A DNA stretch of 64,000 nt, taken from NCBI GenBank assembly GCA_031423895.1, contig JANPGK010000004.1, forward strand, positions 10,561-74,560. Reading direction: 5' to 3'. Both the position numbers and the translations under genes were made by a program. Below are positions 1 through 64,000 of the stretch, one piece after another (position 1 is the stretch's first letter; each line of letters starts with the position of its first letter). The notes beneath the pieces were generated by a model. That model made no database searches. It had not been told where the DNA came from and saw only the letters and a list, made by a program, of their open reading frames with translations. The DNA comes from Hyphomicrobiales bacterium. Its GTDB lineage: Bacteria; Pseudomonadota; Alphaproteobacteria; Rhizobiales; JANPGK01.

Positions 1-1120
1 ACGCCGCATGGTGCTTGAGCGTCGCCTGCGCGAGGATGTGGAATCAATTGTTGCCAATATTGTTGGCAATGGCCGCACCCGTGTGCAAGTTTCGGCCGAT
101 TTTGAAATGAATCGCATCACACAAACCCAAGATACATTTGACCCCGAAACACGGGTTGTCCGTTCTGCTCAAAGCCGTGGCGAAAGCAGCAAAACAGCTG
201 CGCAAGGTGGCGATAATTCTGGTGAGGTTTCCGCCAGCAAGGAATTGCCAAATGCAAGCAGTAAAAGCGATTCGAGCGGGTCCGCTGCCGCGCGTGATGA
301 AACCAGCAAAAATGAAGAAACCATCAATTACGAAATTTCTCGCATTACAAAAACAGAAGTCAGCGAGCCAGGCCGCCTGAAGCGCCTTTCGGTGGCAGTT
401 TTGGTGGACGGCATTTACACAGTCGGTGCGGATAATAAAGCCACTTATGCGCCGCGTTCCAAAGAAGAGCTCGACCAAATTGCGGCGCTTGTACGGTCCG
501 CCGTGGGCTATTCGCAAGACCGTGGTGATAAAATTGAAGTGGTAAACTTGAAATTTGCGGATGCGCCGATGGCATTAGAGGCAGCAGGTGCGCCAAAAGG
601 TATGTTCGATTTTACCTTCACCAAAGATGATATTATGGCGGGCATTGAGATTTTTGTGATGTTCATCATCAGCATGTCGATGATTTTATTCATCGCTCGC
701 CCCATGATGAAACGCGCTATGGATAGCGTGGTGGATACTACCGCAAATGTAGCCCGCGCAGCAGGGTTTAACCCTAATTTTGGGAGCGGCTCAGGCACAG
801 CTGCCACAGAAAATGGCGCGCCAGTTTTTAGAGATGAAAACGGCGCTGTAATGAATGCCCCGCCTGGCACCGTGATCAAAACCGTGGGGGAAAATGGCGA
901 AGTTAAATATGTGCCCGCCAATAGCACTATAAAAGCAGAGCCCCAAGTTGTGACAGAAACCAACTCGACCCTTGCGGCAATTGAATTGGCGCAAATTTCT
1001 GGGCAAATGCAGGCCGTTTCATTGCAAAAAGTAGGGGAATTGGTTGAGGGCAACCCTGAAGAAGCCGTTATCATCATCCGCCAGTGGATGAGTGAAGATG
1101 ATAAGGCAGCCGCAGCATGA
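1..1120 (+). CDS. fliF: Flagellar M-ring protein FliF, C-terminal part (5' end lies upstream of the window)
   Basis: The frame is open to the window edge. The translation (RTRVQVSADFEMNRITQTQDTFDPETRVVRS..., late TM segment, ...IIIRQWMSED) looks like FliF. The stop overlaps the fliG start as ATGA. Confidence 0.85.
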   Translation, partial: RRMVLERRLREDVESIVANIVGNGRTRVQVSADFEMNRITQTQDTFDPETRVVRSAQSRGESSKTAAQGGDNSGEVSASKELPNASSKSDSSGSAAARDETSKNEETINYEISRITKTEVSEPGRLKRLSVAVLVDGIYTVGADNKATYAPRSKEELDQIAALVRSAVGYSQDRGDKIEVVNLKFADAPMALEAAGAPKGMFDFTFTKDDIMAGIEIFVMFIISMSMILFIARPMMKRAMDSVVDTTANVARAAGFNPNFGSGSGTAATENGAPVFRDENGAVMNAPPGTVIKTVGENGEVKYVPANSTIKAEPQVVTETNSTLAAIELAQISGQMQAVSLQKVGELVEGNPEEAVIIIRQWMSEDDKAAAA

Positions 1121-2196
1121 AAGATATAATGGAGTCCCTGGGCAAAAGTAAAAAAGTGGCAATCGCCGCGCCAGATACCTCTGGTGCGCCCAAAAAAACT
1201 GCACGCATTGGCGGTGTACAGCGTGCCGCTGTGCTGATGCTCGCTTTGGGCTCTCAATATGGTGAAAAAGTTTGGGCACTGCTCGATGAAGACGAAATTC
1301 GGGATTTGTCCCTCACCATCGCAAAATTAGGTCCAGTTGCCCCTGATATGGTGGAAGAGCTGGTGGTCGATTTTGTATCGAGAATGTCGTCTGCTGGTGC
1401 GCTGATGGGCGGCTTTGATTCGACCGAACGCCTGCTTAAAAAATTCATTCCTGGTGATCGCGTCAACACCATTATGGAAGAAATTCGTGGCCCTGCAGGC
1501 CGCAATATGTGGGAAAAACTTTCAAATATTCAAGAGTCTGTACTGGCCAACTATCTCAAAAACGAATACCCGCAAACTGTTGCCCTCATTCTCTCTAAAA
1601 TTCGCCCTGAACATGCCGCGCGGGTACTGTCGAATTTCACCGATGATTTTGCCATGGAGGTGATCGACCGCATGTTGAAAATGGAAGCGGTGCAAAAGGA
1701 AATTTTGGAGCGTGTGGAACAAACCCTGCGCACTGAATTTATGGCGAATTTGTCGCAAACCCAGCGCCGCGATTCCCATGAAATGATGGCGGAAATCTTC
1801 AATAATTTTGATCGTCAAACCGAAACTAAATTCATTGGCGCGTTGGAAGATGTGAACCGCGATTCGGCTGAAAAAATTAAAGCGCTGATGTTCACATTTG
1901 AAGACCTGCTCAAAATTGACAATGCGGGCATTCAAGTGCTGCTGCGCAATGTGGAAAAAGATAAATTATCCATCGCACTTAAGGGTGCCTCAGAAGCTGT
2001 GCGGGAATTCTTTTTCTCCAATATGTCTGGCCGTGCAGCGAATAATTTGAAAGACGACATGCAAGCGTTAGGCCCTGTGCGCCTGCGCGATGTTGATGAT
2101 GCCCAAACCAGCATGGTGAATATTGCCAAAGATCTGGCGGCAAAAGGTGAGTTGGTGATCGCGAAAAGCGGTGGCGATGACGACGTGATTGTATAG
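1117..2196 (+). CDS. fliG: Flagellar motor switch protein FliG
   Basis: 359-aa ORF with FliG-like sequence throughout (GVQRAAVLMLALG..., EDLLKIDNAGIQVLLRNV..., MSGRAANNLKDDM). It is translationally coupled to fliF. Confidence 0.9.
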   Translation: MKDIMESLGKSKKVAIAAPDTSGAPKKTARIGGVQRAAVLMLALGSQYGEKVWALLDEDEIRDLSLTIAKLGPVAPDMVEELVVDFVSRMSSAGALMGGFDSTERLLKKFIPGDRVNTIMEEIRGPAGRNMWEKLSNIQESVLANYLKNEYPQTVALILSKIRPEHAARVLSNFTDDFAMEVIDRMLKMEAVQKEILERVEQTLRTEFMANLSQTQRRDSHEMMAEIFNNFDRQTETKFIGALEDVNRDSAEKIKALMFTFEDLLKIDNAGIQVLLRNVEKDKLSIALKGASEAVREFFFSNMSGRAANNLKDDMQALGPVRLRDVDDAQTSMVNIAKDLAAKGELVIAKSGGDDDVIV

Positions 2197-2204
2197 GGAA
2201 TGAA

Positions 2205-2834
2205 ATGAGCAAAATCGCGACGAAATTCGACTTTACGCAAGACTTCAACAGCAATAAATTTGCTGAGGAGGAGCAAAAATTCAGTGCGGAAATGATCGAA
2301 GATTCGCGCCTGCAAGGCTATGCGCAAGGCTATGCAGCGGCGCAAAGCAGTGCGGTTCAGGCTACCGATATGAAGGCGCAGGCGCTGTTTTTGCAAGCCG
2401 CAGAAACGCTTACGCAACTCGATGCCACCGCGCACAGTCTCACACGCGAAGGCATCAATATTGCACTGACCATTGCGCGCACATTGGCGCGTGGATTGAT
2501 GGATAAATTCCCGCAAGACACAATCGAGGAATTGGCCAATGAATGCTTTCGTCATATGCGTAACACCCCACATATTAGCTTTCGCGTGGCGCCCGATTTG
2601 GCAGAGGCGCTGCAAGAGCGATTGCAAGCGCAGGCGGATAGTTTTGGTTTTGCGGGGCGTATTCTCATCACGCCAGACCCAGAGTTTGCAACGGGCGATG
2701 TACGGATTGAATGGGCGGATGGTGGCTATGAACATCAATTAAAATTAATTGAAGCTGAAGTGGAGGCCTGTCTGCAGCGTTGGCTGGCCGCAACCCTCAC
2801 TGCATCAGTGGATGGAGACGATGATGGAAAATGA
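2205..2834 (+). CDS. fliH: FliH/FlbE-like flagellar assembly protein
   Basis: 209-aa ORF sitting between fliG and fliN, as in the Caulobacter fliF operon. It has a coiled-coil-like middle and a C-terminal ...GDVRIEWADGGYE motif typical of FliH-like proteins. Sequence similarity is weak, so the call rests mainly on gene position. Confidence 0.55.
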   Translation: MSKIATKFDFTQDFNSNKFAEEEQKFSAEMIEDSRLQGYAQGYAAAQSSAVQATDMKAQALFLQAAETLTQLDATAHSLTREGINIALTIARTLARGLMDKFPQDTIEELANECFRHMRNTPHISFRVAPDLAEALQERLQAQADSFGFAGRILITPDPEFATGDVRIEWADGGYEHQLKLIEAEVEACLQRWLAATLTASVDGDDDGK

Positions 2835-3186
2835 TACAGACCTAAACCTGCCCGATCTCAATTCGGCCGACACGGCTTTGATTGTGCAAACTGAAGATTC
2901 GCAAGAAAACCAGTTGTCCATGGCGCGCAAAGCTGAAGATTTGGTGGCCGTGTTCGATGTGCCCATGAAAGTTTCGGCAGTGCTGGGCCGCGCCAAAATG
3001 GACATTTCTGAACTGCTCAAAGTGGGCGTTGGCACCGTGATAGAGCTTGACCGCAAGGTGGGAGAAGCCATTGATGTATATGTAAATAACCGCCTTGTTG
3101 CACGTGGTGAGGTGGTGCTGGTGGAAGACAAGCTGGGCATCACCATGACAGAGGTTATTAAATCCGACACAGACCAGGGAGTTTAA
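2821..3186 (+). CDS. fliN: Flagellar motor switch protein FliN
   Basis: C-terminal SpoA/FliN domain ([67 protein letters not shown]). I chose the start at ATG 2821 (alternative 2824) because GGAG lies just upstream. The ORF-track start at 2749 would overlap fliH by 86 nt. Confidence 0.85.
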
Positions 3187-3187
3187 C

Positions 3188-4567
3188 ATGCGTTTGCTCA
3201 TTATCGGCCAATTAAAAGGTCAACTTTCAACCGCAACCCGCATGGCGCATGATAAAGGCGCCAAGGTCACTCATGCCGATTCTATAGCCATGGGGCTTGA
3301 TGTGCTGCGCTCCGGCAAAGGCGCTGACTTGGTGATGATCGAAACCACTATGGATATTCGTGGGTTTATTGCCGCAATTGAGGCCGAGCGGATTGCCGTG
3401 CCTGTTGTGGCGTGCGGCGTGGAAAACAACGCACGCGCTGCCGTGGCCGCCATTCATGCAGGGGCCAAGGAATATATCCCACTGCCGCCCGATGCCGAGA
3501 TGATTGCCGCTATTTTAGCCGCTGTGGTGCAGGATACAAAAGCATTAATTGTGGCCGATACTGCCATGGAAGCGGTAGTGAAATTGGCCGATCAGATCGC
3601 CCGATCCGACGCGTCTGTGCTCATCACAGGGGAATCGGGCACAGGTAAAGAGGTGGTGGCACGCCATATTCACAGCAAATCGGCGCGCAAGGATGGTGCA
3701 TTTATTGCAGTGAACTGCGCCGCTATTCCTGAGCACTTGTTGGAATCGGAGCTGTTTGGCCACGAAAAAGGTGCGTTCACAGGGGCTGTGGCGCGGCGTT
3801 TGGGCAAGTTCGAAGAAGCCAATGGTGGCACGCTGCTGCTCGATGAGGTTTCGGAAATGGACATTCGCCTGCAGGCCAAATTGCTGCGTGCTATTCAAGA
3901 GCGGGTGATCGACCGCGTGGGTGGCGGCAAGCCCGTGCCCGTGAATATTCGTATTGTTGCCACATCCAACCGTAATATGATGGATTCGGTGAAAGCGGGC
4001 ACCTTCCGCGAGGATTTATTTTATCGCCTCAATGTGGTGAATTTGCGCTTGCCCGCACTGCGTGAGCGCCCGAAAGATATTCCCGCGCTTGCCCAGCATT
4101 TCTCCAAAAAATATGCAGAACTCAATGGCTTAGCGCTGCGCCCCATTTCGCGTGAGGCGCTCAACCAATTGCACACCCTCTCATGGCCAGGCAATGTGCG
4201 CGAGCTGGAAAATATGATCCACCGTGCGGTGTTGCTCAGCACAGGGGATGAAATCGGCGCCGATGCTATTCGTACGCCAGAAGGCCAGCGCGTGGACCAA
4301 CAATGGATTGGCCATACCATTCCTAGCACCGCAACCGATGCGGCCATGCGCGCCGAAGCCATCACCCGCAATTTGGTGGGGCAAACCGTGGCCGATGTGG
4401 AACGCCAGCTGATTTTGGATACGCTTGGCCATTGCTTTGGCAATCGCACCCATGCGGCCAATATTTTGGGCATTTCCATTCGCACCTTGCGCAATAAATT
4501 GCATGAATATACCGCTGCAGGCTTTCAAATTGTCCCTACTAATGAACAAAGGGCGCAATATGCGTGA
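3188..4567 (+). CDS. flbD: Sigma-54-dependent flagellar transcriptional activator FlbD (degenerate receiver, AAA+ domain, Fis-type HTH)
   Basis: Walker A GESGTGKE, the GAFTGA sigma-54 contact motif, and a C-terminal HTH ([20 protein letters not shown]). It is the last gene of the fliF-fliG-fliH-fliN cluster, as in Caulobacter. Confidence 0.85.
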
Positions 4568-4577
4568 TGCACTTAAG

Positions 4578-4760
4578 GCTCCCCACTTGTGGGGGAGCTG
4601 GCGAGCGTAGCGAGACTAAGGGGGGTAAGAAACGTTTTGCGAAGCAAATGAAACGATCCAGTGAATCGTTTCAAGTTTCGAACGCCCGTAGCGATGCGAA
4701 GGGCAGGGAAAGCAAAACAAGAAAACCCCTCCCCCTAACCCCCTCCCACAAGGGGAGAAG
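4578..4760. repeat. Composite family-B repeat (B1 hairpin module, spacer, B2 module), copy 1, intergenic between flbD and flhA
   Basis: The B1 module is GCTCCCCACTTGTGGGGGAGCTG..CTAAGGGGGGTAAG. The B2 module is AAAACCCCTCCCCCTAACCCCCTCCCACAAGGGGAG. The same modules recur at 38326, 47214 and 49339. The spacer holds further hairpins (GAAACGAT-N7-ATCGTTTC). Confidence 0.8.
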
Positions 4761-4778
4761 GAAAAAAGAAAGCACTAA

Positions 4779-6911
4779 ATGAGCAACACCACAAAAACAT
4801 TCCCCAAACTCGCCGTACCAGGGTTTTCCTTTGGCGATTTATTGGGCATGTTCAAGCGCTCCGACGTTGGCTTCGCCATCGGCATTTTGTTCATTATTAT
4901 GGTGCTCATCGCGCCGATCCCCGCGTGGATGCTCGATTTGCTGCTCGCTACCTCTATCATCATGTCGATTTTGATTTTGATGACCTCGCTGTTCATCCAA
5001 AATCCGCTGGAATTTTCATCATTCCCCACAGTTTTGCTGGTCGCCACCATGTTCAGGCTTTCGCTCAACTTAGCGTCCACGCGGCTCATCCTCTCACATG
5101 GACATGAGGGTACTGCGGCTGCGGGTGCGGTGATCGAGGCCTTTGGCCATTTTGTGATGGGCGGCAATTTTGTGATCGGTGTGGTGGTGTTCACCATCTT
5201 GATTGTGGTGAACTTTGTGGTGATCACCAAAGGTTCGGGCCGCATTGCCGAGGTAGCTGCACGCTTCAGCTTAGATGCCATGCCGGGCAAGCAAATGGCG
5301 ATTGATGCCGATTTATCCGCAGGGTTGATTGAGCAAGATGAAGCCCGCAAACGCCGCAAAGAGCTGGAAGACGAAAGTGCCTTTTTTGGTGCGATGGATG
5401 GTGCCAGCAAATTTGTGCGCGGCGATGCGATTGCAGGGTTGATCATTACGGGAATTAACGTGGTGGGCGGAATTATCATTGGTGTTTTGCAGCAAGATAT
5501 GGAATTGGCCACCGCCGCCAGCACATTCACTATTCTCACCGTGGGTGATGGCTTGGTGTCGCAAATTCCTGGGCTGATTGTGTCCATCGCAGCTGGTTTG
5601 TTGGTGTCCAAAGGCGGCGTTTCAGGCGCGGCTGATAAAGCGCTAATGAAGCAATTCTCGCATTATCCAAAAGCCCTTGGTTTGTCTTCTGGCGTCATGT
5701 TGTTGATCGCCCTTTTGCCTGGGATGCCTATGTTGCCATTTTTATTCCTAGGTGGCGGGGCAGGGGCCATTGCTTATTGGCTCGATAAAGAAAACAAGCG
5801 CGCCGTGATCAATACAGCGGCGACAAAAGCCAAAGCGGAAGTGGTGGAGAAAGCCGCCCCTGCAGATGAGCCTATTGGCCAAAGCCTGAAAATGGATGAG
5901 ATCAAGGTGGAAGTGGGCCAAGCCCTCATTCAAATGATCAATAGCAAAGTGGGCGGTGGTGTGGGCGAACGCCTGACCGATCAAATCAAGGCCCTGCGCC
6001 GCCAATTGGCCATTGATATGGGCATTATCATGCCATCGGTGCGGGTGCTGGATAATATGATGCTGGATTCCAACGCCTATGTGATCAAAGTGAAAGAAGT
6101 CGACGCGGGCAGCGGCCGCATTTATCCCAATCAATATATGGTGATGAACCCAAACGGCGGCCCTGTCGATATTCCGGGCATCAACACGCTCGAGCCAACC
6201 TTTGGCCTGCCCGCCACATGGATTGAGAGCGAGCACCACCAAGACGCGCAAATTAAAGGCTACACCGTGGTGGATTGCGCCACTGTACTGTCTACCCATC
6301 TCACTGAAGTGATCAAAAATAACGTCGCCGAGCTAATTTCCTATGCCGATGTGCAGGCGCTGCTCAAAGAATTGCCCAAAGACCAACAAAAATTGGTGGA
6401 AGATATTGTGCCCGCGCAAATCACTGTATCAGGCATTCAAAAAATTCTGCAAATGCTGCTCAGCGAGCGGATTTCCATTCGCGACCTCTCGAGCATTTTG
6501 GAAAGCATTGCCGACGCCGTGAGCATGACCCGCAACCCAACACTCATCACCGAACATGTGCGGATGCGGTTGGCACGGCAAATTTGTGCCGCCAATCAAA
6601 ACCATACAGGCGTGCTGCCCATCATTACGCTATCTCCGCATTGGGAACATGAAATTGCGGAAAGCTTGATTGGTAGCGGCGAGGAAAAACAGCTCGCTAT
6701 AGCCCCCAGCAAATTGCACGAGCTGATGAACGGTATTCGCGAGCGCTTTGAAGACGCAGCCCGCATTGGGGAGTTGCCCGTGTTGCTCACCTCACCCTCC
6801 GCGCGCCCCCACATGCGTGCACTTGTTGACCGCTTCCGCCCACAAACCACGGTGATGAGCCAAAACGAAGTGCACCCGCGCGCGAAGCTCAAAACCGTTG
6901 GTGCGGTGTAG
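4779..6911 (+). CDS. flhA: Flagellar type III export protein FlhA
   Basis: 710-aa ORF with an N-terminal multi-TM region, the conserved FHIPEP block (RIAEVAARFSLDAMPGKQMAIDADL) and a C-terminal cytoplasmic domain. Confidence 0.95.
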   Translation: MSNTTKTFPKLAVPGFSFGDLLGMFKRSDVGFAIGILFIIMVLIAPIPAWMLDLLLATSIIMSILILMTSLFIQNPLEFSSFPTVLLVATMFRLSLNLASTRLILSHGHEGTAAAGAVIEAFGHFVMGGNFVIGVVVFTILIVVNFVVITKGSGRIAEVAARFSLDAMPGKQMAIDADLSAGLIEQDEARKRRKELEDESAFFGAMDGASKFVRGDAIAGLIITGINVVGGIIIGVLQQDMELATAASTFTILTVGDGLVSQIPGLIVSIAAGLLVSKGGVSGAADKALMKQFSHYPKALGLSSGVMLLIALLPGMPMLPFLFLGGGAGAIAYWLDKENKRAVINTAATKAKAEVVEKAAPADEPIGQSLKMDEIKVEVGQALIQMINSKVGGGVGERLTDQIKALRRQLAIDMGIIMPSVRVLDNMMLDSNAYVIKVKEVDAGSGRIYPNQYMVMNPNGGPVDIPGINTLEPTFGLPATWIESEHHQDAQIKGYTVVDCATVLSTHLTEVIKNNVAELISYADVQALLKELPKDQQKLVEDIVPAQITVSGIQKILQMLLSERISIRDLSSILESIADAVSMTRNPTLITEHVRMRLARQICAANQNHTGVLPIITLSPHWEHEIAESLIGSGEEKQLAIAPSKLHELMNGIRERFEDAARIGELPVLLTSPSARPHMRALVDRFRPQTTVMSQNEVHPRAKLKTVGAV

Positions 6912-6945
6912 AGTTTAGGTGTGAAGCGGGGGCTAAGTTTCTGCT

Positions 6946-7024
6946 GTCATCCTGAACGTGAGTAAAGGATCTCCAGCCGATTGAGTTCAATCTCAAGGAG
7001 ATTCTTCGCTGTGCTCAGAATGAC
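6946..7024. repeat. Family-A palindromic repeat, copy 1 (intergenic, after flhA)
   Basis: Termini GTCATCCTGA....CAGAATGAC with internal AAGGATCTC / GGAGATTCTTC. Related copies are at 31184 and 44462. Confidence 0.75.
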
Positions 7025-7104
7025 AAGCGCCACGAATGTCAAAGCGTGATGAGTGAAATGACAACTTTCTTTCCATCCCATCAAAACCCTGTTAACCTCC
7101 CCCT

Positions 7105-8805
7105 ATGCCCCCAGAATTTGGATTCTCACGATTTTTCCGCTCCATTTTGTTCTCGTCGCTCGCGAGGCGGATTATTCTCATTAATTTTATCGGTTTGGCG
7201 GTGTTATTATTCGGTATTTTATATCTCAACCAATTTCGGGAAGGACTCATTGATGCGCGGATGAAAAGCCTGATGACACAGGCCGAAATTATCGCGGCGG
7301 CGGTGGCGTCTTCTAATACCATCGAGCCGAATGCGCTGAATATCGATCCTGAAAAATTGCTCGACCTCATCATTAATAATGATGGCGTGTTGCCCAGCGA
7401 TTACGACACCCAAATTCAAGATTACCCGATTAACCCCGAACGTGTGGGTACGGTGCTGAGCCGCCTTGTAAATCCCACGGGCACGCGCGCGCGCATATTC
7501 GATAGAGATGGTGTCTTATTGATGGATTCTGCGCATATTAATGCACGAAAACCGCCTGTAATTGAGCCGAAACGCAGCGCATTCGCCATTTTAGAGCGCA
7601 TTATCAACACTTGGTTCACGCCAGGGCGCGTGGCCACCTATCATGAGGCCAGCACCATTGCCACCCAGCATTTCCCCGAGGTGGAAAAAGCCTTGCGCGG
7701 ACAGGTGGCATCTGTGGTGCGCATGCAGGCTGAAACGGGCTCACTGGTGATATTTGTGGCGGTGCCCGTGCAGCGCCCCAAGGGCATGGTGGGTGCGTTG
7801 TTGCTCTCCACCCAAGGCAAGGATATCGACGATGTAGTGACCAGTGAACGGCTAGAAATTCTGCGCGTATTTGCGGTGGCGGGCGCGGTGATGCTGTTTT
7901 TGTCGCTTGTGTTGGCCAGCACCATTGCCACGCCCTTGCAGCGCCTTTCATTGGCGGCGCGGCGCATTCGTGCCCGCAAAAAACTCACGGGGGAATTTCC
8001 GGATTACTCCACCCGCACGGATGAAATTGGTGAACTGTCGATTGCATTGCATGATATGGCCGAAAGCCTTGAGGCGCGCATTGAAGCCATTGAGCGCTTT
8101 GCGGCAGATGTGTCGCATGAGCTGAAAAACCCGCTTACCAGCTTGCGCAGCGCCATTGAAGTGCTGCCGATTGTGAAAAAAGATGAAGACCGCACCCGCT
8201 TGCTGGAGGTGATCCACCATGATGTGCAGCGGCTCGACCGCCTGATCAGCGATATTTCGCTGGCTTCGCGCCTCGATGCCGAGCTGCAACGTGCCGACAA
8301 TAGCCCCACCGATGTGCAAAAAGTGCTGGAAACCGTGGTGAATATGGCTAATGACATGAAAACCAAACATAATGTGCAGGTGCATTTGCAGGTGCGCACC
8401 GATGGCATCCCCGATGGCGCGTTGGAGGCCGCATTTTATGTGCATGGCAATGATAGCCGCTTGGCGCAAGTGGCCAGTAACCTCATCGACAATGCAAAAT
8501 CGTTCTCCCCGCCCGATGGTGTGGTGGATGTGATTGTGCAGCGCTTGCCACAGCATGTGCGGTTTATGGTGCTCGATAGCGGGCGCGGCATTCCGCCAGA
8601 TAATGTGCAGCGGATTTTTGAGCGCTTTTATACCGACCGCCCCGCCAAGCATTTTGGCAATAATTCTGGCCTTGGGCTATCGATTTCCAAGCAGATTGTA
8701 GACGCCCACGGCGGCGAAATTTATGCCGAAAACCGCAAAGATAACCACGGCAATATCCTCGGCGCGTGTTTCACGGTCGATTTGCCCGCTGCGGGCTGGC
8801 GGTGA
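7105..8805 (+). CDS. chvG: ChvG/ExoS-like sensor histidine kinase
   Basis: The N-terminus (RRIILINFIGLAVLLFGILYLNQFREGLIDARMKSLMTQAEIIAAAVA) and the H-box (FAADVSHELKNPLTSLRSAIEVL) match my recollection of ChvG/ExoS. It has two TM segments, a HAMP domain and an HATPase domain with G-box GLGLSISKQIV. Confidence 0.7.
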   Translation: MPPEFGFSRFFRSILFSSLARRIILINFIGLAVLLFGILYLNQFREGLIDARMKSLMTQAEIIAAAVASSNTIEPNALNIDPEKLLDLIINNDGVLPSDYDTQIQDYPINPERVGTVLSRLVNPTGTRARIFDRDGVLLMDSAHINARKPPVIEPKRSAFAILERIINTWFTPGRVATYHEASTIATQHFPEVEKALRGQVASVVRMQAETGSLVIFVAVPVQRPKGMVGALLLSTQGKDIDDVVTSERLEILRVFAVAGAVMLFLSLVLASTIATPLQRLSLAARRIRARKKLTGEFPDYSTRTDEIGELSIALHDMAESLEARIEAIERFAADVSHELKNPLTSLRSAIEVLPIVKKDEDRTRLLEVIHHDVQRLDRLISDISLASRLDAELQRADNSPTDVQKVLETVVNMANDMKTKHNVQVHLQVRTDGIPDGALEAAFYVHGNDSRLAQVASNLIDNAKSFSPPDGVVDVIVQRLPQHVRFMVLDSGRGIPPDNVQRIFERFYTDRPAKHFGNNSGLGLSISKQIVDAHGGEIYAENRKDNHGNILGACFTVDLPAAGWR

Positions 8806-9906
8806 TTACATCAAATCCGCAAACATGCCCTGTATCCCCGCCTCGCTGGCTGCGCAAATGCCGCGTTCGGTGATGAGGCCAGAGATCAGCCGTGCGGGGG
8901 TGACATCAAACCCAGGGTTAGACACCAGCGTATTTGCAGGGTAGGGCTGAACAGTGGCCATTTCGCCTGCAGCTGTGCGGCCTGAAATGGCCAACACTTC
9001 AGCCGCTGCGCGCTCCTCAATGGGGATGGCACGCACGCCTGAAGCCAGCGCAAAGTCAAACGTGGTAGCAGGCAGCGCCACATAAAACGGAATATTATTA
9101 TCGAACGCTGCCAGCGCCTTTAAATAAGTGCCAATTTTATTGGCGGCATCGCCATTGCGCGCCACGCGGTCTGCCCCCACAATTGCCACATCCACCAACC
9201 CTTCCTGCATCAAATGCCCGCCGGCGTTGTCGGTAATCACTTGGTGCGAAATGCCAGCGCGACCCAGCTCCCATGCGGTGAGCGCGCCTTGAAAGCGCGG
9301 GCGGGTTTCATCCACATACACATGAATGGGCAGGCCAAAATGCTGCGCGCCATACATCACCGCCAGCGCCGTGCCCCACGCCATAGTGCCGAGCCACCCC
9401 GCATTGCAATGGGTGAGAATGCGCAATGGCGCGGTGCCGCCCTTTTGCGCGTGCAGCGTTTTCACCAGCTCATAGCCATGTTTTGCAATCGCGGCGCCCG
9501 TTTGAATATCTTCCGCCGCAATAGCGCGGGCTTCCGTCCATGCGGCCGCCGCACGTTCAGAAACAGGCAATGGTGCCAAAATACTATTCATGCGATTTAA
9601 CGCCCAGCGCAAATTCACCGCTGTGGGGCGGGTCTCTGCGAGTTCCGCAATGCTGGCCGTAAGGCTGGCGTCGGATGCGTCCACATCCATTTGCAATGCG
9701 AGGCCAAATGCTGCGGTGATGCCAATGAGCGGTGCGCCGCGCACCTGCATGGCGCGGATGGCCTGCGCCGCAGTGGCCATGTCACGCAATGGCAGCCACA
9801 CCTCTTCAAACGGCAGGCGTGTTTGGTCAAGAAACACCAAGCCACCAGCCTTCTCCATCACGGGGGACCACGGTGGGTTGAAAAAATGCTGCCAGTTCTG
9901 TGTCAT
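8806..9906 (-). CDS. mtnA: S-methyl-5-thioribose-1-phosphate isomerase (eIF-2B alpha/beta/delta family)
   Basis: Shows LVFLDQTRLPFEEVWL..., AIRAMQVRGAPLIGITAAFGL and GADRVARNGDAANKIGTY motifs. Its stop codon abuts the chvG stop (TGATTA). Confidence 0.85.
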   Translation of the reverse strand: MTQNWQHFFNPPWSPVMEKAGGLVFLDQTRLPFEEVWLPLRDMATAAQAIRAMQVRGAPLIGITAAFGLALQMDVDASDASLTASIAELAETRPTAVNLRWALNRMNSILAPLPVSERAAAAWTEARAIAAEDIQTGAAIAKHGYELVKTLHAQKGGTAPLRILTHCNAGWLGTMAWGTALAVMYGAQHFGLPIHVYVDETRPRFQGALTAWELGRAGISHQVITDNAGGHLMQEGLVDVAIVGADRVARNGDAANKIGTYLKALAAFDNNIPFYVALPATTFDFALASGVRAIPIEERAAAEVLAISGRTAAGEMATVQPYPANTLVSNPGFDVTPARLISGLITERGICAASEAGIQGMFADLM

Positions 9907-10039
9907 GGTGTGCTCGTAGAATTTAACGCAAATCTGCGTAATTTTGCAAAAAAAAGCTATTGCATGCCATATATTTTTGTGAAAGTATTTTTTAAGAATT
10001 TATCTTAATCACAGATTGATAATAGAAGGAGACATTACT

Positions 10040-10579
10040 ATGACAGCATATACCTCAGCCGTGCATCATAAACTCGAAAATATTTACAATTCAATTTTAC
10101 GACATCAAGCCTATTCATTATTTCCCCAAGAAGAACAAGCGGCCTTGTTTAAATGCAATGGTCAAAAAAATCATGTAAACATGTCTTTGGAATTGTTAAA
10201 AAATGATGTAGATAAATTACAATATCCCGTTGCATGGGGCCCCAAAACATATATGAGTGCTCAACAGCTCATGCCCGATATACTGAAGCTTTCCCCTACA
10301 GTTGTTGGATTGAAAGATCAAGCTTTGCAGAAGCTAGTGCTAGATAAAATGTCGGATGATGAGCGACGCATGGATTTTTGTAAAAAGATGTTAGACAATT
10401 TGAATGAAAAGATTGCCGCGCTGCAAATCAGCAAAAATGAAATTATCAGTAAGGCATTCAAGGGTTTGAAACCCTTCACACATTATGCGGCAGCCGCGGC
10501 GTTGCTTGTTGCTGCTGTTACAGGCTTCTTTGCCGTGCGTGGTTCTGGTGCGCCATTTGAAGGCAATCGAACAGCCTAA
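10040..10579 (+). CDS. Hypothetical protein, low-GC orphan with a C-terminal hydrophobic anchor
   Basis: Start ATG 10040 has GGAG 10 nt upstream. I recognise no family. The C-terminus is ..FKGLKPFTHYAAAAALLVAAVTGFFAV followed by a short tail. The gene is visibly more AT-rich than its neighbours. Confidence 0.5.
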   Translation: MTAYTSAVHHKLENIYNSILRHQAYSLFPQEEQAALFKCNGQKNHVNMSLELLKNDVDKLQYPVAWGPKTYMSAQQLMPDILKLSPTVVGLKDQALQKLVLDKMSDDERRMDFCKKMLDNLNEKIAALQISKNEIISKAFKGLKPFTHYAAAAALLVAAVTGFFAVRGSGAPFEGNRTA

Positions 10580-10676
10580 CTGAAAAAATTAGCATACAAG
10601 GCAATCTCATTATTCATGATGGGATTGCCACCACGCCCGCGCTGCGCTATGGCTTGTCTCAAGAATAGGGCATCCC

Positions 10677-11885
10677 ATGACACTCAAAAATTCTTTTCGA
10701 GCAGACCCCAATGAACATGGCTTTTTCGGCAAATTTGGTGGGCAATTTGTAGCCGAAACGCTCATGCCGCTCATTCAAGAGCTCACTGCTGCTTACACCC
10801 ACGCGCGGCAAGACCCTGCCTTCAAAGCGCAATTGACAGAATTAAACAGCACTTATGCAGGGCGCCCAAGTGTTCTGACCTATGCGGAACGGCTCACTCA
10901 GCATTTGGGGGGCGCAAAAATTTATCTCAAGCGCGATGAGCTGAACCATACGGGCTCGCATAAAATCAATAACTGCTTGGGGCAAATTTTGCTGGCAATG
11001 CGCATGGGGAAAACCCGTATTATTGCCGAAACAGGCGCGGGGCAGCACGGCGTGGCGGTGGCCACTGTGTGTGCGCGCTTTGGCCTGCCCTGCGTGGTGT
11101 ATATGGGCGCGAAGGACGTGGAACGCCAGAAGCCGAACGTGTTTCGTATGCGGCTATTAGGCGCGCAAATTGTGCCTGTCACCGCTGGCAATGGCACACT
11201 CAAAGATGCAATGAACGAAGCCTTGCGCGATTGGGTCACCAATGTTGAAGACACCTATTATTTGATTGGCACCGCCGCTGGCCCGCACCCCTACCCCATG
11301 ATGGTGCGCGATTTTCAATCGGTCATCGGCATTGAAGCAAAGGCACAATTGCAAGCGGTGGAAGGCAAGTTGCCCGATGCGTTGGTGGCGTGTATTGGCG
11401 GCGGCTCCAATGCCATCGGTTTGTTCCACGCATTTTTAGATGACCCATCCGTGAAAATTTATGGCGTGGAAGCGGGCGGGCATGGGGTGGATACGCCCGA
11501 ACATGCAGCCTCGCTTTCAGGCGGCTCCCCTGGTGTTTTGCACGGCAATCGCACCTATTTATTGCAAGATGCTGATGGCCAAATTGAAGAAGGCCATTCC
11601 ATCTCTGCAGGGCTCGATTACCCTGGTGTTGGCCCAGAACACTCCTTTTTGAAGGACGCAGGCCGCGTGAATTATGTGTCGATCACCGACATCGAGGCGC
11701 TAGAGGCGTTTCAACTGTGCGCACGTTTGGAGGGCATTTTGCCCGCGCTCGAGCCAGCACATGCATTGGCCTATGTCACCAAACTGGCCCCCACCATGGA
11801 TGCCGATGAAATTTTGCTGATGAACCTATGCGGCAGAGGTGATAAAGATATTTTCACAATTGCCGAACATTTGGATGGAATTTGA
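10677..11885 (+). CDS. trpB: Tryptophan synthase beta chain
   Basis: Contains the PLP-site motif [11 protein letters not shown] and family-wide similarity ([19 protein letters not shown]). Confidence 0.95.
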
Positions 11886-11886
11886 T

Positions 11887-12699
11887 ATGACCCGTCTCGA
11901 ATCCAAATTTGCCACCCTTAAAGCCGCTGGTAAAACAGCGCTGGTGACCTTCATTTCAGCGGGGGACCCCGATTTGGCCACAAGCCAAGCGATTTTGAAT
12001 GGTTTGCCTGCTGCGGGGGCCGATATTATCGAGCTTGGTATGCCATTTTCCGACCCGATGGCGGAAGGCCCACCGATCCAAAAATCATCGCAGCGCGCCT
12101 TGCTTTCGGGTCAAAACATGCACAAAACGCTGGATATGGTGAAGGCGTTTCGCGCCACCAACAGCGACACCCCCATTATTTTGATGGGCTATTACAACCC
12201 GATTTATGTGTATGGTGTGGATGCGTTCATTCAGGATGCCAAAGCTGCGGGTGTTGATGGGCTGATTGTGGTGGATTTGCCGCCTGAAATGGATGATGAG
12301 CTGTGCATTCCCGCCACGCGGCAAGGGCTGCATTTCATTCGATTGGTAACGCCAACATGTGATGACGCGCGCCTGCAGCTGATTCTTACTCATGCCTCTG
12401 GTTTCCTTTATTATGTGTCGATCACGGGCATCACGGGCACGCAAACGCCTGATTTTGCGAAAGTGGCCAAGGCGCTTGAGCCTATTCGTGCCGCTACACA
12501 ATTGCCAATTGCGGTGGGTTTTGGCGTGAAAACCGCAGCCGATGCGGCGCAAATCTCTAAATTTGCTGATGCGGTGGTGGTGGGCAGTGCGCTGGTCACC
12601 GCCATTGAAAAATCACTTGATGCACAGGGACGTGCCACCCCAGCCACAATAAATGCTGTTCTTGCGCATGTTTCTGAGTTAAAGAAGGGCATGGAGTAA
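11887..12699 (+). CDS. trpA: Tryptophan synthase alpha chain
   Basis: The start ATG is 1 nt after the trpB stop. Motifs: [41 protein letters not shown]. Confidence 0.9.
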
Positions 12700-12735
12700 T
12701 GTTCCACGAATTAACGAGACAGCGCTCTTTATTTC

Positions 12736-12803
12736 GTCATCCTCGGGCTTGACCCGAGGATCTACTTAAAGTGGATGGTCGGATCAAGCCCGACTATGAC
12801 GGC
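12736..12803. repeat. Family-C repeat, copy 1 (intergenic between trpA and accD)
   Basis: Sequence GTCATCCTCGGGCTTGACCCGAGGATCTACTTAAA..GATGGTCGGATCAAGCCCGAC. A longer inverted copy is at 44698..44786. It shares the GTCATCCT terminus with family A. Confidence 0.7.
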
Positions 12804-12829
12804 TGTAGTGGCGCATAAAGGAGACACAT

Positions 12830-13735
12830 ATGAGCTGGATCGACGATGTCGTACGCCCCAAGATCAAATCGATCTTTAACAAGAAAGATACGCCCGAAAA
12901 CCTGTGGGTGAAATGCCCCGAAACAGGCGAAATGGTGTTCATCAAAGATTTGGAAGCCAACCAATATGTTGTGCCCAGTTCTGGCGCGCATATGCGGATT
13001 TCGTCCACCGCGCGGTTGCGGCATTTTTTCGACCATAGCCATTATACCGCGCTGCCGCTGCCAAGCGTGGTGGCTGACCCGCTGAAATTCCGCGATGAAA
13101 AAAAATATGTGGATCGCATTAAGGATGCCCGCACCAAAACAGGCCTGCAAGACGCTGTGCAAGTGGCCACTGGTAATTTAGAAGGCAACCCCGTGACAGT
13201 GGCCGTGCAAGACTTCGCCTTTATGGGCGGCTCGCTGGGCATGGCGGCAGGTGAAGCCATTATTATGGGTGCAGAAACTGCGCTGCGCACCAAAACACCC
13301 TATATTTTATTCGCAGGTTCTGGCGGCGCGCGCATGCAGGAGGGCATTTTGTCGCTCATGCAACTGCCGCGCACCACGGTGGCGTTGCAAGCGCTTAAGG
13401 ACGCAAAATTGCCCTATATTGTGGTGCTCACCCACCCCACTACGGGCGGTGTGACGGCCTCCTACGCCATGCTGGGCGATGTGCATTTGGCAGAGCCAAA
13501 AGCGCTGATTTGCTTTGCAGGCCCGCGCGTGATTGAGCAAACCATCCGCGAGAAATTGCCAGAAGGCTTCCAAAAAGCGGAATATCTTCGTGATCATGGC
13601 ATGGTGGATGCGGTGGTGCATCGCCTTGAGCTGCGCCCCACCATTGCGCGCCTGTGCCGCATGATGATGAACCAACCTGCCACCGCGCATAATGCTAATC
13701 AAGCCTTGCTGCCCATGGCCAAAGCGGCTGAGTGA
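12830..13735 (+). CDS. accD: Acetyl-CoA carboxylase carboxyltransferase beta subunit
   Basis: AAGGAG RBS upstream of the start. Shows the N-terminal Zn-ribbon-like region and the FAFMGGSMG-type motif ([14 protein letters not shown]). Confidence 0.9.
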
Positions 13736-13741
13736 TGCCGC

Positions 13742-15040
13742 ATGGTTCAATCCATAAACACCAAAATCGAAGCCTTAACGGCCAACCATCCGCGTGTGAT
13801 TGATCTGTCACTGGCGCGTATGGAGGGGGCGCTTGCGGCTGTGGGCAGCCCACATCTGCAGTTGCCGCCTACCATTCATATTGCGGGCACCAATGGCAAA
13901 GGCTCGACCGCAGCCTATGCGCGGGCGATGCTTGAGGCGGCCGGCCAGCGCGTGCATGTGTATACCTCGCCGCATCTTGTGCGCTATAATGAGCGGATTC
14001 GCTTGGCGGGCACGCTGGTGGATGATGAAACGCTGCTGGCCACGCTGCAGGAAGCCATGGAAACATGCACCGCCATTCCGCTCACCATTTTTGAGCTGCT
14101 CACGCTGGTGGGCTTCATGCTGTTTGCGCGCACGCCAGCTGATGTGTTGCTGTTAGAGGTGGGGCTTGGCGGGCGGCTGGATGCCACTAATGTGATCACC
14201 CCAAAAGTGAGCGTGATCACAGCGGTTTCCATTGATCATGTTCAATTTTTAGGCGAAACCCTCGGCGAAATTGCGCAAGAAAAAGCAGGCATTATCAAGC
14301 CCAAAATTCCTGTGGTTGTGGGGCGGCAAGAAGAGGATGTGATGGCGGTGATCGAGCGGATTGCGGCGCGTAACAAAGCCCCGCTGTTGCGCTTGGGTGA
14401 TGAATTTGGCGCGGGTATTGAGGAGAATCGCTTTGTGTATCAAACCGACACCATGCTGCTGGATTGCGCCTCGCCCAAACTGCTGGGGCTGCATCAGGTC
14501 GACAATGCGGGCTGCGCCATTGCTGCGGTGAACGTGTTAATGGAAGATGCGCTCACCAATGCACAGATTGAGCACGGCCTCACCCATGTGCAATGGCCAG
14601 CGCGGATGCAGCGCCTGAAAACCGGCCATTTAGTTGATAAATTCCCCAAAGGCGCCGAAATTTGGCTTGATGGTGGGCATAATCCCGCTGCTGGTGAGGT
14701 GTTGGCGGCTGTGCTGGCCGATCTGGACGAGCGCAATTCCAAGCCCATCATTCTCATTGTGGGGATGCTCACCACCAAAGACCCAAGCGGCTTTTTCGAG
14801 GCCTTTGAGGGGCTGGTGCAGCAGGTCTATACTGTGGCGATTCCCAATGCGCCTGCCGCATTTGAGGCGCTGGAACTGGCAGAATGTGCGCAATATGCGG
14901 GCGTGCGCGCTGCGGCCATGCCAAGCTTTGCTCAAGCGGTGCTGGCAGCCGCCCAAACCCAAAATGCGCGGGTGGTGATCTGCGGTTCGCTCTATTTGGC
15001 GGGCTATGTGCTGGCGGAAAACGGCACGAGTATTCTATAA
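13742..15040 (+). CDS. folC: Bifunctional folylpolyglutamate synthase / dihydrofolate synthase
   Basis: P-loop IHIAGTNGKGST and Mur-ligase-like organisation. It completes the conserved trpBA-accD-folC synteny. Confidence 0.9.
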   Translation: MVQSINTKIEALTANHPRVIDLSLARMEGALAAVGSPHLQLPPTIHIAGTNGKGSTAAYARAMLEAAGQRVHVYTSPHLVRYNERIRLAGTLVDDETLLATLQEAMETCTAIPLTIFELLTLVGFMLFARTPADVLLLEVGLGGRLDATNVITPKVSVITAVSIDHVQFLGETLGEIAQEKAGIIKPKIPVVVGRQEEDVMAVIERIAARNKAPLLRLGDEFGAGIEENRFVYQTDTMLLDCASPKLLGLHQVDNAGCAIAAVNVLMEDALTNAQIEHGLTHVQWPARMQRLKTGHLVDKFPKGAEIWLDGGHNPAAGEVLAAVLADLDERNSKPIILIVGMLTTKDPSGFFEAFEGLVQQVYTVAIPNAPAAFEALELAECAQYAGVRAAAMPSFAQAVLAAAQTQNARVVICGSLYLAGYVLAENGTSIL

Positions 15041-15244
15041 ATGGCTTATTTTAATACATTTATACGCCTAAAGTTGAATTGATTTTAAGCAGTTTCAAAT
15101 AATATTTAATAAATCTGTGCTATAGTGCACAGGCTGAACTTGCGGCATCTGTGAAATTGCGGCACAATCATGCTGCTGCGGCGAAACAGCTCACATAGCA
15201 TTAACTCGTAACTGGTTATGCAATAAGGAAAATTAGGGTATTGT

Positions 15245-15925
15245 ATGAGCGAATCACACCACATTGTTATTGTTGACGATCATCCACTGTTTCGTGGGGC
15301 CATGCGCGCGGCGCTGGATGGGTTAGAGGCAACGCCTTCGCGGATTGATGAAGCAGGCTCATTGGAAGATGTTCTGCGGTTATTAAATTCCCTCACCGAT
15401 TGCGACCTCATTTTGCTCGATTTGAACATGCCGGGTGTGCGTGGATTTTCAGGCCTCATGGTGCTGCGCGCACAATTCCCCACCATTCCTGTGGTGATTG
15501 TGTCGGCCACTGAAGATGCTTCGGTTGTGCGTCGCGCGCTGAGCTTTGGTGCTTCGGGCTTTATTCCTAAATCGCTTAAGGGTGAAGAAATTCGCGCTGC
15601 TGTGCGTGCGGTGCTAGAAGGTGAAACCTGGGCGCCTGTGCATTTGCTGACCACCACGAATGACGACCCCGAAATTCTCGACATCACCAAAAAATTGGCC
15701 AATCTCACACCGCAACAATTGCGGGTGCTCACAATGATGCGTGAAGGCATGCTGAATAAGCAAATTGCCTATGAGCTAAATGTGTCTGAAGCAACAGTAA
15801 AAGCCCACGTCTCGGCCATTTTGCAAAAGCTTGGTGTGGATAGCCGCACCCAAGCCGTGATTATTGTTGCCAAACTCGATGCCTTGCCGGGTGTGAATGA
15901 CCAGGGTAAAGACAGTTTTTATTGA
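15245..15925 (+). CDS. NarL/FixJ-type response regulator (receiver plus LuxR HTH)
   Basis: Canonical receiver residues (VDDHPLF, LILLDLNMPG, ...KS) and a C-terminal LuxR HTH (LTPQQLRVLTMMREGMLNKQIAYELNVSEATVKAHVSAILQKLGV). Confidence 0.85.
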   Translation: MSESHHIVIVDDHPLFRGAMRAALDGLEATPSRIDEAGSLEDVLRLLNSLTDCDLILLDLNMPGVRGFSGLMVLRAQFPTIPVVIVSATEDASVVRRALSFGASGFIPKSLKGEEIRAAVRAVLEGETWAPVHLLTTTNDDPEILDITKKLANLTPQQLRVLTMMREGMLNKQIAYELNVSEATVKAHVSAILQKLGVDSRTQAVIIVAKLDALPGVNDQGKDSFY

Positions 15926-15946
15926 TGTGTACCAAGGGTTGAATTG

Positions 15947-15975
15947 TAAAAAAGCCTCCGCAAGGGGGCTTTTTT
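15947..15975. terminator. Bidirectional rho-independent terminator between convergent genes
   Basis: Sequence AAAAAA-GCCTCC-GCAA-GGGGGC-TTTTTT: a GC-rich stem with a GNRA loop, flanked by an A-run and a T-run. Confidence 0.7.
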
Positions 15976-15984
15976 CGTGCAGTG

Positions 15985-16476
15985 TTACGCAGTTGGTAAT
16001 TTATAATATTCTGGCGCAGGGTCTTCATACCCAAATGGGGGCAAGCGACCAACTAATCCATTGCGAATAGACTCTGGTCGATTGGCTGTCATCACAATAC
16101 CCGCTTCAGCGGCATGGTAATGCTGGGCAAATGTGAGAATATCATCTGCATCTCTGGTGGGGTTCAAGCTCGAAACAAGATATTGAAATTTATCGGGCGA
16201 TTGAAACGCAACGCTTGCAGGGTGTTTGCATTGCGATAAGCAATTGATTGAACGCACCTCGATATTATCGAGCGGTGTTGCCGTTAATTTTGCCTCAAGC
16301 GTGCGCATGAGTTGCGCACCTTGCGTGGTGTGATCTACAGGCAGGTCTTTGTGCGCGCGGCAGCTGCGACACACATAAATAATGGTATTTTGAGGCGTTT
16401 TATTTTCATTGCTCATCGCGTTGTTGTGCGGCGCACACAGCATGAATGCAAGCACAAATATGCGCACAGCTTGCAA
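15985..16476 (-). CDS. DUF1636-like putative metal-binding (thioredoxin-like ferredoxin fold) protein
   Basis: The Cys pattern CRSC...CLSQC and the overall layout recall DUF1636. The true start may be the internal Met at 16416 (MSNENK...). Confidence 0.5.
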   Translation of the reverse strand: MQAVRIFVLAFMLCAPHNNAMSNENKTPQNTIIYVCRSCRAHKDLPVDHTTQGAQLMRTLEAKLTATPLDNIEVRSINCLSQCKHPASVAFQSPDKFQYLVSSLNPTRDADDILTFAQHYHAAEAGIVMTANRPESIRNGLVGRLPPFGYEDPAPEYYKLPTA

Positions 16477-16537
16477 TATAGGTGCAATCGTCTAAATAGA
16501 TGTATGGGCACCCCTTTTCTGTGGGCATTGAGCGTGT

Positions 16538-17758
16538 ATGGAAATGGCGAAGACAATCTTGTTCCTGTGTAACGACCTTAGCTATTTCGCGGCACATCGC
16601 AACCATGTGAAGCGCTATGTGGGCACGCTTGGTTGGCATGTGAATATTGCGGCCGATGCAGGCGCAATGCCACCCAAATTATGGCCACAGAATTTCTATC
16701 CCATTTCTATCGTGCGGCGGTCGTTGTCGTCCCTCAAGGATGCGCGCGCCATGTTCAAAATTTGGCAGCTGCTGCGCGATTTAAAGCCTGATATTGTGCA
16801 TGCCATCACCATAAAGCCTGTGTTGATGGTCGGGTTTTTGATGCTGTTGCGAGTTATTTTATGCCGGCCTTCCATCCCCGCTGTCCTCACATTCCCTGGC
16901 TTGGGAGAGGTGTTTCGGCCTGTCCATTGCGAGCCTTCATTCATGGTAATGCTCAAACGCCGCGTGAGAAAATCATTGGTGAAAATGGCTTATCGGATGT
17001 TGGCACGGCTACCCAACTGCATCATGACCTTTGAAAATAAGGAGGATTGCGCCTATGCCATCCGCGAATTTGGCGTGCCGGCGCATCGTGCTGTGGCCAT
17101 TCATGGGGCCGGGGTAGATGTTGAAGAATTTCATGCAGAGCGATCTTTCGCTCCAGCGCTTCCACTGCGCATTGTGTTTGCAGCGCGCTTGTTGCGTTCA
17201 AAAGGGATTTTTGATTTTCTTGATGCGGTGAAGCTGGCGCGCGGGCAGGGAGCGCAATTTACTGCGCAGGTTGCGGGCATTCCCGACCATGGTAACCCCG
17301 ACAGTATCAGCCAATTGGAAATTGAAGCCATTAGTCGCACTGGTATGCTAGAATATTTGGGGTTTATCGACGACATGGCGCAATTATTGCGTGAAACCGA
17401 TATTGTGGTGCTGCCCACTTCATACCGCGAGGGGCTGCCCCGTGTGTTGATTGAGGCCGCAGCGGCTGGGTGCGCATTGTTGGCGTATAATACATCGGGC
17501 ATTGCCGATATTGTGAAACATGGCAGCAATGGCTATGTGGTGCAAACGGGCAATATTGCCGAGCTTGCCAAGCGCATGGTGCAATTGGTTGAGGCGCCCG
17601 CGCGCGTTCATAAAATGCAAAAAGCATCGCTCAAACTCATCCAAAATGGGCATTTTTCTGAACGTGCTGTGCAGAAACAATTTTTGAATGTGTATGAAAC
17701 GGCGTTTACGTTGAATCAGGCTGCCAGCCCCAAATCCAGTCCATTCGGCGGCGAATAA
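16538..17758 (+). CDS. Glycosyltransferase, GT4 (GT-B fold) family
   Basis: C-terminal EX7E-type region (PTSYREGLPRVLIEAAAAGCALLAYNTSGIADIVKHGSNGYVV). Confidence 0.8.
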   Translation: MEMAKTILFLCNDLSYFAAHRNHVKRYVGTLGWHVNIAADAGAMPPKLWPQNFYPISIVRRSLSSLKDARAMFKIWQLLRDLKPDIVHAITIKPVLMVGFLMLLRVILCRPSIPAVLTFPGLGEVFRPVHCEPSFMVMLKRRVRKSLVKMAYRMLARLPNCIMTFENKEDCAYAIREFGVPAHRAVAIHGAGVDVEEFHAERSFAPALPLRIVFAARLLRSKGIFDFLDAVKLARGQGAQFTAQVAGIPDHGNPDSISQLEIEAISRTGMLEYLGFIDDMAQLLRETDIVVLPTSYREGLPRVLIEAAAAGCALLAYNTSGIADIVKHGSNGYVVQTGNIAELAKRMVQLVEAPARVHKMQKASLKLIQNGHFSERAVQKQFLNVYETAFTLNQAASPKSSPFGGE

Positions 17759-18836
17759 TACCAGAACCTGAATATTTAATGATCAGATTGCGGATATGCG
17801 CAATCACCCCAGTTTGGTGATACACAACGCCATTATGGGCGGAGAGATCTTGCACGGCTTCTGTGCGCGGTTTTCGTGCCTGCTCAAACGCTTTAAAGGC
17901 GTCGATGAATGCATCCACTGAATTGGCGTTTTTGCATAATGACACCAAAGCGGCGGCATCTTCCAGTGCCATGCCCGCGCCTTGTGCAGCAAATGGCACC
18001 ATGGCATGGGCGGCGTCGCCCATAATCACAATTGGGCCTTCGCACCACGTTTTAAGCGGGGGCACGGTGGTGAGTGGCCAATAGGTCCATTTGGTGTTAT
18101 GCGCGAGAAACGCATTCAATTGTGCATGCGTAGCTGAGTGCGTGGGGGCATGCGCAGGCAGTGCAGGGGCGTGTTCAACCCATACAATATTGCGCATATT
18201 GTGCGCAATGAGCGGGTAGCTCACTACATGAGACTCTGGTGTTAAGTGTACATCCACCGTGTGATGCTGTGCGGGCAATAATGGCGCAAGACCACGCCAG
18301 GCAACTAGGCCCGTAGGTTGTGCCTCAACGCCAAATACAGTGCGTCGCATGGCAGAATTCACACCATCGGCACCAATAGCGGCGATGGCATGAATGGCTT
18401 CACCATTTTCAAACTGTGCCTCTACGCCAAATTCATTATGGGCAATTTTGGTCAGTTTATGCCCAAGTTTAAGCTCGATTAAGTCGTATTTTAATGCTTT
18501 TTCCAGCAAGGCAATTTGTAAATCTGCACGATGCAGCGCCCAAAATGGGGCATTATAATGGGCAGCCAGCGTGCGAATGTCTAAATATTGCAGCAGGCCG
18601 TGCCCATTGAACATCTGCACATAATCAATGCGGCTGGCGCGTGGCGCAACGATGTGTTCTAACCCCAAAGCCCGCAATGCATGCACCGCATTTGGGGAGA
18701 GCTGCAAGCCTGCGCCCACTTCAGAAAGCGCCTGAGCCTGCTCAGCAATTGTCACCTTATAACCCGCCTTTGCCAAGCCTATGGCTGTGGCCAAACCGCC
18801 GATACCCGCGCCAATAATTAAAATTCCATGTGGCAT
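17706..18836 (-). CDS. FAD-dependent aromatic-ring monooxygenase (salicylate hydroxylase/UbiH-like)
   Basis: N-terminal Rossmann motif ILIIGAGIGGLATAIGLAKAG and a late GDAAH motif (IMGDAAHAMVPFAAQGAGMALEDA). The 3' end overlaps the convergent GT gene by 53 nt. Confidence 0.8.
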   Translation of the reverse strand: MPHGILIIGAGIGGLATAIGLAKAGYKVTIAEQAQALSEVGAGLQLSPNAVHALRALGLEHIVAPRASRIDYVQMFNGHGLLQYLDIRTLAAHYNAPFWALHRADLQIALLEKALKYDLIELKLGHKLTKIAHNEFGVEAQFENGEAIHAIAAIGADGVNSAMRRTVFGVEAQPTGLVAWRGLAPLLPAQHHTVDVHLTPESHVVSYPLIAHNMRNIVWVEHAPALPAHAPTHSATHAQLNAFLAHNTKWTYWPLTTVPPLKTWCEGPIVIMGDAAHAMVPFAAQGAGMALEDAAALVSLCKNANSVDAFIDAFKAFEQARKPRTEAVQDLSAHNGVVYHQTGVIAHIRNLIIKYSGSGIIRRRMDWIWGWQPDST

Positions 18837-18857
18837 TGTGTGTCCTCAAGATGATTT

Positions 18858-18938
18858 AAGAGTTGAAATGCTCACGCTCCAACTCTTATTACGCTTCGCG
18901 GTTCGCTATTGCTCCTGCCAATTCATCAGATGAATTGG
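18858..18938. repeat. Family-D structured repeat, copy D1 (intergenic)
   Basis: Hairpin 1 is AAGAGTTG-N14-CAACTCTT. The core is ACGCTTCGCGGTTCGCTATTGCTCC. Hairpin 2 is CCAATTCAT-CAG-ATGAATTGG. Related units are at 42792, 57170 and 63969. Confidence 0.7.
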
Positions 18939-19016
18939 GCGCATTATCAATCAATATAATCGCTTGAAAACGCCTGCGCATTGATCCATATCATGCACAT
19001 ATGGAAATGAAGTGCA

Positions 19017-20042
19017 ATGAACTGGTATAAACGGTTATTTAGCGGCAGTAAAACTGAAGATGCCCCGATAGAGGCCGCTCAGCCACACGAACGTGCGCCG
19101 CTTTCATTTTTAGCGCGTATTGCCCGTGGCCTCACACGCTCATCCGGCCAAATCACTAATAAACTCACTAAGGTGTTCACCCATAAAAAGCTTGATGATG
19201 ATACGCTGCAGGAATTGGAAGACATTCTGATTGAGGCCGATTTGGGCGTGAATATGGCCGCGCAATTGGTGGCCGCACTCAAGGCAGATCGGTTCACCAA
19301 GGAAACCTCGGTTGAGCAGGTGAAAGTATTTTTGGCGGAACACATCACGCAGCAATTGGCGCCCTTTGCCCAGCCGATGAGGATTGCCGATGAACAGGCT
19401 GTACGGCATAAACCCCATGTGATTGTGATGGTGGGGGTGAATGGTACCGGCAAAACCACCACCACCGGCAAGTTGGCCTATATATTTGGCAAAGCGGGGC
19501 TGAAAACCGTGCTGGCAGCGGGGGATACCTTTCGCGCGGCGGCTGTGGCGCAGCTAGAGCGTTGGGGCGAGCGCGCCTTGGTAGAGGTTGTGGCGCTGGA
19601 GGAAGGCAAGGGCGATGCCGCCAGCGTGGCGTTTGCCGCGCATGAACAAGCCGTGGCGCAAGGTGCGGATGTATTGATTGTGGACACAGCAGGGCGCCTG
19701 CAGAATAAAGCCGATTTGATGGAAGAGCTGGCCAAGCTGGTGCGCGTGCTGAAAAAGCGCGATGCCAGCGCCCCGCATGAAGTGATTTTGGTGCTGGATG
19801 CCACAACTGGCCAAAATGCCATGGCACAGGCCGAAGTGTTTGCCAAAATTGTGGGGGTCACAGGGCTGATCATTACGAAATTAGACGGCACAGCGCGCGG
19901 TGGCATTGTGGTGCCCGTGGCCACCACACATAAGCTGCCCGTGCATTTTATTGGTGTGGGCGAAAGCATTGAAGACCTGCTGCCGTTTGAGGCACAAGCC
20001 TATGCGCGGAGCTTGGTAGGGCTAGGTGATATTCAGGGCTAA
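19017..20042 (+). CDS. ftsY: Signal recognition particle receptor FtsY
   Basis: SRP GTPase motifs GVNGTGKTTT, DTAGR and TKLDGTARGG. Confidence 0.9.
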   Translation: MNWYKRLFSGSKTEDAPIEAAQPHERAPLSFLARIARGLTRSSGQITNKLTKVFTHKKLDDDTLQELEDILIEADLGVNMAAQLVAALKADRFTKETSVEQVKVFLAEHITQQLAPFAQPMRIADEQAVRHKPHVIVMVGVNGTGKTTTTGKLAYIFGKAGLKTVLAAGDTFRAAAVAQLERWGERALVEVVALEEGKGDAASVAFAAHEQAVAQGADVLIVDTAGRLQNKADLMEELAKLVRVLKKRDASAPHEVILVLDATTGQNAMAQAEVFAKIVGVTGLIITKLDGTARGGIVVPVATTHKLPVHFIGVGESIEDLLPFEAQAYARSLVGLGDIQG

Positions 20043-20132
20043 ATCCCCTTGCATCCCTTTGCATTAACTGTATATATTCATATAATCTTTACTTGAGATG
20101 GCTATTCTCATGTGATGGGCGCGGGGAGACGC

Positions 20133-21395
20133 ATGCGGTTTAGGTCGGTAAAATATAGCATTTCAGCTGTTGCACTTGCGGCGGCACTGTCTGGATGTGC
20201 TGAAAATAATGCGGATCGTAAGGCCAATGCACCCATTTCTGCCGCCACTGTTAAATTAATGGAAGATCATGGTACCAGCCCCGCCGCCCCTGTGTTGATG
20301 CGGGTGGTGAAGGCGGATTCTAAGCTAGAAGTGTGGAAGAAATCCGCTGCCACCGGCAAATATGCCCTTTTGAAATCCTATGAAATTTGCAAATGGTCGG
20401 GTGATTTGGGTCCCAAAAAAACTGAGGGTGACCGCCAAGCGCCAGAGGGGTTTTATAATATCACCCCTGCGCAGATGAACCCAAATTCAAGCTTTTACCT
20501 GTCATTCAACACGGGCTTCCCCAATGCCTATGACAAATCGCGCGGTTATTCGGGTTCGCATTTGATGGTGCATGGGGATTGCTCTTCGCGCGGCTGCTAT
20601 GCGATGAGTGATGAAAACATCGCCGAAATTTATGCGATTGCGCGGGAATCGTTCCGTGGCGGGCAAAAATCCTTCCAATTGCAGGCGCTGCCGTTCAAAA
20701 TGAACGCCAAAAACATGTTTAAATTCCGCAATAGCACCAATTATGCCTTCTGGCAGAATATCAAAGAGGGTGTGGATCAGTTCGAAGTGAGCGGGCTGGA
20801 GCCAAAAGTGGACGTGTGCAGCAAAAAATATGTGTTCAACGCACAGGGCGTGAGCGGGCTGGATCCGTCAGGCCCATGCCCATCCTATAGCATTCCGCAG
20901 GACATTGCCGCCGCTGTAAGTGTGCGCAAATCGCAAGAACATGCCGAATTGCAAGACTTAATGGCGCAGGAATTGCATAAAAAATCGTCTCCAAAATTAG
21001 CCAGCCTATTGGGTGTACATACGCCTTCCAAGCATGGCGATGTTGACCACGCCGTATTGGCAAAATTGGCCACCAAGGAAAGCGCGCGCGCCTATTTGCC
21101 CAATTCATCGCCTGAAGCGGTTTCATTGCTGGCGCTGCGCCATGAGGAATTGCCCGATGATGTGGTGACAACCGCCTCAATTTCAACGCCAATCAATACG
21201 CCTGCTTTGAAATCAACAAGTTCTAAAGTATCGGCGGTGAAAGCCGTGGCGCCCGCTTCACAAAAGCCTGTTACCAAATCGCAAGACATTCGCGCGTCTC
21301 GCACCGATGATGCGGCAACACGCGCCCAAACGGCCTCGTTGCTGGGCGGCATTTCGTTTTCGGGTGTAAGTGTGCCAATGGGCAACGGGCAATAA
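20133..21395 (+). CDS. YafK-like L,D-transpeptidase-family lipoprotein with a long low-complexity C-terminus
   Basis: Start ATG 20133 has GGAG upstream, followed by a lipobox (AAALSGC). The catalytic-like region is GDRQAPEGFY...HLMVHGDCSSRGCYAMSD. The last ~150 aa are Ser/Ala/Pro-rich. Confidence 0.7.
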   Translation: MRFRSVKYSISAVALAAALSGCAENNADRKANAPISAATVKLMEDHGTSPAAPVLMRVVKADSKLEVWKKSAATGKYALLKSYEICKWSGDLGPKKTEGDRQAPEGFYNITPAQMNPNSSFYLSFNTGFPNAYDKSRGYSGSHLMVHGDCSSRGCYAMSDENIAEIYAIARESFRGGQKSFQLQALPFKMNAKNMFKFRNSTNYAFWQNIKEGVDQFEVSGLEPKVDVCSKKYVFNAQGVSGLDPSGPCPSYSIPQDIAAAVSVRKSQEHAELQDLMAQELHKKSSPKLASLLGVHTPSKHGDVDHAVLAKLATKESARAYLPNSSPEAVSLLALRHEELPDDVVTTASISTPINTPALKSTSSKVSAVKAVAPASQKPVTKSQDIRASRTDDAATRAQTASLLGGISFSGVSVPMGNGQ

Positions 21396-21654
21396 GCGGG
21401 TTATGCATCACGTAATCTATTGAAATCCCTCAAAAACACCCCAATTTCTCCACCCCCACGCACACCATGATAAGATGAGCGTTGAATGTATTGCTGTGAA
21501 GTGATGCGCTCATGCTCTTTGACAGGTGAATAGAGAACGATATGTGCGGGCGTATGCTGCGCATGTGAAATTGGCAGGCAACGCGGCGGGGGAGTGCATC
21601 TTCAGCGGCGTGGCGTGATGCACCCAATTTCATATGCGGGGCAGGGCGCGCCGC

Positions 21655-22059
21655 TCATAATACGCGATCGGTAACCTTATGCTGCTTTAAGTTTGCAGAT
21701 GCGTTTTCCGATTTTTTCTCATAGGCGCGGCGAGCCAGCTCTGTTTGTGATGGGTTTTGCAATACGGTTTTGCCGTCTTCATCAAGCTCGCGATACACGA
21801 TCACTGCAGTTTCAGGCGCGAACACAAAGCCTTGCATGCGCTTGGTTTCAACATCCTTGGCAATTTGCTGTTGTGCCCGCTGATTGGTGTCTTTCGCATT
21901 TTGGTGTGCATTATTTTGAGCATCATTGCCAGTGCGTGCTTGTAGGGCCGCTTCCACGCGTGTGGTGTTATGCCCCTGTGCGCTGGCAATTGCTGTTCCA
22001 TTGGCCTGTGCACTCGCAATTGGCGAAATGGGTGTGTGTGTGACTGCGCCTATATCCAT
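21655..22059 (-). CDS. FlaG-like flagellar protein (putative)
   Basis: 134-aa ORF downstream of flgL. The C-terminal segment (FVFAPETAVIVYRELDEDGKTVLQNPSQTELARRAY) resembles the FlaG signature. Similarity is weak. Confidence 0.45.
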   Translation of the reverse strand: MDIGAVTHTPISPIASAQANGTAIASAQGHNTTRVEAALQARTGNDAQNNAHQNAKDTNQRAQQQIAKDVETKRMQGFVFAPETAVIVYRELDEDGKTVLQNPSQTELARRAYEKKSENASANLKQHKVTDRVL

Positions 22060-22301
22060 GGCCTTACCTCAATACTAACTGACTTCTGTCGTAGCATAGT
22101 CAGTATACACACAAATATTTTAATATGCTGTTAGGGAATATGGTGAATCTCCCGTTACCAAATGGTCGGGAGTGTGTCGTATAGAAAATTGTAAGGGATA
22201 CAATTCATTGCTGTTTCCGCAGCATATATAATGAAATTAAAACATTAAAATTGTATTGAATCTGAGTGTATTATTTTCATAAATTCAGCATTTTGAACAT
22301 A

Positions 22302-23780
22302 TTATCGCAGATAATCCATCAAGCTGATGCGTGAGATGGTGGCGGTGAGTTGGTAGCTGGCTTCTAACGTGCCTTTCACACTTAATAACCTTGTGGCCAC
22401 CTCTTCGGTTTCAATATTTTCAACATTCGAGATTTGGTCCTCAAGTAGGGCGTTGCGCAATGTGTGGCGGCTATTGGCTGCGTTCATAATGCTGTGCGTG
22501 GTACCCAATTGTGCGCGCATAGAGCTGAGGCCGCCATCACCAGTTGAGGATTCATTCAACAAATTGGCGGAACGATCGAGCAATTGGTCATAGCGCTGCT
22601 TGTTGGCGGCATCCACTGTGGGGAAGCTGTCGGCGGCCAGCACCAGCATGGATTGCAGGGCTTTTTTAATGCCATTTTCGGTGGCGCGGGCGCCATAGCC
22701 AAGGCGTTGGCCGTTGTCGATCTCGACCTTTGAGGTTTGCCGAGGGGAATCGCCGCTGTCTTCGCCCTTATACCAAAATACGGTGTTGGCAATTGTGCCA
22801 TCCACCAATGCTGTGGACGTGGCTGGCGTGCCCACAACACGTTTGGGTGGGTTGGCGAGAAAATCATTGCTGGCTTGTATGGCGGATGCCGCACCTAAAT
22901 CGGTGGTGGCTTTGCCTTGAATGGCGGTGTTCAGTGCTGCTAATAGGTTGGATGCGGTTGCAGATGTTGAAGCGCCAATTTGGAATTGGCCCTCGCCCGC
23001 AGTGCCCGTGGTTGCTGTTAGCTTTAAATTGAGCGTTGAACCATCGGGCATATTGAGTTTGAATGTGACATTTTCGCCTGCCTGTGGTTGTGATGTGACG
23101 GCAACCGTGCCCGACTTTGGGCTGCCTGTGGGCTGCACAATGGCAATGCCTGTGGAGGTTGTCGTGACATCGCTGAGCTTAAAGCCGAAGGGATGCGCGC
23201 CGTCTTCGGCAAGTGTGAGGGTGGAGGTTGCCACGGATGTGGTGAGGCGCCCCATATTGCCCGTACCTAAGTCCGCCGCTTTGCGCTCACTCATAATGGT
23301 TTTGAGGCCCGCTTTGAGTCCATCACCATCGAGCATGACATCCACCGATTCTGTGGCGGCATTGGTCACGGCGCGGCCAGAAAATAATTTGCGACCGCCA
23401 AAATCTTGATTGAGCAAGCTTGTCATCTCTTCTGCGTATAATTTGGCGTTCAACTGCACTTGGGTTTGATTATTGCTCGCAATATCGAGATTGGCATTTG
23501 TTGTGGCCGATTTTACATCCCGCGTGATGGCTTGAATGCGGTCGAGGGTTTGGTCCATCGCTTTTAAGCGATCGCCAGAGTCACGAATGGTATTTTTAAA
23601 GCCTTCCACGTCGGCAATCATGCGGCGCGCATCAATAGCGATTGAGCGTGAGATCCCTAATTTAGAATAGGTTTGGGCTTTTTTACCCGTGCTCAGCTGT
23701 TCTTGCGAGTTCCACAATTCATTGCGCAACCCTCCAAGTGATGCAAATAATCGACGTTGTGCGGCTGGTGTGATTGTCAT
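22302..23780 (-). CDS. flgL: Flagellar hook-associated protein 3 (FlgL), long form
   Basis: Flagellin-like N-terminal and C-terminal helices (..LSTGKKAQTYSKLG.., ..TEEVATRLLSVKGTLEASYQLTATISRISLMDYL). It starts 2 nt after the flgK stop. Confidence 0.8.
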   Translation of the reverse strand: MTITPAAQRRLFASLGGLRNELWNSQEQLSTGKKAQTYSKLGISRSIAIDARRMIADVEGFKNTIRDSGDRLKAMDQTLDRIQAITRDVKSATTNANLDIASNNQTQVQLNAKLYAEEMTSLLNQDFGGRKLFSGRAVTNAATESVDVMLDGDGLKAGLKTIMSERKAADLGTGNMGRLTTSVATSTLTLAEDGAHPFGFKLSDVTTTSTGIAIVQPTGSPKSGTVAVTSQPQAGENVTFKLNMPDGSTLNLKLTATTGTAGEGQFQIGASTSATASNLLAALNTAIQGKATTDLGAASAIQASNDFLANPPKRVVGTPATSTALVDGTIANTVFWYKGEDSGDSPRQTSKVEIDNGQRLGYGARATENGIKKALQSMLVLAADSFPTVDAANKQRYDQLLDRSANLLNESSTGDGGLSSMRAQLGTTHSIMNAANSRHTLRNALLEDQISNVENIETEEVATRLLSVKGTLEASYQLTATISRISLMDYLR

Positions 23781-23781
23781 C

Positions 23782-25659
23782 TTAGTTCGCCATTCTTAGT
23801 AATACATCAAACATGTCGCTAATTGCAGACACCACACGCGCATTGGCACTGTACATTTGCTGCAATACGGTTAGAGAGGCCATTTCTTGGTCAACATCCA
23901 CACCTGTGCTGTCTTCAAAGCGTGCCTGAAGATTATTCAATACAACACTTTGAGAGTCTTGCAGCGAATTGGCACTTTCAGCTTTACCAGATTGCAGCGA
24001 GATAATTCGTTGTAAATAGCCGCCTAATGTGCCTTGATAGGGTGTGCTGGTTGACCCAATATTGGCTTTGGGGTTGAATGTATGGCTGCTATTTTTGATC
24101 GCGTCTAAAATTGCTTGCGGACGGGTTGGGTCGCCTTGCCCCGCAGCGGAGGTAGACGAGAATACAACCAATGCGCTTGGGTCATTCAGCACTGTTGTAT
24201 TCAGGCTGATACGCTGTGCAAACCCTACAGTTTGGCCGCCATTTTCAGGTGCGCCCGTAAAATAACCACTCACCGAGCCGGGGTCGAGAAATAAAGGCAA
24301 TGCCGCTTTACCCGATTGCAGCGAGGTGATTGTGGAGGACGTAGATGCTGCCAACACATTGGTTGTGGCGGCAGCGCCATCATCTAATATGCGCAAATTG
24401 CTGCCAGATGGATTAGAAACGGTGTAGCCGCTGCCAAGTGCAGCTTGCACTTGCGACACCACTGAACTGAGTCCGCCAGAAAAGTCGATCCCCACTGTTC
24501 TGTCGCCAGCTGTTGTGGGGCCAAATGAAATGGCTGCCGCTGATGTAGCATCGGTGGTTTTTATGAATGTATAAATGCTGCGCGCCGCGCCATTTTGTAC
24601 TTCCACCGAGAATGTATTGCCCGACTGTAATGGGCTCAGGTTCAGGTCAAACCCTGTGGCAGCGCCTGAAGTTGCGGCTGTGCCTTGCGTCGTGGTGTTG
24701 GAAAGCGAAAGTGCCAATTGCGCAGCCAATTCATCAAATTGTGCTTGTGCATCTACAAATGCAGTATCGCGCAGTTCGAGCAAGCCCGCAATTTTACCCC
24801 CACGGATGGATTTGCCGGCGATCAAATCATAGCTTGTACCATTATTGTTGAGAATGGAAATTGTGCCCACGTCGCGTTTGGTGGAATCGGCAGACCAACG
24901 CGATTGCGCGGTGAGTGAGTCTCGACCATCAAAATTGAGCTTCAATGCAGTGCCGTCAAATAATACAGTGCCGTTTGAGGTTGAGATTGAAATGGCGCCT
25001 TGTTCGCCATTATTGACGCGCAAATCGACAAGTTCGGAGAGATCTGCAATGGCTTTATCGCGGGCATCGAGCGCATTTTGATAGGACATGCCGCCTAAAG
25101 CAAATTGTGAGATCACCTGTTTGTTGATGGATTCAATTTGTCCTAGCAAGTTATTGGCTTGCCCCACGGCCTCGGTCAGTGAGCGTTCGGTTTGGGAACG
25201 CAAGCCGTTCAAATCGGTAGACATAGAGTTTAACCGCTGTGCCAGCAATTGCGCTTCGGAGACAACTTTTGTGCGGGCCACGTCTGATTCTGGACTGGTC
25301 ACCAAACCTTGCAACGAGGTGTTCAGGGTGTTGAATAATGTATCAATTGCGTCTGTCGAGCCAGGTTTGCCAAAAATGGCATCCATACGATTTAAATATT
25401 CGGCTTTGGAATTGATAAAACCAGAGTTTGTTGTTTCAGCCCTTACAGAGCGCTGCAGCACATCGTCGAGCGCGCGCGTGACTTGTCCCGTGCTCACACC
25501 CCGCGTTTGCCCGTTAGAGGCGTTCATCACGTTGTTTTGAATTTTGCGCGAATAGCCAGCGGTTTGCGCATTGGCAATATTCTGCGAGGTCACGTCTAAT
25601 GAAGATTGCGTGACATTCAAACCCGATAACGCGTTGCTTAACGCTGTGGTAAGACCCAT
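23782..25659 (-). CDS. flgK: Flagellar hook-associated protein 1 (FlgK)
   Basis: The N-terminus MGLTTALSNALSGLNVTQSSLDVTSQNIANAQTAGYSRK and the C-terminal VDQEMASLTVLQQMYSANARV are typical of FlgK. Confidence 0.9.
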   Translation of the reverse strand: MGLTTALSNALSGLNVTQSSLDVTSQNIANAQTAGYSRKIQNNVMNASNGQTRGVSTGQVTRALDDVLQRSVRAETTNSGFINSKAEYLNRMDAIFGKPGSTDAIDTLFNTLNTSLQGLVTSPESDVARTKVVSEAQLLAQRLNSMSTDLNGLRSQTERSLTEAVGQANNLLGQIESINKQVISQFALGGMSYQNALDARDKAIADLSELVDLRVNNGEQGAISISTSNGTVLFDGTALKLNFDGRDSLTAQSRWSADSTKRDVGTISILNNNGTSYDLIAGKSIRGGKIAGLLELRDTAFVDAQAQFDELAAQLALSLSNTTTQGTAATSGAATGFDLNLSPLQSGNTFSVEVQNGAARSIYTFIKTTDATSAAAISFGPTTAGDRTVGIDFSGGLSSVVSQVQAALGSGYTVSNPSGSNLRILDDGAAATTNVLAASTSSTITSLQSGKAALPLFLDPGSVSGYFTGAPENGGQTVGFAQRISLNTTVLNDPSALVVFSSTSAAGQGDPTRPQAILDAIKNSSHTFNPKANIGSTSTPYQGTLGGYLQRIISLQSGKAESANSLQDSQSVVLNNLQARFEDSTGVDVDQEMASLTVLQQMYSANARVVSAISDMFDVLLRMAN

Positions 25660-25763
25660 TGTGCCGCTCCTTGGCTATACCCAGCGCTTTCTGCGTGGTG
25701 GTCATCCCCCCAATGTGCCACAAGGGCTTTAATCCATTGCTAAAATAGGCGGTTAATAATCCA

Positions 25764-27131
25764 TTACCGGATCATATTCACCACTTCTTGAAGCATTTGG
25801 TTGGAGGTGGTCACCACGCGTGTATTTGCTGTGTAGGCTTGTTGTGTCACGATGAGTTTGGTGAACTCATCTGCGATGTCTGTGTTGGAGGATTCGAGAG
25901 ATCCACCGATGATTGTACCCGCTTTGCCAATGATGGGCTCTCCGGAATCTTGCGTGGCCTGGAAGGCACCACCGTCTAATTTTTTGAGCGAGTTGTCGGC
26001 ATTAAATGTTGCCAATGCAATATTGGCCAATTTTTTGGTGCGGCCGTTTGAATAGCTGCCTGTGAGAATGCCGCCGTCGGCGATGCTGATCGAGCTGAGT
26101 TCGCCCGAGGAATAACCGTTTTGATCCAGCTGTGTCACCTGTGTCGAGCCGTTGGCATCGGCATATTGTGTCACGCCTGTGCCGCCAAAATTCATAGCCA
26201 CGGTGCCAATTGCCGTGCCGTTTAAGGTCAAGGTACCTAGCGATACGGTTGAAATTGCTGGGCTAAGCTTTCCTGTGGCGTCGAACACAAAATTTCTACC
26301 CACATTAGTCCATGCTGTTGCTGTGCCTGTGGCGGCGCTATTGCTTTGATAAAATAAATTCCATGTTTCAGAGCCAGCAGTGTTACTAATTTTGGCCCAC
26401 CGCATTTGAAAATTGTTGGCGTTTCCTGTTGGGTCGTAGACTGTGGCGGCACCGCCCGCGATGGATTGACTTAAAAACGTGTTCACATCATTAGCTTGAA
26501 CAACGCCAGTGCCTGCAACCGTTGGGTTCACCGTATAGGATGAAGGTGTGAGCAGTTCACTATTGGCAACGGTTTTATCGGCCGATGCTGTGAGTGGGTA
26601 TTTTGCGATATTGCCGCGATAGGTGACAGTTGATGTGGCTTTTGCGGCGAGCAAATCATTGCTAATTCTCAGGGCTGAAGGCGTGCTGCCATCGGGGTTG
26701 CCAGTGGTTTCATCGAGTGTGAGGCCTTTGAGATAATAGCCAGCGCCATTCACCAAAAATCCGCTGCGATCCAGCTGGAAGTCACCACGGCGTGAGTATA
26801 GATCCACCCCTGTGAACACAGGCAAGTTGTCGACGAAGCCAGAGCGCTCTTGTACAATGAAGTAGCCTTCACCATTAATGCCCATGAAAGTAGGAACGGA
26901 TGAGGATTGAATATCGCCCTGCACGGTGTTTGTGGCGCGTGAAAACGCAAGCACAGACCCAGAAATTTGGCGCTCAGCGGGCGCTTCTGGCACAAGATCC
27001 ACAAAACTACTGTCGGTTCGCTTAAACCCTGTGGTTTGCGAGTTGGCAATATTGCCAGAAATATTCTCGAACGCATAAGACTGTGCCCGAATTCCACTCA
27101 CCGATGTCGACAACGCACCAAAAATACCCAT
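25764..27131 (-). CDS. flgE: Flagellar hook protein FlgE
   Basis: Start ATG 27131 has GGAG 8 nt upstream; the ORF-track start at 27155 is a GTG. N-terminus MGIFGALSTSVSGIRAQSYAFENISGNIANSQTTGFK; C-terminus DIADEFTKLIVTQQAYTANTRVVTT. Confidence 0.9.
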   Translation of the reverse strand: MGIFGALSTSVSGIRAQSYAFENISGNIANSQTTGFKRTDSSFVDLVPEAPAERQISGSVLAFSRATNTVQGDIQSSSVPTFMGINGEGYFIVQERSGFVDNLPVFTGVDLYSRRGDFQLDRSGFLVNGAGYYLKGLTLDETTGNPDGSTPSALRISNDLLAAKATSTVTYRGNIAKYPLTASADKTVANSELLTPSSYTVNPTVAGTGVVQANDVNTFLSQSIAGGAATVYDPTGNANNFQMRWAKISNTAGSETWNLFYQSNSAATGTATAWTNVGRNFVFDATGKLSPAISTVSLGTLTLNGTAIGTVAMNFGGTGVTQYADANGSTQVTQLDQNGYSSGELSSISIADGGILTGSYSNGRTKKLANIALATFNADNSLKKLDGGAFQATQDSGEPIIGKAGTIIGGSLESSNTDIADEFTKLIVTQQAYTANTRVVTTSNQMLQEVVNMIR

Positions 27132-27185
27132 ACTCAACGCTCCACTACTAAACACTCAGGCGCAACTGGCCTGCATTGATGTGTA

Positions 27186-27200
27186 GCAAATGGCGTGCCA
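27186..27200 (-). promoter_or_regulatory. Sigma-54 (-24/-12) promoter of the flgE-flgK-flgL operon
   Basis: The minus strand reads TGGCAC-GCCAT-TTGC, the consensus with exact GG-N10-GC spacing. It lies about 55 nt upstream of the flgE ATG, and the cognate activator FlbD is encoded in the same window. Confidence 0.75.
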
Positions 27201-27283
27201 ATATTATTATATAATTATTTCAATATGTTATATGTTTTACAAATTAAGCTGTGTGGCAAAAAAGTGGCGAATATTGTGCCGAG

Positions 27284-27298
27284 CGGCAATTTTTGCCG
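27284..27298. promoter_or_regulatory. Candidate enhancer dyad (possible FlbD site) upstream of the flgE sigma-54 promoter
   Basis: Perfect dyad CGGCAA-TTT-TTGCCG about 90 nt upstream of the -24 element. An AT-rich stretch with an IHF-like TTTCAATATGTTA (27218..27230) lies in between. Confidence 0.4.
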
Positions 27299-27300
27299 TG

Positions 27301-28287
27301 TCACCCCCACAGCCCCCCATCCGCAGGCATAATCTGTGCCCCATTAAATTGCAGCGGGTGGGGGCGGTCTTGCGCCAATAATAGGGGCCCGTCGAGGTCG
27401 ACATAATCGGCAGTGGCGGCCAGCAAAAGCGCGGGTGCCATGGCCAGCGATGTGGCCAGCATACAGCCGATCATAATTTTGAAGTTCAGGGCGCGGGCTT
27501 CGTGCAACAATTTTACAGCCTCGGTGAGGCCGCCAGCTTTATCGAGTTTAATGTTTACCGCGTCATATTTGCCCACGAGCTGTGGCAAATCGGCGCGAGT
27601 GTGCAGGCTTTCATCGGCGCAAATGGGCACAAGTCGGGTGATATGCCGCAAAAGCTCATCATTGCTGGCGGGCAGGGGTTGCTCGATCAACGCCACGCGT
27701 GCGGTGTGGGCAGCGGCCAAAAGCGGCAACATCAACTGAGCTGTCCACGCTTCATTGGCATCGGCAATTAATATGGCGTGTGGGGCTGCGGCGCGCACGG
27801 CGTGCATGCGGGCTTCGTCCCCCGCTCCGCCCAATTTTAATTTGAGCAATGGGTATGTACTGGCCACTTGCGCAGCTTTTGCCGCCATGGCTTCAGGGGT
27901 ATCGAGGCTTAATGTATAAGCGGTGGTGAGCGGTTTTGGCTGCGGCAGGCTAAGCACGTGCCACACGGGTTGCCCCAATGTTTTAGCGTGTGCGTGCCAC
28001 CATGCGCAATCGAGCCCATTGCGCGCTGCCCCTGCGGGCATGGCGTCGATGAGTGGCTTGAGTGCGGCCAAATCGGGTGCGCTGTGCGCGGCCACTTCAG
28101 CAATTTGTGCCAACACGCTTTCTGCCGTTTCGCCATAGTGTTTATAAGGCACGCATTCGGCGTGGGCGTGTATGCCTGTGTGGTCCAACTCCACATACAC
28201 CACCGTTTGCACGGTACGGCGTTCGCGCGCGATGACAAACGCCCCCGTAATAGGGAAATGCTCGATGCGGGCGGAAATTGTGATCAT
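27301..28287 (-). CDS. Dipeptide epimerase (enolase superfamily, L-Ala-D/L-Glu epimerase-like)
   Basis: Enolase-superfamily layout with KLKLG, DANEAW and ADES-type metal/catalytic motifs (LLKLKLGG, LIADANEAW, ICADESL, NIKLDKAGG). Confidence 0.75.
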   Translation of the reverse strand: MITISARIEHFPITGAFVIARERRTVQTVVYVELDHTGIHAHAECVPYKHYGETAESVLAQIAEVAAHSAPDLAALKPLIDAMPAGAARNGLDCAWWHAHAKTLGQPVWHVLSLPQPKPLTTAYTLSLDTPEAMAAKAAQVASTYPLLKLKLGGAGDEARMHAVRAAAPHAILIADANEAWTAQLMLPLLAAAHTARVALIEQPLPASNDELLRHITRLVPICADESLHTRADLPQLVGKYDAVNIKLDKAGGLTEAVKLLHEARALNFKIMIGCMLATSLAMAPALLLAATADYVDLDGPLLLAQDRPHPLQFNGAQIMPADGGLWG

Positions 28288-28326
28288 TCAGTTGCTCTTG
28301 CTGTGAATTGGTTTTAGCGTGATGGC

Positions 28327-29493
28327 ATGGAGAATCATGCACAAAAAACCAGTGATTTGGCAAGTTTGCGGGTGGAATCCGCCTCTGGCAAATCCGCAAT
28401 TGTGCATGTGGGCGGGGCGTGGCGGATTGGCGCGCATGCACAATTGCTTGAATTGGTGGCTCTTGGGCGGGTGGCTCTGCCGCTCACATTAAATTCTGTT
28501 CGTTTTGAGTGCACACAATTGCAGCAAATAGATACGGCCGGCGCCATGGTGTTGAAGGCGTTATATGACGAGCTGGCGGCGCGCAAATTGGCGGTGGAAT
28601 GGCAGAATGTCCCTACGCACAGCGCTGGGTTGCTCGAGCGGGTGATGCTGGCCAATATTGTGCCTGATGTGCAGAATGTTGCGCCATCCTCGTTGATCAG
28701 CGCGGTATGCGCCCCCATCGGCAAGGCGTTGGTGGAAAGCTGGCGTGATCTTCTCCAAATTATTGGGTTTTTAGGCGCGGTGCTGCAAAGCTTCGGTGCT
28801 ATGTGTATGGGGAAAATCCCCTTTCGGCGCACGTCTATGGTGTTTCACATGCAACAAGCGGGGCTGAATGCGGTGCCGATTGTGGCGCTGATCTCGTTCC
28901 TCATTGGCGCAATTGTGGCACAACAAGGGGCGTATCAGCTGCGGCGTTTTGGCGCCGATGTGTTCACGGTGAATTTGGTGGGTGTGCTGGTGCTGCGGGA
29001 AATTGGGGTGCTACTCACCGCCATTATGTTTGCGGGGCGCTCGGGCAGTGCGTTTACGGCTGAGATTGGCGCGATGAAAATGCGCGAGGAAATTGACGCC
29101 CTGCGCGTGATGGGGCGCGACCCTGTGCATGTGTTGGTGGTGCCACGTTTATGCGCGCTGGTGCTTTCATTGCCGCTGCTTACCATTATCAGCGATTTTG
29201 CCGCGCTATTTGGCGCGATGATTGTGTCATGGGTGTATATTGGGCTAGAGCCGACGGCGTTTTTGGTACAGCTGCGCGAGGCGATCGCGCTGAAAACAGT
29301 GCTTACGGGGCTTTCCAAAGCGCCATTTATGGCGTTGTTTATCGGCATTATTGCCTGCCTTGAGGGCATGAAGGTGCAAGGCAGTGCCGATTCCTTGGGT
29401 CAACAAACCACCTCATCAGTGGTGAAATCAATTTTTGTTGTGCTGGTGCTTGATGGTATTTTTGCCATGATATTTGCTGCGTTGGAGTGGTAA
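28327..29493 (+). CDS. MlaE-family ABC permease with an N-terminal STAS-like domain
   Basis: The C-terminal ~260 aa is a multi-TM MlaE-like region (..GRSGSAFTAEIGAMKMREEIDALRVMG..). The N-terminal ~110 aa resembles a STAS/MlaB-like module. Confidence 0.8.
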   Translation: MENHAQKTSDLASLRVESASGKSAIVHVGGAWRIGAHAQLLELVALGRVALPLTLNSVRFECTQLQQIDTAGAMVLKALYDELAARKLAVEWQNVPTHSAGLLERVMLANIVPDVQNVAPSSLISAVCAPIGKALVESWRDLLQIIGFLGAVLQSFGAMCMGKIPFRRTSMVFHMQQAGLNAVPIVALISFLIGAIVAQQGAYQLRRFGADVFTVNLVGVLVLREIGVLLTAIMFAGRSGSAFTAEIGAMKMREEIDALRVMGRDPVHVLVVPRLCALVLSLPLLTIISDFAALFGAMIVSWVYIGLEPTAFLVQLREAIALKTVLTGLSKAPFMALFIGIIACLEGMKVQGSADSLGQQTTSSVVKSIFVVLVLDGIFAMIFAALEW

Positions 29494-29495
29494 AC

Positions 29496-30296
29496 ATGGC
29501 CCCTAAAATTATCATACCCGACACATTGGCCATCCGCGTGCAGGGGCTGTTTGTCACGCTGGGCGGCCACGAGATTTTGAATAATCTGGATTTAGACGTG
29601 CAAAAAGGCGAAATATTGGGCGTTGTGGGGGCGTCTGGCACGGGCAAGTCGGTGCTGCTGCGCGCCATATTGGGCATGGTGCCGCGCACTGCACGCACGT
29701 TGGGTGTGCTGGGCGTGGATATGCTGCGCGCCGATGATGCGCAAAAAGTGGCGATCGGCCAGCGCGTGGGATTGTTATTTCAGCAAGGCGCATTGTTTTC
29801 GGCGCTCACTGTGCAGCAAAATGTAGAGTTTGTGCTGAAGGAAACCTATGCGCTCAGCGCTGCCGATGTGGCCGATTTGGCGCGGATGAAAATTGCGCTG
29901 GCGGGCCTGCCCATGAGTGCCTGCGATAAGTTTCCATCGCAGCTTTCGGGCGGGATGATCAAGCGGGCGGCGCTGGCGCGTGCCATTGCGCTCGACCCTG
30001 AAATTTTATTCCTCGATGAGCCCACCGCAGGGCTCGACCCGATTGGCGCGCAGGAATTTGATATTTTGGTGCGCGATTTGCAGAAAACACTTGGCCTCAC
30101 CGTGTTTATGGTGACACATGATTTGCACTCGTTGTTTTTGGCGTGTGACAGAATTGCAGCATTGGGCGATAAGCGCGTGCTGGTGTGCGATACGATGGAG
30201 AATGTGCGTGCATTTGACCATCCGTGGATTCACAGCTACTTTAACGGACCGCGTGCGGCATCGATTCATACAGACGGATTTTTGGAGTCGCATTAA
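29496..30296 (+). CDS. MlaF-like ABC transporter ATP-binding protein
   Basis: Walker A GASGTGKS, signature LSGGMIKR and Walker B ILFLDEP. I preferred ATG 29496 (GGAG upstream) over the GTG at 29487. Confidence 0.85.
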   Translation: MAPKIIIPDTLAIRVQGLFVTLGGHEILNNLDLDVQKGEILGVVGASGTGKSVLLRAILGMVPRTARTLGVLGVDMLRADDAQKVAIGQRVGLLFQQGALFSALTVQQNVEFVLKETYALSAADVADLARMKIALAGLPMSACDKFPSQLSGGMIKRAALARAIALDPEILFLDEPTAGLDPIGAQEFDILVRDLQKTLGLTVFMVTHDLHSLFLACDRIAALGDKRVLVCDTMENVRAFDHPWIHSYFNGPRAASIHTDGFLESH

Positions 30297-31157
30297 ATGG
30301 AAACTACGGCTCGCCACACATTGATAGGGGCTTTTGCCATCGCTGTTTTGGCGATTGGCTTGCTGTTTCTCTATTGGGTTGCGGGTGTGAAAACCAACCG
30401 TGATGTAAAAGAATTTTATGTGATTTTTCAAGGTTCGGTCAGCGGCCTTTCGGAAGGCGGGGGCGTGCTGTTCAACGGCTTGAAGGTGGGTGATGTGCGC
30501 AAAATTGCGCTCAACCCTGGTAATCCTACTGAAGTGCGCGCGTTGATTAAAGTGGATCGGCTCACGCCCGTGCATACTGATACACGCGTGTTGCTGAGTT
30601 ATCAGGGCCTCACGGGGGTGGCATCGATTGAGCTAACAGGCGGCAGCCCTACCGCCCCATTGCTGAAATATGGCAGCGATGGCGACGCCGCAACCATGTA
30701 TGCCGAGCGCACATTGCTGCAGAATATTACCGACAGGGCGCAAGAAACCATCACCCGCGTGAATGAGCTGTTAATTAAGTTTGACGCGGTTGTGGCCGCG
30801 ATCGACCCCACCAGCATTGGCAAATTCACCACCGCATTGGGGGATAGCGCGCCTGCGATCCAAAATTTGATGCAGGATTCCGCCGCTACCGCTAAAAAAT
30901 TAAATGCCTTGGCAGATAAGCTCGACACGATCACCACGCAACTTTCGGGCGATAAGGGCAAAAAAGGCCTAATCCCAGAAGCCACCGAAACCATTGTGAG
31001 CATTCGCAAAACCGCCAATAGCCTGAATAAAATGTCGGATACCGACCTCAAAAGCCTGATGATTGACACCCGCAAAACGGTGAATTCGGTGGATCGGTTT
31101 GTGAATAGCTTAGAGCGCCACCCCAACCAGCTGATTTTTGGCAAGCCGGCGGAGTGA
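30297..31157 (+). CDS. MlaD/MCE-family substrate-binding protein
   Basis: N-terminal TM anchor, then an MCE domain (FYVIFQGSVSGLSEGGGVLFNGLKVGDV), then a helical C-terminus. Confidence 0.8.
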   Translation: METTARHTLIGAFAIAVLAIGLLFLYWVAGVKTNRDVKEFYVIFQGSVSGLSEGGGVLFNGLKVGDVRKIALNPGNPTEVRALIKVDRLTPVHTDTRVLLSYQGLTGVASIELTGGSPTAPLLKYGSDGDAATMYAERTLLQNITDRAQETITRVNELLIKFDAVVAAIDPTSIGKFTTALGDSAPAIQNLMQDSAATAKKLNALADKLDTITTQLSGDKGKKGLIPEATETIVSIRKTANSLNKMSDTDLKSLMIDTRKTVNSVDRFVNSLERHPNQLIFGKPAE

Positions 31158-31183
31158 GTGAGTCTTCATTCTCAATAATCGTT

Positions 31184-31265
31184 GTTATCCTGAGGCATCG
31201 CCGAAGGATCTCTTGCCGCCTCAGGCTCCGTTCAGGGAGATCCTTCACCTGCGGTTCAGAATGAC
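31184..31265. repeat. Family-A palindromic repeat, copy 2 (intergenic between mlaD and the RND gene)
   Basis: Sequence GTTATCCTGAGGCATCGCCGAAGGATCTC...GGGAGATCCTTCAC...TTCAGAATGAC. Degenerate extra terminus-like motifs flank it (TCATTCTCA at 31167, CTCAGGATAGC at 31275). Confidence 0.75.
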
Positions 31266-31290
31266 ATGAAAGTTCTCAGGATAGCTGCGA

Positions 31291-34200
31291 TCACACCCGT
31301 TTCTTCCGCCGCTCCGTGAGCATTAACATCGCTGGGGTGATCACCAACGTGAGCACCGTGGCGAAGCCGAGGCCATACACGATAGCGGTGGAGAGCTGAA
31401 TCCACCACTGGGTGGCAGGTGCGCCAACTGTCACCTCACGCAGGGTGAAGTCGATATTCACCGCAAATGCGATGGGCAATACGCCCAAAATGGCGGTGAT
31501 GGCGGTGAGCAGCACGGGCCGCGTGCGTTCCGCACAGGTGAGGCGAATGGCCTCAGTAAGCTCCACGCCGGCTTTGCGGTAGTGCTCGAAGGTGTCGATC
31601 AACACAATGTTGTTGTTCACCACCACGCCCGCAAGCGCAATAATGCCAATGCCTGTCATTACAATTGAGAAGGATTGTTGCATGGCCAAAAGGCCGATAA
31701 ACACGCCGATTGTGGACATAAACACGGCCGATAGCACCAGACCCACCGAGCGAAAACGATTGAATTGCGCTAGCAAAATGGCGAAAATCATGAAGACCGC
31801 CACACCAAAGGCCTTGATCAAAAACGCGCCCGCTTGCTTTTGCTCTTCATCTTGCCCGCGCATGCCATACATCACGCCCAGCGGAAATTTTTCCTTGGCG
31901 AGCGTTTGTGTGATTTCATCGCGCACGGCTGTGGCGTTATATTCGTTTTTAATATTGGCCTCAATGGTGATTTGGCGCTGGCCATTAATGCGTTTGAGCT
32001 GCCCCACGCGCGGTGCAGGTTCGCGCTTCATAAATTGGCTGATGGGCACAAAGCCTTTGGTGGTGGCCACGCGCACATCGTCTAAATCATTCAGCGTGCG
32101 GCGGTCTTCGGGGAAGCGGATGATGGCATCCACTGACTGTGTCACATCATCTGGCCGATAATTCGAGATGATCACGCCATTTGTCACCATTTTAATGGCA
32201 TTGCCCACGCTGGCTGCGGTCACGCCATATTTGGCGGCTTCGGCTTTATCGATCGAGATTTTCCAATCAATGCCTGGCAATTGCGCGCCATCATCCACAT
32301 CGCGCGCGGCGGGGTGTGCCCGCACCACATTGGCGATGACTTTTGCCGCGGCGTTGAGATTTTCGGGGTTGAGGCTCACCACCTGAATTTTAATGGGTTT
32401 GCCCGTGGGAGGCCCCGCTTCTGGCGATTTTGGTTCCACAAAAATACCCGGAATATCCGCCGTGTCAATACGAATATCCTCGAGTACATCGAGCGCAGGC
32501 TTGCGGCTTTGCCAATCTGCAAATTCAAATTGGATGACACCCACAACATCTTCGGGCACGTCTTGGCCACCCACCACCTTACCCACACGGGTATAGATAG
32601 ACTTCAGCTCCTTCTTGCCCACAAGGCGTGCTTCAACTTGCTTTACCAGCTCATCTTTTTCGGTGATAGAGAGGTTGCCGCGTGCGTGTACATAAATCAG
32701 GCCATAGTCTGGCTCGACCTTCGGGAAAAATTCCACGCCTTTGCCCAACATGCTATGCACAACGGGGATGAAAATCAGTAGCGCCAAAGTGCCCAATACC
32801 ATGCGCCATGGGCGAGTGATTGATTGCTCAATCGCCCACCAATATAGCCCCTCGCGCTTTTTGCTGGGCGCATGGTCGTGGTTGAATTTGGCGAATTTTG
32901 CACCCAGCACGGGCGCGAATATAAGCGCATATAGCAGCGAGGCCGAAAGCGTGGCGATCAGCGTAATCGGCATATATTTCATGAATTGGCCAACAATTCC
33001 CGGCCAAAACAGCAGCGGCGAGAAGGCGGCCACACGGGTGGCGGTGGCGGCCAGCACAGGCCCTACCATGCGGGTGGAGGCTTCCACATAGGCGGTTTTG
33101 GGGTCGGCACCTTCTGCCATGCGTCTATCAGCATATTCTGCCACAATAATGGTGTCATCCACCAACATGCCCACGGCCAAAATCAGCGAAAACAGCACCA
33201 CAATATTCACCGTGAGGCCAGACAGCGAAAGCCACAACATGCCCATGAGGAACGAGGCGGGAATTGAAAGGCCAATGAGCAGCGATGAGCTGCCGCCCAA
33301 ACTCCACAACACAATGATGAACACCAAAATCACAGCGGTGATCACGCTATTTTGCAGATCGGCCAACATATTGCGGATGTTTTTCGATTTATCCTGTGTG
33401 AAGGTGACCGTGATGCCATCTGGCCATGTTTTTGAGATGGTGCCCACGGTTTTTTTCACCAAATCAACGGTATCGATTAGGTTAGCGCCTAACCTCTTAG
33501 AGACTTCCAGCGCGATGGCCTTTTTGCCATCCAGCCGTGTGAGCGTTTCGGGGTCTTTAAATGTGGCGCGAATTTCAGCCAAATCTCGCGCGGTGATCAC
33601 ACCATCTGGCCCTGCCACCACAGGCAAATCCGCAACATCGCGCACAGTTTCCAGCAATGCGGGCACTTTTACGGCATAGCGGCCTTGGCCACTTTCCAGC
33701 GTGCCAGCGGCAATGAGTTGGTTGTTGGCCTTGGCGAAGGTCGAGAATTGATCGACCGAAATGCCATAGGCGCTTAGCACGCGCGGGTCGACAATAATCT
33801 CTGTTACCTCGTCGCGCGCGCCCGCCAGTTCGGCCTTCAGCACGCCTTTGGTTTCTTGAATTCTGTCCTTCAAATCCTTGGCAATGCGCACCAATGTGCG
33901 TTCAGGCACATTGCCCGAAAGGTTCACCACCAATACGGGGAACAGGCTCAGATTCACCTCTTCCACGGTGGGTTGGTCCATATTGGTGGGGAGGTCGCGC
34001 TTGGAATCGTCGAGCTTGGCGCGCACATCGGCGATGGCTTTTTTAATATCTTGCCCTGCTTCAAATTCCAGCAGCACATAGCCGCCGCCTTCAAACGCGG
34101 TGGAGCGCATTTCCTTCACATTGGCGATGGATTTAAATTGGGTTTCCACTGGCCGCAGCAGCAGGCGCTCAGCATCTTCTGGTGCAATGCCTTGCAGCGA

Positions 34201-34350
34201 AAGCCGTGCATACACAATTGGCACCTGCACATCGGGCTCGGCCTCTTTGGGAATCTCTGAATAGGCCACAAACCCCGCAATCAGCAAGAACACCAGCGTG
34301 GCGAGGGTGAGTTTGGAGCGGTGGATTGCACCTTCAACGATTTTTTGCAT
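31291..34350 (-). CDS. RND efflux transporter permease (AcrB/AcrD/AcrF family)
   Basis: 1019-aa ORF with the 12-TM, two-large-loop RND layout and typical N-terminal (SKLTLATLVFLLIAG..) and TM4 regions. Confidence 0.9.
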   Translation of the reverse strand: MQKIVEGAIHRSKLTLATLVFLLIAGFVAYSEIPKEAEPDVQVPIVYARLSLQGIAPEDAERLLLRPVETQFKSIANVKEMRSTAFEGGGYVLLEFEAGQDIKKAIADVRAKLDDSKRDLPTNMDQPTVEEVNLSLFPVLVVNLSGNVPERTLVRIAKDLKDRIQETKGVLKAELAGARDEVTEIIVDPRVLSAYGISVDQFSTFAKANNQLIAAGTLESGQGRYAVKVPALLETVRDVADLPVVAGPDGVITARDLAEIRATFKDPETLTRLDGKKAIALEVSKRLGANLIDTVDLVKKTVGTISKTWPDGITVTFTQDKSKNIRNMLADLQNSVITAVILVFIIVLWSLGGSSSLLIGLSIPASFLMGMLWLSLSGLTVNIVVLFSLILAVGMLVDDTIIVAEYADRRMAEGADPKTAYVEASTRMVGPVLAATATRVAAFSPLLFWPGIVGQFMKYMPITLIATLSASLLYALIFAPVLGAKFAKFNHDHAPSKKREGLYWWAIEQSITRPWRMVLGTLALLIFIPVVHSMLGKGVEFFPKVEPDYGLIYVHARGNLSITEKDELVKQVEARLVGKKELKSIYTRVGKVVGGQDVPEDVVGVIQFEFADWQSRKPALDVLEDIRIDTADIPGIFVEPKSPEAGPPTGKPIKIQVVSLNPENLNAAAKVIANVVRAHPAARDVDDGAQLPGIDWKISIDKAEAAKYGVTAASVGNAIKMVTNGVIISNYRPDDVTQSVDAIIRFPEDRRTLNDLDDVRVATTKGFVPISQFMKREPAPRVGQLKRINGQRQITIEANIKNEYNATAVRDEITQTLAKEKFPLGVMYGMRGQDEEQKQAGAFLIKAFGVAVFMIFAILLAQFNRFRSVGLVLSAVFMSTIGVFIGLLAMQQSFSIVMTGIGIIALAGVVVNNNIVLIDTFEHYRKAGVELTEAIRLTCAERTRPVLLTAITAILGVLPIAFAVNIDFTLREVTVGAPATQWWIQLSTAIVYGLGFATVLTLVITPAMLMLTERRKKRV

Positions 34351-34365
34351 GGGTGCTTCTCTCTT

Positions 34366-34662
34366 TTAGGCGGAAACTGGCAGGGCTTCTACTTTTAATC
34401 GAAACCCAATAGCTGCCATTACTTTGGCCACGGTTTCAAGCTTAGGGTGGCCAGTGCGAGAAAAGGCTTTATAAAGCCCCGCACGGGTGAGGTCTGTTTT
34501 TTGCGCAATTTCACTCACACCACGGGCACGCATAATATCGCCAACGGCATCGCAAAAAGTTTCAATATCGCCGTCCTCGATGAGGAAATTGAGGAAAAAC
34601 GCCATTTCTTCATCATTTTTGTAAGAATTCATGATACTCCAAGGGCGGGTTTCTAGTGGCAT
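34366..34662 (-). CDS. Antitoxin, addiction-module antidote protein (HTH, HigA-like)
   Basis: The sequence ..FLNFLIEDGDIETFCDAVGDIMRARGVSEIAQKTDLTRAGLYKAFSRTGHPKLETVAKVMAAIGFRLKV matches the antidote family that pairs with RelE/ParE-type killer proteins. The start could instead be the internal ATG at 34632. Confidence 0.8.
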   Translation of the reverse strand: MPLETRPWSIMNSYKNDEEMAFFLNFLIEDGDIETFCDAVGDIMRARGVSEIAQKTDLTRAGLYKAFSRTGHPKLETVAKVMAAIGFRLKVEALPVSA

Positions 34663-34967
34663 TGTGGTCTCCTATATTCGTGTGCCATAGCAATGGCTTT
34701 TTGAATGTCGCGTGTCTGTGTGCTTTTATCGCCACCGGCCAGTACGATGATAAGTTCATGGCCTTGTTGTATGAAATAGATACGATACCCTGCACCAAAC
34801 GTAAATCTAAGCTCAAACACGCCTTCGCCTACACTTTTATAGTCTCCAAAATTGCCTTTTTGAAGACGTATTAGCCTTTGACGAATACGCGCACGTACAA
34901 CCAAATCACGCAAGTTGTGCATCCAATCATGAAAAGCTTGCGTTTCTTCAATCGTATAGTGGTTCAT
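34653..34967 (-). CDS. Type II toxin, RelE/ParE superfamily (addiction-module killer protein)
   Basis: 104-aa ORF (..FHDWMHNLRDLVVRARIRQRLIRLQKGNFGDYKSVGEGVFELRFTFGAGYRIYF...VLAGGDKSTQTRDIQKA). The toxin-first gene order matches HigBA-like modules. Confidence 0.8.
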   Translation of the reverse strand: MNHYTIEETQAFHDWMHNLRDLVVRARIRQRLIRLQKGNFGDYKSVGEGVFELRFTFGAGYRIYFIQQGHELIIVLAGGDKSTQTRDIQKAIAMAHEYRRPQCH

Positions 34968-35004
34968 ATTGTATACTACAGTTTGCAGTTGTCAACTATA
35001 ATTG

Positions 35005-36138
35005 TCACTTTGAATTAGATTCAACCGCTGTAACCACCTCACCATCGATCACAAAATCTTGCCCCACTACGATCATGCGGGCGTCATTGGGCAGGCCTGT
35101 CACCCAAAGCTCATCTTGGGTGTCGTCCACAATGGTGACAGGGTAAAACTGGGTTTTGTTGGCAGCATCCACCACGCGCACGCCCATCACGCCTTTGTCG
35201 TTGAGGGTGAGAGATGAGCGACGAATTTTGCTTGCAGGTGCAGATTCCATCGCAATGGCGAGGGTGACACTGGCGCCTTCAGGCACGCGCATATCGGCAT
35301 TTTTAATGCTGGCTTCCACGCGGAATGTGCGAGTGCCGGCCTGCGCAGAACGACTGACATAGGTGAGCGTGCCCTCTAAATTTGTGCCATCGGGCGTGCG
35401 CACTTGCACGGTTTGCCCAGCGGTTAAACGGGCTACGGCGCGCTCCGACACTTCGCCGATTACCTTCAATGGGTCGAGCACCACCACTTGGGCGAGCTTG
35501 TCGCCTTGTTTTACGGCCTGTGATACATCCAGCGGCACATCGTTGAGCAATCCCGAAAATGGTGCGCGAATGGCGGCGCGGTCACGTTCGGCCAAAGCGC
35601 GCTCATAGGTGGCTTTGGCAGTGTTATATTGCGTGCGTTTTTCATCGAGCGCTTTGCGGGCACCAAACCCTTGGTCGAATAAACTTTGCTGTGCGGCAAG
35701 CTCGGCGCTGCGTTGTTTCATGAGGGTTTCACCCTCTTTGAGCATGGTGTCGCGGCCATCAAACGCAAGGCGCACTATCACGTCGCCCTCTTTCACTGGG
35801 CTGCCTTTTTTAATCGGCAATTGCGCAATTTGACCAGCGGTTTGCGCCAGAATATCTACGCGTCTGAGGGCTTCGGTGCGGCCAGTCACTTGCAGTTTGG
35901 GGCTGTGTGCCACCATGGGAACAGTTTCCACGCGCACCGATTTTTTGGTTACGGCAGCAGCGGTGGTATCGGCTTTATGGTGCGATGAAAATACGCCAGA
36001 GGCGATCCACAATGTGGCAATGGCGAGGATCACCAACGCCAACTTTTGTGCAAATGTGCGGCGGCGCCAGAAATTGAGCGTTTTTTGGCGGTATATGGTT
36101 GTGTCGAATTGCGGGTGTTTGTTGAGCATAAAAGGCAT
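35005..36138 (-). CDS. RND efflux periplasmic adaptor (membrane fusion protein)
   Basis: N-terminal TM anchor followed by the lipoyl/hairpin/beta-barrel pattern typical of the HlyD/AcrA family. Confidence 0.85.
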   Translation of the reverse strand: MPFMLNKHPQFDTTIYRQKTLNFWRRRTFAQKLALVILAIATLWIASGVFSSHHKADTTAAAVTKKSVRVETVPMVAHSPKLQVTGRTEALRRVDILAQTAGQIAQLPIKKGSPVKEGDVIVRLAFDGRDTMLKEGETLMKQRSAELAAQQSLFDQGFGARKALDEKRTQYNTAKATYERALAERDRAAIRAPFSGLLNDVPLDVSQAVKQGDKLAQVVVLDPLKVIGEVSERAVARLTAGQTVQVRTPDGTNLEGTLTYVSRSAQAGTRTFRVEASIKNADMRVPEGASVTLAIAMESAPASKIRRSSLTLNDKGVMGVRVVDAANKTQFYPVTIVDDTQDELWVTGLPNDARMIVVGQDFVIDGEVVTAVESNSK

Positions 36139-36231
36139 CCATATACGATATGATTTTGGTTTTTATATATTTTTTATGGTGTGCTGACAATGTATAATAT
36201 GTTCTATAGTAAATGAACGGGAATCGGTGCT

Positions 36232-37152
36232 ATGGCCAAAATAAATGTGAGTTCATCAACACTTTTGGCCCTCATTCCGTGGGTATTTGTGCCGATTTGG
36301 GCCACTGGTTTTATTGCGGCACGTTTAGGCACGCAAGACGCCGAACCCCTCACATTCCTAATGGTGCGTTATGTGTTAAGCGTTTTGAGCTTTGGTGCGT
36401 TGTGTTTCTTATTACCTGTAACATGGCCAAAATCTCCACGTGTTTGGGTGCACGCCTGCATTTCTGGCCTATTTTTACCTGGGCTATACTTAGCGGGCAC
36501 ATGGTGGAGCGTGGCGCATGGCTTGCCTGCTGGGCTTTCGGCGCTCATTTCAGGGTTGCAACCCGTTCTGATTGCCGTGCTGGCCGCGCGCTTTTTGGGG
36601 GAGGCGTTTTCAAAAATTCAAATTGCGGGCGTGGTGCTGGGATTTGTAGGGGTGATGTTGGTGTTGTGGCCAAAGCTTGCGGGGGTGTCTTTGGGGGATA
36701 AGCCGTTTTTGCTGGTATTTGTGGGGGGCATCGCACTATTGGGCGTGACTATGGCCTCGTTTTGGCAAAAAGCGTTCATTCCAAAAATCGACCTCACTGT
36801 GCTGGCATTTTTGCAATTTTGCGCGGGGATGGTGCTCACATTGCCATTTGCCGCCGCGTTGGAGCATTGGCATTTTGCCCATACGTGGCAAAATTGGCTT
36901 ACTATGGCGTGGTCGGTGGTGGGGCTTTCAGTGGGTTCAATCTATTTGCTGCTCTACATGATCCAGCATGGCGCCATGGCGCGGGTGTCGTCTATGATGT
37001 TTTTGGTGCCGCCCACCACCGCAATTATGGCCTTTGTGCTGTTTGGTGAGCACTTGAGTGCATTGCAAATTGCGGGCATGGCAGTGACAGCCCTAGGTGT
37101 GGCCTTGGTTTCCCGCACAATTGTGCTAGAAAAAAATGTGAATCTGCGTTAG
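36232..37152 (+). CDS. EamA/DMT-family transporter
   Basis: 306-aa ORF with ten predicted TM helices and a duplicated EamA-like organisation. Confidence 0.8.
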   Translation: MAKINVSSSTLLALIPWVFVPIWATGFIAARLGTQDAEPLTFLMVRYVLSVLSFGALCFLLPVTWPKSPRVWVHACISGLFLPGLYLAGTWWSVAHGLPAGLSALISGLQPVLIAVLAARFLGEAFSKIQIAGVVLGFVGVMLVLWPKLAGVSLGDKPFLLVFVGGIALLGVTMASFWQKAFIPKIDLTVLAFLQFCAGMVLTLPFAAALEHWHFAHTWQNWLTMAWSVVGLSVGSIYLLLYMIQHGAMARVSSMMFLVPPTTAIMAFVLFGEHLSALQIAGMAVTALGVALVSRTIVLEKNVNLR

Positions 37153-37175
37153 GATTAAAAAAAGAAAGCACGTAC

Positions 37176-37382
37176 ATGCAAATGGGTTTAAATATTTTAG
37201 CGGGTGTGGCCATGGCCACTTTGGCCATCGTGTTGGTGCTGGGTTTGCGCACCATGATGAAGGGCGATAACCCCAATGCCAGCCAGCGCTTTATGCGGAT
37301 GCGAATTATTGCGCAGGCGGTGGCATTGCTAGTACTGTTGGGTGTGATGTTGGCCAGTGGGCGCGGGCCAGGCGGTTTTTAA
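37176..37382 (+). CDS. Twin-TM small protein (HIG1-domain-like)
   Basis: 68-aa ORF with two TM helices separated by ..MKGDNPNASQRFMRMRI.., resembling alphaproteobacterial HIG1/twin-transmembrane-helix proteins. Confidence 0.6.
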   Translation: MQMGLNILAGVAMATLAIVLVLGLRTMMKGDNPNASQRFMRMRIIAQAVALLVLLGVMLASGRGPGGF

Positions 37383-37384
37383 AC

Positions 37385-37413
37385 AAAAACGCCAGCGCAT
37401 TGCTGCACTGGCG
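37385..37413 (-). terminator. Rho-independent terminator after trxA
   Basis: The minus strand reads CGCCAG-N12-CTGGCG followed by TTTTT. Confidence 0.6.
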
Positions 37414-37436
37414 GATGTATTTTAGGCCGAGATTGC

Positions 37437-37751
37437 TTATGCGGCGTCGATCATTTGCACAAGTTTCGATTTTTGCGCAGCGCCCACATGTTGCTGGGTC
37501 ATTTTGCCGGCTTTAAACACCAATAAGGTTGGAATGGCGCGCACACCATATTGCGATGGGGTGTTTGGGTTTTCGTCGATGTTCACTTTTACAATTTTTA
37601 CATCGGCGCGCTCAGCGGCCAATTCATCGAGCAATGGCGCGATTTGGCGGCACGGGCCACACCATGGTGCCCAAAAATCGACCAAAACGGTGGTGGAGGA
37701 TTGCAATACTTCTGCGTCGAAGTTTGCGTCGGTCACTTGCACTAATGCCAT
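37437..37751 (-). CDS. trxA: Thioredoxin
   Basis: WCGPC active site in a 104-aa thioredoxin fold ([18 protein letters not shown]...). Confidence 0.95.
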
Positions 37752-37833
37752 TGGGGATGCTCCTTATTTCAAAACTATAAATGGGATGAAAACATGCAAT
37801 CGTCAAGGGCAATCGCAGTATTTCACTCAATTC

Positions 37834-40800
37834 TCACGTAATTGTGTTGAGGGGGATGGATTCGATGTGCCCTGAATGAGTCCATACAATTCGCGCTTCA
37901 ATGGGGTGTGGCGTGGGCAGTGTGTGCAGCAATAATTGCGCATATAGCGCCAATTGTGCGGCATATTGGGGGGCTATCCCGCCCGTATAGGCTTCAGTTT
38001 TAAAGTCGATGATCACATGGGCTGTGGGCGTGATGGCCAGCAGATCAATACGGCCAGAAATCAATTGTTGAGTGCCATTAACGAGCAATTCTCCTAAAAT
38101 AGGTAGCTCGGCATATCGTTGCGGCGCATTCCACACATCGGCCAATGCGGGCAGGGCAGCGGTACGGCGCACTTCAGTGATGATACCCTGCGGCGCGCCT
38201 GCATGTGCGTGTGGGTCAGTTTTGGTGATATAGGCCACCAATTGCGCATCATCGGGCAGGTTGGGCACCAATTCGAGCAATTTGTGGATGATGGTACCAC
38301 GCAAGGCTGGGTTTTTGATAGACAGGCTCCCCACTTGTGGGGGAGCTGCTGAGTGTAACGAAGCTGAGGGGGGTATTCTTTCTTCATATTTAGATACGTT
38401 ACCCCCCTCAGTCACGCCCAACAAAAAATTGGGCGCGCCAGCTCCCCCACAAGTGGGGAGCATAAGTAAAGTAGCCGCTTCACGTACGCTTATGCTCGAT
38501 GGCAAAATAATGCTGTGCAAGGCCGCGGGGGGGGGCAGTTGCGCATCACACTCAGCGGCAGATATGGGCAATTGCGCGGTGGGCACAGTGAGGGGCGCAG
38601 TTGTGGTGCGCAAGCGTTTGAAGCTGCCGTGAGGCGTTTCGATCACCTCATGCGTGCCACCCCATGCCTGCACTGCGGCGTCTATTGCGGTGTACCAAGC
38701 GGTAGGCATTGCGATGTCGATGGTGTTTTTTTCCAGTGCATTGGCTTGCTTCTGCCCTGCAGCACCAAAAATAAACACTCTGTCGCGCGCGCGGGTGAGT
38801 GCCACATAGAGCAGCCGCATGGTTTCAGCATATTCTGCGGTGTTGTGCGCGTCTTTTGCCGTGGTGAAGGCGGGCGGCGCAGCGTGTTTATGCACGGTTA
38901 AAATTGGGGTGTTGCACTGCGTAAACAAAATTTTAGGCGCTTTTTGCTGGCGATAATCAAAGCAGCTGTCGGCCAATATCACCACGGGCGCTTCCAGCCC
39001 TTTGGCATTGTGCACGGTCAGAATGCGCACGGCGGTGCTGGCTTCGCTCATTTCGCGCTTTAAAATATGCGATGTAGTGCGGATCCACTGGGTGAAGCTG
39101 AACAGATCGGGCACATTTTGTTCCTCAAATTTTAGGATCAAGCCTAAAAATTCATCGAGAATTTCATGCACATCGGTGCCCATGCGTGTAGCAAACGCCA
39201 CACGCCCATTGGTGTTGCTGAGCATATGCATGAAAAATTCATAGGGTCGCGTGGTGAGCGCCAAGGCTTGCAAATGGTGCAATTGTGCTAATGCAGCGCC
39301 CCAATGTGGCTGCTCATGTGCGCGCGCCTCAAGCGCTTGCAACAACGTGCCGCTGCGCTGCGGCGCAATCGCAAGGATGTCGTCTTCATTGAGGCCCAAT
39401 ATTGGCGATTTCAGCGCGCAAGCCAGTTGCAAATCATCCTGCGGCAGCAGCACACAATCGGCCAACGCCAGCAGATCCTGCACGGCAATATTGTCGGTGA
39501 GGGTCAGCCGATCTGCACCGCCAACCGGGATGCCAGCATCGCGCAGTGCTTTCAGCAGCGTCTCAAATATGCCCTTACGCGCGCGCACCAATATTAAAAT
39601 ATCGCCTGCGGTGATGCGACGCGGGGCCCCGTTTTTGCCCTCCACCACATGAGGCGCGGTGAGTAGGTCTTGGATGGTATAAATAATTTGCTGCACCATT
39701 TTATGAATGGCATTGCGGGGCTGCTGCGGCGCCGTGGCGGCCTCCCATGTGAGTGTAATTTCGTGCTTGGTGTCGGGCAGGCACAGCGGCCACACATCCA
39801 CACAGCCAAAACTGCTGCGGCGCTGGGTTTCATGGATCACGGGTGTGGCATCGGTGGTGAGCTGCTGCGCACGCGGGCGCGGGGCAAACACACCATCCAC
39901 AAGCGCCAACACATCGGGAGTGGTGCGGAATGAAATTTGCAGCGGCTCTTCATGCCATTCCAGCTGCGCATCGGTAATTTTATGAGCAAATGTGGCCTTC
40001 ATATGGGCAAATCGCTCTGGCGCTGCGCCTTGAAAACGGTAAATTGATTGTTTCTCATCCCCCACCACAAACACAGTGCGGGTTTTAGCGCGGCCCGCAT
40101 CGCCCACAAAAAACTCACTCGAAAGTTGCCAGATGATGTCCCATTGCGCATGGCTGGTGTCTTGGGCTTCGTCCACAAGAATGTGATCGATCCCCCCATC
40201 GAGTTTGTAATGCACAAAGGCGGCATCGGCACGCAGCAATAAATTGCGGGTTTTGAGCACCAAATCGTCGAAATCGAGCATGCGTTGCGCGGTTTTGGCG
40301 GCTTGATAGTGTTTCATCACCTCAATGGCAACCGTAATGGCACTGAGGCTGGCCTCAAAGGCGCGGAAATTATACACATGGGTGCGCAGTTCCAACAATT
40401 GGGCGATGCAGGTCTCATAAAACAGGGCATGTTCAGGGAATTGTGTCACAATGTCCTTGGTGGGGGATCGTTTTTTCAGCAGCTCGCCTGATTGCGTTTC
40501 CACCAATTTCATCAAACCCGCAAACCGCGTGTTGAACGACGATGCGGCCAGGCTTTCCCGCAGATATGTGGCAATTTTGGTGTCGTGATCCTTGCCCGTT
40601 TCAAAAATTTGGCATAGCCAGTGCACCATTTTTGGATTTGTCAGCGGAATATCGCGCAGCTGTTTTGCCAGCGTTTCAAGGGTTTGCGTGGGCGGCACAT
40701 CTAGCGTGGCCCGTAGCGCCAATTCAAGCGATTGCGTGGTGTGGTTTAACATGAAGCTGAGTAGCGCATCGCGTTTAGAAAGCAGCCCTTGCAGGTGCAT

Positions 40801-41376
40801 TTCTAGCTGCGCACTGCCCAAAATACTGTGCAAACGCTTTAAATCTGCATGAAATGGCGAGCCAATTTGGCCCGCGCTGCGATAGAATTTTTGGAAAGCG
40901 CCCGCCCATAATGTTTGTATTTGGGGTTCATCTAGCAGTGTGAAACTTGTGGGCACAGGGGCTTCAAACGGAAATTGCTGCAGCACACGCTCGCAAAATG
41001 CATGAAGCGTTTGAATTTTCAAACCGCCAGGCGTTTCTAGCGCTGTGGCAAATAATCTGCGGGCATGGCGCAATTGGCGCGAGCTGGCAGGCGCATTGGT
41101 TAGGGTTTCAATGGCAATTTTCAACGCGGCATCATCTAAATTGACCCAAATTTTGAGGGTATCAAACACGCGTGCGGCCATTTCAGCTGCAGCGGCGCGG
41201 GTGAAGGTGAGGCACAGAATTTTTTCAGGAGGTGTGCCTGCCAATAGTAAGCGGATCACCCGCTGCGTGAGCACGTGCGTTTTGCCCGAGCCTGCATTGG
41301 CGGCCACCCACGCGCTGGCGTTTGTATGCGTGATCCGCGCGATTTTTTGGGCGTGGCTGCTCAAGGGGTTATTCAT
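37834..41376 (-). CDS. addA: Double-strand break repair helicase-nuclease AddA
   Basis: UvrD-type helicase motifs (AANAGSGKTHVLTQR, VDEAQDTS, ..) and a C-terminal PD-(D/E)XK nuclease region. I placed the start at ATG 41376, overlapping the addB stop by 8 nt. The longer ORF-track start at 41532 would run 160 nt into addB. Confidence 0.9.
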   Translation of the reverse strand: MNNPLSSHAQKIARITHTNASAWVAANAGSGKTHVLTQRVIRLLLAGTPPEKILCLTFTRAAAAEMAARVFDTLKIWVNLDDAALKIAIETLTNAPASSRQLRHARRLFATALETPGGLKIQTLHAFCERVLQQFPFEAPVPTSFTLLDEPQIQTLWAGAFQKFYRSAGQIGSPFHADLKRLHSILGSAQLEMHLQGLLSKRDALLSFMLNHTTQSLELALRATLDVPPTQTLETLAKQLRDIPLTNPKMVHWLCQIFETGKDHDTKIATYLRESLAASSFNTRFAGLMKLVETQSGELLKKRSPTKDIVTQFPEHALFYETCIAQLLELRTHVYNFRAFEASLSAITVAIEVMKHYQAAKTAQRMLDFDDLVLKTRNLLLRADAAFVHYKLDGGIDHILVDEAQDTSHAQWDIIWQLSSEFFVGDAGRAKTRTVFVVGDEKQSIYRFQGAAPERFAHMKATFAHKITDAQLEWHEEPLQISFRTTPDVLALVDGVFAPRPRAQQLTTDATPVIHETQRRSSFGCVDVWPLCLPDTKHEITLTWEAATAPQQPRNAIHKMVQQIIYTIQDLLTAPHVVEGKNGAPRRITAGDILILVRARKGIFETLLKALRDAGIPVGGADRLTLTDNIAVQDLLALADCVLLPQDDLQLACALKSPILGLNEDDILAIAPQRSGTLLQALEARAHEQPHWGAALAQLHHLQALALTTRPYEFFMHMLSNTNGRVAFATRMGTDVHEILDEFLGLILKFEEQNVPDLFSFTQWIRTTSHILKREMSEASTAVRILTVHNAKGLEAPVVILADSCFDYRQQKAPKILFTQCNTPILTVHKHAAPPAFTTAKDAHNTAEYAETMRLLYVALTRARDRVFIFGAAGQKQANALEKNTIDIAMPTAWYTAIDAAVQAWGGTHEVIETPHGSFKRLRTTTAPLTVPTAQLPISAAECDAQLPPPAALHSIILPSSISVREAATLLMLPTCGGAGAPNFLLGVTEGGNVSKYEERIPPSASLHSAAPPQVGSLSIKNPALRGTIIHKLLELVPNLPDDAQLVAYITKTDPHAHAGAPQGIITEVRRTAALPALADVWNAPQRYAELPILGELLVNGTQQLISGRIDLLAITPTAHVIIDFKTEAYTGGIAPQYAAQLALYAQLLLHTLPTPHPIEARIVWTHSGHIESIPLNTIT
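38326..38461. repeat. Inverted pair of family-B1 modules, located inside the addA coding sequence
   Basis: GCTCCCCACTTGTGGGGGAGCTG..CTGAGGGGGGTATTC, a 19-nt spacer, then the reverse-complement module GTTACCCCCCTCAG..GCTCCCCCACAAGTGGGGAGC. The AddA frame stays open across it. Confidence 0.8.
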
Positions 41377-44300
41377 CTTCGCCGCCTTCATCTTCCTCGG
41401 CCAGCACACCCCATTCGGCAATGCGCGCCAAATGGTCGTAATCGGTGTAGCTCGCGATTTTCCCGCCATATGGTTTGACATAAAACGGGTGGGTTGGGGT
41501 GCACATGGCCTGCAGCGCCACATGCACGCCATCGAGAATATTGGTGCGCATTTGCGCTAAGGCCTCGCCTTTGCCCATGGGCTGCGATGCTTTTAGTTGC
41601 GTGAAATTATCGGTGAATTTGATGTATTCCAGTGCATGTATGGAAGTGAGTGTGCCGTTTTTCTCAAAATTTTGGGCATGTGCCATTTCCCCCAGTAGCA
41701 CCAATTGTGGATAAAGCCCCGCATTCACTAGTTTTGTGGCGGGCACAACCCCTGTTTTAAAATCGCTTATCACAATGCCATCGCTGCGCTGTTCCACGCG
41801 GTCGGCCCGGCCATGAATGGTGAATTTCTCCCCCATAATATCCCACTGCATGCGATACGACACTTCGCAGCGTACTTTATGCGTATGCTGGCGGCGAGCC
41901 TGTTCAAACGCAATGATGCCATCGACCACGCCATGTAATTGCAGCCGCCATAAAATCCGTTCTTTATCTGGCAAAACGCTGGTGTGGGTTTCAATCTCAG
42001 TCAATACGCTGTTGTGCAGCGCCTGTGTGTCGTCGCTCCACTGTGTGGCCGCCAGCTCAACAATTGTGTGGATGAGGGCCCCGCGAATGCGCGCATCGGG
42101 CAATTGGCCAATGGGTTCAAGAGGCTTCAAGCCCAACACATATTCGGCATAAATGGCATAAGGGTTGTGTAGCAGGGTTTCAATTTTGGTGACAGAAAGC
42201 GTTTTAGGCCGCAATGCCACAGCAGGGCAAGGGGTTGGTGCGGCAATGGGCGCAAAATTATGCGTGGCGTTGTGCGCGCGCACCTGTGCCAGCACTGCAT
42301 TGCCACGGCTGCGCCACGGTTCAAAGCTATGTGTGCCCATCACCGCCGAAATGCGCTGCAAAAACCGCGATGGCAGTGTTGGTGCGCCGCCCTCGCGTAC
42401 CGATCGCGTGAGAATAATGTGGTTTTGCCCCATAAATTGTGCAAAATCATGCGCTGAAAGCGCAATGCGCCGCTCTGGCATGGGCAAACCAATGGCACTG
42501 CGGAGTGCTCGCCCCAGCCACACATCGGGCATATTGGCTGGCGGCCACATACCTTCATTGAGCCCACCCAAAATCACCGTGTCGAATGTGTGCAAACGCG
42601 CTTCCAACGCGCCCATCACCACAATGCGGCTGTTGTGCAGGGGGGGCGGTAATGTGGGCGCCATGTTCAAAATTTGGGTGAGAATGGCGGGGTATGCCGC
42701 GAATGGGATTAAAAATTGCGTGGCTTGGCCAGTATGCGCATCGTGAATGGCTTGCAACACTGTGGTGTGAGCGGTGTCGGCATCATAGTTTAAAACTTGG
42801 CATGCTGTCGCGCCAAGTTGAAGACACGCTTCGCGGTTCGCTATCGCTCCTTCCAAATTTTGAGAAAATTTGGGGATATCTTCATCCTGTACAACGGGCA
42901 CGAGCGCGGCAAAAATTTGGGCAAATTGCTCATTGTAGGTGGCAAAAGGTTGGTGCGGATTATCGGCAGTTTGCAAGGCCAAAAATGGTGCAATTGCCGC
43001 CAAATAGCCTTCTAAAACCGCCTGCGCGTTGTGCCAATCCTCTAAGGTGAGTGATTTTTGCGCGTGGGTCAGCTGATGCGGCTTTGCACCTTCGCAGTGA
43101 GCATTTTGCCATGTTTCAAAATTATGAGCAAGCGCCGCATTCCAATCGCCAGCAGGGGCAATGCCGCGAAATAGCGCGCATTCCAGCGCGGTAACAGCTG
43201 TTTTTAGATCCAAAACGCCTTCAACCTGCACCATAGGGTGACGCAAAAATGCCAGTGCGGCTGCGGGAGATTGTGGCGCGGCTAGCGCATCAAGCAACAG
43301 GCGGGCGGCACGCCCTGGCATGGTGTGCAACAATGGCAACCCGCCAGAATCGGGCACATCAACTCCAAATGCCTGCAAATGCGCACACACGCGCCGCGCT
43401 AGGGTGCGGTTTGGCGTGATCAGTGCCGCAGTTTCATGAGGTGTGGCGGCTGTTAGGCGTAATTGCAGCGCAATGCTCAGCGCTTCCTCTTCCTCATGTG
43501 CAGCCTCTAAAAGCGTGACATGCGCGGTGGCGTTCATCAATTCTGCATCGCATTGCTGCACGCGCCATGAATGCCATTCATCGGTGGTGCTGGCGGGCTG
43601 CAAGGCATAAGACACAATGGTTTCGAGCAGCGGTGGCGGGGTTATACGCCCTAAAATCGGCACATCGGCAGGGTGGGCAATATGCAGAGTAGTGAGCAGC
43701 CGCTTGAGGTGAATTTGCGGGTGAGTTTCGGCCTGCCCAGCAGCGCCAATGGCCGCCCAAGCGGTTACGCTCAGCTGCGTGTCAAGCCCCGGAATGATGA
43801 GCGTGCCATATGGGCTGCGGGCAATCGCGGCCAATAGCTCCGCAGTGGCAGGCGTTGAGCCAGTGGAGCCCGCCGCGATGACGCGGCCAAATTGTCCCGC
43901 CTCAATGCGCTGCGCCATGGCATGGATGGCTTCATCCCAGGCCACAATTGGGTCTTGCAGGCTATGGTCCTGCAAAAATTGCGGCCATTGCTGTAGTACT
44001 ATGTTCAAAAAACCGAGGTTGAGCTCGTGGCTGCCCAAAAATTCGGTGGGAATCATGTCTGCAATTGCGTGCGCACTCACATGCTCAAGCGTAAGCTGGT
44101 CAAGCGTATTGGCCAAATCTTGCGCCAGCGCAACACATTCAGCATGGGAAATCTGTATAAAAATTGGGTCGTTTGGGTTGTGCCATTTTGGTGTGTGGCC
44201 TGCATTCACCGCCGCATATACCGCCTGTTTCCATTGCAAAATTAAGCGTGCCAGCACCCATACGCGCTGGGTGGGTGTAACCGTCGTTTCTGATATATCT

Positions 44301-44668
44301 TCATGTTCCAGCCCAATTTCACCCACATCCCGCACGGGAATGATGCGTGGCAAAATTAGGGCTTGCGTACCAGCTTGCCGCAATAATTCCAGCTCAAAAT
44401 TTTTGCATGCACGCCGAGTGGGGAAAAATATGGTGGTATTGGCGAGTGCGAATGGGCTTATGTCATCCTGAGGCTGCGCCGAAGGATCTCCCAGAATGTG
44501 AGCACAATCGGAAGGAGATCCTTCACTCCCGTCTTCGCTACGCTTCGCCGAGGCAAGTCGTTCAGGATGACAGCTGCTGTTGGTTTGCCCACCCAACACA
44601 AACTGTGCCAATGTTTCAAAAAACGGCCGCGACGCGGGGATGGTGTAGATGTTGGGTGCGTGAGGCAT
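41369..44668 (-). CDS. addB: Double-strand break repair protein AddB (alphaproteobacterial type)
   Basis: About 1100-aa ORF upstream of and overlapping addA. The N-terminus is MPHAPNIYTIPASRPFFETLAQ...FFPTRRA and there is a C-terminal PD-(D/E)XK-like region. Start ATG 44668 (ORF-track start 44719 lies inside repeat C2). Confidence 0.9.
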   Translation of the reverse strand: MPHAPNIYTIPASRPFFETLAQFVLGGQTNSSCHPERLASAKRSEDGSEGSPSDCAHILGDPSAQPQDDISPFALANTTIFFPTRRACKNFELELLRQAGTQALILPRIIPVRDVGEIGLEHEDISETTVTPTQRVWVLARLILQWKQAVYAAVNAGHTPKWHNPNDPIFIQISHAECVALAQDLANTLDQLTLEHVSAHAIADMIPTEFLGSHELNLGFLNIVLQQWPQFLQDHSLQDPIVAWDEAIHAMAQRIEAGQFGRVIAAGSTGSTPATAELLAAIARSPYGTLIIPGLDTQLSVTAWAAIGAAGQAETHPQIHLKRLLTTLHIAHPADVPILGRITPPPLLETIVSYALQPASTTDEWHSWRVQQCDAELMNATAHVTLLEAAHEEEEALSIALQLRLTAATPHETAALITPNRTLARRVCAHLQAFGVDVPDSGGLPLLHTMPGRAARLLLDALAAPQSPAAALAFLRHPMVQVEGVLDLKTAVTALECALFRGIAPAGDWNAALAHNFETWQNAHCEGAKPHQLTHAQKSLTLEDWHNAQAVLEGYLAAIAPFLALQTADNPHQPFATYNEQFAQIFAALVPVVQDEDIPKFSQNLEGAIANREACLQLGATACQVLNYDADTAHTTVLQAIHDAHTGQATQFLIPFAAYPAILTQILNMAPTLPPPLHNSRIVVMGALEARLHTFDTVILGGLNEGMWPPANMPDVWLGRALRSAIGLPMPERRIALSAHDFAQFMGQNHIILTRSVREGGAPTLPSRFLQRISAVMGTHSFEPWRSRGNAVLAQVRAHNATHNFAPIAAPTPCPAVALRPKTLSVTKIETLLHNPYAIYAEYVLGLKPLEPIGQLPDARIRGALIHTIVELAATQWSDDTQALHNSVLTEIETHTSVLPDKERILWRLQLHGVVDGIIAFEQARRQHTHKVRCEVSYRMQWDIMGEKFTIHGRADRVEQRSDGIVISDFKTGVVPATKLVNAGLYPQLVLLGEMAHAQNFEKNGTLTSIHALEYIKFTDNFTQLKASQPMGKGEALAQMRTNILDGVHVALQAMCTPTHPFYVKPYGGKIASYTDYDHLARIAEWGVLAEEDEGGEDE
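42792..42873. repeat. Family-D structured repeat, copy D2, inside the addB coding sequence
   Basis: Hairpin 1 is AAAACTTGG-N12-CCAAGTT. The core is ACGCTTCGCGGTTCGCTATCGCTCC. Hairpin 2 is CCAAATTTT-GAG-AAAATTTGG. Confidence 0.7.
44462..44571. repeat. Family-A palindromic repeat, copy 3, inside the addB coding sequence (N-terminal region)
   Basis: GTCATCCTGAGGCTGCGCCGAAGGATCTC...GGAGATCCTTCAC...TTCAGGATGAC, with perfect 10-bp terminal inverted repeats. Confidence 0.75.
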
Positions 44669-44697
44669 GTGGTTTTCACGTCCATAATACGTCATGG

Positions 44698-44786
44698 TCG
44701 GGCTAGTAGACCCGACCATCTTCTTTTAAAGTAGATCCTCGGCCATCCGCTTTCGCCCGAAAGCGGGCTACAGCGAGACAAGCGCC
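44698..44786. repeat. Family-C repeat, copy 2 (inverted relative to copy 1), immediately upstream of addB
   Basis: The reverse complement reads GTCATCCTCAGG...GAGGATCTACTTTAAA..GATGGTCGGGTCTACTAGCCCGAC, matching 12736..12803 apart from a larger internal hairpin segment. Confidence 0.7.
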
Positions 44787-44811
44787 TGAGGATGACACTA
44801 TAAAACGCGAA

Positions 44812-45402
44812 TTATACAATCTGTGCCACTTGCTCAAAGCTGAGGCGTGGGCCACGTGGGTGCATGTTTTCAGCATCACCATAGCCAATATTGCAAATAT
44901 AGTTCGATTTCAGCCCAGTGCCTTTGAAGAATAATTTATCCACGGCGGCGTTATCAAAGCCCGACATTGGGCCGCAATCGAGCCCCAAAGCGCGCGCAGC
45001 AAGGATGAAATACCCACCCTGCATCGAGCCATTGCGGAAGGCCGTTTCATGTGCGGCGGCGGTATCGTTCACATACCAGCTTTTGGCGTCTACATATGGG
45101 AACAATGTGGGTAAATGCTCAAAAAAGTTCATGTCGAATGAGATGATGGCGGTGATCGGTGCATCAATAGTTTGTTGGCGATTGCCTTCCATCAGCGCGG
45201 GCAATAATTTATTTTTACTGCGTTTGGTTTTGAGAAATGTAATGCGGATGGGCGAGCAGTTCACACTGGTGGGCGCCAAGTTCACATATTCCACCAAGCG
45301 GCGCAATGTGGCTTCTTTGACCGATTTTTTCTTCCAATGTTTGAAACTGCGCGCTTCTGTAAATAGGGTTTCAAATGCTTTTGCGCTAAGTGGTTTTGCC
45401 AT
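44812..45402 (-). CDS. Nitroreductase-family protein (RutE/malonic semialdehyde reductase-like)
   Basis: 196-aa ORF. The N-terminus ..FTEARSFKHWKKKSV..LAPTSVNCSPIRITF.. is typical of the RutE-like nitroreductase subfamily. Confidence 0.75.
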   Translation of the reverse strand: MAKPLSAKAFETLFTEARSFKHWKKKSVKEATLRRLVEYVNLAPTSVNCSPIRITFLKTKRSKNKLLPALMEGNRQQTIDAPITAIISFDMNFFEHLPTLFPYVDAKSWYVNDTAAAHETAFRNGSMQGGYFILAARALGLDCGPMSGFDNAAVDKLFFKGTGLKSNYICNIGYGDAENMHPRGPRLSFEQVAQIV

Positions 45403-45426
45403 TTTAGGCTCCTTTTGGGGGTTGAA

Positions 45427-45996
45427 TTATATTGCTTCTACTTCCAGCACGTCGGGCAAGAAGTGACGCAGCAAGTTTTGAATGCCGCTTTTCAGCGTGA
45501 GTGTGGAGGATGGACACCCCGCACAGCTGCCACGCATGTGTAAATACACGATTCCATTGCGAAAGCCACGGAAAGAAATATCGCCACCATCTTGCGCCAC
45601 AGCAGGGCGAATGCGGGTTTCGAGCAGGTCTTTAATCGCGGCAACAGTATCTGCATCCTTGGGTTCAAAAAATTCTTCGCTTTCATCGAGCGTGCCCGTG
45701 GTGGGGGCTTCTCCCGCAAATAATGGTGCTTTGGAGAGGAAATGCTCCATCATTAACCCTAAAATTGCGGGTTTCAGGTGCGGCCATTCCATATCATCGG
45801 TTTTGGTGACCGAGATAAAATCTCCGCCATACATCACGCCTTTCACGCCCGTGATGCTGAACAACGCCACCGCCAGCGGCGAAGCTTGTGCGGCTTCAGC
45901 CGAGTTGAAATCGCGCACGCCCGCGCCCAACACATCCACACCAGGAACGAATTTAAGCGTGGCAGGGTTTGGGGTGGTTTCGGTTTGAATGAACAT
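45427..45996 (-). CDS. NifU/Nfu-type Fe-S cluster assembly protein
   Basis: N-terminal Nfu_N domain (MFIQTETTPNPATLKFVPG) and a C-terminal CXXC motif (MRGSCAGCPSS). Confidence 0.85.
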   Translation of the reverse strand: MFIQTETTPNPATLKFVPGVDVLGAGVRDFNSAEAAQASPLAVALFSITGVKGVMYGGDFISVTKTDDMEWPHLKPAILGLMMEHFLSKAPLFAGEAPTTGTLDESEEFFEPKDADTVAAIKDLLETRIRPAVAQDGGDISFRGFRNGIVYLHMRGSCAGCPSSTLTLKSGIQNLLRHFLPDVLEVEAI

Positions 45997-46064
45997 GGGG
46001 GTCTCGCATCAATACCATGCTATATAGGCACAGCTGATGTGAGACGCAAGTGCAGAGTATGGAG

Positions 46065-46478
46065 TTACGATATGGTTTTGTCCTGAGGCGGGCGATTGGA
46101 ATGCCAGTAGGCTGTGAGCGCCGCAATAAGCGGAATGAATACTTTTGCGGCTTTGAGAGTGGTAATTTTAGCAGCGAGTTTCTCTAAAACTTCCTGAGCG
46201 CGGGTAATTTTGAGAGGAATATCATCAAGTTTTTTAATAGCGTTACCTCCAGCGACCTTAACGCCATTAAGCGAGTTCCCTTTTATGTCTCCAGTGATTT
46301 GTTTATCAAATGTTTTTTCTAGAGTCTGTTCATATATTTTCTGAAGAGCAGGAATTTTTTCAGCGTATTGTTTTACTACAGTTGTTGCATCAGATAGTGC
46401 TTTTTGTGAATATCCATAAAAACTTGGGAAAACGCCACCGTTTTTGATATATTTAATTAAAGTATCTTCGATCTTCAT
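46065..46478 (-). CDS. Hypothetical protein, low-GC orphan with a C-terminal hydrophobic anchor
   Basis: Start ATG 46478 has GGAG 7 nt upstream; the ORF-track start at 46490 is a TTG inside that RBS. I recognise no family. The C-terminus is ..LKAAKVFIPLIAALTAYW followed by a polar tail. Confidence 0.45.
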   Translation of the reverse strand: MKIEDTLIKYIKNGGVFPSFYGYSQKALSDATTVVKQYAEKIPALQKIYEQTLEKTFDKQITGDIKGNSLNGVKVAGGNAIKKLDDIPLKITRAQEVLEKLAAKITTLKAAKVFIPLIAALTAYWHSNRPPQDKTIS

Positions 46479-46521
46479 TATAATCTCCAATATTACAAAT
46501 ATTGGATCTTACATAGACTAT

Positions 46522-47298
46522 TCATGTAATTTTGTCAAATCTCAAATAACAACTCCTTCGCCCCTCGCGCCGTGCTTTGGCTTCATAGCGGGTTTGCACC
46601 CAGCCCTCATAAGGTGTGAGGAAATCAGCGGCGGTGTGCGCTGGCCATGTGAACGCGGGGTGTTCGCGGATGTGCTGCAAGGTCCACGCCGCATAGCTAT
46701 CAATATCGGTGGCACAGCGAAATTGGCCGCCCAGCACCAAAATACGGGCGAATTCATTCAGCGCATCGATGGAGACAAAGCGCCGCTTCCAATGGCGTTT
46801 TTTGTGCCATGGGTCGGGGTAAAACAGGTGCACATGCGAGAATTGCGCATCTGGCAGGGTACGCAGCAAAAAATGTGCATCGTCATTATAAAAGCGGATG
46901 TTGGGCAGGTGTTCATCCAAGCAATCGCGCACAGCGGCGGCATATCCATTCAAAAACGGCTCCACGCCGATGAAGCCCACAGTGGGGTTATTGCGGGCGC
47001 GGTTAAGCAAGTGCTCGCCCGAACCAAAGCCAATTTCCAGCTCATAGCGTTCGAATGGTTGGCCAAATAGCTGTGATAGATCGAGCATTTGCCCATGCGT
47101 AAACGTAATATCTACAGCGCCTTGCTGGGCGATGGCGTCTTTTTTGCCAAGCGATAGCGCCTTGCCTTTGCAGCGGCCATAAAACTTGCGGATGGTTTCG
47201 GGTGGGGGTGAAGATTCTCCCCTCCCCTTGCGGGAGGGGGTAGGGGGAGGGGTTTTCTCATCAGCATTCGCTGAGTATATGTTTGGAATATTATCCAT
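46522..47298 (-). CDS. trmB: tRNA (guanine-N7)-methyltransferase TrmB with a repeat-encoded N-terminal extension
   Basis: Core motifs: EIGFGSGEHL, FYPDPWHKKRHWKRRF. The first ~38 aa (..EKTPPPTPSRKGRGESSPPP..) are encoded by the family-B2 repeat module. Confidence 0.85.
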   Translation of the reverse strand: MDNIPNIYSANADEKTPPPTPSRKGRGESSPPPETIRKFYGRCKGKALSLGKKDAIAQQGAVDITFTHGQMLDLSQLFGQPFERYELEIGFGSGEHLLNRARNNPTVGFIGVEPFLNGYAAAVRDCLDEHLPNIRFYNDDAHFLLRTLPDAQFSHVHLFYPDPWHKKRHWKRRFVSIDALNEFARILVLGGQFRCATDIDSYAAWTLQHIREHPAFTWPAHTAADFLTPYEGWVQTRYEAKARREGRRSCYLRFDKIT

Positions 47299-47354
47299 TA
47301 AGAATACCCCCCTCAGTCACGCTATGCGTGACAGCTCCCCCGCAGGTGGGGAGC
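47214..47354. repeat. Composite family-B repeat (B2, spacer, B1 in reverse orientation), copy 3, straddling the trmB start codon
   Basis: B2 spans 47214..47257 (TCTCCCCTCCCCTTGCGGGAGGGGGTAGGGGGAGGGGTTTT). B1 spans 47300..47354 (AAGAATACCCCCCTCAG..GCTCCCCCGCAGGTGGGGAGC). The trmB ATG (47298) lies in the spacer between them. Confidence 0.8.
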
Positions 47355-47361
47355 CGTTTTC

Positions 47362-48237
47362 TTACCCCAACATCGCCTTCAACGCAGTGCGCAAATCATC
47401 CGCCAGCTCTGGCCTGTCCAGCCCATAGGCCACATTGCCAGTGAGGAAGCCGATTTTGGAGCCGCAGTCGTAGGTTTTTCCGTCGAATTCCAACCCATAG
47501 AAGGATTGCTGCGCCAATAAGCTGATCATCGCATCTGTCAGCTGAATTTCGCCACCTGCGCCGCGCTGCCCTTTGGCCAATAGGTCAAAAATTTGTGGCT
47601 GTAAAATATAGCGCCCCGTGATGGTGTAATTCGATGGCGCAGTGCCTTTGGCGGGCTTTTCCACCATGGCATTGATCTCAAATCCGTTGGCTTTTTTGGC
47701 GCCCGCCCCCACCACACCATATTGGTGGAGTTGATCTGTTGGGGTGGTTTCCACCGCCAGCACATTGCCGCCCGTGGCGTTATAGACATCCATCATTTGT
47801 GCAAGGCAGGATTTTTTGGCTTTCACCAACACATCAGGCAGCAGCACGGCGAAGGGCTCGTTGCCCACAATGTCGCGCGCGCACCACACCGCATGCCCCA
47901 AACCAAGCGGCGCTTGCTGGCGGGTGAAGCTGGCTTGACCTGCGGGGATCATGTCGGCCAGAAGCTGCTCTAATTCACGCGTTTTGCCACGAGTTTTGAG
48001 GGTGTCTTCCAGCTCATATTGATGGTCGAAATGGTCTTCAATCACATGCTTAGAGCGGCCAGTCACAAAAATAAAATGCTCGATGCCAGCTTCACGCGCT
48101 TCATCCACCACCCATTGCACCAGGGGACGATCGACCACCGTGAGCATTTCTTTGGGCATAGATTTGGTGGCGGGCAAAAAGCGAGTGCCAAGACCTGCAA
48201 CGGGAAAAATAGCTTTACGTACTTTAGGAGATGACAT
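47362..48237 (-). CDS. galU: UTP--glucose-1-phosphate uridylyltransferase
   Basis: N-terminus KAIFPVAGLGTRFLPATKSMPKEML and family-wide similarity. Confidence 0.9.
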   Translation of the reverse strand: MSSPKVRKAIFPVAGLGTRFLPATKSMPKEMLTVVDRPLVQWVVDEAREAGIEHFIFVTGRSKHVIEDHFDHQYELEDTLKTRGKTRELEQLLADMIPAGQASFTRQQAPLGLGHAVWCARDIVGNEPFAVLLPDVLVKAKKSCLAQMMDVYNATGGNVLAVETTPTDQLHQYGVVGAGAKKANGFEINAMVEKPAKGTAPSNYTITGRYILQPQIFDLLAKGQRGAGGEIQLTDAMISLLAQQSFYGLEFDGKTYDCGSKIGFLTGNVAYGLDRPELADDLRTALKAMLG

Positions 48238-48317
48238 TTGGCGCCTTTCTTAACGATTCATTTGAGCCTTGTATGGCAAAGCTGATATCAACACAATATG
48301 GCGAATTTGAGGGCAAT

Positions 48318-49310
48318 ATGACAATTTTGGTAACAGGCGGGGCTGGTTATATTGGCAGCCACATGGCGCACGCCTTGGTGGATGCCGGCGAAGATGTTGT
48401 AGTGTTGGATAATCTCACCACGGGGTTTCGCAACTGCATTCCGCGCACGGCCAAATTCATTAAGGGCAATGTGGGCGATGCCAAGCTGCTGGAGAAATTA
48501 TTCGCCGCGCATAATATTGAGGCGATTGTGCACTTTGCGGCCAGCATTGTGGTGCCAGAATCGGTGGCCGATCCGCTGAAATATTATGGCAATAACACCG
48601 CAAACACCCGCACGTTGATTGAAGCCGCCGTGAACGCAGGTGTGAAACACATCATTTTCTCATCCACCGCCGCTGTATATGGCAATGCTGAAGTTCAGCC
48701 TGTCACCGAGCATAGCCCCACGCTACCAGAATCGCCCTATGGGCGCTCTAAGTTAATGTCGGAATGGATGCTGGCCGATGCGGCCGCCGCGCATGGGTTT
48801 ACCTACACCGTGCTGCGCTATTTCAATGTGGCGGGGGCTGACCCTCGCGGCCGAGTGGGGCAATCGACACCCGAAGCCACGCATTTGATTAAAGTGGCGT
48901 GTCAAGCCGCGCTGGGGCAACGCCCAAATTTAAGCGTATTTGGCAGTGATTATCCCACATCAGATGGCACATGTGTGCGCGATTATATTCATGTGAGTGA
49001 TTTGATTGCGGCGCATGTGGCGGCGCTCAAACGCCTGCGCACTGGCGCGCCATCGGTAACAGTGAATTGCGGTTATGGGCGCGGCTTTAGCGTGATGGAG
49101 GTGATTAAAACCGTGAAAAAGGTGACAAAGATAGACTTCCCAGTGGTGATGAGCCCACGCCGCGCCGGCGACCCCGCCAGTATTGTGGCCTCAGCTACCA
49201 CCGCGCGTGAAGTTTTGGGATGGGTGCCGCAGTTTGATGATTTGAAAACCATCGTGAAGCATGCCTATAAATGGGAAGCTAAACTGGCTAAGCGGAGGGC
49301 GCAGGGATGA
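48318..49310 (+). CDS. galE: UDP-glucose 4-epimerase
   Basis: Start ATG 48318 (GAGG upstream) gives MTILVTGGAGYIGSH. The YxxxK motif (YGRSK) is present. The stop overlaps the next ORF as ATGA. Confidence 0.9.
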   Translation: MTILVTGGAGYIGSHMAHALVDAGEDVVVLDNLTTGFRNCIPRTAKFIKGNVGDAKLLEKLFAAHNIEAIVHFAASIVVPESVADPLKYYGNNTANTRTLIEAAVNAGVKHIIFSSTAAVYGNAEVQPVTEHSPTLPESPYGRSKLMSEWMLADAAAAHGFTYTVLRYFNVAGADPRGRVGQSTPEATHLIKVACQAALGQRPNLSVFGSDYPTSDGTCVRDYIHVSDLIAAHVAALKRLRTGAPSVTVNCGYGRGFSVMEVIKTVKKVTKIDFPVVMSPRRAGDPASIVASATTAREVLGWVPQFDDLKTIVKHAYKWEAKLAKRRAQG

Positions 49311-50698
49311 TTTTAAGAAATATGTGCCTTTACTTTACCTCTCCCCTTGTGGGAGAGGGTGGCGCGAAGCGCCGGGTGAGGGGTTTTCTTTCTAGCGCCG
49401 TGAAGAATACCCCCCTCAGTCTCGCAAGCGCTCGACAGCTCCCCCACAAGTGGGGAGCATTAAGTATATGCTTATTTATTCTATGTATTTTTATTTTCCC
49501 CGCCCACGCGCAACAAAGTGGCGACCCGCAATTTCAGGCTTTTGTTCAGCAAAAAATCTGGCCAAAAGCCCAAGCCGCAGGCATTGATCAAGCCACTTTC
49601 GCGGCGGCGTTTGAGGATGTGACCTCGCCCGACCGCTCTATTTTGGGCACGGCCAAAAAGCAGCCCGAATTTGCCAGCACAGTGGGCAATTATGTGGGCA
49701 AACGCGTTTCGCCTGCGCGCATTCAAAATGGGGCAAAAAAGCTGGAAGATGGCCGCATTCACAACGCGTTGAGCCAAATCGGCAAAAAATATAATGTGGA
49801 TCCATTTGTTGTGCTCTCCATTTGGGGTATTGAATCCTCCTATGGCGCGGCGCTCAACCCCGAAACGCTGAAAAACGTGTTTCGCTCGATGGCCACTTTG
49901 GCGTATGCAGACAGTGCGCGACGCGAGTTTGGCTTTGAACAAACCATTGCAGCGCTGAAAATTGTGAAGCGTGGCTATGCTGAAGTGCATGAAATGCGCG
50001 GCTCGTGGGCGGGCGCAATGGGGCACACGCAATTCATACCCACAAGTTATTTGGTGTATGCGCAAGATTTTGACGGCGATGGACACCGCGATATTTGGAA
50101 CAATATTGGCGATGCATTGGCCTCAACCGCCGCACATTTGGCCACATCCGAAGGCAATGCCCCTACATGGATTGACGAAGAGCCATGGGGCGTGGAAGTG
50201 GTGGTGCCGCAGGGCTTTAATTATGCCAATGCGTATGAAAATGGTGGATTTGAGGAAAAATCGATCACAGCATGGCAACAGCTTGGCATTCGTGCGGCTA
50301 GCGGCGGCCTGCCAAACTCACGCGGCGAGGCTACGCTCTATGTGCCATCGGGCGTAAATGGCCCTGCATTTTTGCTATACCCGAATTTTAAGGTGATTAA
50401 GCGCTATAATTTCTCAAATGCCTATGCGTTGGCAGTGGGGTTGCTCGCCGACAGGTTGCGCGGTGAAAATGTGCCAGTACGATCATGGCCAAGCGATGAC
50501 GACCAACTCACGCGCATTGCCGATGTGAAACTGCTGCAAAGCCGCCTCACACAATTGGGCCATTATAATGGCAAAATTGATGGGTTCGTGGGGCCCAAGG
50601 TCTATGCCGCCACCCATGCGTTTCAAGCGCGTGCGGGCATTTCCCCTGCTGATGGGCTGCCTACGCAAGAAGTCTTGGAAGCGTTGCGCGATAAATAG
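49307..50698 (+). CDS. Lytic murein transglycosylase (MltB/SLT_2-like) with a C-terminal peptidoglycan-binding domain; start codon uncertain
   Basis: Catalytic region ..LSIWGIESSYG..., WAGAMGHTQFIPTSY. The C-terminal PG_binding_1-like repeat is LQSRLTQLGHYNGKIDGFVGPKVYAATHAFQ. The signal peptide (..LSICLFILCIFIFPAHA/QQ) follows the repeat-encoded residues. An in-frame GTG at 49400 is an alternative start. Confidence 0.8.
   Translation: MILRNMCLYFTSPLVGEGGAKRRVRGFLSSAVKNTPLSLASARQLPHKWGALSICLFILCIFIFPAHAQQSGDPQFQAFVQQKIWPKAQAAGIDQATFAAAFEDVTSPDRSILGTAKKQPEFASTVGNYVGKRVSPARIQNGAKKLEDGRIHNALSQIGKKYNVDPFVVLSIWGIESSYGAALNPETLKNVFRSMATLAYADSARREFGFEQTIAALKIVKRGYAEVHEMRGSWAGAMGHTQFIPTSYLVYAQDFDGDGHRDIWNNIGDALASTAAHLATSEGNAPTWIDEEPWGVEVVVPQGFNYANAYENGGFEEKSITAWQQLGIRAASGGLPNSRGEATLYVPSGVNGPAFLLYPNFKVIKRYNFSNAYALAVGLLADRLRGENVPVRSWPSDDDQLTRIADVKLLQSRLTQLGHYNGKIDGFVGPKVYAATHAFQARAGISPADGLPTQEVLEALRDK
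49339..49458. repeat. Composite family-B repeat (B2 plus B1, reverse orientation), copy 4, inside the 5' end of the transglycosylase ORF
   Basis: CTCTCCCCTTGTGGGAGAGGGTGGCGCGAAGCGCCGGGTGAGGGGTTTTC, a 13-nt spacer, then GAAGAATACCCCCCTCAG..GCTCCCCCACAAGTGGGGAGC. Confidence 0.8.
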
Positions 50699-50813
50699 AG
50701 TAATTGTGCCGCTCTTAACAAACGTATTTAACAAAGCATTAGTGCTTAGCTGCTAGGGTGTGTGTGGTGCATTCCGTATGTGGAGTGCTGCGTTTGCGTA
50801 TGGGTAGATTATT

Positions 50814-51584
50814 ATGGATATAGCAACCTTTATTGGCTTTGCATCGGGTGTTGGCACTGTATTTTTGCTCATGATTATGGGCGGCAGTGTGAGCCTGTTT
50901 TATGATATTCACGCTGTGATCGTGATTGGGGGTGGGTGCTTTTCCGCAACACTCATTCGATTTCCTCTCAAGACAATTGGCACGGGCTTGGCCTCTGGCG
51001 CAAAAGTTGTGTTTTTCCACAAGCGACTTGGTGCACATGCGCTGATTGAGCAGATTTCAGAATTGGCCGATATTGTACGCAAACAAGGCCCGCTTGGCTT
51101 AGAGAATGTTGAAATTAAAGATCCGTTCCTGAAAAAAGGCGTGCGAATGCTCACCGATGGCTATGATGCCGAAGTGATCCGCGATGCGATGGAAAAAGAA
51201 GCGGAATTGCACCTGCAACGCATGAAAGAGGGCGTGAAGGTGTATAAAGCGATTGGGGATATGGCGCCGGCATGGGGAATGATCGGTACGATTTTGGGCA
51301 TGGTGCAAATGTTCGCCAACATGTCTGACCCTTCAAAATTGGGGCCGTTTATGGCGGTTGCGCTGCTGGCCACGTTGTATGGCGCTGTGCTGGCGAATTT
51401 GGTGACATTGCCAATTGGCGATAAGCTGGAGCTGCGCCTGCATCAGGATGAAATTATTGAACAGCTTATCATTGATGGCGTGCTGCAAATGCGCGAAAAT
51501 AAAAGCCCCGCATTCATCAAAGAAATGCTGATTTCGTATTTGCCTCACAATAAGCGTCATCATTTTGAAGAAGAATCGGCGTGA
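50814..51584 (+). CDS. motA: Flagellar stator protein MotA (MotA/TolQ/ExbB family)
   Basis: 256-aa, four-TM layout with the conserved C-terminal channel region (APAWGMIGTILGMVQMF...AVALLATLYGAVLANL). It sits next to motB. Confidence 0.85.
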   Translation: MDIATFIGFASGVGTVFLLMIMGGSVSLFYDIHAVIVIGGGCFSATLIRFPLKTIGTGLASGAKVVFFHKRLGAHALIEQISELADIVRKQGPLGLENVEIKDPFLKKGVRMLTDGYDAEVIRDAMEKEAELHLQRMKEGVKVYKAIGDMAPAWGMIGTILGMVQMFANMSDPSKLGPFMAVALLATLYGAVLANLVTLPIGDKLELRLHQDEIIEQLIIDGVLQMRENKSPAFIKEMLISYLPHNKRHHFEEESA

Positions 51585-51592
51585 GGTAATCA

Positions 51593-52450
51593 ATGGCAAA
51601 AAAGAAAAAGCATGACGACCATGGCGGTGGCCACGGGTGGTTTGTGACCTTCGCCGATTTGATGGCATTGCTGATGAGCTTTTTCGTGATGCTTGCGGCC
51701 AGTTCTAGCCAAGATAAAAAGAAAATGCAGGTGGTTGCGGGCTCGATGCGTGAGGCTTTTGGTGTCGATAAGGAATCGCGCCGCGACGGCATGGTGGAAA
51801 TTCCCGGCATTCCCGTGAAGGATTATTTGAAGCAGGTGGGGGCAATCGCCTCGAAAGAACAATCAGGCTTTGCGCAAGAGCGGCACGACCAGAAGGAAAA
51901 GCAAGGCCCTGAAGCCAACACCCATGATATTGCGGCCACAACGGTGGAAAAGCCGCGCCAATTTGCGTTGGCGGCGGCAAGCTTGCGGCAATCATGGCAG
52001 GAAATGCCCGAAATTGCCGAAGCGTCTGATAATATCATGATTGAAGAAACTGTGGATGGCCTCGCCATTCAGCTGGTGGACCAAGAAGGCCGCGCTATGT
52101 TCCCCGAGGGTTCAAAATTCCCATATGAGCGCACACGGTTCTTGATCAGTCGCTTGGGCCCTGTGTTGCGCAAAATGCCGAATAAAGTGCAAATTTCGGG
52201 CCACACCACCGCCAACCGCCTCACAGGCCGTGCGGGCTATTCCAATTGGGAACTTTCAGCGGATCGCGCCAATGCCATCCGCCAAATTCTTACAGAATCT
52301 GGCCTGCCTTATGAGCGGATTCATTCGGTGATGGGCAAAGCGGATACCGACCCATTATTCCCGAACGACGCCTATTTGGCCGCCAATGCCCGCGTGACCA
52401 TTTTGCTGATGCCCGACGCCCCGCCATTGCCCACGGAATTGAAGAAGTGA
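51593..52450 (+). CDS. motB: Flagellar stator protein MotB (OmpA-like C-terminus)
   Basis: N-terminal plug/TM with the essential Asp (WFVTFADLMALLMSFFVML) and a C-terminal OmpA-type PG-binding domain (..NWELSADRANAIRQIL..). Confidence 0.85.
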   Translation: MAKKKKHDDHGGGHGWFVTFADLMALLMSFFVMLAASSSQDKKKMQVVAGSMREAFGVDKESRRDGMVEIPGIPVKDYLKQVGAIASKEQSGFAQERHDQKEKQGPEANTHDIAATTVEKPRQFALAAASLRQSWQEMPEIAEASDNIMIEETVDGLAIQLVDQEGRAMFPEGSKFPYERTRFLISRLGPVLRKMPNKVQISGHTTANRLTGRAGYSNWELSADRANAIRQILTESGLPYERIHSVMGKADTDPLFPNDAYLAANARVTILLMPDAPPLPTELKK

Positions 52451-52470
52451 GACTCGGGCTTATAGCGAGC

Positions 52471-53106
52471 CTAGAATGTGCTATTTTTATCAGGATTTGC
52501 ACTAATTTTGGCAATTAATGCACCCAACACACCAATTGCAGCAAGCCCCGCGCCAAATGCAAAGAGCTTTGCCCCCTTTTTCAAAAATTGATAGGCTTGG
52601 TTGTTCTTAAGCAATTCATTGATGGTGTTTAAAGATGTCGTCGCTAGCGATTTGGCGGTTTGTAATGTTGCAAGCAATGGTGACTCCGGCGAAACGTGAA
52701 GCTGGTTGAAATTTAATGATCGTGAGTTTGGCAAATATTCAGGCGCATAAACACAATTCACTTTAATTGTTTTGCTGCGCACTAAATCATTTTGTGCATC
52801 CATAATACTATCTGTTGGGTCAAACCAAGGAAGCTTATGCTGAACACCTTCGTGATCAGAAAAATGTGCCTTGTGAATATATGGGAGCGCGTCTCGTTTG
52901 AGGCCTTCATATAGTGTGAGCTCAGAAAACGCAGCAGGAAATTTTGTCGCGGCTACCGCGCGGCTCATCTTGGCGCCATCATAGGCAATTCTTGCACCAA
53001 TCGCTGAGATAATAACGCTAGAGCCAGCCAGTGTTGTTGTGTTATCCATAAGCAGTCCAATCGTAATATTTTCAAAATATAATTTATACATGAAAATAAC
53101 ACACAA
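52471..53106 (-). CDS. Hypothetical protein, low-GC orphan with a C-terminal hydrophobic anchor (start uncertain)
   Basis: I recognise no family. The C-terminus is ..LKKGAKLFAFGAGLAAIGVLGALIAKI followed by a polar tail. Possible starts are 53106, 53091 or 53049, and none has a convincing RBS. Confidence 0.4.
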   Translation of the reverse strand: MCVIFMYKLYFENITIGLLMDNTTTLAGSSVIISAIGARIAYDGAKMSRAVAATKFPAAFSELTLYEGLKRDALPYIHKAHFSDHEGVQHKLPWFDPTDSIMDAQNDLVRSKTIKVNCVYAPEYLPNSRSLNFNQLHVSPESPLLATLQTAKSLATTSLNTINELLKNNQAYQFLKKGAKLFAFGAGLAAIGVLGALIAKISANPDKNSTF

Positions 53107-53251
53107 ATTTTCTTTTTTGCATACGGTTTTCGTATAGCTGTTCAGTAGTTTCGCGCATTGTCAATAAAACGGCAATTGCACCCACTTCACCCTTGAAATT
53201 GCGTGCAATTGGGCGTAATAAGCGCATAAATTACACGTTAAGGACACTCGC

Positions 53252-54475
53252 ATGCAAGACTCTGTGAAAAAAGTGGTGTTGGCCTATTCTGGCGGGCTCG
53301 ATACGTCTGTCATTTTGAAATGGCTGCAAACCACCTATAATTGCGAAGTGGTAACGTTCACTGCCGATTTAGGCCAAGGTGAAGAGCTGGAACCCGCCCG
53401 CAAAAAAGCGGAACTGTTCGGCATTAAAGAGATTTTCATTGAGGATGTGCGCGAGGAATTTGTGCGGGACTATGTGTTCCCCATGTTCCGCGCCAATGCG
53501 TTGTATGAAGGCGTGTATTTGCTGGGCACGTCGATCGCGCGGCCGCTGATTGCCAAAAAGCAAATTGAAATTGCCCGCAAAGTGGGTGCCGATGCGGTTT
53601 GCCATGGCGCAACGGGCAAAGGCAACGACCAAGTGCGGTTTGAGCTGGGTTATTATGCGCTGGAGCCCAACATCCGTGTGATTGCGCCATGGCGCGAGTG
53701 GGATTTAACCTCCCGCACCAAATTGCTGGAATTTGCTGAGCAGCACCAAATTCCCATTGCGAAGGATAAGCGCGGCGAAGCGCCATTTTCGGTGGATGCG
53801 AATTTGTTGCATTCCTCCTCTGAAGGCAAAGTGCTGGAAGACCCCAGCGTCGAGGCGCCAGAATATGTGTATCAACGCACGATTTCAGCCGAGGCAGCGC
53901 CCGATAAAGCGGAATATATCACCATCGACTTTGAACGCGGCGACGCGGTGGCCATCAATGGCGAGGGGATGTCGCCCGCCACGCTGCTGACCAAATTGAA
54001 CGAATATGGCAAAAACAATGGCATTGGCCGCCTCGATTTGGTGGAAAATCGCTATGTGGGCATGAAATCGCGCGGCGTGTATGAAACCCCAGGCGGTACC
54101 ATTTTGCTAGCGGCGCACCGCGGTATTGAGTCGATCACGCTCGACCGTGGCGCCATGCATTTGAAGGATGAGCTGATGCCACGCTATGCCGCGCTGATTT
54201 ACAACGGCTTTTGGTTCTCGCCAGAGCGCGAAATGTTGCAAGCCATGATCGACCATTCGCAGCAGCATGTGAGCGGCCAAGTGCGCCTGAAGCTCTATAA
54301 AGGCAATGTGGATGTGGTAGGGCGCAGCAGCACTCAATCACTTTACGACCAAGAACTGGTGACATTTGAAGATGGCGCCGTGGCCTATGACCAACGTGAC
54401 GCCGCAGGGTTTATCAAGCTGAATGCACTGCGCTTGCGGACATTGGCCATGCGCAATAGAAGGAATGAGAAATGA
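53252..54475 (+). CDS. argG: Argininosuccinate synthase
   Basis: N-terminus [13 protein letters not shown] and the motifs ..[15 protein letters not shown].. and ..[19 protein letters not shown]. Confidence 0.95.
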
Positions 54476-55881
54476 CAAACACCCCCCAAACCCTATACGA
54501 CAAAATCTTCGCAGCCCATGTGGTAGAACAATCGGATGACGGCACCGCAGTGCTGTATATCGACCGCCACCTTGTGCATGAAGTGACAAGCCCGCAAGCC
54601 TTTGAAGGCTTGCGCATGGCGGGGCGCAAAGTGCGCGCACCACAGCGCACGCTGGCGGTGGTCGATCATAACGTGCCAACGACCGACCGCTCGCAGGGGA
54701 TTAAAGAGCCTGAAAGCAAGCTGCAAGTGGATACGCTGGCCGCCAATTGCGCCGAATTTGGCGTGGAATATTTCAATGAGCGCGACCGCCGCCAAGGCGT
54801 TGTGCACATTGTGGGGCCTGAGCAGGGCTTCACCTTGCCCGGCACCACCATTGTGTGTGGCGATAGCCATACATCGACGCACGGGGCATTTGGCGCGCTG
54901 GCGCATGGCATCGGCACCTCAGAAGTGGAGCATGTGCTGGCCACGCAAACGCTGATCCAGAAAAAAGCCAAAAACATGCTGGTGCAAGTGAACGGCAAAG
55001 CGCCTGCTGGCATCACAGCGAAGGACATTGTGCTGGCCATCATCGGCGAAATTGGCACCGCAGGCGGCACGGGATATGTGATTGAATATGCGGGTGAAGC
55101 CATCCGCGATTTATCAATTGAAGGCCGCATGACCGTGTGTAACATGTCGATTGAAGGCGGCGCACGTGCTGGCTTGATCGCGCCAGATGACAAAACCTAT
55201 GCGTATTTTGAAGGCCGCAATCGCGCGCCCAAAGGTGCCGAATGGGACAAAGCCGTGGCCTATTGGAAAACGTTGCCCAGTGATGAAGGCGCGCATTTTG
55301 ACAAAATTGTCACGCTCGACGCCTCCACATTGCCGCCCATCGTCACATGGGGCACCAGCCCTGAGGATGTGGTTTCGATCCAAGGCAGCGTGCCAAACCC
55401 TGATGACATCAAAGACTCTGCCAAGCGCGAGGCCGTAATCCGCTCATTGGACTATATGGGCCTGAAGGCCGGCACGAAAATGACCGACATCCCCGTGGAT
55501 GTGGTGTTCATCGGCTCGTGCACTAATGGCCGCATTGAAGATTTGCGCGCTGCCGCCAAGGTGGTGGACGGCAAAACAGTGGCATCAACCGTGCAGGCCA
55601 TGATTGTGCCTGGCTCTGGCCTTGTGAAGGAGCAAGCCGAGATGGAAGGGCTGGATGTGATTTTCAAAGCCGCTGGTTTTGAATGGCGCGAACCGGGCTG
55701 TTCCATGTGCTTGGCGATGAACCCGGATAAATTACAGCCGGGGCAGCGCTGCGCATCTACCTCCAACCGCAATTTTGAAGGGCGTCAAGGCCGCGGTGGG
55801 CGCACGCATCTTGTTTCGCCCGCAATGGCGGCAGCGGCCGCAATCGCTGGCAAATTTGTGGATGTGCGGGTGTGGGGGTGA
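54472..55881 (+). CDS. leuC: 3-isopropylmalate dehydratase large subunit
   Basis: Aconitase-family Fe-S ligand regions ([35 protein letters not shown]). The start overlaps the argG stop (ATGA). Confidence 0.95.
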
Positions 55882-56580
55882 TCACTCACAAAACTTATAG
55901 CCCACGCCATAGAGGGTTTCGATCATCTCGAAGCTGTCGTCCACTGCTTTGAACTTGCGGCGCACGCGTTTGATGTGGCTATCAATTGTGCGGTCGTCCA
56001 CATACACATCGTCTTGATAGGCGGCGTCCATCAAGCTGTCGCGGCTTTTCACCACACCAGGGCGGTTGGCCAGCGCTTGCAGAATGAGAAATTCTGTCAC
56101 AGTGAGAGACACGGCCTTGCCATCCCACCACACGCCGTGGCGCTCGGTATCCATTTTCAGCTTGCCGCGTTCGATCACCTTATTGCCATCGGCGGCTTTC
56201 ACATCGGGGGCGTCCTTGGTGCCTGAACGACGCAGAATGGTTTTTACGCGTTCCACCAATAGGCGCTGCGAGAATGGCTTGGTGATAAAATCATCGGCAC
56301 CCATTTTCAGGCCGAACAGCTCGTCAATCTCTTCATCCTTGGAGGTGAGAAAAATCACGGGCAAATCCGATTTTTGGCGCAAGCGGCGCAGCAGTTCCAT
56401 GCCGTCCATGCGCGGCATTTTAATGTCGAAAATCGCCAAATCGGGCATCGCAAGTTTGAAGCCATCAAGCGCGGCCACGCCGTCGGTGTAGGTCACCACG
56501 CGGAAGCCTTCGGCCTCTAGCGCGATCGATACGGAGGTGAGAATATTGCGGTCGTCATCAACAAGGGCGATTGTAGGCAT
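55882..56580 (-). CDS. chvI: OmpR-family response regulator ChvI
   Basis: [26 protein letters not shown]...[62 protein letters not shown] is near-identical to the ChvI sequences I recall. Start ATG 56580. Confidence 0.85.
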
Positions 56581-56640
56581 GTGTGCTCCAAATATATGCA
56601 CAATAGCTATGCGATGGTGCTGGTGCGGTCAAGGCTTTGT

Positions 56641-57474
56641 TCACACCCGATAATACGCCTGCCATGCCGTTTCAGCTTCTGTAATCGATTCTGGCATGCC
56701 CACATGCATCCACAGCCCCTCAAGCCGCACGCCGTGCAGGCGCTCTTGCGCAATCAGCGTGTTGAAAATGCGGTTGAGCGAAAATGCTGACCCCACGTCA
56801 TATTCATGAAACAGACTGGCCTTTAATATCGCCACGCCTGTATACACAAACGGCGCCACATCCACGCCCGCACGGCGGGTAATTGTGCCATCTTGCGCCA
56901 GATGAAAGTCGCCGCGCCCTTCATAGCCTGTGGTGTGGGGCGTTGCGGCCAATAGCAGTACCGCATCCATGCGGGCGGGGTCGAAATAGTGCCGCAAGCG
57001 CTGTAGGCCGCTACTGGCGCCATCAATCCACACTGTGTCGGAATTGCATAGATAAAACACATCGCGGTTGATGAGTGGCAGGGCCTTGGCTATGCCGCCG
57101 CCTGAATCGAGAATGTGGGTACGCTCGTCGGAGATAACAATTTCTATCTGGGGGATTTCCTCCCCCTTAGCGCCGCTATTATGTGCGGCGCCCCCCTCCA
57201 CGCTGCGCGCTGCGCTAGCGCTTGTGCCAAAATCACTGAGTGATTTTGGGTCTTGCTGACCTTGTAGCAAATGCGCTTCAAGCATGTCGGCCAAATAATG
57301 CACATTCACCACGGCGCGGTGCACACCTGCAGCGGCCAGCCTGTCGAGTGTGTGGTCAATCATCGCTCTGCCCATGACAGGCACCATGGGTTTGGGCATA
57401 TGCAAGGTGATGGGGCGCATGCGGGTGCCAAGCCCTGCGGCCAAAATCATTGCGGTGTCGATTTCAGCCACCAT
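56641..57474 (-). CDS. murU: Sugar-phosphate nucleotidyltransferase, MurU-like (N-acetylmuramate alpha-1-phosphate uridylyltransferase family)
   Basis: N-terminus AMILAAGLGTRMRPITLHMPKPMVPV. It sits beside the TsaE/AmgK-like fusion, as in other alphaproteobacteria. It carries a ~30-35 aa low-complexity insert encoded by repeat D3. Confidence 0.75.
   Translation of the reverse strand: MVAEIDTAMILAAGLGTRMRPITLHMPKPMVPVMGRAMIDHTLDRLAAAGVHRAVVNVHYLADMLEAHLLQGQQDPKSLSDFGTSASAARSVEGGAAHNSGAKGEEIPQIEIVISDERTHILDSGGGIAKALPLINRDVFYLCNSDTVWIDGASSGLQRLRHYFDPARMDAVLLLAATPHTTGYEGRGDFHLAQDGTITRRAGVDVAPFVYTGVAILKASLFHEYDVGSAFSLNRIFNTLIAQERLHGVRLEGLWMHVGMPESITEAETAWQAYYRV
57170..57249. repeat. Family-D structured repeat, copy D3 (diverged), inside the murU-like coding sequence
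   Basis: Hairpin 1 is GCGCCGC-N8-GCGGCGC. The core ACGCTGCGCGCTGCGCTAGCGCTTG matches the D2 core at 19 of 25 positions with no gaps. Hairpin 2 is CCAAAATCACT-G-AGTGATTTTGG. Confidence 0.6.
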
Positions 57475-57476
57475 GG

Positions 57477-59051
57477 TTATGCCTTCAAAAATTTTTCATT
57501 GAGTGCGTCCATCAGCCCTGTGGATTTCAGCCATGCCTCATAAGGTGCTAGCACACCGTGGCGCAAATTGTGGCGCAAATAGCCCCACACACGCGGTTGA
57601 TGTGCCTTATAATGGGGCTTGTGATCGCGGATGCACAGGCGTGAGAATATGCCCAGAATTTTGGTGGCGCGTTGTGCGCCCATCAGGGCATAATCAGCAC
57701 GGAATTGCACCATGTTGAAATGCTCATCGCTATCCACCCGCGTGGTGCAATAGGCCAGCAATAGGGCTTGCTCCAGCTCCAGCGGCACATCCACCCGCGC
57801 ATCTTGCCCCAGCGAGGCCACATCATAGGCAAAGGGGCCGTGCAGGCCGTCTTGAAAGTCGATCATGCCAATTGTTTTTGGCATCGGCCTTTCGTCACAC
57901 CAAATGATGTTGGGAGAGTGGAAATCGCGCAATACCAACGTTTCCTGCCGCTGGCTGATGGGGGCAAGCATGTCTTCCCATATCGCTTTGAAATCGGCAC
58001 ATTGCGCCGCGCTTGGCTGCGTGCCCAGCACATCGGGCACACCCCATTGGAGGAACAAATCCACCTCGGCCATCATGCAGGGCAGGTCGTATGGCGGCAG
58101 CGTGTATTGGCCATTGGGAATGGGCAAAGTGCCCGTGAATTTTTGGCTATGCAGCATCGCGAGCGCTTTGGCGCTGGCGATGTAACGATCAGGGATCGGT
58201 GCGCGAGTGGCATCCAGCACGCCCTCATGCCCCAAATCTTCCAGCACCAAAATGCCCTGCGCAATATCGTGATAAAACACTTTTGGTGCAGCGAACCCAC
58301 GGAAATTGAGCGCTTTGGATATGGCCACAAACGCGGTTTGATCCTCGGCCAAATGGGCGATGTGGCTATAGGCAGGGGCGGTGCTGGATATGCCGGAATC
58401 GGGCTTTGGGGGCGCGTCCATTATCACCAAAACAGTATCATTTTCATGCTTTTTATGCAGGCGGGGCGCGCCGAACTCACCACCAATGTGCAGGCGCTCA
58501 TAGCGACGCGATGAGGCATCCCCCGCCATGGGCGTGCGGCGAAATTGGCCATAACCCCATGCATCCAGTTGCGTTTTGAGGGCTAACACACGCGGCAAGC
58601 GCTGCGCCCAAACCCCATGCCCAACCAGTTGCCAAGTGCGTTCACCGCTGGCGTCCATATCCATGTGAATGGCCAGATGATGATCTGCCCACAATGCAGC
58701 GCCATGATCAGGCCATTCCACAAAGGTGATGTGGTGGGGGAGGAGGTCTTCCACGCCCAACTCCTCCACCTCATGCGCGGATGTGGTGCGGTATAAATCC
58801 ATGTGCAGGGCGGGCGTGGTGAATTCGGCGCTATCGTAGGTTTGGATAATGGTGAACGTGGGGCTGGGCACATCGAGTGCTTCATCGCCGCTCATGGCCA
58901 CCAAGCACGCGCGGGTGAATGTGGTTTTGCCCACGCCAAGGTCGCCATACAGCGCGATTACGTCGCCTTTATGCAGGGTTGGCACAAGCGCACGGGCGAT
59001 TGCATTCACAGCTTCGAGGGATAAGTTTGAGAGTGTGGTTTTATATGTCAT
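57477..59051 (-). CDS. tsaE: Bifunctional TsaE (t6A ATPase) / aminoglycoside-phosphotransferase-family kinase (AmgK-like) fusion
   Basis: The N-terminal ~150 aa is TsaE/YjeE (GDLGVGKTTFTR, ...HMDLYR). The remainder is an APH-type kinase (GDASSRRYERL, RDFHSPNIIW, IDFQD). Confidence 0.8.
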   Translation of the reverse strand: MTYKTTLSNLSLEAVNAIARALVPTLHKGDVIALYGDLGVGKTTFTRACLVAMSGDEALDVPSPTFTIIQTYDSAEFTTPALHMDLYRTTSAHEVEELGVEDLLPHHITFVEWPDHGAALWADHHLAIHMDMDASGERTWQLVGHGVWAQRLPRVLALKTQLDAWGYGQFRRTPMAGDASSRRYERLHIGGEFGAPRLHKKHENDTVLVIMDAPPKPDSGISSTAPAYSHIAHLAEDQTAFVAISKALNFRGFAAPKVFYHDIAQGILVLEDLGHEGVLDATRAPIPDRYIASAKALAMLHSQKFTGTLPIPNGQYTLPPYDLPCMMAEVDLFLQWGVPDVLGTQPSAAQCADFKAIWEDMLAPISQRQETLVLRDFHSPNIIWCDERPMPKTIGMIDFQDGLHGPFAYDVASLGQDARVDVPLELEQALLLAYCTTRVDSDEHFNMVQFRADYALMGAQRATKILGIFSRLCIRDHKPHYKAHQPRVWGYLRHNLRHGVLAPYEAWLKSTGLMDALNEKFLKA

Positions 59052-59075
59052 GCAGTTCTATAGACATAATTTCAT

Positions 59076-61589
59076 TCATGCTGCAGCAGATTTTTTTGCT
59101 TTCACAGGCGCTGAGCCCACTTCTAATGGTTTGATCGGGAAATAGCAGTGCACTTTTGTGCCTTTGCCCAGTTCCGACTCAATTTCAATGTGGCCTTTAT
59201 GCAGCTCTACAAAGGCTTTCACAATGGAGAGCCCTAATCCAACACCACGGTGCTTGGTGCCTTGGCCATGGGTGACAAACCGGTCGAACACGCGGGCAAT
59301 TTCCTCGGGGGCAATGCCTTGGCCTTCATCTTGGACGGTAAAACGAATGGTGTCTGTGTTGCGAATGGCTTCAACTGTTACCATTTGGCCAGAGTGTGAG
59401 AAGCCAACTGCGTTGGTGATGAGGTGCGTAAGAATTTGCTGCAAGCGGTGGGTGTCGGCTTCAAACTGGCCAATTTTTTCATCCACCACCACACGCAGGC
59501 CAATCTGTTCAGCTTCAAACTGCGGTTTGAGTTGATCTGTAACCTGCGCAATTGCGGTAACAGGGTTAATTGCTTCAAGCTCGAGCGACATAATACCAGC
59601 GTCGATGGTAACGAGATCAATAATTTCATTGATAATGGTTAGCAAAGATGAAGAGGATGACGAAATATACTCGAGATAATTGGCTTGTTTTTTGTTGAGT
59701 TTGCCTGTTTTTGGGTCGGACAGCAATTGGGTGAACCCAATCACATTGGTGAGCGGGGAGCGCAGCTCATAGGAAATATGCTGGATAAAGTCGTTTTTCA
59801 GGGTGTGCGCAGCTTCAAGCGCCTCGTTACGCTCGGCCAAAGCGCGGCGCATTTGAGTGGCGGCGGTGGCATCCATAAAGGTGAGTAATGTGCCACCATC
59901 GGGCAGCGGCAGTGCCGCCCATTCTAAAATGCGGCCATCGATGCCTTCGGCTTGACCTTGGGCAGAAACACGCTGAGAATTAATGGTGGTGATGTGCGCT
60001 TTGAGAATGCTCCACAGGTTTTTATCTGGGAATGCTGCGCGGCACAGGTTGAAGACGTCTTCCACGCGCATATCAGGCTGAATTTGTGATGGCTCAAGGT
60101 GGCAATGGCTTAAGAACGCGGGGTTAATGAGGCGCAATCGGCCATTGGAACCGAACACCACCACGCCTTCAGTGAGGGCTTCGAGCGTTTCATGCTGTAG
60201 CCGCATCATATGGTTATATTGGGTTTCGATCGAAATTTGCTGGGTGACATCTTCATAGAAATAAATCACGCCACCAGCGGGGTTTGGGTTGGCGATCATA
60301 CGAATGGTGCGCCCTTGTGGCAAATGCCACCAATCTTCTTGCACTGCATCCGCGCGATAAATATCAAGGTGTTGGGTGCGCCAGCGCTTATAATCCGCTT
60401 GTTCAGGCAATAAGCCATGTTCGCGTAAGTGATCGAGAAAGCGGGATTCCGTGGGCTGTTCGGCAATAAAGCTGGGGTTCAGGCCCCATAATTTTTCAAA
60501 GCTGGCGTTGGCAAACACCATTTTTTGGTCGCGCCCAAACACCGCAACCGCCAATGGAATATGCTCCAATGTGCGCTTATGGGCATTGAGCTGGCGTTCT
60601 AAATCTTGTGTGCCCGCCAAATAAGGGGTTACATTGATCGCCATACCCATAGATCCCGCATCGGTGCGGGTTTCAAACACTTCCAGCACGCAGCGGTTGG
60701 AGGCCATCACGCCATTGAGGCGGCTTTTGCAAATGCCTTTATTGGCAATGTCTTGTGCGATCAACGCGCGCCCTTCGCTATCGAGCAGCTCAGTTTGTGT
60801 GGCCACAACACGTTCAGTAGACGTACTCTCCACAGCCTCGGCATAGGCCAAATTCACCCATATTAACTGGCCTTGCGTGTCACGAATCCATGCAGGATGC
60901 TGGCTGTTGGCAAAAAATTGGTGGTCTTGAATCGCACTCATTTGCGTTGTATTTTGTGCACGCAATGCTTGAGATGGAGCGTTTTGCTGGGTGTCAATCG
61001 CTTGAGCCACACGAAAACACACGATAATATCGGCACCTTGCGCGGTGCCCGACGCAATCAGCTTTTGATGAGAGGTGGTGTTCACTTCAAATGAGAATGT
61101 GTCCCCCGCAATGCGCAGCATTTCAATGCCAACGCTCAATGCGTCTTGGTCTGCACTATTGAGCCATTCCCATTTTGGGATGACGAGATGGTTCTTTGGC
61201 AGGTTATCAATGATCTTCACATCACCTAGCACTTCAGCAACGGGGGAGCGGCCAGTCCATATCACATAGATGAGGCCCGACTGCATCAAAGTGCGTTCAA
61301 GACGCAAAAGCCGTGATTTGAGCACCGAAGTGTTCATTTGTGTACTGTCGTGCCACTGCATGCGCATATTGCGCTGTTTCCAATACAAGCTGGCGATAAA
61401 AAATGTAAAACCACTCACACCAACGAGCAGGCCTGTCATAATCGCAGAATAGTCGGGGGCTTGCGCGATGGGTTCGATCGACTGGGCCCAAGTTGCGCTG
61501 AGAGGGGCGCACACTGCCAAGCATAGACCTGTGCCTATGCGCTGCGCGCGTTTCCCCAGTATGCTTCTCTTTGGAAGCTGAATCTTCAT
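59076..61589 (-). CDS. Membrane-anchored multi-PAS sensor histidine kinase
   Basis: Signal/TM segments at the N-terminus, PAS-like repeats, an H-box (HISYELRSPLTNVIGFTQLL) and an HATPase domain (GLGLSIVKAFVELHKG). Confidence 0.85.
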   Translation of the reverse strand: MKIQLPKRSILGKRAQRIGTGLCLAVCAPLSATWAQSIEPIAQAPDYSAIMTGLLVGVSGFTFFIASLYWKQRNMRMQWHDSTQMNTSVLKSRLLRLERTLMQSGLIYVIWTGRSPVAEVLGDVKIIDNLPKNHLVIPKWEWLNSADQDALSVGIEMLRIAGDTFSFEVNTTSHQKLIASGTAQGADIIVCFRVAQAIDTQQNAPSQALRAQNTTQMSAIQDHQFFANSQHPAWIRDTQGQLIWVNLAYAEAVESTSTERVVATQTELLDSEGRALIAQDIANKGICKSRLNGVMASNRCVLEVFETRTDAGSMGMAINVTPYLAGTQDLERQLNAHKRTLEHIPLAVAVFGRDQKMVFANASFEKLWGLNPSFIAEQPTESRFLDHLREHGLLPEQADYKRWRTQHLDIYRADAVQEDWWHLPQGRTIRMIANPNPAGGVIYFYEDVTQQISIETQYNHMMRLQHETLEALTEGVVVFGSNGRLRLINPAFLSHCHLEPSQIQPDMRVEDVFNLCRAAFPDKNLWSILKAHITTINSQRVSAQGQAEGIDGRILEWAALPLPDGGTLLTFMDATAATQMRRALAERNEALEAAHTLKNDFIQHISYELRSPLTNVIGFTQLLSDPKTGKLNKKQANYLEYISSSSSSLLTIINEIIDLVTIDAGIMSLELEAINPVTAIAQVTDQLKPQFEAEQIGLRVVVDEKIGQFEADTHRLQQILTHLITNAVGFSHSGQMVTVEAIRNTDTIRFTVQDEGQGIAPEEIARVFDRFVTHGQGTKHRGVGLGLSIVKAFVELHKGHIEIESELGKGTKVHCYFPIKPLEVGSAPVKAKKSAAA

Positions 61590-61723
61590 GCGAACGTCCC
61601 CGAATCACATTCAACTTGCCTGATTTGCGCGCGTCCGCAAAGAGTCCTTACTCATTATTTACGGTTTATTCGTAGTTTTTTTTGATTTATTTTTATGGCA
61701 TATTTTTATATGGCTTTTAGCGG

Positions 61724-63034
61724 TTATACCACCTTGCGCATTTCGTGAAGGAAATGGTTCACCTCGTTCTTGAGTGTGGTGGATTCTTCAGATAAATTGC
61801 CTGCAGAGTGCAGTAAATCTGTTGCCGCACAAAGGGTTTGCCCCGCAGCATGAGACACATCATGAATATGTGTTGTGACTTCTTGCGCGCCAATAGACGC
61901 TTGCGTAACGCTATTGGCGATTTCTGAAATGGCATGCATTTGCTCTTGCATCGCATGTGCAATTGAGGCTGTGGTGCTATTGACATCCCTCACGATATTC
62001 TCAACTTCCACAAAATGATCTGCCGCTTGGTGTGTTGCGTTTTGGATCCCGCTAATTTGTGCAGCAATATCGCTGGTGGCGCGGCCTGTTTGTGCGGCGA
62101 GCGCCTTTACTTCTTGCGCAACAACAGCAAATCCTTTGCCTGCCTCGCCAGCGCGCGCCGCTTCAATCGTGGCATTGAGGGCCAATAAGTTGGTTTGGTC
62201 AGAAATATCGGCGATGAGCTTCACTACAGTCCCGATTTTTGTAGCGGCTTCGCTCAGTCCGCGCACAGAGTCTTGCGTTTCGATGATACGAGATACAGCA
62301 TTTTGAGTAATAGAGCTTGTGTGTTGCATTTGCTTCTCAATGCAGGTGACAGAGGCAGATAATTGTTCTGCTGCTGCGGCAACAGTTTGCACATTTGCAG
62401 ATGCCTCTTCAGCGGCGGCGGCTACTATTGTCGCTTTTTGGCTGGTGTCGTTTGCGGTGCTGTCCATTTGTCCAGCGGTGCTTGAAAGCGCGTCGGAAGC
62501 GGCCCCTAATGATGAAACGATATTATGCACTTGGGTTTCAAAATGGTTTGTCACACGACGAAATTCCGCAACCTTATTGCCCATCATGTTGATTGCGCAA
62601 TTCATGGCTTTGGCCCCATGAAGCAATGCGCCAACCATCCCCACCTCAATAATTGGGCGCGTGTAACGATTATGTGAAATGGCGGTCATGGCGGCAGTGG
62701 TTTCCCGCACATACGAGTCCGAGCGGTCGATGAGCTCATTGATAGCGCGCATTAAATTGCCAAAATTACCACGTTCATCAATTCCAATGACACGGGCTTC
62801 ATAATCACCCTGCGCAACAGCTAGGACAATATTTTGCAGGCGCTCTATTTTCTTATCGCTCACATTGATATACCAAAAGCTGGCCGCGCTTAATAGCACA
62901 CCAAGAATAAGGAATACAGACATGGATAATGTGCTCAGCACGCCCATTTCATGACCGATTAAATTGGCGAATATTGTCACTATGCTCAGTGTGACACTCA
63001 AGTGCGCCTTAGAGAGAGAGGATAAATTCATCAT
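61724..63034 (-). CDS. Methyl-accepting chemotaxis protein: TM hairpin, HAMP and signalling domain (Aer/CetA-like output module)
   Basis: Two closely spaced TM helices with no periplasmic domain, a HAMP-like linker, and the conserved MCP hairpin tip (..[35 protein letters not shown]..). I preferred the ATG-ATG at 63034/63031 over the TTG at 63064. Confidence 0.8.
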
Positions 63035-63590
63035 AATTTGTGCCTTTAAGGGTGAGAATTTCAACGAGTTTTTCTAATGCAGCATTCATGCCGGCATCTT
63101 TGTTTGTGTGAGTCTTTTCAATAGCCAGCAAATCGGCATAAAGCGGTGCGATAATCTGATCGATCACATTGCGCGCGGGCTTGCGGCGGTTTGAATGATA
63201 GCCGCACAGCGTGCCGTCTTTGTTATAGCTGGGGGTAACATGCGCCAACACCCAATAATAATCGCCATTGCTTGACATATTTTTGACATAAGCAAAAATT
63301 TCTTTCTCAGCACTCAGCCAATCCCACAGCAGTTTGAACACACAACGCGGCATATCGGGGTGGCGGATCACGCTATGTGGCGCACCAATCATTTCATACT
63401 CTGTAAAGCCCGCAAGTCGTAAAAATACATCATTCACATAGGTCATTCGGCCTTTGAGGTCGGTTTTCGAAACGATAAGCTCATCAAAACCAAAGGTTCG
63501 CTCCGTATTTGTTGGTGCAATACGACCCGCCAGTTTGCGCATTTTGGGCGGCGTTTTTGTTGGATTTAGAAAGGCAAGTTGAGCACCCAT
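63009..63590 (-). CDS. Stand-alone Aer-type PAS-domain protein (CetB-like input module)
   Basis: [50 protein letters not shown]...[13 protein letters not shown] closely resembles the FAD-binding PAS domain of Aer. Start ATG 63590 has GAGGA upstream. The 3' end overlaps the MCP start by 26 nt. Confidence 0.8.
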
Positions 63591-63854
63591 AACATCCTCA
63601 CAGGTCAATATTTATACGCAACGCATATAATTCACAGCCATGAGCATATGTATATTATGTATAGTGATCTTGATATGAATCAAGTATATTTGAAATATAT
63701 GTGTATTAATCACATATAAATTGAATACTCTGCTTAAATAATGAATTTTTGTTAGTTTTTAATGTAATAATGTTGCTTTTTATTAAATAATAACTAATTT
63801 CTCCCCTTTGTTTCTGAGAGTTAGGGGATTTTTGCTCAATTCAAAATTCAATTC

Positions 63855-63883
63855 TTGACATCAGCGGTTTACGCGCATATAAG
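63855..63883 (+). promoter_or_regulatory. Candidate strong sigma-70-type promoter firing out of the window
   Basis: TTGACA, a 17-nt spacer, then TATAAG, preceded by ~240 bp of very AT-rich DNA (UP-element-like). The downstream transcript is unknown because the window ends 117 nt later. Confidence 0.5.
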
Positions 63884-63968
63884 CGCGTATCCTCCATACA
63901 GAATTCTGCTTGGTGGGCCGCCTTGAGAAGGGGTGGCGCATATCGCAGGGTCATATACTTTTGGGATT

Positions 63969-64000
63969 AAAAACTTGGAATCGCTGCGCGCCAAGTTTTA
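63969..64000. repeat. Family-D repeat, copy D4 (hairpin 1 only; truncated by the window end)
   Basis: AAAAACTTGG-AATCGCTGCGCG-CCAAGTTTT is nearly identical to hairpin 1 of D2 (AAAACTTGG-CATGCTGTCGCG-CCAAGTT). Confidence 0.5.

Follow-up and report, generated by a model that had tools for sequence, protein, structure and literature searches.

Five copies of a short palindromic repeat, referred to here as Family D, lie within the 64-kb stretch of DNA that was analyzed (the window), all in the same plus-strand orientation and in unrelated contexts. The unit is composed of a first hairpin (hairpin 1), a 23-nt GC-rich core, and a second hairpin (hairpin 2); it measures 85 to 100 nt, carries two and sometimes three independent hairpins, and is present in full three times. 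The window contains about 45 ORFs, with flagellar, chemotaxis, cell-wall, repair, and biosynthetic functions. The copies, their parts, and the genes that contain or adjoin them are as follows.

10600..10654, plus strand: copy 5, degenerate; intergenic, upstream of trpB
17706..18836, minus strand: FAD monooxygenase gene, neighbor of copy 1
18855..18941, plus strand: copy 1, full; intergenic, with the FAD monooxygenase gene on one side and ftsY on the other
18857..18888, plus strand: hairpin 1 of copy 1, TAAGAGTTG / CAACTCTTA, loop of 14 nt
18891..18913, plus strand: core of copy 1, ACGCTTCGCGGTTCGCTATTGCT
18918..18938, plus strand: hairpin 2 of copy 1, CCAATTCAT CAG ATGAATTGG
19017..20042, plus strand: ftsY, neighbor of copy 1
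41369..44719, minus strand: addB, interrupted by copy 2; 1116 codons (TIGR02786, E=1e-208)
42789..42876, plus strand: copy 2, full; inside the addB ORF, antisense to the gene
42794..42819, plus strand: hairpin 1 of copy 2, AACTTGGC / GCCAAGTT, loop of 10 nt
42826..42848, plus strand: core of copy 2, ACGCTTCGCGGTTCGCTATCGCT
42853..42873, plus strand: hairpin 2 of copy 2, CCAAATTTT GAG AAAATTTGG
56641..57474, minus strand: murU-like nucleotidyltransferase gene, interrupted by copy 3; 277 aa
57150..57249, plus strand: copy 3, a three-hairpin variant of about 99 to 102 nt; inside the murU-like ORF, antisense to the gene
57150..57166, plus strand: extra hairpin (H0) of copy 3, GGGGGA TTTCC TCCCCC
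57170..57191, plus strand: hairpin 1 of copy 3, GCGCCGC / GCGGCGC, loop of 8 nt
57200..57222, plus strand: core of copy 3, ACGCTGCGCGCTGCGCTAGCGCT
57227..57249, plus strand: hairpin 2 of copy 3, 10-bp stem, CCAAAATCAC TGA GTGATTTTGG, loop of 3 nt
63009..63608, minus strand: PAS-domain gene, with copy 4 upstream of it
63967..64000, plus strand: copy 4, cut at the window end; hairpin 1 AAAACTTGG / CCAAGTTTT

An earlier note on this DNA had described four loci sharing the order hairpin 1, core, hairpin 2, and all four were found to be organized in this way. The core pattern ACGCTKCGCGSTKCGCTAKYGCT matched the window exactly three times, always on the plus strand (at 18891, 42826, and 57200), where none was expected: 100 dinucleotide shuffles gave no match, even with three mismatches allowed. 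RNA folding of both strands of each copy returned the predicted hairpins, with z-scores of -2.0 to -5.0, and every Family D stem was among the 28 perfect hairpins of at least 8 bp in the window, compared with about 9 in shuffles. Two details of the earlier description required revision. Copy 3 had been placed at 57170..57249, but a third hairpin at 57150-57166 extends the unit to 57150-57249; furthermore, although the hairpins are present as noted, the stem of hairpin 2 in this copy is 10 bp rather than 11 bp long. The core of copy 1 also includes a mini-hairpin (GCG-GTT-CGC). A stable GCGNAGC mini-hairpin was considered as a marker of the family and dropped, with 23 and 50 occurrences observed versus about 33 per strand in shuffles.

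A covariance model of the kind that had been proposed was built from copies 1 and 2 and used to scan the window. Its own seed copies scored 108.8 bits (copy 1) and 107.3 bits (copy 2). The model recovered copy 3 (27.1 bits, E=1.7e-5), found copy 4 (E=0.09), and found copy 5 weakly (9.8 bits, E=0.8), and the scan of the window returned nothing credible beyond these five copies. A match at 52240-52305 (E=0.14) was rejected as chance; it falls within the OmpA-like domain of MotB, and no length excess is seen there. Copy 4 is extended by an identical Logan contig (L001), which reads ...CCAAGTTTTAAGTTACGC; the added AGTTACGC represents the start of a core, beginning 5 nt after hairpin 1, and the contig then ends. 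Copy 5 is made up of a 13-bp hairpin (GGCAATCTCATTA / TGATGGGATTGCC, with two G-T pairs) and a core-like stretch, ACGCCCGCGCTGCGCTATGGCT, that is one base shorter than the core; hairpin 2 is absent. Copies 1, 2, and 4 have TT(T)AA in common at the left end. A TA or TTAA target duplication was considered on this basis and dropped, as the left-end motif has no matching repeat at the right end. No consistent direct repeat flanks copies 1 to 4, and no empty site that would fix the ends of the element was found for any copy.

The earlier note gave no gene context for the repeats, and this context proved to be that, of the three full copies, copies 2 and 3 are inserted in frame within addB and the murU-like gene, respectively. 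Both are stop-free, span about 25 to 34 codons, and are missing from homologues. Within AddB, copy 2 encodes ...PKFSQNLEGAIANREACLQLGATACQVLN..., and 24 to 29 residues derived from it are absent in 11 of 11 aligned AddB homologues, the closest of which shows 35% identity. Copy 3 encodes K77...P108 of the 277-aa MurU-like protein. The MurU structure in the PDB (the Pseudomonas enzyme) aligns to residues 8-74 and 121-269 of this protein, and the segment between the aligned blocks comprises 12 residues in the PDB chain versus 46 here. In the alignment, these approximately 34 extra residues follow an invariant Pro and precede the IxISDER strand. Among the 120 MurU homologues listed, nearly all are about 240 aa long, compared with 277 aa here, and an identical MurU protein also occurs in the records of an NCBI contig and of Logan run SRR20217181. 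The AlphaFold model of the MurU-like protein is poor overall (mean pLDDT of 60.6); in it, the insert is coil with a pLDDT of 26-35, flanked by a helix (61-73) and a strand (111-116), which weakly suggests that the insert may be a tolerated surface loop.

A sixth copy is known from a protein sequence, P0241, a 522-aa MurE-like ligase encoded on a 42,958-bp NCBI contig. Residues 11-43 of P0241 are DIPNVSSALAGAIANREAQTKLGAPACQVLNTD and, in the frame that is used in addB, match the addB copy with 70% identity across 33 residues. MurE homologues align to P0241 only from about residue 45-58 onward, in a profile search of 1.84 billion representatives in which the full MurE sequence dominated the profile. 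The window contains no murE, and P0241 thus represents a sixth copy in a third housekeeping gene. Copies 1, 4, and 5 are intergenic, and three of the six known copies (five in the window and the one read from P0241) are therefore intragenic. If a promoter-like site at 18970-18943 is genuine, copy 1 may belong to the 5' UTR of the monooxygenase gene. The core is translated differently in the two window genes (GAIANREA in addB and SASAARSV in murU, in different frames), and stop codons interrupt intergenic copy 1 when it is read in the addB frame, indicating that what is conserved is nucleic acid and not peptide.

Several other palindromic repeat families are present in the window, some of them within addA and addB. 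Two inverted copies of one such family are found inside addA, and the N terminus of AddB contains 33 inserted residues with an 11-bp inverted repeat at the boundaries, a repeat different from Family D. Another family forms a CGCCCAA/TTGGGCG hairpin, resembling the foot of hairpin 2, and also has a stretch, CCCCCCTC...ACGCT, similar to one in copy 3. Given that there are several palindromic repeat families, some of them intragenic, the genome is evidently permissive for such elements.

Outside the window, the core ACGCTNCGCGNTNCGCTANNGCT was scanned in one genome per species (185,579 species), which gave 20 single matches scattered over various phyla, none with flanking hairpins, against a rough chance expectation of about 17. 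Three matches in Stellaceae-like MAGs, in which a hairpin precedes the core, were rejected; the preceding sequence is a stop codon and a CAACGC-GAA-GCGTTG mini-hairpin beside an unrelated REP, and these matches gave no Rfam hit. The core scan of JGI metagenome contigs gave 15 matches, all unrelated, that of viral contigs gave none, and blastn of copies 2 and 3 against 72,556 plasmids returned short chance matches only. A concatenated multi-frame peptide query returned only the murU protein itself and P0241; this query was insensitive, since AddB itself was not returned. With scattered, hairpin-free matches only, Family D looks confined to a poorly sampled lineage.

The copies have diverged unevenly. 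As previously noted, conservation is higher in the core than in the arms: copies 1 and 2 differ at 1 of 23 core positions, compared with 24 of 65 positions elsewhere (Fisher p=0.0025), the stems accounting for 12 of 36. Even the most similar pair of copies differs at 25 of 88 columns, and since no two copies are nearly identical, there is no sign of recent activity. Covariation in hairpin 2 was assessed on a loop-aligned set of the three window copies and an orthologous copy (locus L037, described below). Seven of nine pairs were altered on both sides and 97.2% of cells were paired; none of 500 shuffles reached the observed values, and slid controls fell to 28-47% paired. All changes were from one Watson-Crick pair to another, including A-T to T-A flips without a wobble intermediate, and no one-sided (G-U) intermediate was seen in 36 cells. 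For hairpin 1 (copies 1, 2, and 4), three of 11 pairs were altered on both sides, a value also reached in 34 of 500 shuffles. The hairpin 1 sequences of copy 3 and of copy 5 are unlike those of copies 1, 2, and 4; being unrelated, they indicate that part of the variation reflects a difference of modules and not substitution. The arm covariation reported in the earlier note is accordingly strong for hairpin 2 and weaker for hairpin 1. Both strands of Family D fold equally well.

A second murU orthologue gives a view of one insertion over a longer time. The closest MurU homologue, P0002 (Logan SRR33557406, locus L037), with 63% identity, is the only MurU homologue with an insert, and the insert is found at the same codon position. 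The L037 insert keeps the hairpin order H0, H1, H2. H0 reads GGGGGGA TTC TCCCCCC and H1 reads GCCGC ... GCGGC; these are followed by a core remnant, CGCTTCGC, about 30 unrelated bases, and an H2 region consisting of TTGCTCGTG and then CGCATCAC TGC GTGATGCG. Hairpin 2 of L037 is a perfect 8-bp stem, with the outer three pairs changed from AAA/TTT to CGC/GCG. Compared with copy 3, 11 of 23 core positions match, along with 13 of 17 in H0 and 14 of 23 in H2, and the gene DNA flanking the insert is 68.5% identical to that of the window murU. An insertion common to two orthologues with 68% DNA identity must be old, and at this site the core has decayed while the hairpins persist. That three hairpins have remained perfect in an insertion older than the split to 68% DNA identity could equally be due to purifying selection for a function.

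The earlier note concluded from the compensatory changes that selection acts on structure. The changes are indeed compensatory, but the step to selection is uncertain, since exclusively Watson-Crick changes in an element that folds on both strands also fit template switching. Template switching from arm to arm creates and maintains perfect inverted repeats without selection, and intramolecular switching gives compensatory changes in one step (PMC8794818, PMC5941160). We lean toward template switching over selection on folded DNA or RNA, with the proviso that four sequences cannot decide between them, because the changes are all Watson-Crick with no G-U cells, because both strands fold equally and the stems evolve faster than the core, and because the hairpins persist at an old site where the core has decayed. 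The main fact that template switching does not fully explain is the near-invariant core of copies 1, 2, and P0241, which could be kept because propagation requires it or because it has a function locally.

Taken together, we consider it somewhat better than an even chance that Family D is a new, lineage-specific family of non-autonomous REP/RPE-like interspersed palindromic repeats. Copies would have been scattered round the chromosome, most plausibly as single-stranded DNA hairpins processed by an enzyme whose gene is located elsewhere in the genome. Intergenic copies would persist freely; those in genes would persist only if in-frame, stop-free, and located in a tolerant surface loop, and such limits would account for their appearance as 25 to 34 extra residues in AddB, MurU, and MurE. 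After insertion, the core would be free to decay, and the hairpins would stay perfect Watson-Crick palindromes while their sequence drifts, most likely because intramolecular template switching in the course of replication transfers a change from one arm to the other. The alternative for this last step is that selection acts on a hairpin of DNA or RNA. Mobility, a single-stranded intermediate, a trans-acting enzyme, and a template-switch origin of the covariation are the inferred parts of this reading, whereas the dispersed copies, the in-frame insertions missing from homologues, the different reading frames, the compensatory arm changes, and the old shared insertion with its surviving hairpins were observed directly.

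The conservation of core over stem in copies 1, 2, and P0241 is not obviously expected of a purely decaying selfish element, and the core could have a function at each site. A related possibility, which we judge unlikely, is that the hairpins are functional and not only tolerated, with the core serving propagation and the stems being kept for use by a host process; replication, repair, or co-translational pausing could be such a process. As another option, this genome could be a clean natural case of palindrome maintenance by template switching inside protein-coding sequence.

A selected RNA module, acting in transcripts as an mRNA stabilizer, a processing site, or a translational pause site, also has to be weighed. 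The strong covariation of hairpin 2, folds that are more stable than those of shuffles, and retention of the hairpins in the orthologous murU insertion despite diverged surroundings all speak for such a module. Furthermore, four of the five window copies have a host or neighbor gene on the minus strand, so that transcription of these copies would involve one and the same element strand, provided that the intergenic copies are in 5' UTRs, a placement suggested by the promoter-like site at 18970-18943; in addition, the two G-T pairs of copy 5 pair on the plus strand only. There is, however, no Rfam match and no terminator tail, and the contexts differ, comprising two or three ORFs in different frames and a divergent promoter region, with copy 5 in the opposite sense upstream of trpB. 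The lack of G-U in the 36 hairpin-2 cells and the equal folding of both strands are more typical of DNA palindromes, the most conserved part of the element (the core) is its least structured, and a valid covariation test needs more than three or four sequences. A transcript-level role seems improbable.

Alternatively, the host may use Family D as a structural motif in its DNA, a cruciform or an array of single-strand hairpins that includes a conserved core, to which a protein of the nucleoid, of replication, or of repair would bind and whose orientation would be fixed with respect to replication. The five window copies all point the same way and the GC skew is positive across the entire window, but the two-sided probability of five copies in one orientation is only 0.06. 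The better conservation of the core than of the arms among copies 1, 2, and P0241 would fit a bound motif, as would stems that are perfectly Watson-Crick on both strands and a layout of hairpin, conserved motif, and hairpin that resembles BIME-type mosaic elements (PMC3184786). Decay of the core in the orthologous murU copy (11/23) argues against a site-specific function of the core, in which no IHF-like consensus was found on inspection by eye, and a useful chromosomal motif is not expected within enzyme-coding sequence. We regard this explanation as quite unlikely.

The swapping of modules, in which unrelated palindromic units are joined to GC-rich connectors and thereby mimic covariation, appears more doubtful still. 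It would explain why the hairpin 1 sequences GCGCCGC (copy 3) and GGCAATC (copy 5) have nothing in common with those of copies 1, 2, and 4, why copy 3 has an extra hairpin, and why another repeat family in the window resembles the hairpin-2 foot and the copy 3 stretch. Hairpin 2, however, has a constant CCAA/TTGG foot, position of the 3-nt loop, and distance from the core in all full window copies, and hairpin 1 of copies 1, 2, and 4 has a common loop (ATGCT..CGC) and flanks; the common foot, loop, and flanks indicate that the hairpins are homologous and have undergone paired changes internally. Paired changes are, moreover, seen at a single locus in the two murU orthologues. Finally, although AddB and P0241 have AGAIANREA...LGA.ACQVLN in common in the same frame, a protein-level peptide repeat or chance similarity is already refuted by the different frame in which murU reads the core, the stops in intergenic copy 1, the occurrence of two copies between genes, and the absence of the core pattern from 100 shuffles.

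Family D joins a short list of palindromic repeats that have been incorporated into proteins, and the AddB, MurU, and MurE inserts amount to natural loop-insertion experiments in essential enzymes. The contrast between copies with a conserved core and fast-evolving stems and the copy with a decayed core and surviving stems could be used genome-wide to separate selection from templated mutation. There are also implications for annotation, as inserts of this type inflate protein lengths, break short-read assemblies, and can pass for novel domains.

Comparison with known systems places Family D near several repeat classes. The earlier note did not recognize a named repeat family, and this was borne out: the whole window gave no match to an Rfam family, and no GTAG/CGTC (or TGTC/CCTC) tag adjoins either hairpin. 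The four bases preceding hairpin 2 are CCTG, CCTT, and TGTG on the plus strand and GCGC, ATCC, and GACC on the minus strand, those preceding hairpin 1 are GATT, TTAA, and TTAA, and the sole near match to a REP tag is a TGTC on the minus strand of copy 2, at a distance of 3 nt from hairpin 1. Likewise, its observation that the window holds no RAYT or other transposase agrees with our finding of none among the approximately 45 ORFs. Family D was rejected as a tagged REP, as it has neither tags nor AT-first stems nor a single-unit design (criteria from PMC3733652). REPs are single palindromic units of 20-40 bp, often found as inverted dimers, whereas Family D spans 85-100 nt with two or three different hairpins; its two hairpins are different units, and it conserves the linker where REPs conserve the stem. 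A true CGTC REP is present elsewhere in the window, at 12734-12762, and CGTC-tagged REPs are common in alphaproteobacteria (Di Nocera et al. 2013, PMC3733652).

Other features are held in common with REP and BIME elements, including short perfect stem-loops scattered over the chromosome, mosaic pairing of hairpins with conserved linker motifs, and alternative complementary stem residues among sub-families, as described for REPs (PMC3733652). Occasional intragenic copies with a preference for recombination and repair genes are a further likeness: intragenic REP/RPE insertions are documented, particularly in alphaproteobacteria and in recombination and repair genes, and REPs lie within uvrA/B/D, recBCD, and dnaE in many species (PMC3733652). 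In-frame fusions of repeats with ORFs are likewise documented (PMC3184786). Family D departs from REP/BIME elements in that half of its known copies are intragenic.

The ends and flanks of the element separate it from other classes. In copies 1 and 2, the left end TTTAAAACTTGG does not match the reverse-complemented right end TCCCCAAATTTT; with no terminal inverted repeats and each hairpin self-contained, Family D does not qualify as a classical MITE. Copies 1 and 4 showed no terminator-like site, the bases after hairpin 2 are GGGCG, GGGGA, or GGGTC and not a T-run, and an intrinsic terminator was rejected given the lack of a tail and the location of copies inside ORFs or between divergent genes. 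Integron attC sites are similar in having a conserved single-strand fold, highly variable stems, and a short conserved sequence element, but the ends of Family D are without RYYYAAC/GTTRRRY boxes, there is no cassette array and no integrase nearby, and the copies occupy housekeeping genes or ordinary intergenic sequence.

BIME/RIME-type mosaic elements are strictly extragenic, and IHF and gyrase bind BIMEs. The layout of Family D fits these elements and its modules are shared with other repeats in the window; three of its six known copies are intragenic. The bcr1 repeats of the Bacillus cereus group are similar to Family D in being dispersed, about 100-150 bp long, and maintained in a multi-hairpin structure by compensatory changes; they differ in having 5-bp terminal direct repeats and in being known to be transcribed, and they occur in a different phylum with no sequence relation to Family D (PMC3184786).

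Rickettsia palindromic elements (RPEs; Ogata et al. 2000, as summarized in PMC3184786 and PMC3733652) are palindromic repeats of about 100 bp in an alphaproteobacterial host; besides intergenic copies, they include in-frame insertions without stop codons, through which conserved proteins gain a few dozen residues. DNA-repair proteins are among the targets, and no transposase is associated with RPEs; Family D is similar in each respect, as judged for the transposase from the window. The RPE criterion is an in-frame insertion that is absent from homologues, and such an insertion was found in murU, addB, and the MurE-like P0241. In contrast to the RPEs of these same accounts, Family D has a non-palindromic conserved core between short hairpins and is not one long palindrome. 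The likeness is one of description, with six copies of Family D known so far, and the host of Family D is flagellated, has about 52% GC, and carries trpA/B and argG; with flagellar, chemotaxis, and trp/arg biosynthesis genes and 52% GC, it is not Rickettsia. Family D is not a new kind of system: what is new is a family of repeats without a name, from an alphaproteobacterial lineage that has been poorly sampled, belonging to a class of selfish DNA that is already known.

All five copies of Family D, the 85-100-nt repeat composed of hairpin 1, a 23-nt core, and hairpin 2, lie on the + strand of the window (1-64000), and 15 of the 16 4-kb blocks spanning the same interval show positive GC skew. 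Together, these observations hint that Family D polarity is fixed relative to replication; the 5/5 count is not significant. A short-read Logan contig of the same strain (run SRR20217181), equivalent to window 56389-64008 and 100% identical to it, stops 8 nt beyond the window end, within the core of copy 4. A break at this position would be expected if that stretch recurs elsewhere in the genome.

The window carries a further repeat family and a second insertion in AddB, distinct from Family D copy 2:

4576-4627, 38324-38375, 38390-38463, 47295-47356, and 49398-49460: repeat family with the hairpin GCTCCCCCACAAGTGGGGAGC + TACCCCCCTCAGTC
44460-44570, - strand: insertion of ~33 residues (CHPERLASAKRSEDGSEGSPSDCAHILGDPSAQPQ) at the addB N-terminus

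Two inverted copies of the GCTCCCCCACAAGTGGGGAGC/TACCCCCCTCAGTC family are contained in the addA ORF (37834..41532). The copy at 38405-38430 has a CGCCCAA/TTGGGCG hairpin resembling the hairpin 2 foot of Family D, as well as a CCCCCCTC...ACGCT stretch similar to Family D copy 3, which suggests that the two families have modules in common. Additional palindromic repeats were observed at 49338-49380 and 4640-4770, one consisting of CCTCTCCCCTTGTGGGAGAGG followed by GCGCGAAGCGC and another forming a hairpin-rich intergenic block that precedes flhA.

The AddB N-terminal insertion was absent from the 11 homologues compared and is bordered at its two ends by terminal inverted repeats of 11 bp (TGTCATCCTGA / TCAGGATGACA). 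In addition, a 20-nt exact match, GCGCCATGTTCAAAATTTGG, occurs within two unrelated genes, a glycosyltransferase gene (16746-16765, + strand) and addB (42658-42677, - strand), where it lies ~110 nt from Family D copy 2. Its length rules out a chance match within 64 kb of sequence.

Stellaceae-like MAGs possess their own REP, GCGGTTGC NNNN GCAACCGC (L018 4379-4630; near core-pattern matches in L003 and L007), which includes a 63-bp tandem array, with additional units in L007 versus the orthologous site in L003. This REP is unrelated to Family D. The window itself also contains a REP:

12734-12762: textbook CGTC-tagged REP CGTCATCCTCGGGCTTGACCCGAGGAT, 9-bp stem, 5-nt loop

A 26-nt sequence identical to this element is terminal on a contig of a 70%-identical relative (L037 5617-5642), directly 3' of the murU stop codon. 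Therefore, one REP family is present in both species, in differing contexts.

Follow-up and report, generated by a model that had tools for sequence, protein, structure and literature searches.

Rickettsia palindromic elements (RPEs; Ogata et al. 2000) are, as two later accounts summarise them (PMC10969869, PMC3184786), palindromic repeats carried in frame within genes. REPINs, by definition, are extragenic and are tied to RAYT, an IS200/IS605-like Y1 transposase gene that is present in a single copy and is usually flanked by REPs (PMC3116915, PMC3337134, PMC3184786). The tether of RecB tolerates randomisation and additions of 9/10 aa, and with 19-38 additional residues Chi control is lowered, but not abolished (PMC6326792).

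Within the window (the whole 64-kb stretch of DNA analysed), a 136-bp element built from two inverted repeat modules lies in frame inside the DNA-repair gene addA, in the stretch encoding the linker between the helicase and nuclease domains. The feature is real but, on the best reading, ordinary: a palindromic repeat behaving as selfish DNA that its host gene tolerates within the coding sequence.

Anatomy of the 136-bp element

Each module, designated B1, spans approximately 50-60 nt and combines three parts: the GC hairpin 1, hairpin 2, which varies, and a CTGAGGGGGG box. The element is made up as follows:

38326..38461: B1-module convergent dimer, 136 bp; its minus-strand translation is ORF residues 1024-1069 (P0001 972-1017)
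38326..38346 (+): left module hairpin 1, GCTCCCCAC TT GTGGGGGAGC, with one bulged G
38347..38363 (+): left module hairpin 2, degenerate, TGCTGAGTGTAACGAAG
38364..38375 (+): left module G-box CTGAGGGGGGTA, paired with the right module's C-box
38376..38399: central spacer, 24 nt, AT-rich and non-palindromic
38400..38411 (-): right module box, read as TACCCCCCTCAG on the plus strand
38412..38440 (-): right module hairpin 2, long variant, 9-bp stem CGCGCCCAA / TTGGGCGTG with a T-rich loop
38441..38461 (-): right module hairpin 1, same sequence as left hairpin 1

The presence of two B1 modules in opposite orientation inside addA, which was the starting point of the original prediction, is borne out both by the complementarity of the arms and by the recurrence of the 21-nt hairpin GCTCCCCACTTGTGGGGGAGC, which is found five times in the window (at 4578, 38326, 38441 (-), 47334 (-, two mismatches), and 49438 (-)) and is expected zero times from shuffles. 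The box occurs three times against an expectation of 0.05. Complementarity is 100% in the outer arms (38326-38348 and 38439-38461, 23 nt each) as well as in the inner arms (38364-38375 and 38400-38411, 12 nt each; CTGAGGGGGGTA and TACCCCCCTCAG). Description as a long perfect palindrome was, however, an overstatement: the perfectly complementary arms make up 70 of the 136 nt, the segments joining outer to inner arms differ in both sequence and length (15 versus 27 nt), and the 24-nt centre is non-palindromic. The ending that had been given for both modules is correct for the left one (..GGGGGGTATTC), but the right module ends in ..GGGGGGTAACG.

The 23-nt perfect arms are terminal inverted repeats of the kind that characterises MITEs, and the two REP-like palindromes, inverted about a short spacer, give the addA element the layout of a REPIN. 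No direct repeat indicative of a target-site duplication is present at either plausible boundary (flanks ..GATAGACAG, element, ATAAGTAAAG..). This, together with the lack of a RAYT or other transposase among the window ORFs that were examined, makes any mobilisation mechanism putative.

Palindromes are classic sites of chimeric joins, and an artefact of assembly or amplification, such as an inverted chimera formed at the hairpin, was therefore considered. The sequence is matched without any difference in the Logan contig of SRR20217181, so that two different assemblies, which may share reads, agree exactly. The reading frame is also kept into a conserved domain, the modules differ internally in a way that a simple fold-back copy does not explain, and sister dimers share the same architecture; an artefact is extremely unlikely.

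The host gene and its inter-domain linker

The features of addA that bear on the position of the element are:

37834..41532 (-): addA maximal ORF, 1232 codons; the fold of its product resembles B. subtilis AddA and RecB
38497..38508 (-): ILPS, the likeliest native [LVI]xPS linker motif, residues 1009-1012
38272..38307 (-): ALRGTIIHKLLE, the conserved RG..H.LL block that starts the PD-(D/E)XK nuclease domain, residues 1076-1087

The gene product is AddA, as first proposed, and by its sequence a full-length helicase-nuclease. The deposited protein, P0001 (1180 aa), starts at 41376 and its gene overlaps by 8 nt the end of addB, which lies immediately upstream. Pfam matches comprise UvrD-helicase (PF00580, 6.7e-49), UvrD_C (PF13361, 1.5e-17), and PDDEXK_1 (PF12705, residues 1074-1213), and the best Foldseek matches are 4cei_A, 4cej_A, and 3u44_A (E about 1e-42). 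The GSGKT and DEAQD columns of the ATPase motifs, invariant among orthologues, are present, as are all the invariant PD-(D/E)XK residues (D1111, D1124, K1126, Q1141, and Y1145). AddA retains 171 of the 193 columns that are at least 95% conserved in 119 orthologues.

The minus-strand ORF is uninterrupted through the element, where it reads ..LMLPTCGGAGAPNFLLGVTEGGNVSKYEERIPPSASLHSAAPPQVGSLSIKNPALRGTIIHKLLE.., and continues in the same frame into the nuclease domain downstream, in agreement with the prediction of an open frame. Only one of the three registers in each orientation is open across the element; the intergenic B1 copies are also stop-free in the register used within addA. The stretches of AddA that span the insert are ..EAATLLMLPTCGGAGAPNF.. 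and ..APPQVGSLSIK... Half of the insert (50%) is Gly, Pro, Ser, or Ala. The AlphaFold2 (AF2) model of AddA has a mean pLDDT of 86, and its sole long stretch below 50 is P0001 934-1018, which contains the insert (972-1017) and sits between the helicase (ending at about residue 923) and the nuclease (starting at about 1021).

Comparison was made with 119 AddA orthologues, none more than 38% identical to the query. Posterior probabilities of the HMM alignment in the linker were too low to place boundaries, and therefore distances between anchoring motifs were used instead. The proline of the [LVI]xPS motif is invariant in all 119 orthologues. From this PS motif to the RG that starts the nuclease domain, the linker measures 65 aa here and 14-38 aa (median 25) in the orthologues; with the repeat removed, the distance falls to 19-20 aa, and the excess is also seen with wider anchors. 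MAFFT and HMMER, with low posterior, place the invariant P-S motif not on ILPS but on LPT or PPS, both encoded by the repeat, an instance of alignments being misled by a repeat-encoded segment that mimics the motif.

Peptide motifs encoded by the hairpins are absent from all 238 other AddA and AddB orthologues; had the same residues been found there, the prediction of a lineage-specific insert would have been undermined. When the 46-aa insert was compared with 1.84 billion representatives, no true relative emerged. Two non-AddA matches were dismissed as spurious: both are unrelated tandem-repeat proteins, with scores summed over 13 weak stretches. Sequence comparison thus supports the presence, in the inter-domain linker preceding the nuclease domain, of an insert that is lineage-specific and about 46 aa long (about 45 had been predicted).

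The next best AddA is 38% identical, and because there is no close relative there is no empty site, so the insertion boundaries are not fixed to the base. Scans of genomes and metagenomes for the hairpin 1 pattern found only single copies in other taxa, which aided the definition of the module, and no empty site. Because 136 is not divisible by three, the insertion must have brought in two nucleotides beyond the element itself. Interpretation as something like an intron or intein was rejected on three grounds: the element is not large enough, nothing in Rfam matches it, and excising exactly 136 nt would break the frame.

The position of the insert, exactly in the linker equivalent to the RecB tether, and its 50% content of Gly, Pro, Ser, and Ala raise the question of whether it has been exapted, with the 46-aa extension altering the reach or speed of the nuclease-domain swing and hence nuclease regulation. 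In RecBCD, tether length and flexibility govern Chi-dependent nuclease behaviour (PMC6326792), and by this analogy a tether longer by 46 aa would not be phenotypically silent, which counts against strict neutrality. The insert is, however, conserved in no protein beyond this one, is predicted to be disordered, amounts simply to the peptide that intergenic copies would yield if translated in that register, and bears no sign of post-insertion tuning; exaptation is accordingly judged quite unlikely.

The repeat family and the repeats of addB

A covariance model finds five B1 modules in the window (58-67 bits) and three weaker A-type matches (9.6-21.6 bits), two of which have E values of 0.2-0.8 and are backed chiefly by their position. 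Together, these form four convergent dimers in 64 kb, the addA copy included. The three sisters are:

4578..4758: B1(+) and A-type(-), filling the space that separates ORF 3188..4567 from ORF 4779..6911
47219..47354: A-type(+) and B1(-), 136 bp, 7 nt past the stop of ORF 47362..48237 (-)
49338..49458: A-type(+) and B1(-), 121 bp, 27 nt past the stop of ORF 48231..49310 (+)

All three begin 7-27 nt past stop codons. They had been described as intergenic, which is cleanly the case at 4578, but at 47219-47354 and 49338-49458 each dimer shares sequence with the 5′ end of the maximal ORF downstream of it. Outside the window, convergent dimers of B1-like and A-like modules are found in a Hyphomonadaceae genome and in a groundwater proteobacterial MAG, B1-like modules occur at Phenylobacterium, Terricaulis, and Methylobacteriaceae loci, and the convergent-dimer design recurs in Caulobacterales and Hyphomicrobiales genomes. 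None of the ten small window ORFs examined encodes a RAYT or Y1 transposase, no related insertion sequence was found for the element, and a literature search with the module sequence strings gave only irrelevant primer and promoter matches.

Hairpin 1 and the box are identical between copies and hairpin 2 is wholly different, a combination that simple copy-and-paste does not predict. Hairpin 2 nonetheless covaries, with double changes in six of its seven pairs, 88% of cells paired, and a score reached by none of 500 shuffles. The element, with a G+C content of 64% in a host of about 52%, folds far more stably than chance would allow, both as RNA (-95 kcal/mol, z = -11) and as DNA (-49 kcal/mol, z = -9.9). 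Such extreme stability, the maintained pairing that covariation implies, and the placing of the intergenic sisters 7-27 nt past stops, as in REP/BIME 3′-end structures, would suit a role at the nucleic acid level, in which addA expression is modulated by the folded mRNA or by a cruciform in the DNA; possible routes are ribosome pausing, RNase processing that uncouples the helicase and nuclease parts, or stalling of replication or transcription. Element 38326-38461 contains no promoter- or terminator-like signal, however, and no Rfam family matches the window or eight related loci at the gathering threshold (matches at E up to 10 are at chance level only). The left hairpin 2 is degenerate in the addA copy, and templated hairpin correction also yields compensatory changes, without selection for RNA function. 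A role of this kind for the addA copy is distinctly improbable.

Two further repeat families, distinct from B1, coincide with query-only inserts in AddB:

41369..44719 (-): addB maximal ORF; deposited protein P0121, 1099 aa
44461..44573: palindromic element of another family, 113 bp, with ends TGTCATCCTGA...TCAGGATGACA, read in frame as about aa 50-87 of AddB
42795..42880: repeat of a third family, with a variable hairpin on each side of the core ACGCTTCGCGGTTCGCTATCGCTCCT, in frame in AddB and coincident with its query-only segment aa 614-636

Every clear case in the window of a repeat inserted within a gene (3/3) is in addAB, a clustering not expected under pure neutrality. When the sequence was searched for more palindromes inside genes by folding sliding 120-nt segments, the other peaks within ORFs were rejected as diffuse GC-rich coding structure rather than discrete elements.

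Three in-frame repeat insertions in a single operon could reflect decay of addAB, with repeats piling up under relaxed selection on the way to pseudogenes, and AddB does depart from its orthologues at 29 of the 174 columns that are at least 95% conserved, several Arg and Asp losses among them. A suspected loss of Fe-S cysteines from AddB was rejected, as the orthologues likewise read DYDHLAR. Against decay, both ORFs are unbroken (1180 and 1099 codons), AddA keeps its Walker A/B motifs, the nuclease D..D.K..Q..Y signature, and 171/193 conserved columns, and the AF2 model is confident for all AddA domains, making this explanation very improbable.

The original prediction had found it curious that the palindrome lies in the gene for an enzyme that processes DNA ends and hairpin-prone breaks. 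A special tie of this kind was not upheld: the same repeat stands behind unrelated genes here and in other Alphaproteobacteria, B1 is stop-free in the register anyway, and two unrelated families would also be translated in addB. A broader proposal is that the module is an undescribed functional nucleic-acid element of Alphaproteobacteria and not just selfish DNA, and that the clustering of three unrelated palindromic repeats in addAB, the operon for processing broken and hairpin-derived DNA ends, reflects a mechanistic link and not linker tolerance alone, for instance hairpin-induced breakage with repair-associated capture, or self-regulation of addAB. This proposal is unlikely. Observations that point in its direction are the identical hairpin 1 and box alongside a freely covarying hairpin 2, the dimers 7-27 nt past stops, the absence from Rfam, and the occurrence of the module in Caulobacterales, Hyphomicrobiales, and this deep-branching lineage alike. 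So widely shared a module with a covarying hairpin 2 merits a census, though nothing points to a new mechanism.

A probable tolerated passenger and its relation to known systems

Quite probably, the element is a REPIN/MITE-like non-autonomous repeat that is tolerated in the flexible tether of AddA as an RPE-like passenger, and not an adaptation to the enzyme's activity on DNA ends. Two modules of about 50-60 nt, convergent around a short spacer, would make up one copy of the repeat, which may have landed in the part of addA for the tether that links SF1 helicase to PD-(D/E)XK nuclease. Its survival there would be explained by three properties: the insertion amounts to exactly 46 codons; no stop occurs in the module in the register used; and the G-, C-, and GC-runs of the repeat would be translated into a disordered peptide rich in Gly, Pro, Ser, and Ala that only lengthens a linker presumably tolerant of changes in both sequence and length. 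AddA would remain a full-length helicase-nuclease because the insert is in frame, stop-free, and disordered, and lies in a tolerant linker. The locus offers a natural experiment in how much arbitrary extra sequence the tether of an AddAB/RecBCD-type helicase-nuclease can carry, and it cautions that repeat-encoded Gly/Pro-rich segments are not to be taken for lineage-specific protein domains in annotation.

With respect to RecB, the insert occupies what the structural models suggest is the equivalent linker between SF1 helicase and PD-(D/E)XK nuclease, but AddA is only a distant homologue. We know of no experiment on AddA linker length.

The element shares with REPINs and BIMEs the pairing of two inverted, GC-rich, imperfect palindromes across a short spacer to give a long hairpin (PMC3116915, PMC3337134, PMC3184786), and likewise exists in many copies, mostly just 3′ of genes, which in related genomes occur singly, in doublets, or clustered. 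It differs from REPINs in that the addA copy is intragenic, contrary to their extragenic definition, whereas its sisters lie behind stop codons; in that no RAYT was identified; and in that its module has two hairpins plus a conserved G-box where a REP has one hairpin. Intragenic MITE-like repeats of other bacteria, namely ERIC, RU-2/YPAL, BOX, and Correia-type elements (Delihas 2007, cited in PMC3184786), are similarly small and non-autonomous, with terminal inverted repeats and open frames fused in frame to host ORFs; they mostly extend gene ends, in contrast to the internal domain linker occupied here. The addA element further differs in that neither a target-site duplication nor a related insertion sequence was found for it.

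The closest parallel in behaviour is with RPEs, which the two accounts (PMC10969869, PMC3184786) describe as multi-copy palindromic repeats of 100-150 bp, both intergenic and in frame inside unrelated genes, with several families per genome and peptides sited where the fold tolerates them. Here, too, a 136-bp repeat is in frame and its peptide falls in a fold-compatible segment of low pLDDT. No sequence relationship is evident, and the two differ in setting: RPEs come from AT-rich Rickettsia, whereas this element has 64% G+C and REP-like GC hairpins, in a host of about 52% G+C with flagellar, RND-efflux, and Mla genes. By its G+C content, homology to RPEs is unlikely, and the element is better regarded as working like an RPE than as a member of that class. 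Selfish in-gene palindromic DNA, best known from AT-rich Rickettsia, would thereby be extended to REP-like repeats rich in G+C, in a lineage of Alphaproteobacteria that has been poorly sampled.

Anatomy of the repeat within addA

The reading frame of addA (maximal extent 37834..41532, minus strand; 1232 codons) stays open across the 136-bp element at 38326-38461, and its conceptual translation there is exactly as the original prediction had it. The gene follows directly after addB, with an 8-nt overlap, and the deposited protein (P0001, 1180 aa) is identical to the product of the frame from Met53 on. AddA comprises UvrD-helicase, UvrD_C, and PD-(D/E)XK domains, the last of which (the nuclease, residues 1074-1213) is encoded downstream of the element and in frame with it. 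The sequence also occurs in another assembly, that of run SRR20217181 in Logan, which has identical DNA across the element. Two nested pairs of arms are present:

Outer arms, 38326-38348 and 38439-38461: 23 nt, perfectly complementary (repeat finder and reading of 38200-38600)
Inner arms, 38364-38375 and 38400-38411: CTGAGGGGGGTA and TACCCCCCTCAG, perfectly complementary, nested within the outer arms

Outer and inner arms are joined by 15 nt on the left side and by 27 nt on the right, two segments with no sequence relation, and a 24-nt AT-rich spacer occupies the middle; the earlier description of a long perfect palindrome is thus not borne out. The predicted fold of the transcript reaches -95 kcal/mol (z = -11), and that of single-strand DNA -49 kcal/mol (z = -9.9). 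No promoter- or terminator-like signal was found in the addA copy. Five copies of the 21-nt hairpin GCTCCCCACTTGTGGGGGAGC are present in the window, where 100 shuffles gave an expectation of 0; for the box, the count is three and the expectation 0.05.

Enclosed by the 23-nt arms are 90 nt (38349-38438), a multiple of three; when flipped, they too lack stops in the addA register (LPTCGGAAECNEAEGGILSSYLDTLPPSVTPNKKLGAPAPPQVGS), and hence inversion between the arms would leave the addA frame open.

A family of two-hairpin modules

A covariance model built from 21 modules recovers five B1 modules in the window at 58-67 bits, together with three A-type modules at 9.6-21.6 bits (two with E of 0.2-0.8), the latter drawing support mainly from their place in dimers and from direct sequence similarity. 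Both types follow the same plan of hairpin 1, hairpin 2, and a GAGGGG box. Together, the modules pair up into four convergent dimers.

Convergent dimers of the window, and one from a Hyphomonadaceae chromosome (locus L018), with stop-to-dimer gaps
4578-4758: B1/A heterodimer; gap 4568-4578
38326-38461: addA copy
47219-47354: B1/A heterodimer, 136 bp; gap 47355-47361
49338-49458: B1/A heterodimer; gap 49311-49337
L018: B1-like/A-like dimer; gap 5965-5974

The three dimers outside addA start 7-27 nt past the upstream gene's stop codon, where REP/BIME-like 3′-end structures would be expected, and the Hyphomonadaceae dimer starts 10 nt past one; a groundwater MAG carries the same convergent arrangement. 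In genome and metagenome collections, the hairpin-1 pattern alone returned 37 loci from other organisms, at least 16 of which contain the module in full (...TGTC-stem-loop-stem-GAC TGAGGGGG). These hosts include Phenylobacterium, Terricaulis, Hyphomonadaceae, Methylobacteriaceae, Hyphomicrobiales, and unnamed MAGs, and many of the modules elsewhere lie in convergent or divergent pairs, or in clusters. Hairpin 2 varies in sequence and length while its pairing is kept: compensatory double changes occur in six of seven pairs, 88% of cells are paired, the observed covariation was reached by none of 500 shuffles, and slid controls collapse. Neither the window element nor eight related loci matched an Rfam family, and ten small ORFs of the window gave no match to a Y1 transposase.

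Dimer 49338-49458 falls within a maximal ORF (49307..50698, plus strand), ahead of an apparent signal peptide (LSICLFILCIFIFPAHA). In-frame ATG, GTG, and TTG codons are all missing from the interval between the dimer and this hydrophobic segment; the product may therefore have a repeat-encoded N-terminal extension, or translation may begin at an unusual start. The ATG of ORF 46522..47298 (minus strand) sits in the central spacer of dimer 47219-47354, and the A-type module would encode approximately residues 14-30 of the product (EKTPPPTPSRKGRGESS); this dimer may supply both start codon and N terminus.

Probable insertion in the helicase–nuclease linker

The next-best AddA shares 38% identity, and the best non-self AddA and AddB matches among 5.8 billion proteins reach 31%-39% full-length and up to 43% in part; the lineage is very isolated, and the scanned genome and metagenome collections yielded no empty site. 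Aligned with 119 orthologues, the element falls in a variable linker just ahead of the conserved RG..H.LL block. The Pro of an [LVI]xPS motif is invariant in the orthologues (119/119), and the query has a matching ILPS outside the repeat (residues 1009-1012). From the Ser of this motif to the RG anchor, the query spans 65 residues versus 14-38 in orthologues (median 25); once the 45-46 residues of the repeat are taken out, 19-20 remain, which is inside the orthologue range. Between wider anchors, the query spans 138 residues versus an orthologue maximum of 137, or 92 without the repeat versus a median of 102. MAFFT and HMMER instead align the motif to LPT or PPS encoded by the repeat, at low posterior probability; judged by flanking distances, ILPS is probably the better assignment, with an insert boundary that is not fixable to the residue.

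The proposal that about 45 aa of an inter-domain linker are a lineage-specific insert is upheld by this excess length and by encoded motifs that are absent elsewhere: the peptide motifs of hairpin 1 occur in none of 238 other AddA/AddB proteins, and the 46-aa peptide has no genuine relatives among 1.84 billion representative proteins. An AlphaFold model that drew on 98 orthologues (mean pLDDT 86) has a single long low-confidence stretch, P0001 residues 934-1018; the insert (972-1017) falls inside it, and the stretch separates helicase (ending ~923) from nuclease (starting ~1021). Structurally, the model comes closest to B. subtilis AddA (4cei_A, E = 4e-42) and RecB. Of 193 alignment columns with ≥95% conservation in the orthologues, AddA retains 171, ATPase and nuclease catalytic residues among them. 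Conserved columns, model, and fold matches together show that AddA is intact.

In each orientation, a single register of the three runs through the element without a stop. The addA register is already open in the B1 copies between genes, except for one with a single stop in forward orientation, and thus repair after insertion would be unnecessary. The insert peptide, derived from G- and C-runs, is 50% Gly/Pro/Ser/Ala, which fits a disordered tether. The repeat would then have landed in the tether-coding part of addA in an open register, yielding a disordered peptide. In RecB, a homologue of AddA, the helicase–nuclease tether tolerates sequence randomisation and additions of 9-10 aa; with 19-38 aa added, Chi-dependent activities are reduced without being lost (PMC6326792). 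By analogy, the 46-aa insert of AddA is plausibly viable, though not necessarily silent.

Repeats in addB and comparison with known systems

Alignment of AddB with 119 orthologues yields two query-only segments, which coincide in position with repeats from two further families.

44461-44573, inside addB (41369..44719, minus strand): 113-bp palindrome, ends TGTCATCCTGA...TCAGGATGACA
31183-31266: its sister, between genes
12735-12801: related hairpin
~42795-42880, inside addB: third family, core ACGCTTCGCGGTTCGCTATCGCTCCT between two hairpins
18860-18945, 57160-57250, and 10600-10670: its sisters

The 113-bp palindrome is in frame (~aa 50-87, between the conserved IYTIPA..FxxxLA and P.ALA..T...PTRRA blocks), and its segment is absent from all 119 orthologues; the third-family element, whose hairpins differ in sequence between copies with pairing kept, coincides with aa 614-636. 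Every clear case of an internal in-frame insertion in the window, three in all, thus falls in addAB (~12% of the coding DNA), a clustering that is suggestive but post-hoc, and confounded by the long variable linkers of these large proteins. Of 174 near-invariant columns, AddB deviates at 29.

The strongest local fold of the window (120-nt scan) is at 21541-21660 (-68.9 kcal/mol), a hairpin of ~100 nt with arms 21555-21574 and 21624-21643, unrelated to the B1 family and situated between ORFs 20112..21395 and 21655..22059. A pair of short ORFs (98 and 104 aa), overlapping each other, lies at 34366-34967 (minus strand) between RND-efflux genes; their precomputed matches are to Gp49/HigB-like (weak) and HI1420-downstream-type families, and they may form a toxin–antitoxin pair.

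The special relation of the palindrome to AddA biochemistry that had been suggested finds no support. There is a slim chance that the two-hairpin module is an undescribed functional element, or that addAB is a preferred sink for palindromic repeats. The phenomenon itself, palindromic repeats fused in frame within genes, is already known: Rickettsia palindromic elements (RPE) are the best-known case, and ERIC, BOX, and other repeats also fuse in this way (PMC10969869, PMC3184786). The addA element shares terminal inverted repeats with MITEs, but no target duplication flanks it. Its architecture is like that of a REPIN or BIME-type REP doublet (PMC3116915, PMC3337134); however, REPINs are by criterion extragenic and come with a RAYT transposase, whereas this copy is intragenic. 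The element thus fits no named family as a member and works like an RPE or REPIN.

Follow-up and report, generated by a model that had tools for sequence, protein, structure and literature searches.

Three copies of small palindromic repeats, each from a different family, lie within the reading frames of addB and addA in a 64,000-nucleotide (64-kb) stretch of alphaproteobacterial DNA, here called the window. Judged from homologue alignments and predicted structures, all three are in-frame insertions in variable, unmodelled segments of the two proteins. The initial annotation had put addAB forward as an insertion hotspot; the apparent clustering is, however, probably for the most part a matter of survivorship in a long, loop-rich, and fast-evolving target, combined with a focus, chosen post hoc, on the part of the window where copies are densest.

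Both genes are of the alpha-proteobacterial type and are encoded on the minus strand, addB at 41369–44668 (1099 amino acids) and addA at 37834–41376 (1180 amino acids), with the start of addA overlapping the stop of addB. Their products pass the NCBIfam equivalog tests: AddB scores 695.7 bits against TIGR02786 (addB_alphas; cut-off 486.5) and AddA 948 bits against TIGR02784 (addA_alphas; cut-off 860.75). The AddA match is a single stretch covering residues 14–1171, while that of AddB begins at residue 69 (profile position 32), right behind the first of the inserts. Pfam profiles recognise UvrD-helicase, UvrD_C, and PDDEXK_1 domains in AddA and PDDEXK_1 in AddB, the last representing a C-terminal PD-(D/E)XK nuclease in each protein. 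AddA retains the Walker A motif GSGKT (G29–T33), the DEAQD box (D402–D406), and nuclease residues D1111, D1124, and K1126, and AddB retains the nuclease D...D-x-K (D956, D969, and K971); these columns are invariant across the 12 aligned sequences, the present one included. AddB is identical to a database protein (P0001; start MPHAPNIY), and AddA to another (P0121) as well as to an independent Logan contig (L001), which stops at window position 42855, within the core of the family D repeat in addB. The nearest AddAB homologues share just 34%–41% identity. Both open reading frames (ORFs) are complete, lacking frameshifts and stops, and both genes are thus intact despite the inserts; the enzyme is predicted to be still functional. 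Base composition across the window is approximately 52% GC and the addAB region is unremarkable in this respect, with GC skew suggesting that the plus strand is leading. The gene content of the window amounts to a full free-living repertoire, including flagella, chemotaxis, and biosynthesis.

Sequence inspection and profile searches bore out the presence of families A, B, and D within addB-addA and of family C upstream. The family A element occupies 44461–44572 (AddB residues ~30–68) and is bounded by terminal inverted repeats TGTCATCCTGA...TCAGGATGACA, with inner arms GAAGGATCTC/GAGATCCTTC and a predicted DNA fold of −25 kcal/mol (z −3.7). Further along addB, the family D element (42792–42877, plus strand; residues ~590–626) is read in-frame via its antisense strand and consists of a core, ACGCTTCGCGGTTCGCTA, between two hairpins. 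The family B element in addA (38324–38463; residues ~970–1018) pairs two inverted copies of a hairpin unit, at 38323–38377 (plus) and 38464–38399 (minus), around a short spacer. Its outer arms of 23 nt and inner arms of 12 nt are each 100% complementary, and its predicted fold reaches −50.1 kcal/mol (z −11.4). The family C element (44690–44797, minus strand) almost entirely fills the 143-nt spacer between a nitroreductase gene and addB, ending 22 nt before the addB ATG; it aligns with a copy at 12735–12801, relative to which it carries a 35-nt extra internal hairpin, and folds at −25.5 kcal/mol (z −4.8).

The four insertions originally counted within addAB come down to three, as the fourth was a G9 tract and not a repeat copy. 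This tract is present at 38527–38535 on the plus strand (C9 on the coding strand) and encodes Pro-Pro-Pro at AddA residues 949–951, in an inter-domain linker. No other 9-run occurs in the window, and 26 of 100 dinucleotide shuffles produced at least one; the tract, just three proline codons, is therefore compatible with chance. Apart from it, the sole G/C run of seven or more in the window is a G7 tract in addB (42640–42646, plus strand), likewise encoding PPP; addAB thus holds both of the window's longest G runs. Separately, an exact 20-mer is common to addB (42658) and a GT4 gene (16746), with 0.01 such matches expected.

Alignments with 11 homologues each of AddB and AddA place lineage-specific insertions of approximately 30–33 residues exactly at the repeats. 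At the family A site, homologues lack 33 residues, and the spacing from F16 to L75 of AddB is 59 residues versus 24–26; at the family D site, the AddB alignment contains a 29-residue insertion found in the query only. The AddA linker from P950 to R1026, which houses the family B element, spans 76 residues as opposed to 42–58 in the 11 homologues. AlphaFold2 models (mean pLDDT 75.7 for AddB and 71.6 for AddA) fall below a pLDDT of 50 at AddB residues 30–72 and 592–631, spanning the A and D inserts, and at AddA residues 925–1018, spanning the B insert; in each protein, the repeats fall where the largest internal stretches of low confidence lie. In other AddB lineages, small indels occur at both AddB sites, following residue 36 and within the 528–620 region. 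The flanks of the family D site form the least conserved 20-column window of AddB, whereas those of the family A site are fairly conserved (88th percentile). The AddB described here is the longest among approximately 120 nearest homologues, and no other that was examined has two internal insertions of 29 residues or more. The suggestion that large proteins offer many permissive linkers is supported, in that all three in-ORF copies sit in segments with pLDDT below 50 whose length varies among homologues.

Self-BLAST, motif, and profile searches served to define the families, and a census with nhmmer and the family profiles located 13 loci in the 64 kb, four at addAB and nine elsewhere, with no weaker copies beyond these 13. 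Six of the nine outside loci are intergenic, as had been noted of most of them, one lies in murU, and two run into the longest trmB and SLT ORFs at their 5′ ends. Family A occurs between flhA and a sensor kinase gene (6945–7025) and between mlaD and an RND pump gene (31183–31266). Family B occurs upstream of flhA (4571–4757, plus; module 1 and module 2), between an NTP-transferase gene and trmB (47219–47356, minus), where it extends over the initial ~27 codons of the longest trmB ORF, and in an SLT_2 transglycosylase gene (49330–49466, minus), downstream of the only in-frame start codons and ahead of the signal peptide. The second family C copy (12735–12801, plus) separates trpA and accD, and family D is found 13 nt upstream of trpB (10600–10665, plus), between a divergent FAD monooxygenase gene and ftsY (18855–18942, plus), and inside a murU-like gene (56641–57474, minus). 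The last of these (57170–57252, plus) is in-frame and splits the MurU profile, residues 8–74 matching profile positions 1–66 and residues 109–269 matching positions 67–226; in-frame insertion is thus not peculiar to addAB. A related repeat is also in-frame in the urea carboxylase gene of Azospirillum sp. B510.

The elements measure 67–187 bp, number two to four loci per family in the 64 kb, and form strong hairpin folds. No transposase-sized ORF lies inside the copies in the window, and no transposase gene was found in its 64 kb. Family C has terminal inverted repeats, CGTCAT...ATGACG; family D lacks them and comprises a fixed core of 18–25 nt with flanking hairpins that vary in sequence but keep their pairing, all four copies having one orientation. 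The 13 loci, whose boundaries can be placed only to within a few bases, showed neither consistent target-site duplications nor a common flank motif. The family D core reads GAIANREAC in addB and, in another frame, SASAARSV in murU, and the family B-derived peptide had no counterpart among 1.84 billion representative proteins. No promoter or terminator signals beyond chance were seen. The clear in-ORF copies are all in minus-strand genes. Relatives of family C occur unannotated and in multiple copies in replicons of Rhizobium, Shinella, Sinorhizobium, and Neorhizobium (76%–95% identity), and module 2 of family B has multi-copy matches in Azospirillum chromids (80%–87% identity); the full family B element (the copy at 49330–49466 being the query) matched plasmids over its module 2 part only. 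Families A and D had no match in 72,556 plasmids, and a search of 185,579 species genomes with the 22-nt core of family B module 1 likewise came up empty.

Had the region been specified in advance, the presence of four of the 13 loci within the 7 kb of addAB would have P = 0.045; once the post hoc choice of window is corrected for, P is ~0.7. In simulations, some 7-kb window held at least four of 13 random points in ~70%–76% of runs. For in-ORF copies only, three of four to five lie in addAB, with pre-specified P values of 0.006–0.05 and corrected values of 0.02–0.27. A gene-length null gives P values of 0.006–0.013 for these copies, and a null weighted by residues outside Pfam domains gives 0.02–0.05. 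In agreement with the initial annotation, the census places no copies in the genes for the RND pump, flhA, or the PAS kinase; FlgK, FlgL, and FlgE, which like the PAS kinase are long and have much non-domain sequence, also lack copies. The enrichment at addAB is nominal only, and weakens or vanishes upon correction for the post hoc choice of region. A hotspot is not demonstrated, and it holds, as originally cautioned, that one window cannot settle the question.

Under the favoured explanation, several families of small interspersed repeats of the REP/REPIN/MITE kind, non-coding and hairpin-forming, populate this genome; their copies would be mobile and land genome-wide, with selection presumably purging those that break genes. 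Most surviving copies would then be intergenic because selection removes the gene-breaking ones, and three would survive in addB and addA because they are, by chance, free of stops in the frame that is read, add just ~30–33 residues each, and occupy the parts of two very large proteins that are under least constraint. These sites would correspond to an N-terminal loop of AddB, a variable segment of its helical domain, and the long, flexible helicase-nuclease tether in AddA. Counting against this account are the nominally improbable placing of three of the four to five in-ORF copies in a single operon, the lack of copies in the other long proteins, the exceptional length and double insertion of this AddB, and the fairly conserved flanks of the family A site.

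A true insertional hotspot, in which local DNA structure, transcription level, replication orientation, or a motif attracts elements to addAB, is unlikely. The nominal enrichment would fit it, as would the minus-strand location of the clear in-ORF copies given a plus strand that may be leading, the shared 20-mer, and the location of both longest G runs. However, four families with different ends would all have to favour one operon, in a region of ordinary base composition and with neither flank motif nor target-site duplication in common, so targeting of a local sequence or structure, one of the causes first suggested, is disfavoured. Moreover, the insertion points match loops permissive at the protein level, which DNA-level targeting does not predict, and the scan-corrected P value stands near 0.7. 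Relaxed selection on an enzyme that is little used or being lost, as in host-restricted bacteria, is likewise improbable. Repeat-invaded genes are typical of small-population, host-associated bacteria such as Rickettsia, and the low identity to any homologue, the three insertions, and the slippage-prone C9 run and C7 run on the coding strand could be taken as incipient decay. Against this, the ORFs are complete, both products exceed curated equivalog cut-offs, and every homologue-invariant column is retained, those of the ATPase and nuclease motifs included; the AlphaFold2 models are well folded outside the inserts, and the window encodes the functions of a free-living cell.

It is extremely unlikely that the palindromes are kept for a function, whether regulating addAB through mRNA hairpins or attenuation or modifying the enzyme through a longer tether, perhaps in connection with the processing of hairpin breaks. 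The perfect 23 + 12 bp hairpin within the message (−50 kcal/mol), the near-complete occupation of the addB 5′ spacer by family C, and the lengthening of the AddA tether from ~46 to 76 residues are what such a role might produce. The encoded peptides are not conserved, however, with family D read in different frames in addB and murU and the family B-derived peptide unmatched among representative proteins. In addition, the inserts are predicted to be disordered, the same families are mostly intergenic beside unrelated genes, and promoter or terminator signals do not exceed chance; the functional link between palindromes and AddAB raised at the outset thus finds no support.

Several known repeat systems share features with these elements. 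Rickettsia palindromic elements (RPEs; Ogata et al. 2000, 2002) are, in the summary given in PMC10969869, inserted in-frame in unrelated genes. As far as that summary goes, both systems comprise several families of small palindromic repeats (~100–150 bp) that enter unrelated alphaproteobacterial housekeeping genes in-frame, adding a peptide without destroying the fold, at sites that fit the three-dimensional structure of the protein. Of the four clear in-frame inserts here, addB holds two and addA and murU one each, those of AddA and AddB lying at pLDDT below 50. In contrast to RPEs, most copies here are intergenic (6–8 of 13), and there is no fixed frame or conserved peptide, family D occurring in two frames. 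The host also differs, being unlike Rickettsia in GC content (about 52%) and in gene content, flagellated, and in possession of AddAB closest to Hyphomicrobiales-type sequences.

REP/REPIN elements are mobilised by RAYT transposases and are extragenic by definition (PMC3116915, PMC3337134). The family B element in addA resembles a REPIN in being an inverted doublet of a short hairpin unit plus spacer, with other family B loci holding the unit as a singlet, and the lack of target-site duplications and the stems that keep pairing while their sequence varies are also REP-like. This doublet, however, lies inside coding sequence (codons ~970–1018), the window contains no RAYT gene, and the classical 5′ GTAG-type tetranucleotide is not evident. 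Bacterial MITEs known from inside genes (Correia, ERIC, and BOX; PMC10969869) are similarly short, non-coding, and multi-copy, can fuse in-frame with host ORFs, and have terminal inverted repeats, as do families A, B, and C. Family D, with its conserved core and two flanking hairpins, departs from this in lacking such termini, and the 13 loci show no target-site duplication, with no transposase gene of a parent IS in the window. Families C and B (module 2) match multi-copy sequences of Rhizobiales and Azospirillum, and the loci are mosaics of modules. The intergenic palindromic repeats of those bacteria are presumably RIME/BIME-like mosaic elements; they are described as intergenic, however, and families A and D lack plasmid matches.

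That an uncultured, deep-branching alphaproteobacterial lineage independently evolved RPE-like in-protein repeats, with AddAB a genuinely preferred sink, is very unlikely; in one such scenario, AddAB activity, or the longer tether, may feed back on breaks made by hairpin elements. A lesser variant, sharing that low joint probability, would make family D a class of its own among structured mobile or recombination sites. The long "linkers" of AddAB here and the split MurU profile are repeat-derived, which calls for caution in annotation. More broadly, the locus offers a clear and structurally interpretable case outside Rickettsia of palindromic repeats in-frame inside essential-type genes, with such insertions mapping to disordered loops and tethers. 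Should the enrichment prove real genome-wide, it would tie selfish hairpin DNA to the very enzyme that processes the breaks such DNA provokes, an unusual host-element interaction.

The repeat copies carried by addA and addB are in-frame insertions in permissive places of the encoded proteins. The two genes form a minus-strand operon with trxA, in the order addB (44668..41369), addA (41376..37834) and trxA (37751..37437), and the operon ends in a terminator-like hairpin 3′ of trxA (37413-37390), the only feature to rise above shuffled expectation when the operon was scanned for promoters and terminators. The addB start at 44668 (MPHAPNIY) is that of an identical database protein, P0001, and agrees with the N termini of homologues. 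A longer ORF opening at 44719 was rejected: its first codons (MVGSTSPTMT) fall within the family C element, and both the alignment and the database protein favour 44668. AddA scores 948 bits against the NCBIfam equivalog addA_alphas (cut-off 860.75) and AddB 695.7 bits against addB_alphas (cut-off 486.5), and both retain every column invariant among homologues, Walker A, DEAQD, and the nuclease motifs among them. Judged from these sequence features, both genes look functional.

In a search of 5.8 billion proteins, the closest AddB and AddA sequences, mostly from Hyphomicrobiales-type alphaproteobacteria, are only 34-41% identical, and screening 185,579 species genomes for AddB peptides returned no relative; the bacterium thus represents an isolated alphaproteobacterial lineage. 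In alphaproteobacteria, genes for a tsaE-kinase fusion and murU usually lie immediately upstream of addB. Here, these genes (56641-59051) are 12 kb from the addB start, and the interval contains, among others, nitroreductase, nfuA, trmB, sugar-nucleotide, SLT (SLT_2 transglycosylase), motAB, argG, and leuC genes.

Four repeat families, at 13 loci in the window, emerge from self-comparison, motif searches, and nhmmer profiles, and the profiles found no further weak copies. Family A (loci 6945, 31183, and 44461) has ends TGTCATCCTGA and TCAGGATGACA and inner arms GAAGGATCTC, while family C (12735 and 44690) reads CGTCATCCTCGGG...ATGACG. In family B (4571, 38324, 47219, and 49330), the hairpin GCTCCCCACTTGTGGGGGAGC is followed by a second, variable hairpin and then CTGAGGGGGGTA, often linked to a second module, CCCCTCCC..GGGAGGGG. 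Family D (10600, 18855, 42792, and 57170) consists of a core, ACGCTNCGCGNTNCGCTA, flanked by two hairpins whose pairing is preserved while their sequence varies from copy to copy; its cores (10629-10664, 18888-18923, 42822-42859, and 57197-57233) all share the (+) orientation. Folding in all families is far stronger than in shuffled controls, the family B copy in addA reaching -50.1 kcal/mol (z = -11.4), and an Rfam search of the window yielded no family at its gathering score.

An independent short-read assembly (Logan, SRR20217181) matches at 100% identity over addA with its family B copy and over the downstream half of addB; the possibility that the repeats are assembly artefacts was accordingly rejected. 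Together with the family searches, this bears out the initial annotation in its report of real repeat copies in and near addAB. The two Logan contigs, L001 and L002, are identical to the window throughout and reach at most 8 bases past its end. L001 ends at window position 42855, within the family D core of addB, as expected for a multi-copy repeat, and this break suggests that the rest of the genome holds closer family D copies than the window, where the best is 82% identical.

Within the proteins, the positions of the repeat DNA match those of residues that are extra with respect to 11 homologues. The family A copy in AddB lies in a segment of 59 residues between F16 and L75 (24-26 in homologues), and the family D copy in one of 138 residues between A548 and G686 (91-120 in homologues). 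AlphaFold2 pLDDT falls below 50 at AddB residues 30-72 and 592-631, respectively; no other internal stretch of low confidence is as large in this model, which is confident elsewhere (mean pLDDT 75.7). Other AddB lineages have small indels following residue 36 and between residues 528 and 620, and the flanks of the family D site have the lowest conservation of all 20-column windows in AddB. In AddA, which is likewise modelled confidently elsewhere (mean pLDDT 71.6), the family B copy falls between P950 and R1026 (76 residues vs 42-58 in homologues). The low-confidence stretch, 925-1018, is the entire helicase-to-nuclease tether, and it holds both this copy and a G9 tract.

The G9 tract (38527-38535; coding strand CCC CCC CCC, Pro949-951, with P950 invariant in the family) had been counted among the repeat insertions, which does not stand: it is not a repeat copy, and since 26% of dinucleotide-shuffled versions of the window contain a 9-run, it is compatible with chance. 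The C9 run comes before the AddA nuclease domain and could in principle allow slippage; its length is the same in both assemblies. The window has just two G/C homopolymers of 7 or more, this one and 42640-42646; both are in addAB and both encode Pro-Pro-Pro. A glycosyltransferase gene (16746-16765) and addB (42658-42677) have the 20-mer GCGCCATGTTCAAAATTTGG in common, without mismatch and in opposite coding senses (0.01 expected by chance), and alignment with homologues shows no insertion in AddB at this point. The reverse complement of the 20-mer opens with CCAAATTTTGA, as does the second of the two hairpins in the family D copy lying 150 nt away. Among 7- and 8-mers that are over-represented or skewed, as Chi-like words would be, nothing striking emerged within the 64 kb. 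Between the RND pump gene and that of its membrane-fusion protein lies a toxin-antitoxin pair resembling HigB/HigA, with Gp49 and dnstrm_HI1420 domains (34366-34967).

A fourth in-ORF insertion lies outside addAB. The murU-like gene (56641-57474, minus strand) carries a family D copy in frame at 57150-57252, and the NCBIfam/Pfam profile of the MurU-type nucleotidyltransferase is split: residues 8-74 match profile positions 1-66 and residues 109-269 match positions 67-226, the roughly 34 residues in between being extra. In-frame carriage is thus a property of the genome and not of addAB alone. Family B copies also overlap the 5′ ends of two ORFs, those of the SLT_2 transglycosylase (49307-49520) and trmB (47219-47298). 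In the former, the element separates the only in-frame start codons, on its upstream side, from the signal peptide downstream, and hence the copy may code for an N-terminal extension, or its insertion may have displaced the start; in the longest trmB ORF, some 27 initial codons come from the repeat.

The hotspot proposed by the initial annotation was examined under several nulls. With the region fixed in advance, the presence of 4 of the 13 loci within 6.95 kb gives P = 0.045, but at least 4 of 13 random points fall in some 7-kb window with P about 0.70-0.76. Three in-ORF copies lie in addAB and one in murU, plus the two loci overlapping the trmB and SLT ORF 5′ ends. Finding at least 3 of 4-5 in addAB has P = 0.006-0.013 under a gene-length null and 0.02-0.05 where chance is proportional to non-Pfam-domain residues (18% in addAB, from Pfam maps); for any adjacent gene pair, P = 0.016-0.039, and for any 6.8-kb coding stretch, 0.13-0.27. 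The enrichment is nominal; it is lost in the any-window and any-stretch comparisons, and within this single window it is suggestive at most.

Relatives of the families occur elsewhere. Family C has unannotated multi-copy relatives in Rhizobium, Shinella, and Sinorhizobium replicons, and family B module 2 has relatives in Azospirillum chromids. On plasmid pAB510b of Azospirillum sp. B510 (L006, 2501-2552), a repeat 86% identical to module 2 is in frame midway along uca, annotated as urea carboxylase (peptide ...APLTRRSAPPSPGAGEGKSD...); this repeat class is thus carried in frame by a second alphaproteobacterium, and there too the host protein is long and multi-domain. Families A and D had no match among 72,556 plasmids, and the family B core 22-mer none in the 185,579-genome species collection. 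The 22-mer does occur, in a different context, in three short metagenome contigs (L003 259-300, L004 95-145, and L005 540-590), where the family B hairpin GGCTCCCCACYTGYGGGGGAGCTG precedes a second hairpin of other sequence (TCAGCCGCAGGCTGA) and then CTGAGGG; unrelated contigs thus share the two-hairpin architecture, with the second stem variable. The AddA family B peptide matched only AddA and two unrelated repetitive proteins among 1.84 billion representative proteins, and a chimeric query joining every open frame of families A, B, and D gave no match at E<=1; as it missed even AddA itself, this negative carries no weight.

As to the kind of element, the family B copy in addA is built as an inverted doublet, as are REPINs (PMC3116915, PMC3337134). 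Terminal inverted repeats like those of MITEs are present in families A and C, but family D lacks them and is thus unlike a standard MITE. Neither target-site duplications nor a common flank motif was found at the repeat loci, and no transposase in the window.

The proposed explanation is that non-autonomous hairpin elements would have spread across the genome, with purifying selection leaving mainly intergenic copies; an intragenic copy would persist only if open in frame and placed in a disordered, non-conserved segment. Survivors would gather in AddAB, given the 2279 residues it presents as a target, its long tether, and its variable loops. Targeting of addAB at the DNA level is less well supported, as it needs a preference shared by four unrelated families, and so is decay of addAB, since both genes are intact and above equivalog cut-offs. 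An adaptive role of the repeats likewise has less in its favour: the encoded peptides are not conserved, and the family D frame differs between addB and murU.

Survival of spreading elements at tolerated sites matches the behaviour described for Rickettsia palindromic elements (RPE), which are carried in frame at such sites (PMC10969869). The addAB repeats are best classed as a new example of this known, RPE-like kind, rather than as members of the RPE families.

Follow-up and report, generated by a model that had tools for sequence, protein, structure and literature searches.

Host gene and anatomy of the repeated unit

The locus raises the question of how a repeated DNA element that can form two hairpins comes to lie within addB, a gene of the addAB double-strand-break repair operon, without interrupting its reading frame. 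It was addressed in the window, that is, the whole 64-kb stretch of DNA that was analysed, which carries flagellar genes, trpBA, argG and leuC. The longest ORF of addB runs on the minus strand from 41369 to 44719 and remains open for 1116 codons with no internal stop, straight through the repeated unit, as the initial annotation had claimed. The public gene call (P0001) places the start 17 codons later, at 44668, and gives a single protein of 1099 amino acids. The product matches the TIGR02786 profile with 695.6 bits (cut-off 486.5) over profile positions 32-1023 of 1024, 75 alignment columns are invariant in all 89 aligned AddB sequences including the query, and the top fold match is the Bacillus subtilis AddB (3u4q_B). 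Judged from its sequence, the gene is an intact addB of the alphaproteobacterial type. The nearest named AddA and AddB homologues are of the Hyphomicrobiales type, with 34-38% identity.

The presence of the repeated unit, which we call family D, within addB was confirmed. The complete unit extends from 42789 to 42876 on the plus strand (42792-42873 in the initial annotation) and scores 95.8 bits with the covariance model of the family. It consists of a first hairpin at 42794-42819 (arms AACTTGGC and GCCAAGTT), a core of 26 nucleotides at 42826-42851 (ACGCTTCGCGGTTCGCTATCGCTCCT) and a second hairpin at 42853-42873 (arms CCAAATTTT and AAAATTTGG). As addB is read on the minus strand, the unit covers approximately residues 616-644 of the ORF; the peptide quoted earlier for this segment, DEDIPKFSQNLEGAIANREACLQLGATACQVLNYD, corresponds to residues 612-646, and the tryptic peptides predicted to span the insertion are FSQNLEGAIANR and EACLQLGATACQVLNYDADTAHTTVLQAIHDAHTGQATQFLIPFAAYPAILTQILNMAPTLPPPLHNSR. 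More generally, a family-D unit of ~87 nucleotides is made of two independent hairpins of 8-10 bp flanking a conserved, non-palindromic core that contains two tandem GCTNCGC heptamers within its 26 nucleotides. The stem sequences vary from copy to copy with their pairing retained. The unit begins with TTTAA on the left and ends with TTGGG on the right, beyond which the flanks of the different copies are unrelated.

Three full and two partial copies were found within the 64 kb. The highest-scoring one (18855-18941, plus strand, 101.5 bits) lies between the start of a divergent monooxygenase gene (17706-18836, minus strand) and ftsY (19017-20042, plus strand), in agreement with the non-coding copy reported before at 18858-18938; stop codons close all six of its frames, compared to three open frames in each genic copy. 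The third full copy (57165-57252, plus strand, 83.4 bits) is located in a murU-like gene and adjoins an extra small hairpin, GGGGGA..TCCCCC, at 57150-57166, the whole block extending from 57142 to 57252. A partial copy at 10597-10672 (plus strand, 17.3 bits, E = 0.003), intergenic and immediately upstream of trpB, has hairpin 1 and a core with a 1-nucleotide deletion but is missing hairpin 2. The last copy (63967-64000, plus strand) ends at the edge of the window; its hairpin 1 is AAAACTTGG..CCAAGTTTT, and a contig of the independent Logan assembly continues into ...AAGTTACGC, the first part of the core. The covariance model places all five copies on one strand, and the three full copies have the same predicted transcription sense relative to their nearest gene.

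The similarity between the copies is not due to chance. The 26-nucleotide core pattern was matched twice in the window and never in shuffled sequence, and a self-BLAST of the window detected the similarity with an E value of 1.6e-9 across 101 nucleotides. When the three full copies were aligned with MAFFT, 95% of the stem cells were paired, compared to 27-57% in controls in which the stems were slid, and 7 of the 14 stem pairs were altered on both sides between copies, a level of pairing and covariation reached by none of 500 shuffles. The peptides encoded by the addB and murU copies are unrelated, the two copies being read in different frames, which bears out the earlier proposal that what is repeated is the DNA and not the peptide. 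These observations support the view that family D is a new repeat family, resembling the Rickettsia palindromic elements in its behaviour.

Signs of mobility or of a known function were also sought. No terminal inverted repeats were seen by inspection at the ends of the unit, as TTTAAAAC... and ...ATTTGGGG lack complementarity; the unit has inverted repeats in its internal hairpins. Similarly, inspection revealed no direct repeat flanking any of the three full copies that would indicate a target-site duplication, and none of the ORFs in the window was recognised as encoding a transposase or RAYT. Rfam gave no match over the whole window at gathering thresholds, nor up to an E value of 1 for the addB and intergenic copies. 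Neither tRNAs nor terminator-like sites were found, and promoter-like sites did not exceed chance level. The hits (18) of an 18-nucleotide core in GTDB species genomes, a collection without the source genome, were discarded as chance matches with no flanking similarity. Scans of JGI metagenomes with a degenerate 31-nucleotide core pattern and with a 19-nucleotide core gave no matches.

An insertion private to this AddB

Residues 614-636 of the addB product face a gap in all 119 homologues of a MAFFT alignment and are private to the query, the lineage-specific insertion that had been anticipated for an alignment of orthologues. The segment delimited by conserved anchors comprises 100 residues in the query, compared to 57-82 (median 71) in the homologues. 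The excess of 29 codons, or ~87 nucleotides, is the length of one family-D unit and falls within the 27-31 codons first proposed. Only two private insertions of at least 9 amino acids were detected in the protein, both coinciding with DNA repeats that also have intergenic copies. Because the nearest other AddB is 34% identical and the insertion site lies in a region of varying length among homologues, the boundaries of the insertion are good to a few residues. An addB orthologue with an empty site was not found, the best homologue being the one with 34% identity. An exhaustive HMMER search for closer AddB proteins with residues 480-760 returned only the query itself below E = 1e-30 and a next sequence with 39% identity; any relatives with more than 50% identity would be hidden in the same cluster.

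The AlphaFold model of AddB has a pLDDT of 86 and a pTM of 0.84, and its only internal segments with a pLDDT below 50 are the two private insertions. The family-D insertion is modelled as a low-confidence stretch flanked by confident helices, consistent with the check on a structural model proposed in the initial annotation. Sequence-profile mapping onto solved AddAB structures aligned only the nuclease motif, to AdnA.

The independent assembly (Logan, SRR20217181) contains the junctions between addB and the unit on both sides. One contig (L019) ends with hairpin 1 and the core and another (L021) with the core and hairpin 2, with a 29-nucleotide overlap in the core. As both break exactly on the core, the join across it rests on the original assembly. 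This break is suggestive of more than one copy of the core, but contig breaks are given little weight as evidence of copy number since not every other Logan contig end coincides with a recognisable repeat.

In-frame repeats in murU and in the addAB operon

The second genic copy of family D was found in the murU-like N-acetylmuramate-1-phosphate uridylyltransferase gene (56641-57474, minus strand). Together with the adjoining extra hairpin it adds 34 amino acids to the protein (residues 78-111) and leaves the host frame open. These 34 residues are the one insertion of MurU, lie exactly over the repeat, are absent in 58 homologues and form the only segment with a pLDDT below 50 in the model of the protein. 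The only closer relative (P0242, 63% identity, encoded on the syntenic contig L020) shares this insertion site. The two inserted peptides share 33% amino-acid and 45% nucleotide identity, compared to 69% and 69% for the rest of the gene, whereas hairpin 1, hairpin 2 and the extra hairpin are all kept in register in the relative. Hairpin 2 shows three doubly compensated pairs between the orthologues, and the folding z-scores are -6.2 and -3.2. In the nucleotide alignment of the two insertions, conservation was no higher in the stems than outside them (46/70 and 32/50 positions, respectively). To judge from this comparison, the murU copy is older than the split from the 63%-identity relative.

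Two further palindromic repeat families, X and Y, are present in the window. A family-Y repeat occupies 44442-44587 in the part of addB encoding the N-terminus (ORF residues 45-87), in-frame, with the ends TGTCATCCTGA...TCAGGATGACA; further copies, at 6926-7025 and 31175-31285, are intergenic, and the family is unrelated to family D. In addA, a family-X palindrome of 136 nucleotides (38326-38461; GCTCCCCACTTGTGGGGGAGC...) is likewise in-frame and has a folding energy of -50.1 kcal/mol (z = -9.9); further copies are at 4571-4627, 47295-47355 and 49339-49466. Like family D, both are found between genes and also in-frame within a gene of the addAB operon. In form each is a long single palindrome of the classical type (100-136 nucleotides), closer to the Rickettsia elements, and it is family D that is structurally unusual among the three. 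Altogether the 64 kb hold four in-frame insertions from three families, a high density, with three of them in the addAB operon, and all four genic repeat copies are in-frame and stop-free.

Origin of the addB unit and its relation to known repeats

The addB segment is probably a non-autonomous repeat of ~87 nucleotides that inserted into the gene, is translated in-frame, is tolerated and persists as a near-neutral addition; the data on the alignment and on the repeat family support its reading as an insertion. Family D would be a small non-autonomous interspersed repeat with a core and two hairpins whose variable stems remain complementary, and one copy would have landed, or been copied, in a length-variable helical region of addB. 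Transcription and translation would then proceed straight through it, placing ~29 residues between conserved blocks of AddB and leaving the remainder intact. The segment is likely to be translated and surface-exposed in an AddB that probably still works. The copy would persist since its length is a multiple of three, it is stop-free and it lies in a tolerant region, and hence is nearly neutral. The genic copies may be the survivors of a frame filter, the intergenic ones being free to carry stops. The upkeep of the perfect stems is most simply explained if quasi-palindromes are corrected on an intrastrand template, or else if weak selection acts on the structure.

A stronger role for selection is conceivable, in which the unit is a functional nucleic-acid module selected inside the coding sequence and the peptide is a by-product. 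This would imply that the unit acts in cis, in the mRNA or at the DNA level, for instance as a translational pause of the ribosome or an RNA-processing signal, or alternatively that a host or domesticated protein binds the GCTNCGC-GCTNCGC core, the stems being kept by compensatory change through long divergence while the peptide drifts. The murU pair has this appearance, with an insertion site that the relative shares, three hairpins in register despite the drift of the peptide, the compensated pairs of hairpin 2 and the low folding z-scores; the stem covariation between paralogous copies and their common strand and sense point in the same direction. However, template-switch correction can preserve perfect palindromes with no need for selection, no Rfam family was matched, terminator and promoter signals did not exceed chance, and the support comes from one orthologous pair and five copies. 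As the murU stems are no better conserved than their surroundings, selected structure stays a minority view, which we consider rather unlikely.

Could the segment instead be native to the variable region of AddB, the other copies being addB-derived fragments spread by duplication or gene conversion? The variable length of the site among homologues and the failure to find an empty-site orthologue would fit such an origin. It is nevertheless very improbable, as the five copies share the hairpin-core-hairpin anatomy with different stems, none is accompanied by addB flanks, the copy in murU is in another frame and predates the split from the 63%-identity relative, and the excess length in AddB equals one unit. 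Even less credit is due to a repeat mis-joined into addB during assembly, or to a pseudogene. The genome is probably metagenome-assembled, the sequence is a single contig of 147,728 bp, and the Logan contigs break on the core, but each half of addB independently ends in its own half of the unit with the 29-nucleotide overlap, the joined frame is open, the invariant residues are retained and the TIGR02786 match is full-length. Stable hairpins within coding sequence are also a feature of bypass elements (T4 gene 60, the mitochondrial 'byp'), and the unit resembles them to this extent, so that it might remain untranslated through programmed ribosomal bypassing or removal from the mRNA. Yet skipped inserts need neither a frame nor a stop-free sequence, and the four genic copies have both, whereas stops close every one of the six frames of the intergenic family-D copy; ~87 nucleotides are moreover too few for a self-splicing intron, and Rfam gave no match. 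We regard this last explanation as scarcely credible.

The addB unit is a genuine and clean instance of a type of phenomenon that is already known. In-frame repeats are best documented in Rickettsia and Wolbachia, and the window points to the same habit in a deep-branching alphaproteobacterium with flagellar and amino-acid biosynthesis genes. Such insertions call for caution in the annotation and homology modelling of genomes of this type, and they mark places in AddAB and MurU where insertions are naturally tolerated. The murU orthologue pair is in addition a small test case of whether intragenic hairpins are kept by selection or by templated repair.

Among known repeats, bacterial MITEs (ERIC, RUP/BOX/SPRITE, BRE and Nezha-type elements) are sometimes fused in-frame with ORFs (PMC3184786). 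Like family D, they are small non-autonomous stem-loop repeats that may lie inside protein-coding sequence, but their defining marks, terminal inverted repeats and target-site duplications, are not visible at the family-D ends. The REP/BIME elements of enterobacteria and pseudomonads share with family D a modular hairpin-linker-hairpin organization and many dispersed copies without target-site duplication. In REPs, however, the hairpin is conserved and the linkers vary, whereas in family D the core is conserved and the hairpins vary; REPs are extragenic by definition, whereas two family-D copies are intragenic. REPs are associated with RAYT transposases, unlike family D, for which the ORFs of the window include no RAYT.

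The palindromic elements of Rickettsia and Wolbachia provide the precedent for in-frame hairpin repeats within ORFs (PMC3767692, PMC10969869), and the likeness to the Rickettsia elements suggested at the outset holds for behaviour, in that genic copies are in-frame and intergenic copies coexist with them. Both these elements, RPE-1 to RPE-3 especially, and family D are short interspersed hairpin-forming repeats of alphaproteobacteria with copies in intergenic regions and within ORFs whose frames stay open; in both, the insertion site is shared between orthologues (murU in family D) and the inserted peptide seems to lie outside the conserved core of the fold, as the lowest model confidence of the family-D segments suggests. 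In contrast, the Rickettsia elements are single long palindromes of 100-150 nucleotides, whereas family D has two hairpins and a non-palindromic core in ~87 nucleotides, its stems differ between copies, and its two genic copies are read in different frames into unrelated peptides. The hosts also seem to differ, that of family D having flagellar genes and genes for tryptophan and arginine biosynthesis.

The D unit within addB

The complete two-hairpin family-D unit that the initial annotation had placed within addB was found at positions 42789-42876, where hairpin 1 (42794-42819, AACTTGGC-loop-GCCAAGTT) is followed by a short spacer, a 26-nt core (42826-42851, ACGCTTCGCGGTTCGCTATCGCTCCT) and hairpin 2 (42853-42873, CCAAATTTT-GAG-AAAATTTGG). 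The host ORF (41369..44719, minus strand) reads through the unit as had been stated, with 1116 stop-free codons, and the peptide cited at that time corresponds to its residues 612-646. The product is an alphaproteobacterial-type AddB, matched by TIGR02786 with 695.6 bits (cut-off 486.5) over 32-1023 of the 1024 profile positions, and addA (37834..41532) is immediately downstream. The public protein collection holds the exact product (P0001) as a single protein of 1099 aa, starting 17 codons downstream of the start of the longest ORF, at whose upstream ATG a perfect 26-nt palindrome, ATGGTCGGGCTAGTAGACCCGACCAT, is present (44694-44719). In 89 aligned AddB sequences, including the query, 75 columns are invariant, among them the nuclease D-x-K region, and the best fold match of the AddB model was B. 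subtilis AddB (3u4q_B, TM 0.59). We infer that the addB gene is intact. The stretch 42652-42677, which is separated from the D unit by ~110 nt, is identical at 24 of 26 positions to 16740-16765 in a glycosyltransferase gene (..GCGCCATGTTCAAAATTTGG), and its end motif resembles the 3' arm of hairpin 2.

As the closest non-self AddB is only 34% identical, the search for an insertion had to rely on distant homologues. Among 120 AddB sequences aligned with MAFFT, query residues 614-636 face a gap in all other proteins, and the distance between the flanking anchors is 100 residues in the query versus 57-82 (median 71) in the homologues. The excess of 29 codons, or ~87 nt, equals one D unit and falls within the 27-31 codons initially proposed. 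Only two query-private runs of at least 9 residues occur in the whole alignment, namely ORF residues 614-636 (DNA 42812-42880), which correspond to the D unit, and residues 45-53 plus 64-87 (DNA 44459-44587), the site of an unrelated palindromic repeat of family Y. In the AlphaFold model (89 sequences, mean pLDDT 86.1, pTM 0.84), these two insertions are the only segments with pLDDT <50, the C-terminal tail aside, and the extra residues would thus be predicted to form an excursion between confident helices.

Copies of family D and the murU insertion

Two matches to the 26-nt core pattern are present in the window and none in shuffles, and self-BLAST aligned 18840-18939 with 42774-42874 (E = 1.6e-9). 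The corresponding intergenic copy starts at 18855, between the start of a monooxygenase gene and ftsY, and contains stops in all six frames, in agreement with the non-coding location first described. A third full, more diverged copy is present at 57165-57252, a partial copy comprising hairpin 1 and the core at 10597-10672, and a fifth copy from 63967 is cut by the window end; in a Logan contig the latter goes on for eight more bases and reaches the beginning of the core (...AAGTTACGC). All five copies are carried by the + strand. A covariance model trained on the three full copies and run over the window scored these at 101.5, 95.8 and 83.4 bits; the partial copy reached 17.3 bits (E = 0.003), and there was no other significant match in the window. 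A perfect 9-bp hairpin in a chemoreceptor (MCP) gene (61888-61919), the loop of which, ACGCTTGCGTAACG, is D-core-like, gave a weak match (10.7 bits, E = 0.24). GC skew is positive except in five of the 32 two-kilobase bins and the cumulative skew climbs almost throughout; assuming that it marks the + strand as leading, the five D copies share one orientation relative to replication, which is not significant with n = 5.

The conserved core holds a tandem pair of GCTNCGC heptamers. Stem sequence varies among the copies while pairing is kept, with standard pairs in 95% of the stem cells and both sides changed in 7 of 14 pairs of the MAFFT alignment. This pairing was matched by none of 500 shuffles, and slid registers paired at 27-57%. 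Both genic copies are open in three frames.

The third full copy lies in a murU-like uridylyltransferase gene (56641..57474, minus strand). In the alignment, the solved MurU structure (4y7t) covers query residues 8-74 and 121-269, and only 12 of its own residues separate the two blocks. The sole private insertion of the query spans residues 78-111 (DNA 57142-57243); it is lacking in 58 homologues of 232-267 aa (60-sequence alignment) and is the one segment of the MurU model with pLDDT <50. The murU and addB copies are read in different frames and yield unrelated peptides; the repeated entity is therefore the DNA and not the peptide, as had been claimed.

One closer relative was found, P0242, which is 63% identical and encoded on a Logan contig from SRR33557406 (L020) with the gene order of the window (histidine kinase, amgK, murU). 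Its insertion, at the corresponding position, is 41 aa long (L020 4966-5106); in the DNA, hairpin 2 (CGCATCAC-TGC-GTGATGCG) is retained, three of its pairs being doubly compensated, hairpin 1 is shortened, an adjacent GGGGGGA..TCCCCCC hairpin is kept and the core is degenerate. The two insertions share 33% amino acid and 45% nucleotide identity, against 69% and 69% for the rest of the gene. The murU insertion is old. Over all genes tested, the organism of P0242 was the only closer relative found. Among ~5.8 billion proteins, the best non-self identities were 34% for AddB, 55% for MurU, the 63% relative aside, and for AddA 38% near full length or 40-43% where the match covers ~70% of the query; judged by these identities, the source lineage is isolated.

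Other in-frame repeats

The ~100-nt palindrome of family Y has TGTCATCCTGA...TCAGGATGACA at its ends and GGATCTCC/GGAGATCC between them, and is found in IGRs at 6926-7025 and 31175-31285 and in-frame at the AddB N-terminus (44442-44587, residues 45-87, '..SSCHPERLASAKRSEDGSEGS..'). The addB copy has a 29-nt internal extra segment containing TTCGCTACGCTTCGC, which resembles part of the D core in circularly permuted form (44534-44548); ACGCTTCGC occurs three times in the window, the other two occurrences being D cores. Family X (GCTCCCCACTTGTGGGGGAGC ... GGGGGGTA) is represented at 4571-4627, 47295-47355 and 49339-49466, and in-frame in addA as a near-perfect palindrome of 136 nt (38326-38461; DNA fold -50.1 kcal/mol, z = -9.9). 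The AddA linker with this copy has 85 residues between anchors versus 43-67 in 118 homologues (18-42 longer).

Four in-frame insertions from three families are thus present in 64 kb, three of them in addA/addB (37834-44719), which make up ~11% of the window. This concentration may be due to the tolerance of linkers in large proteins or to selection on the operon being weak. The rest of the window is ordinary chromosome (flagellar genes, trpBA, argG, leuC, RND efflux, mla, motAB); no transposase was found among its genes, nor any tRNA, rRNA or Rfam family in the 64 kb. The interval between trpA and the gene after it contains an imperfect palindrome of 67 nt with 81% self-complementarity (12735-12801).

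Origin of the insertions and known repeat elements

The most economical reading is probably a tolerated in-frame insertion of a non-autonomous repeat. D would be a small element inserted into a tolerant, length-variable region of AddB and translated through, surviving by virtue of its 3n length and stop-free frame. Ribosomal bypass or excision of the insert is contradicted by the four genic repeat copies, all in-frame and stop-free. An assembly artefact or an addB pseudogene is likewise contradicted, by independent junctions at both sides of the D unit and by the retained invariant AddB residues. Two Logan contigs of the source sample (SRR20217181) terminate on the addB core, with a 29-nt overlap inside it (42827-42855), and another, at the window-end copy, includes just the first 4 nt of the core (64000 plus 8 nt); neither the murU copy nor the intergenic one at 18855 interrupts a contig. 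The ends at the addB core would mark a branching node if another copy shares ~30 identical bases, which is only suggestive, since some of the other contigs end away from any recognisable repeat.

The differing frames and stems of the other copies, and their having no addB flanks, contradict an origin from addB. The main alternative is a functional RNA or DNA structure, which the retention of hairpins in the murU orthologue and the strand bias of the copies favour. However, in the nucleotide alignment of the two murU insertions the stems are no better conserved than non-stem positions, and selection on the structure is therefore possible but taken as unproven. No Rfam family matched D, and terminator or promoter signals did not exceed chance level. 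The initial observation is confirmed, and its interpretation as an in-frame insertion, preferred here, is supported.

In the window, D has no terminal inverted repeats, target duplication or cognate transposase, the first two of which distinguish MITEs, and it has neither the conserved hairpin nor the extragenic location of REPs. In-frame repeats are on record for ERIC, RUP/BOX/SPRITE and BRE elements (PMC3184786). The Rickettsia and Wolbachia palindromic elements also occur within ORFs with the frame preserved, at sites common to orthologues and with their peptides in exposed regions (PMC3767692, PMC10969869). The analogy to the Rickettsia elements drawn initially holds for behaviour. In anatomy D differs from all of these, being shorter, with two hairpins of variable stems flanking a conserved core. 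D is a new repeat family in a new host lineage, and the phenomenon is of a known kind rather than categorically new; its interest lies in a clean example replicated in addB and murU and in the density of insertions in addAB.
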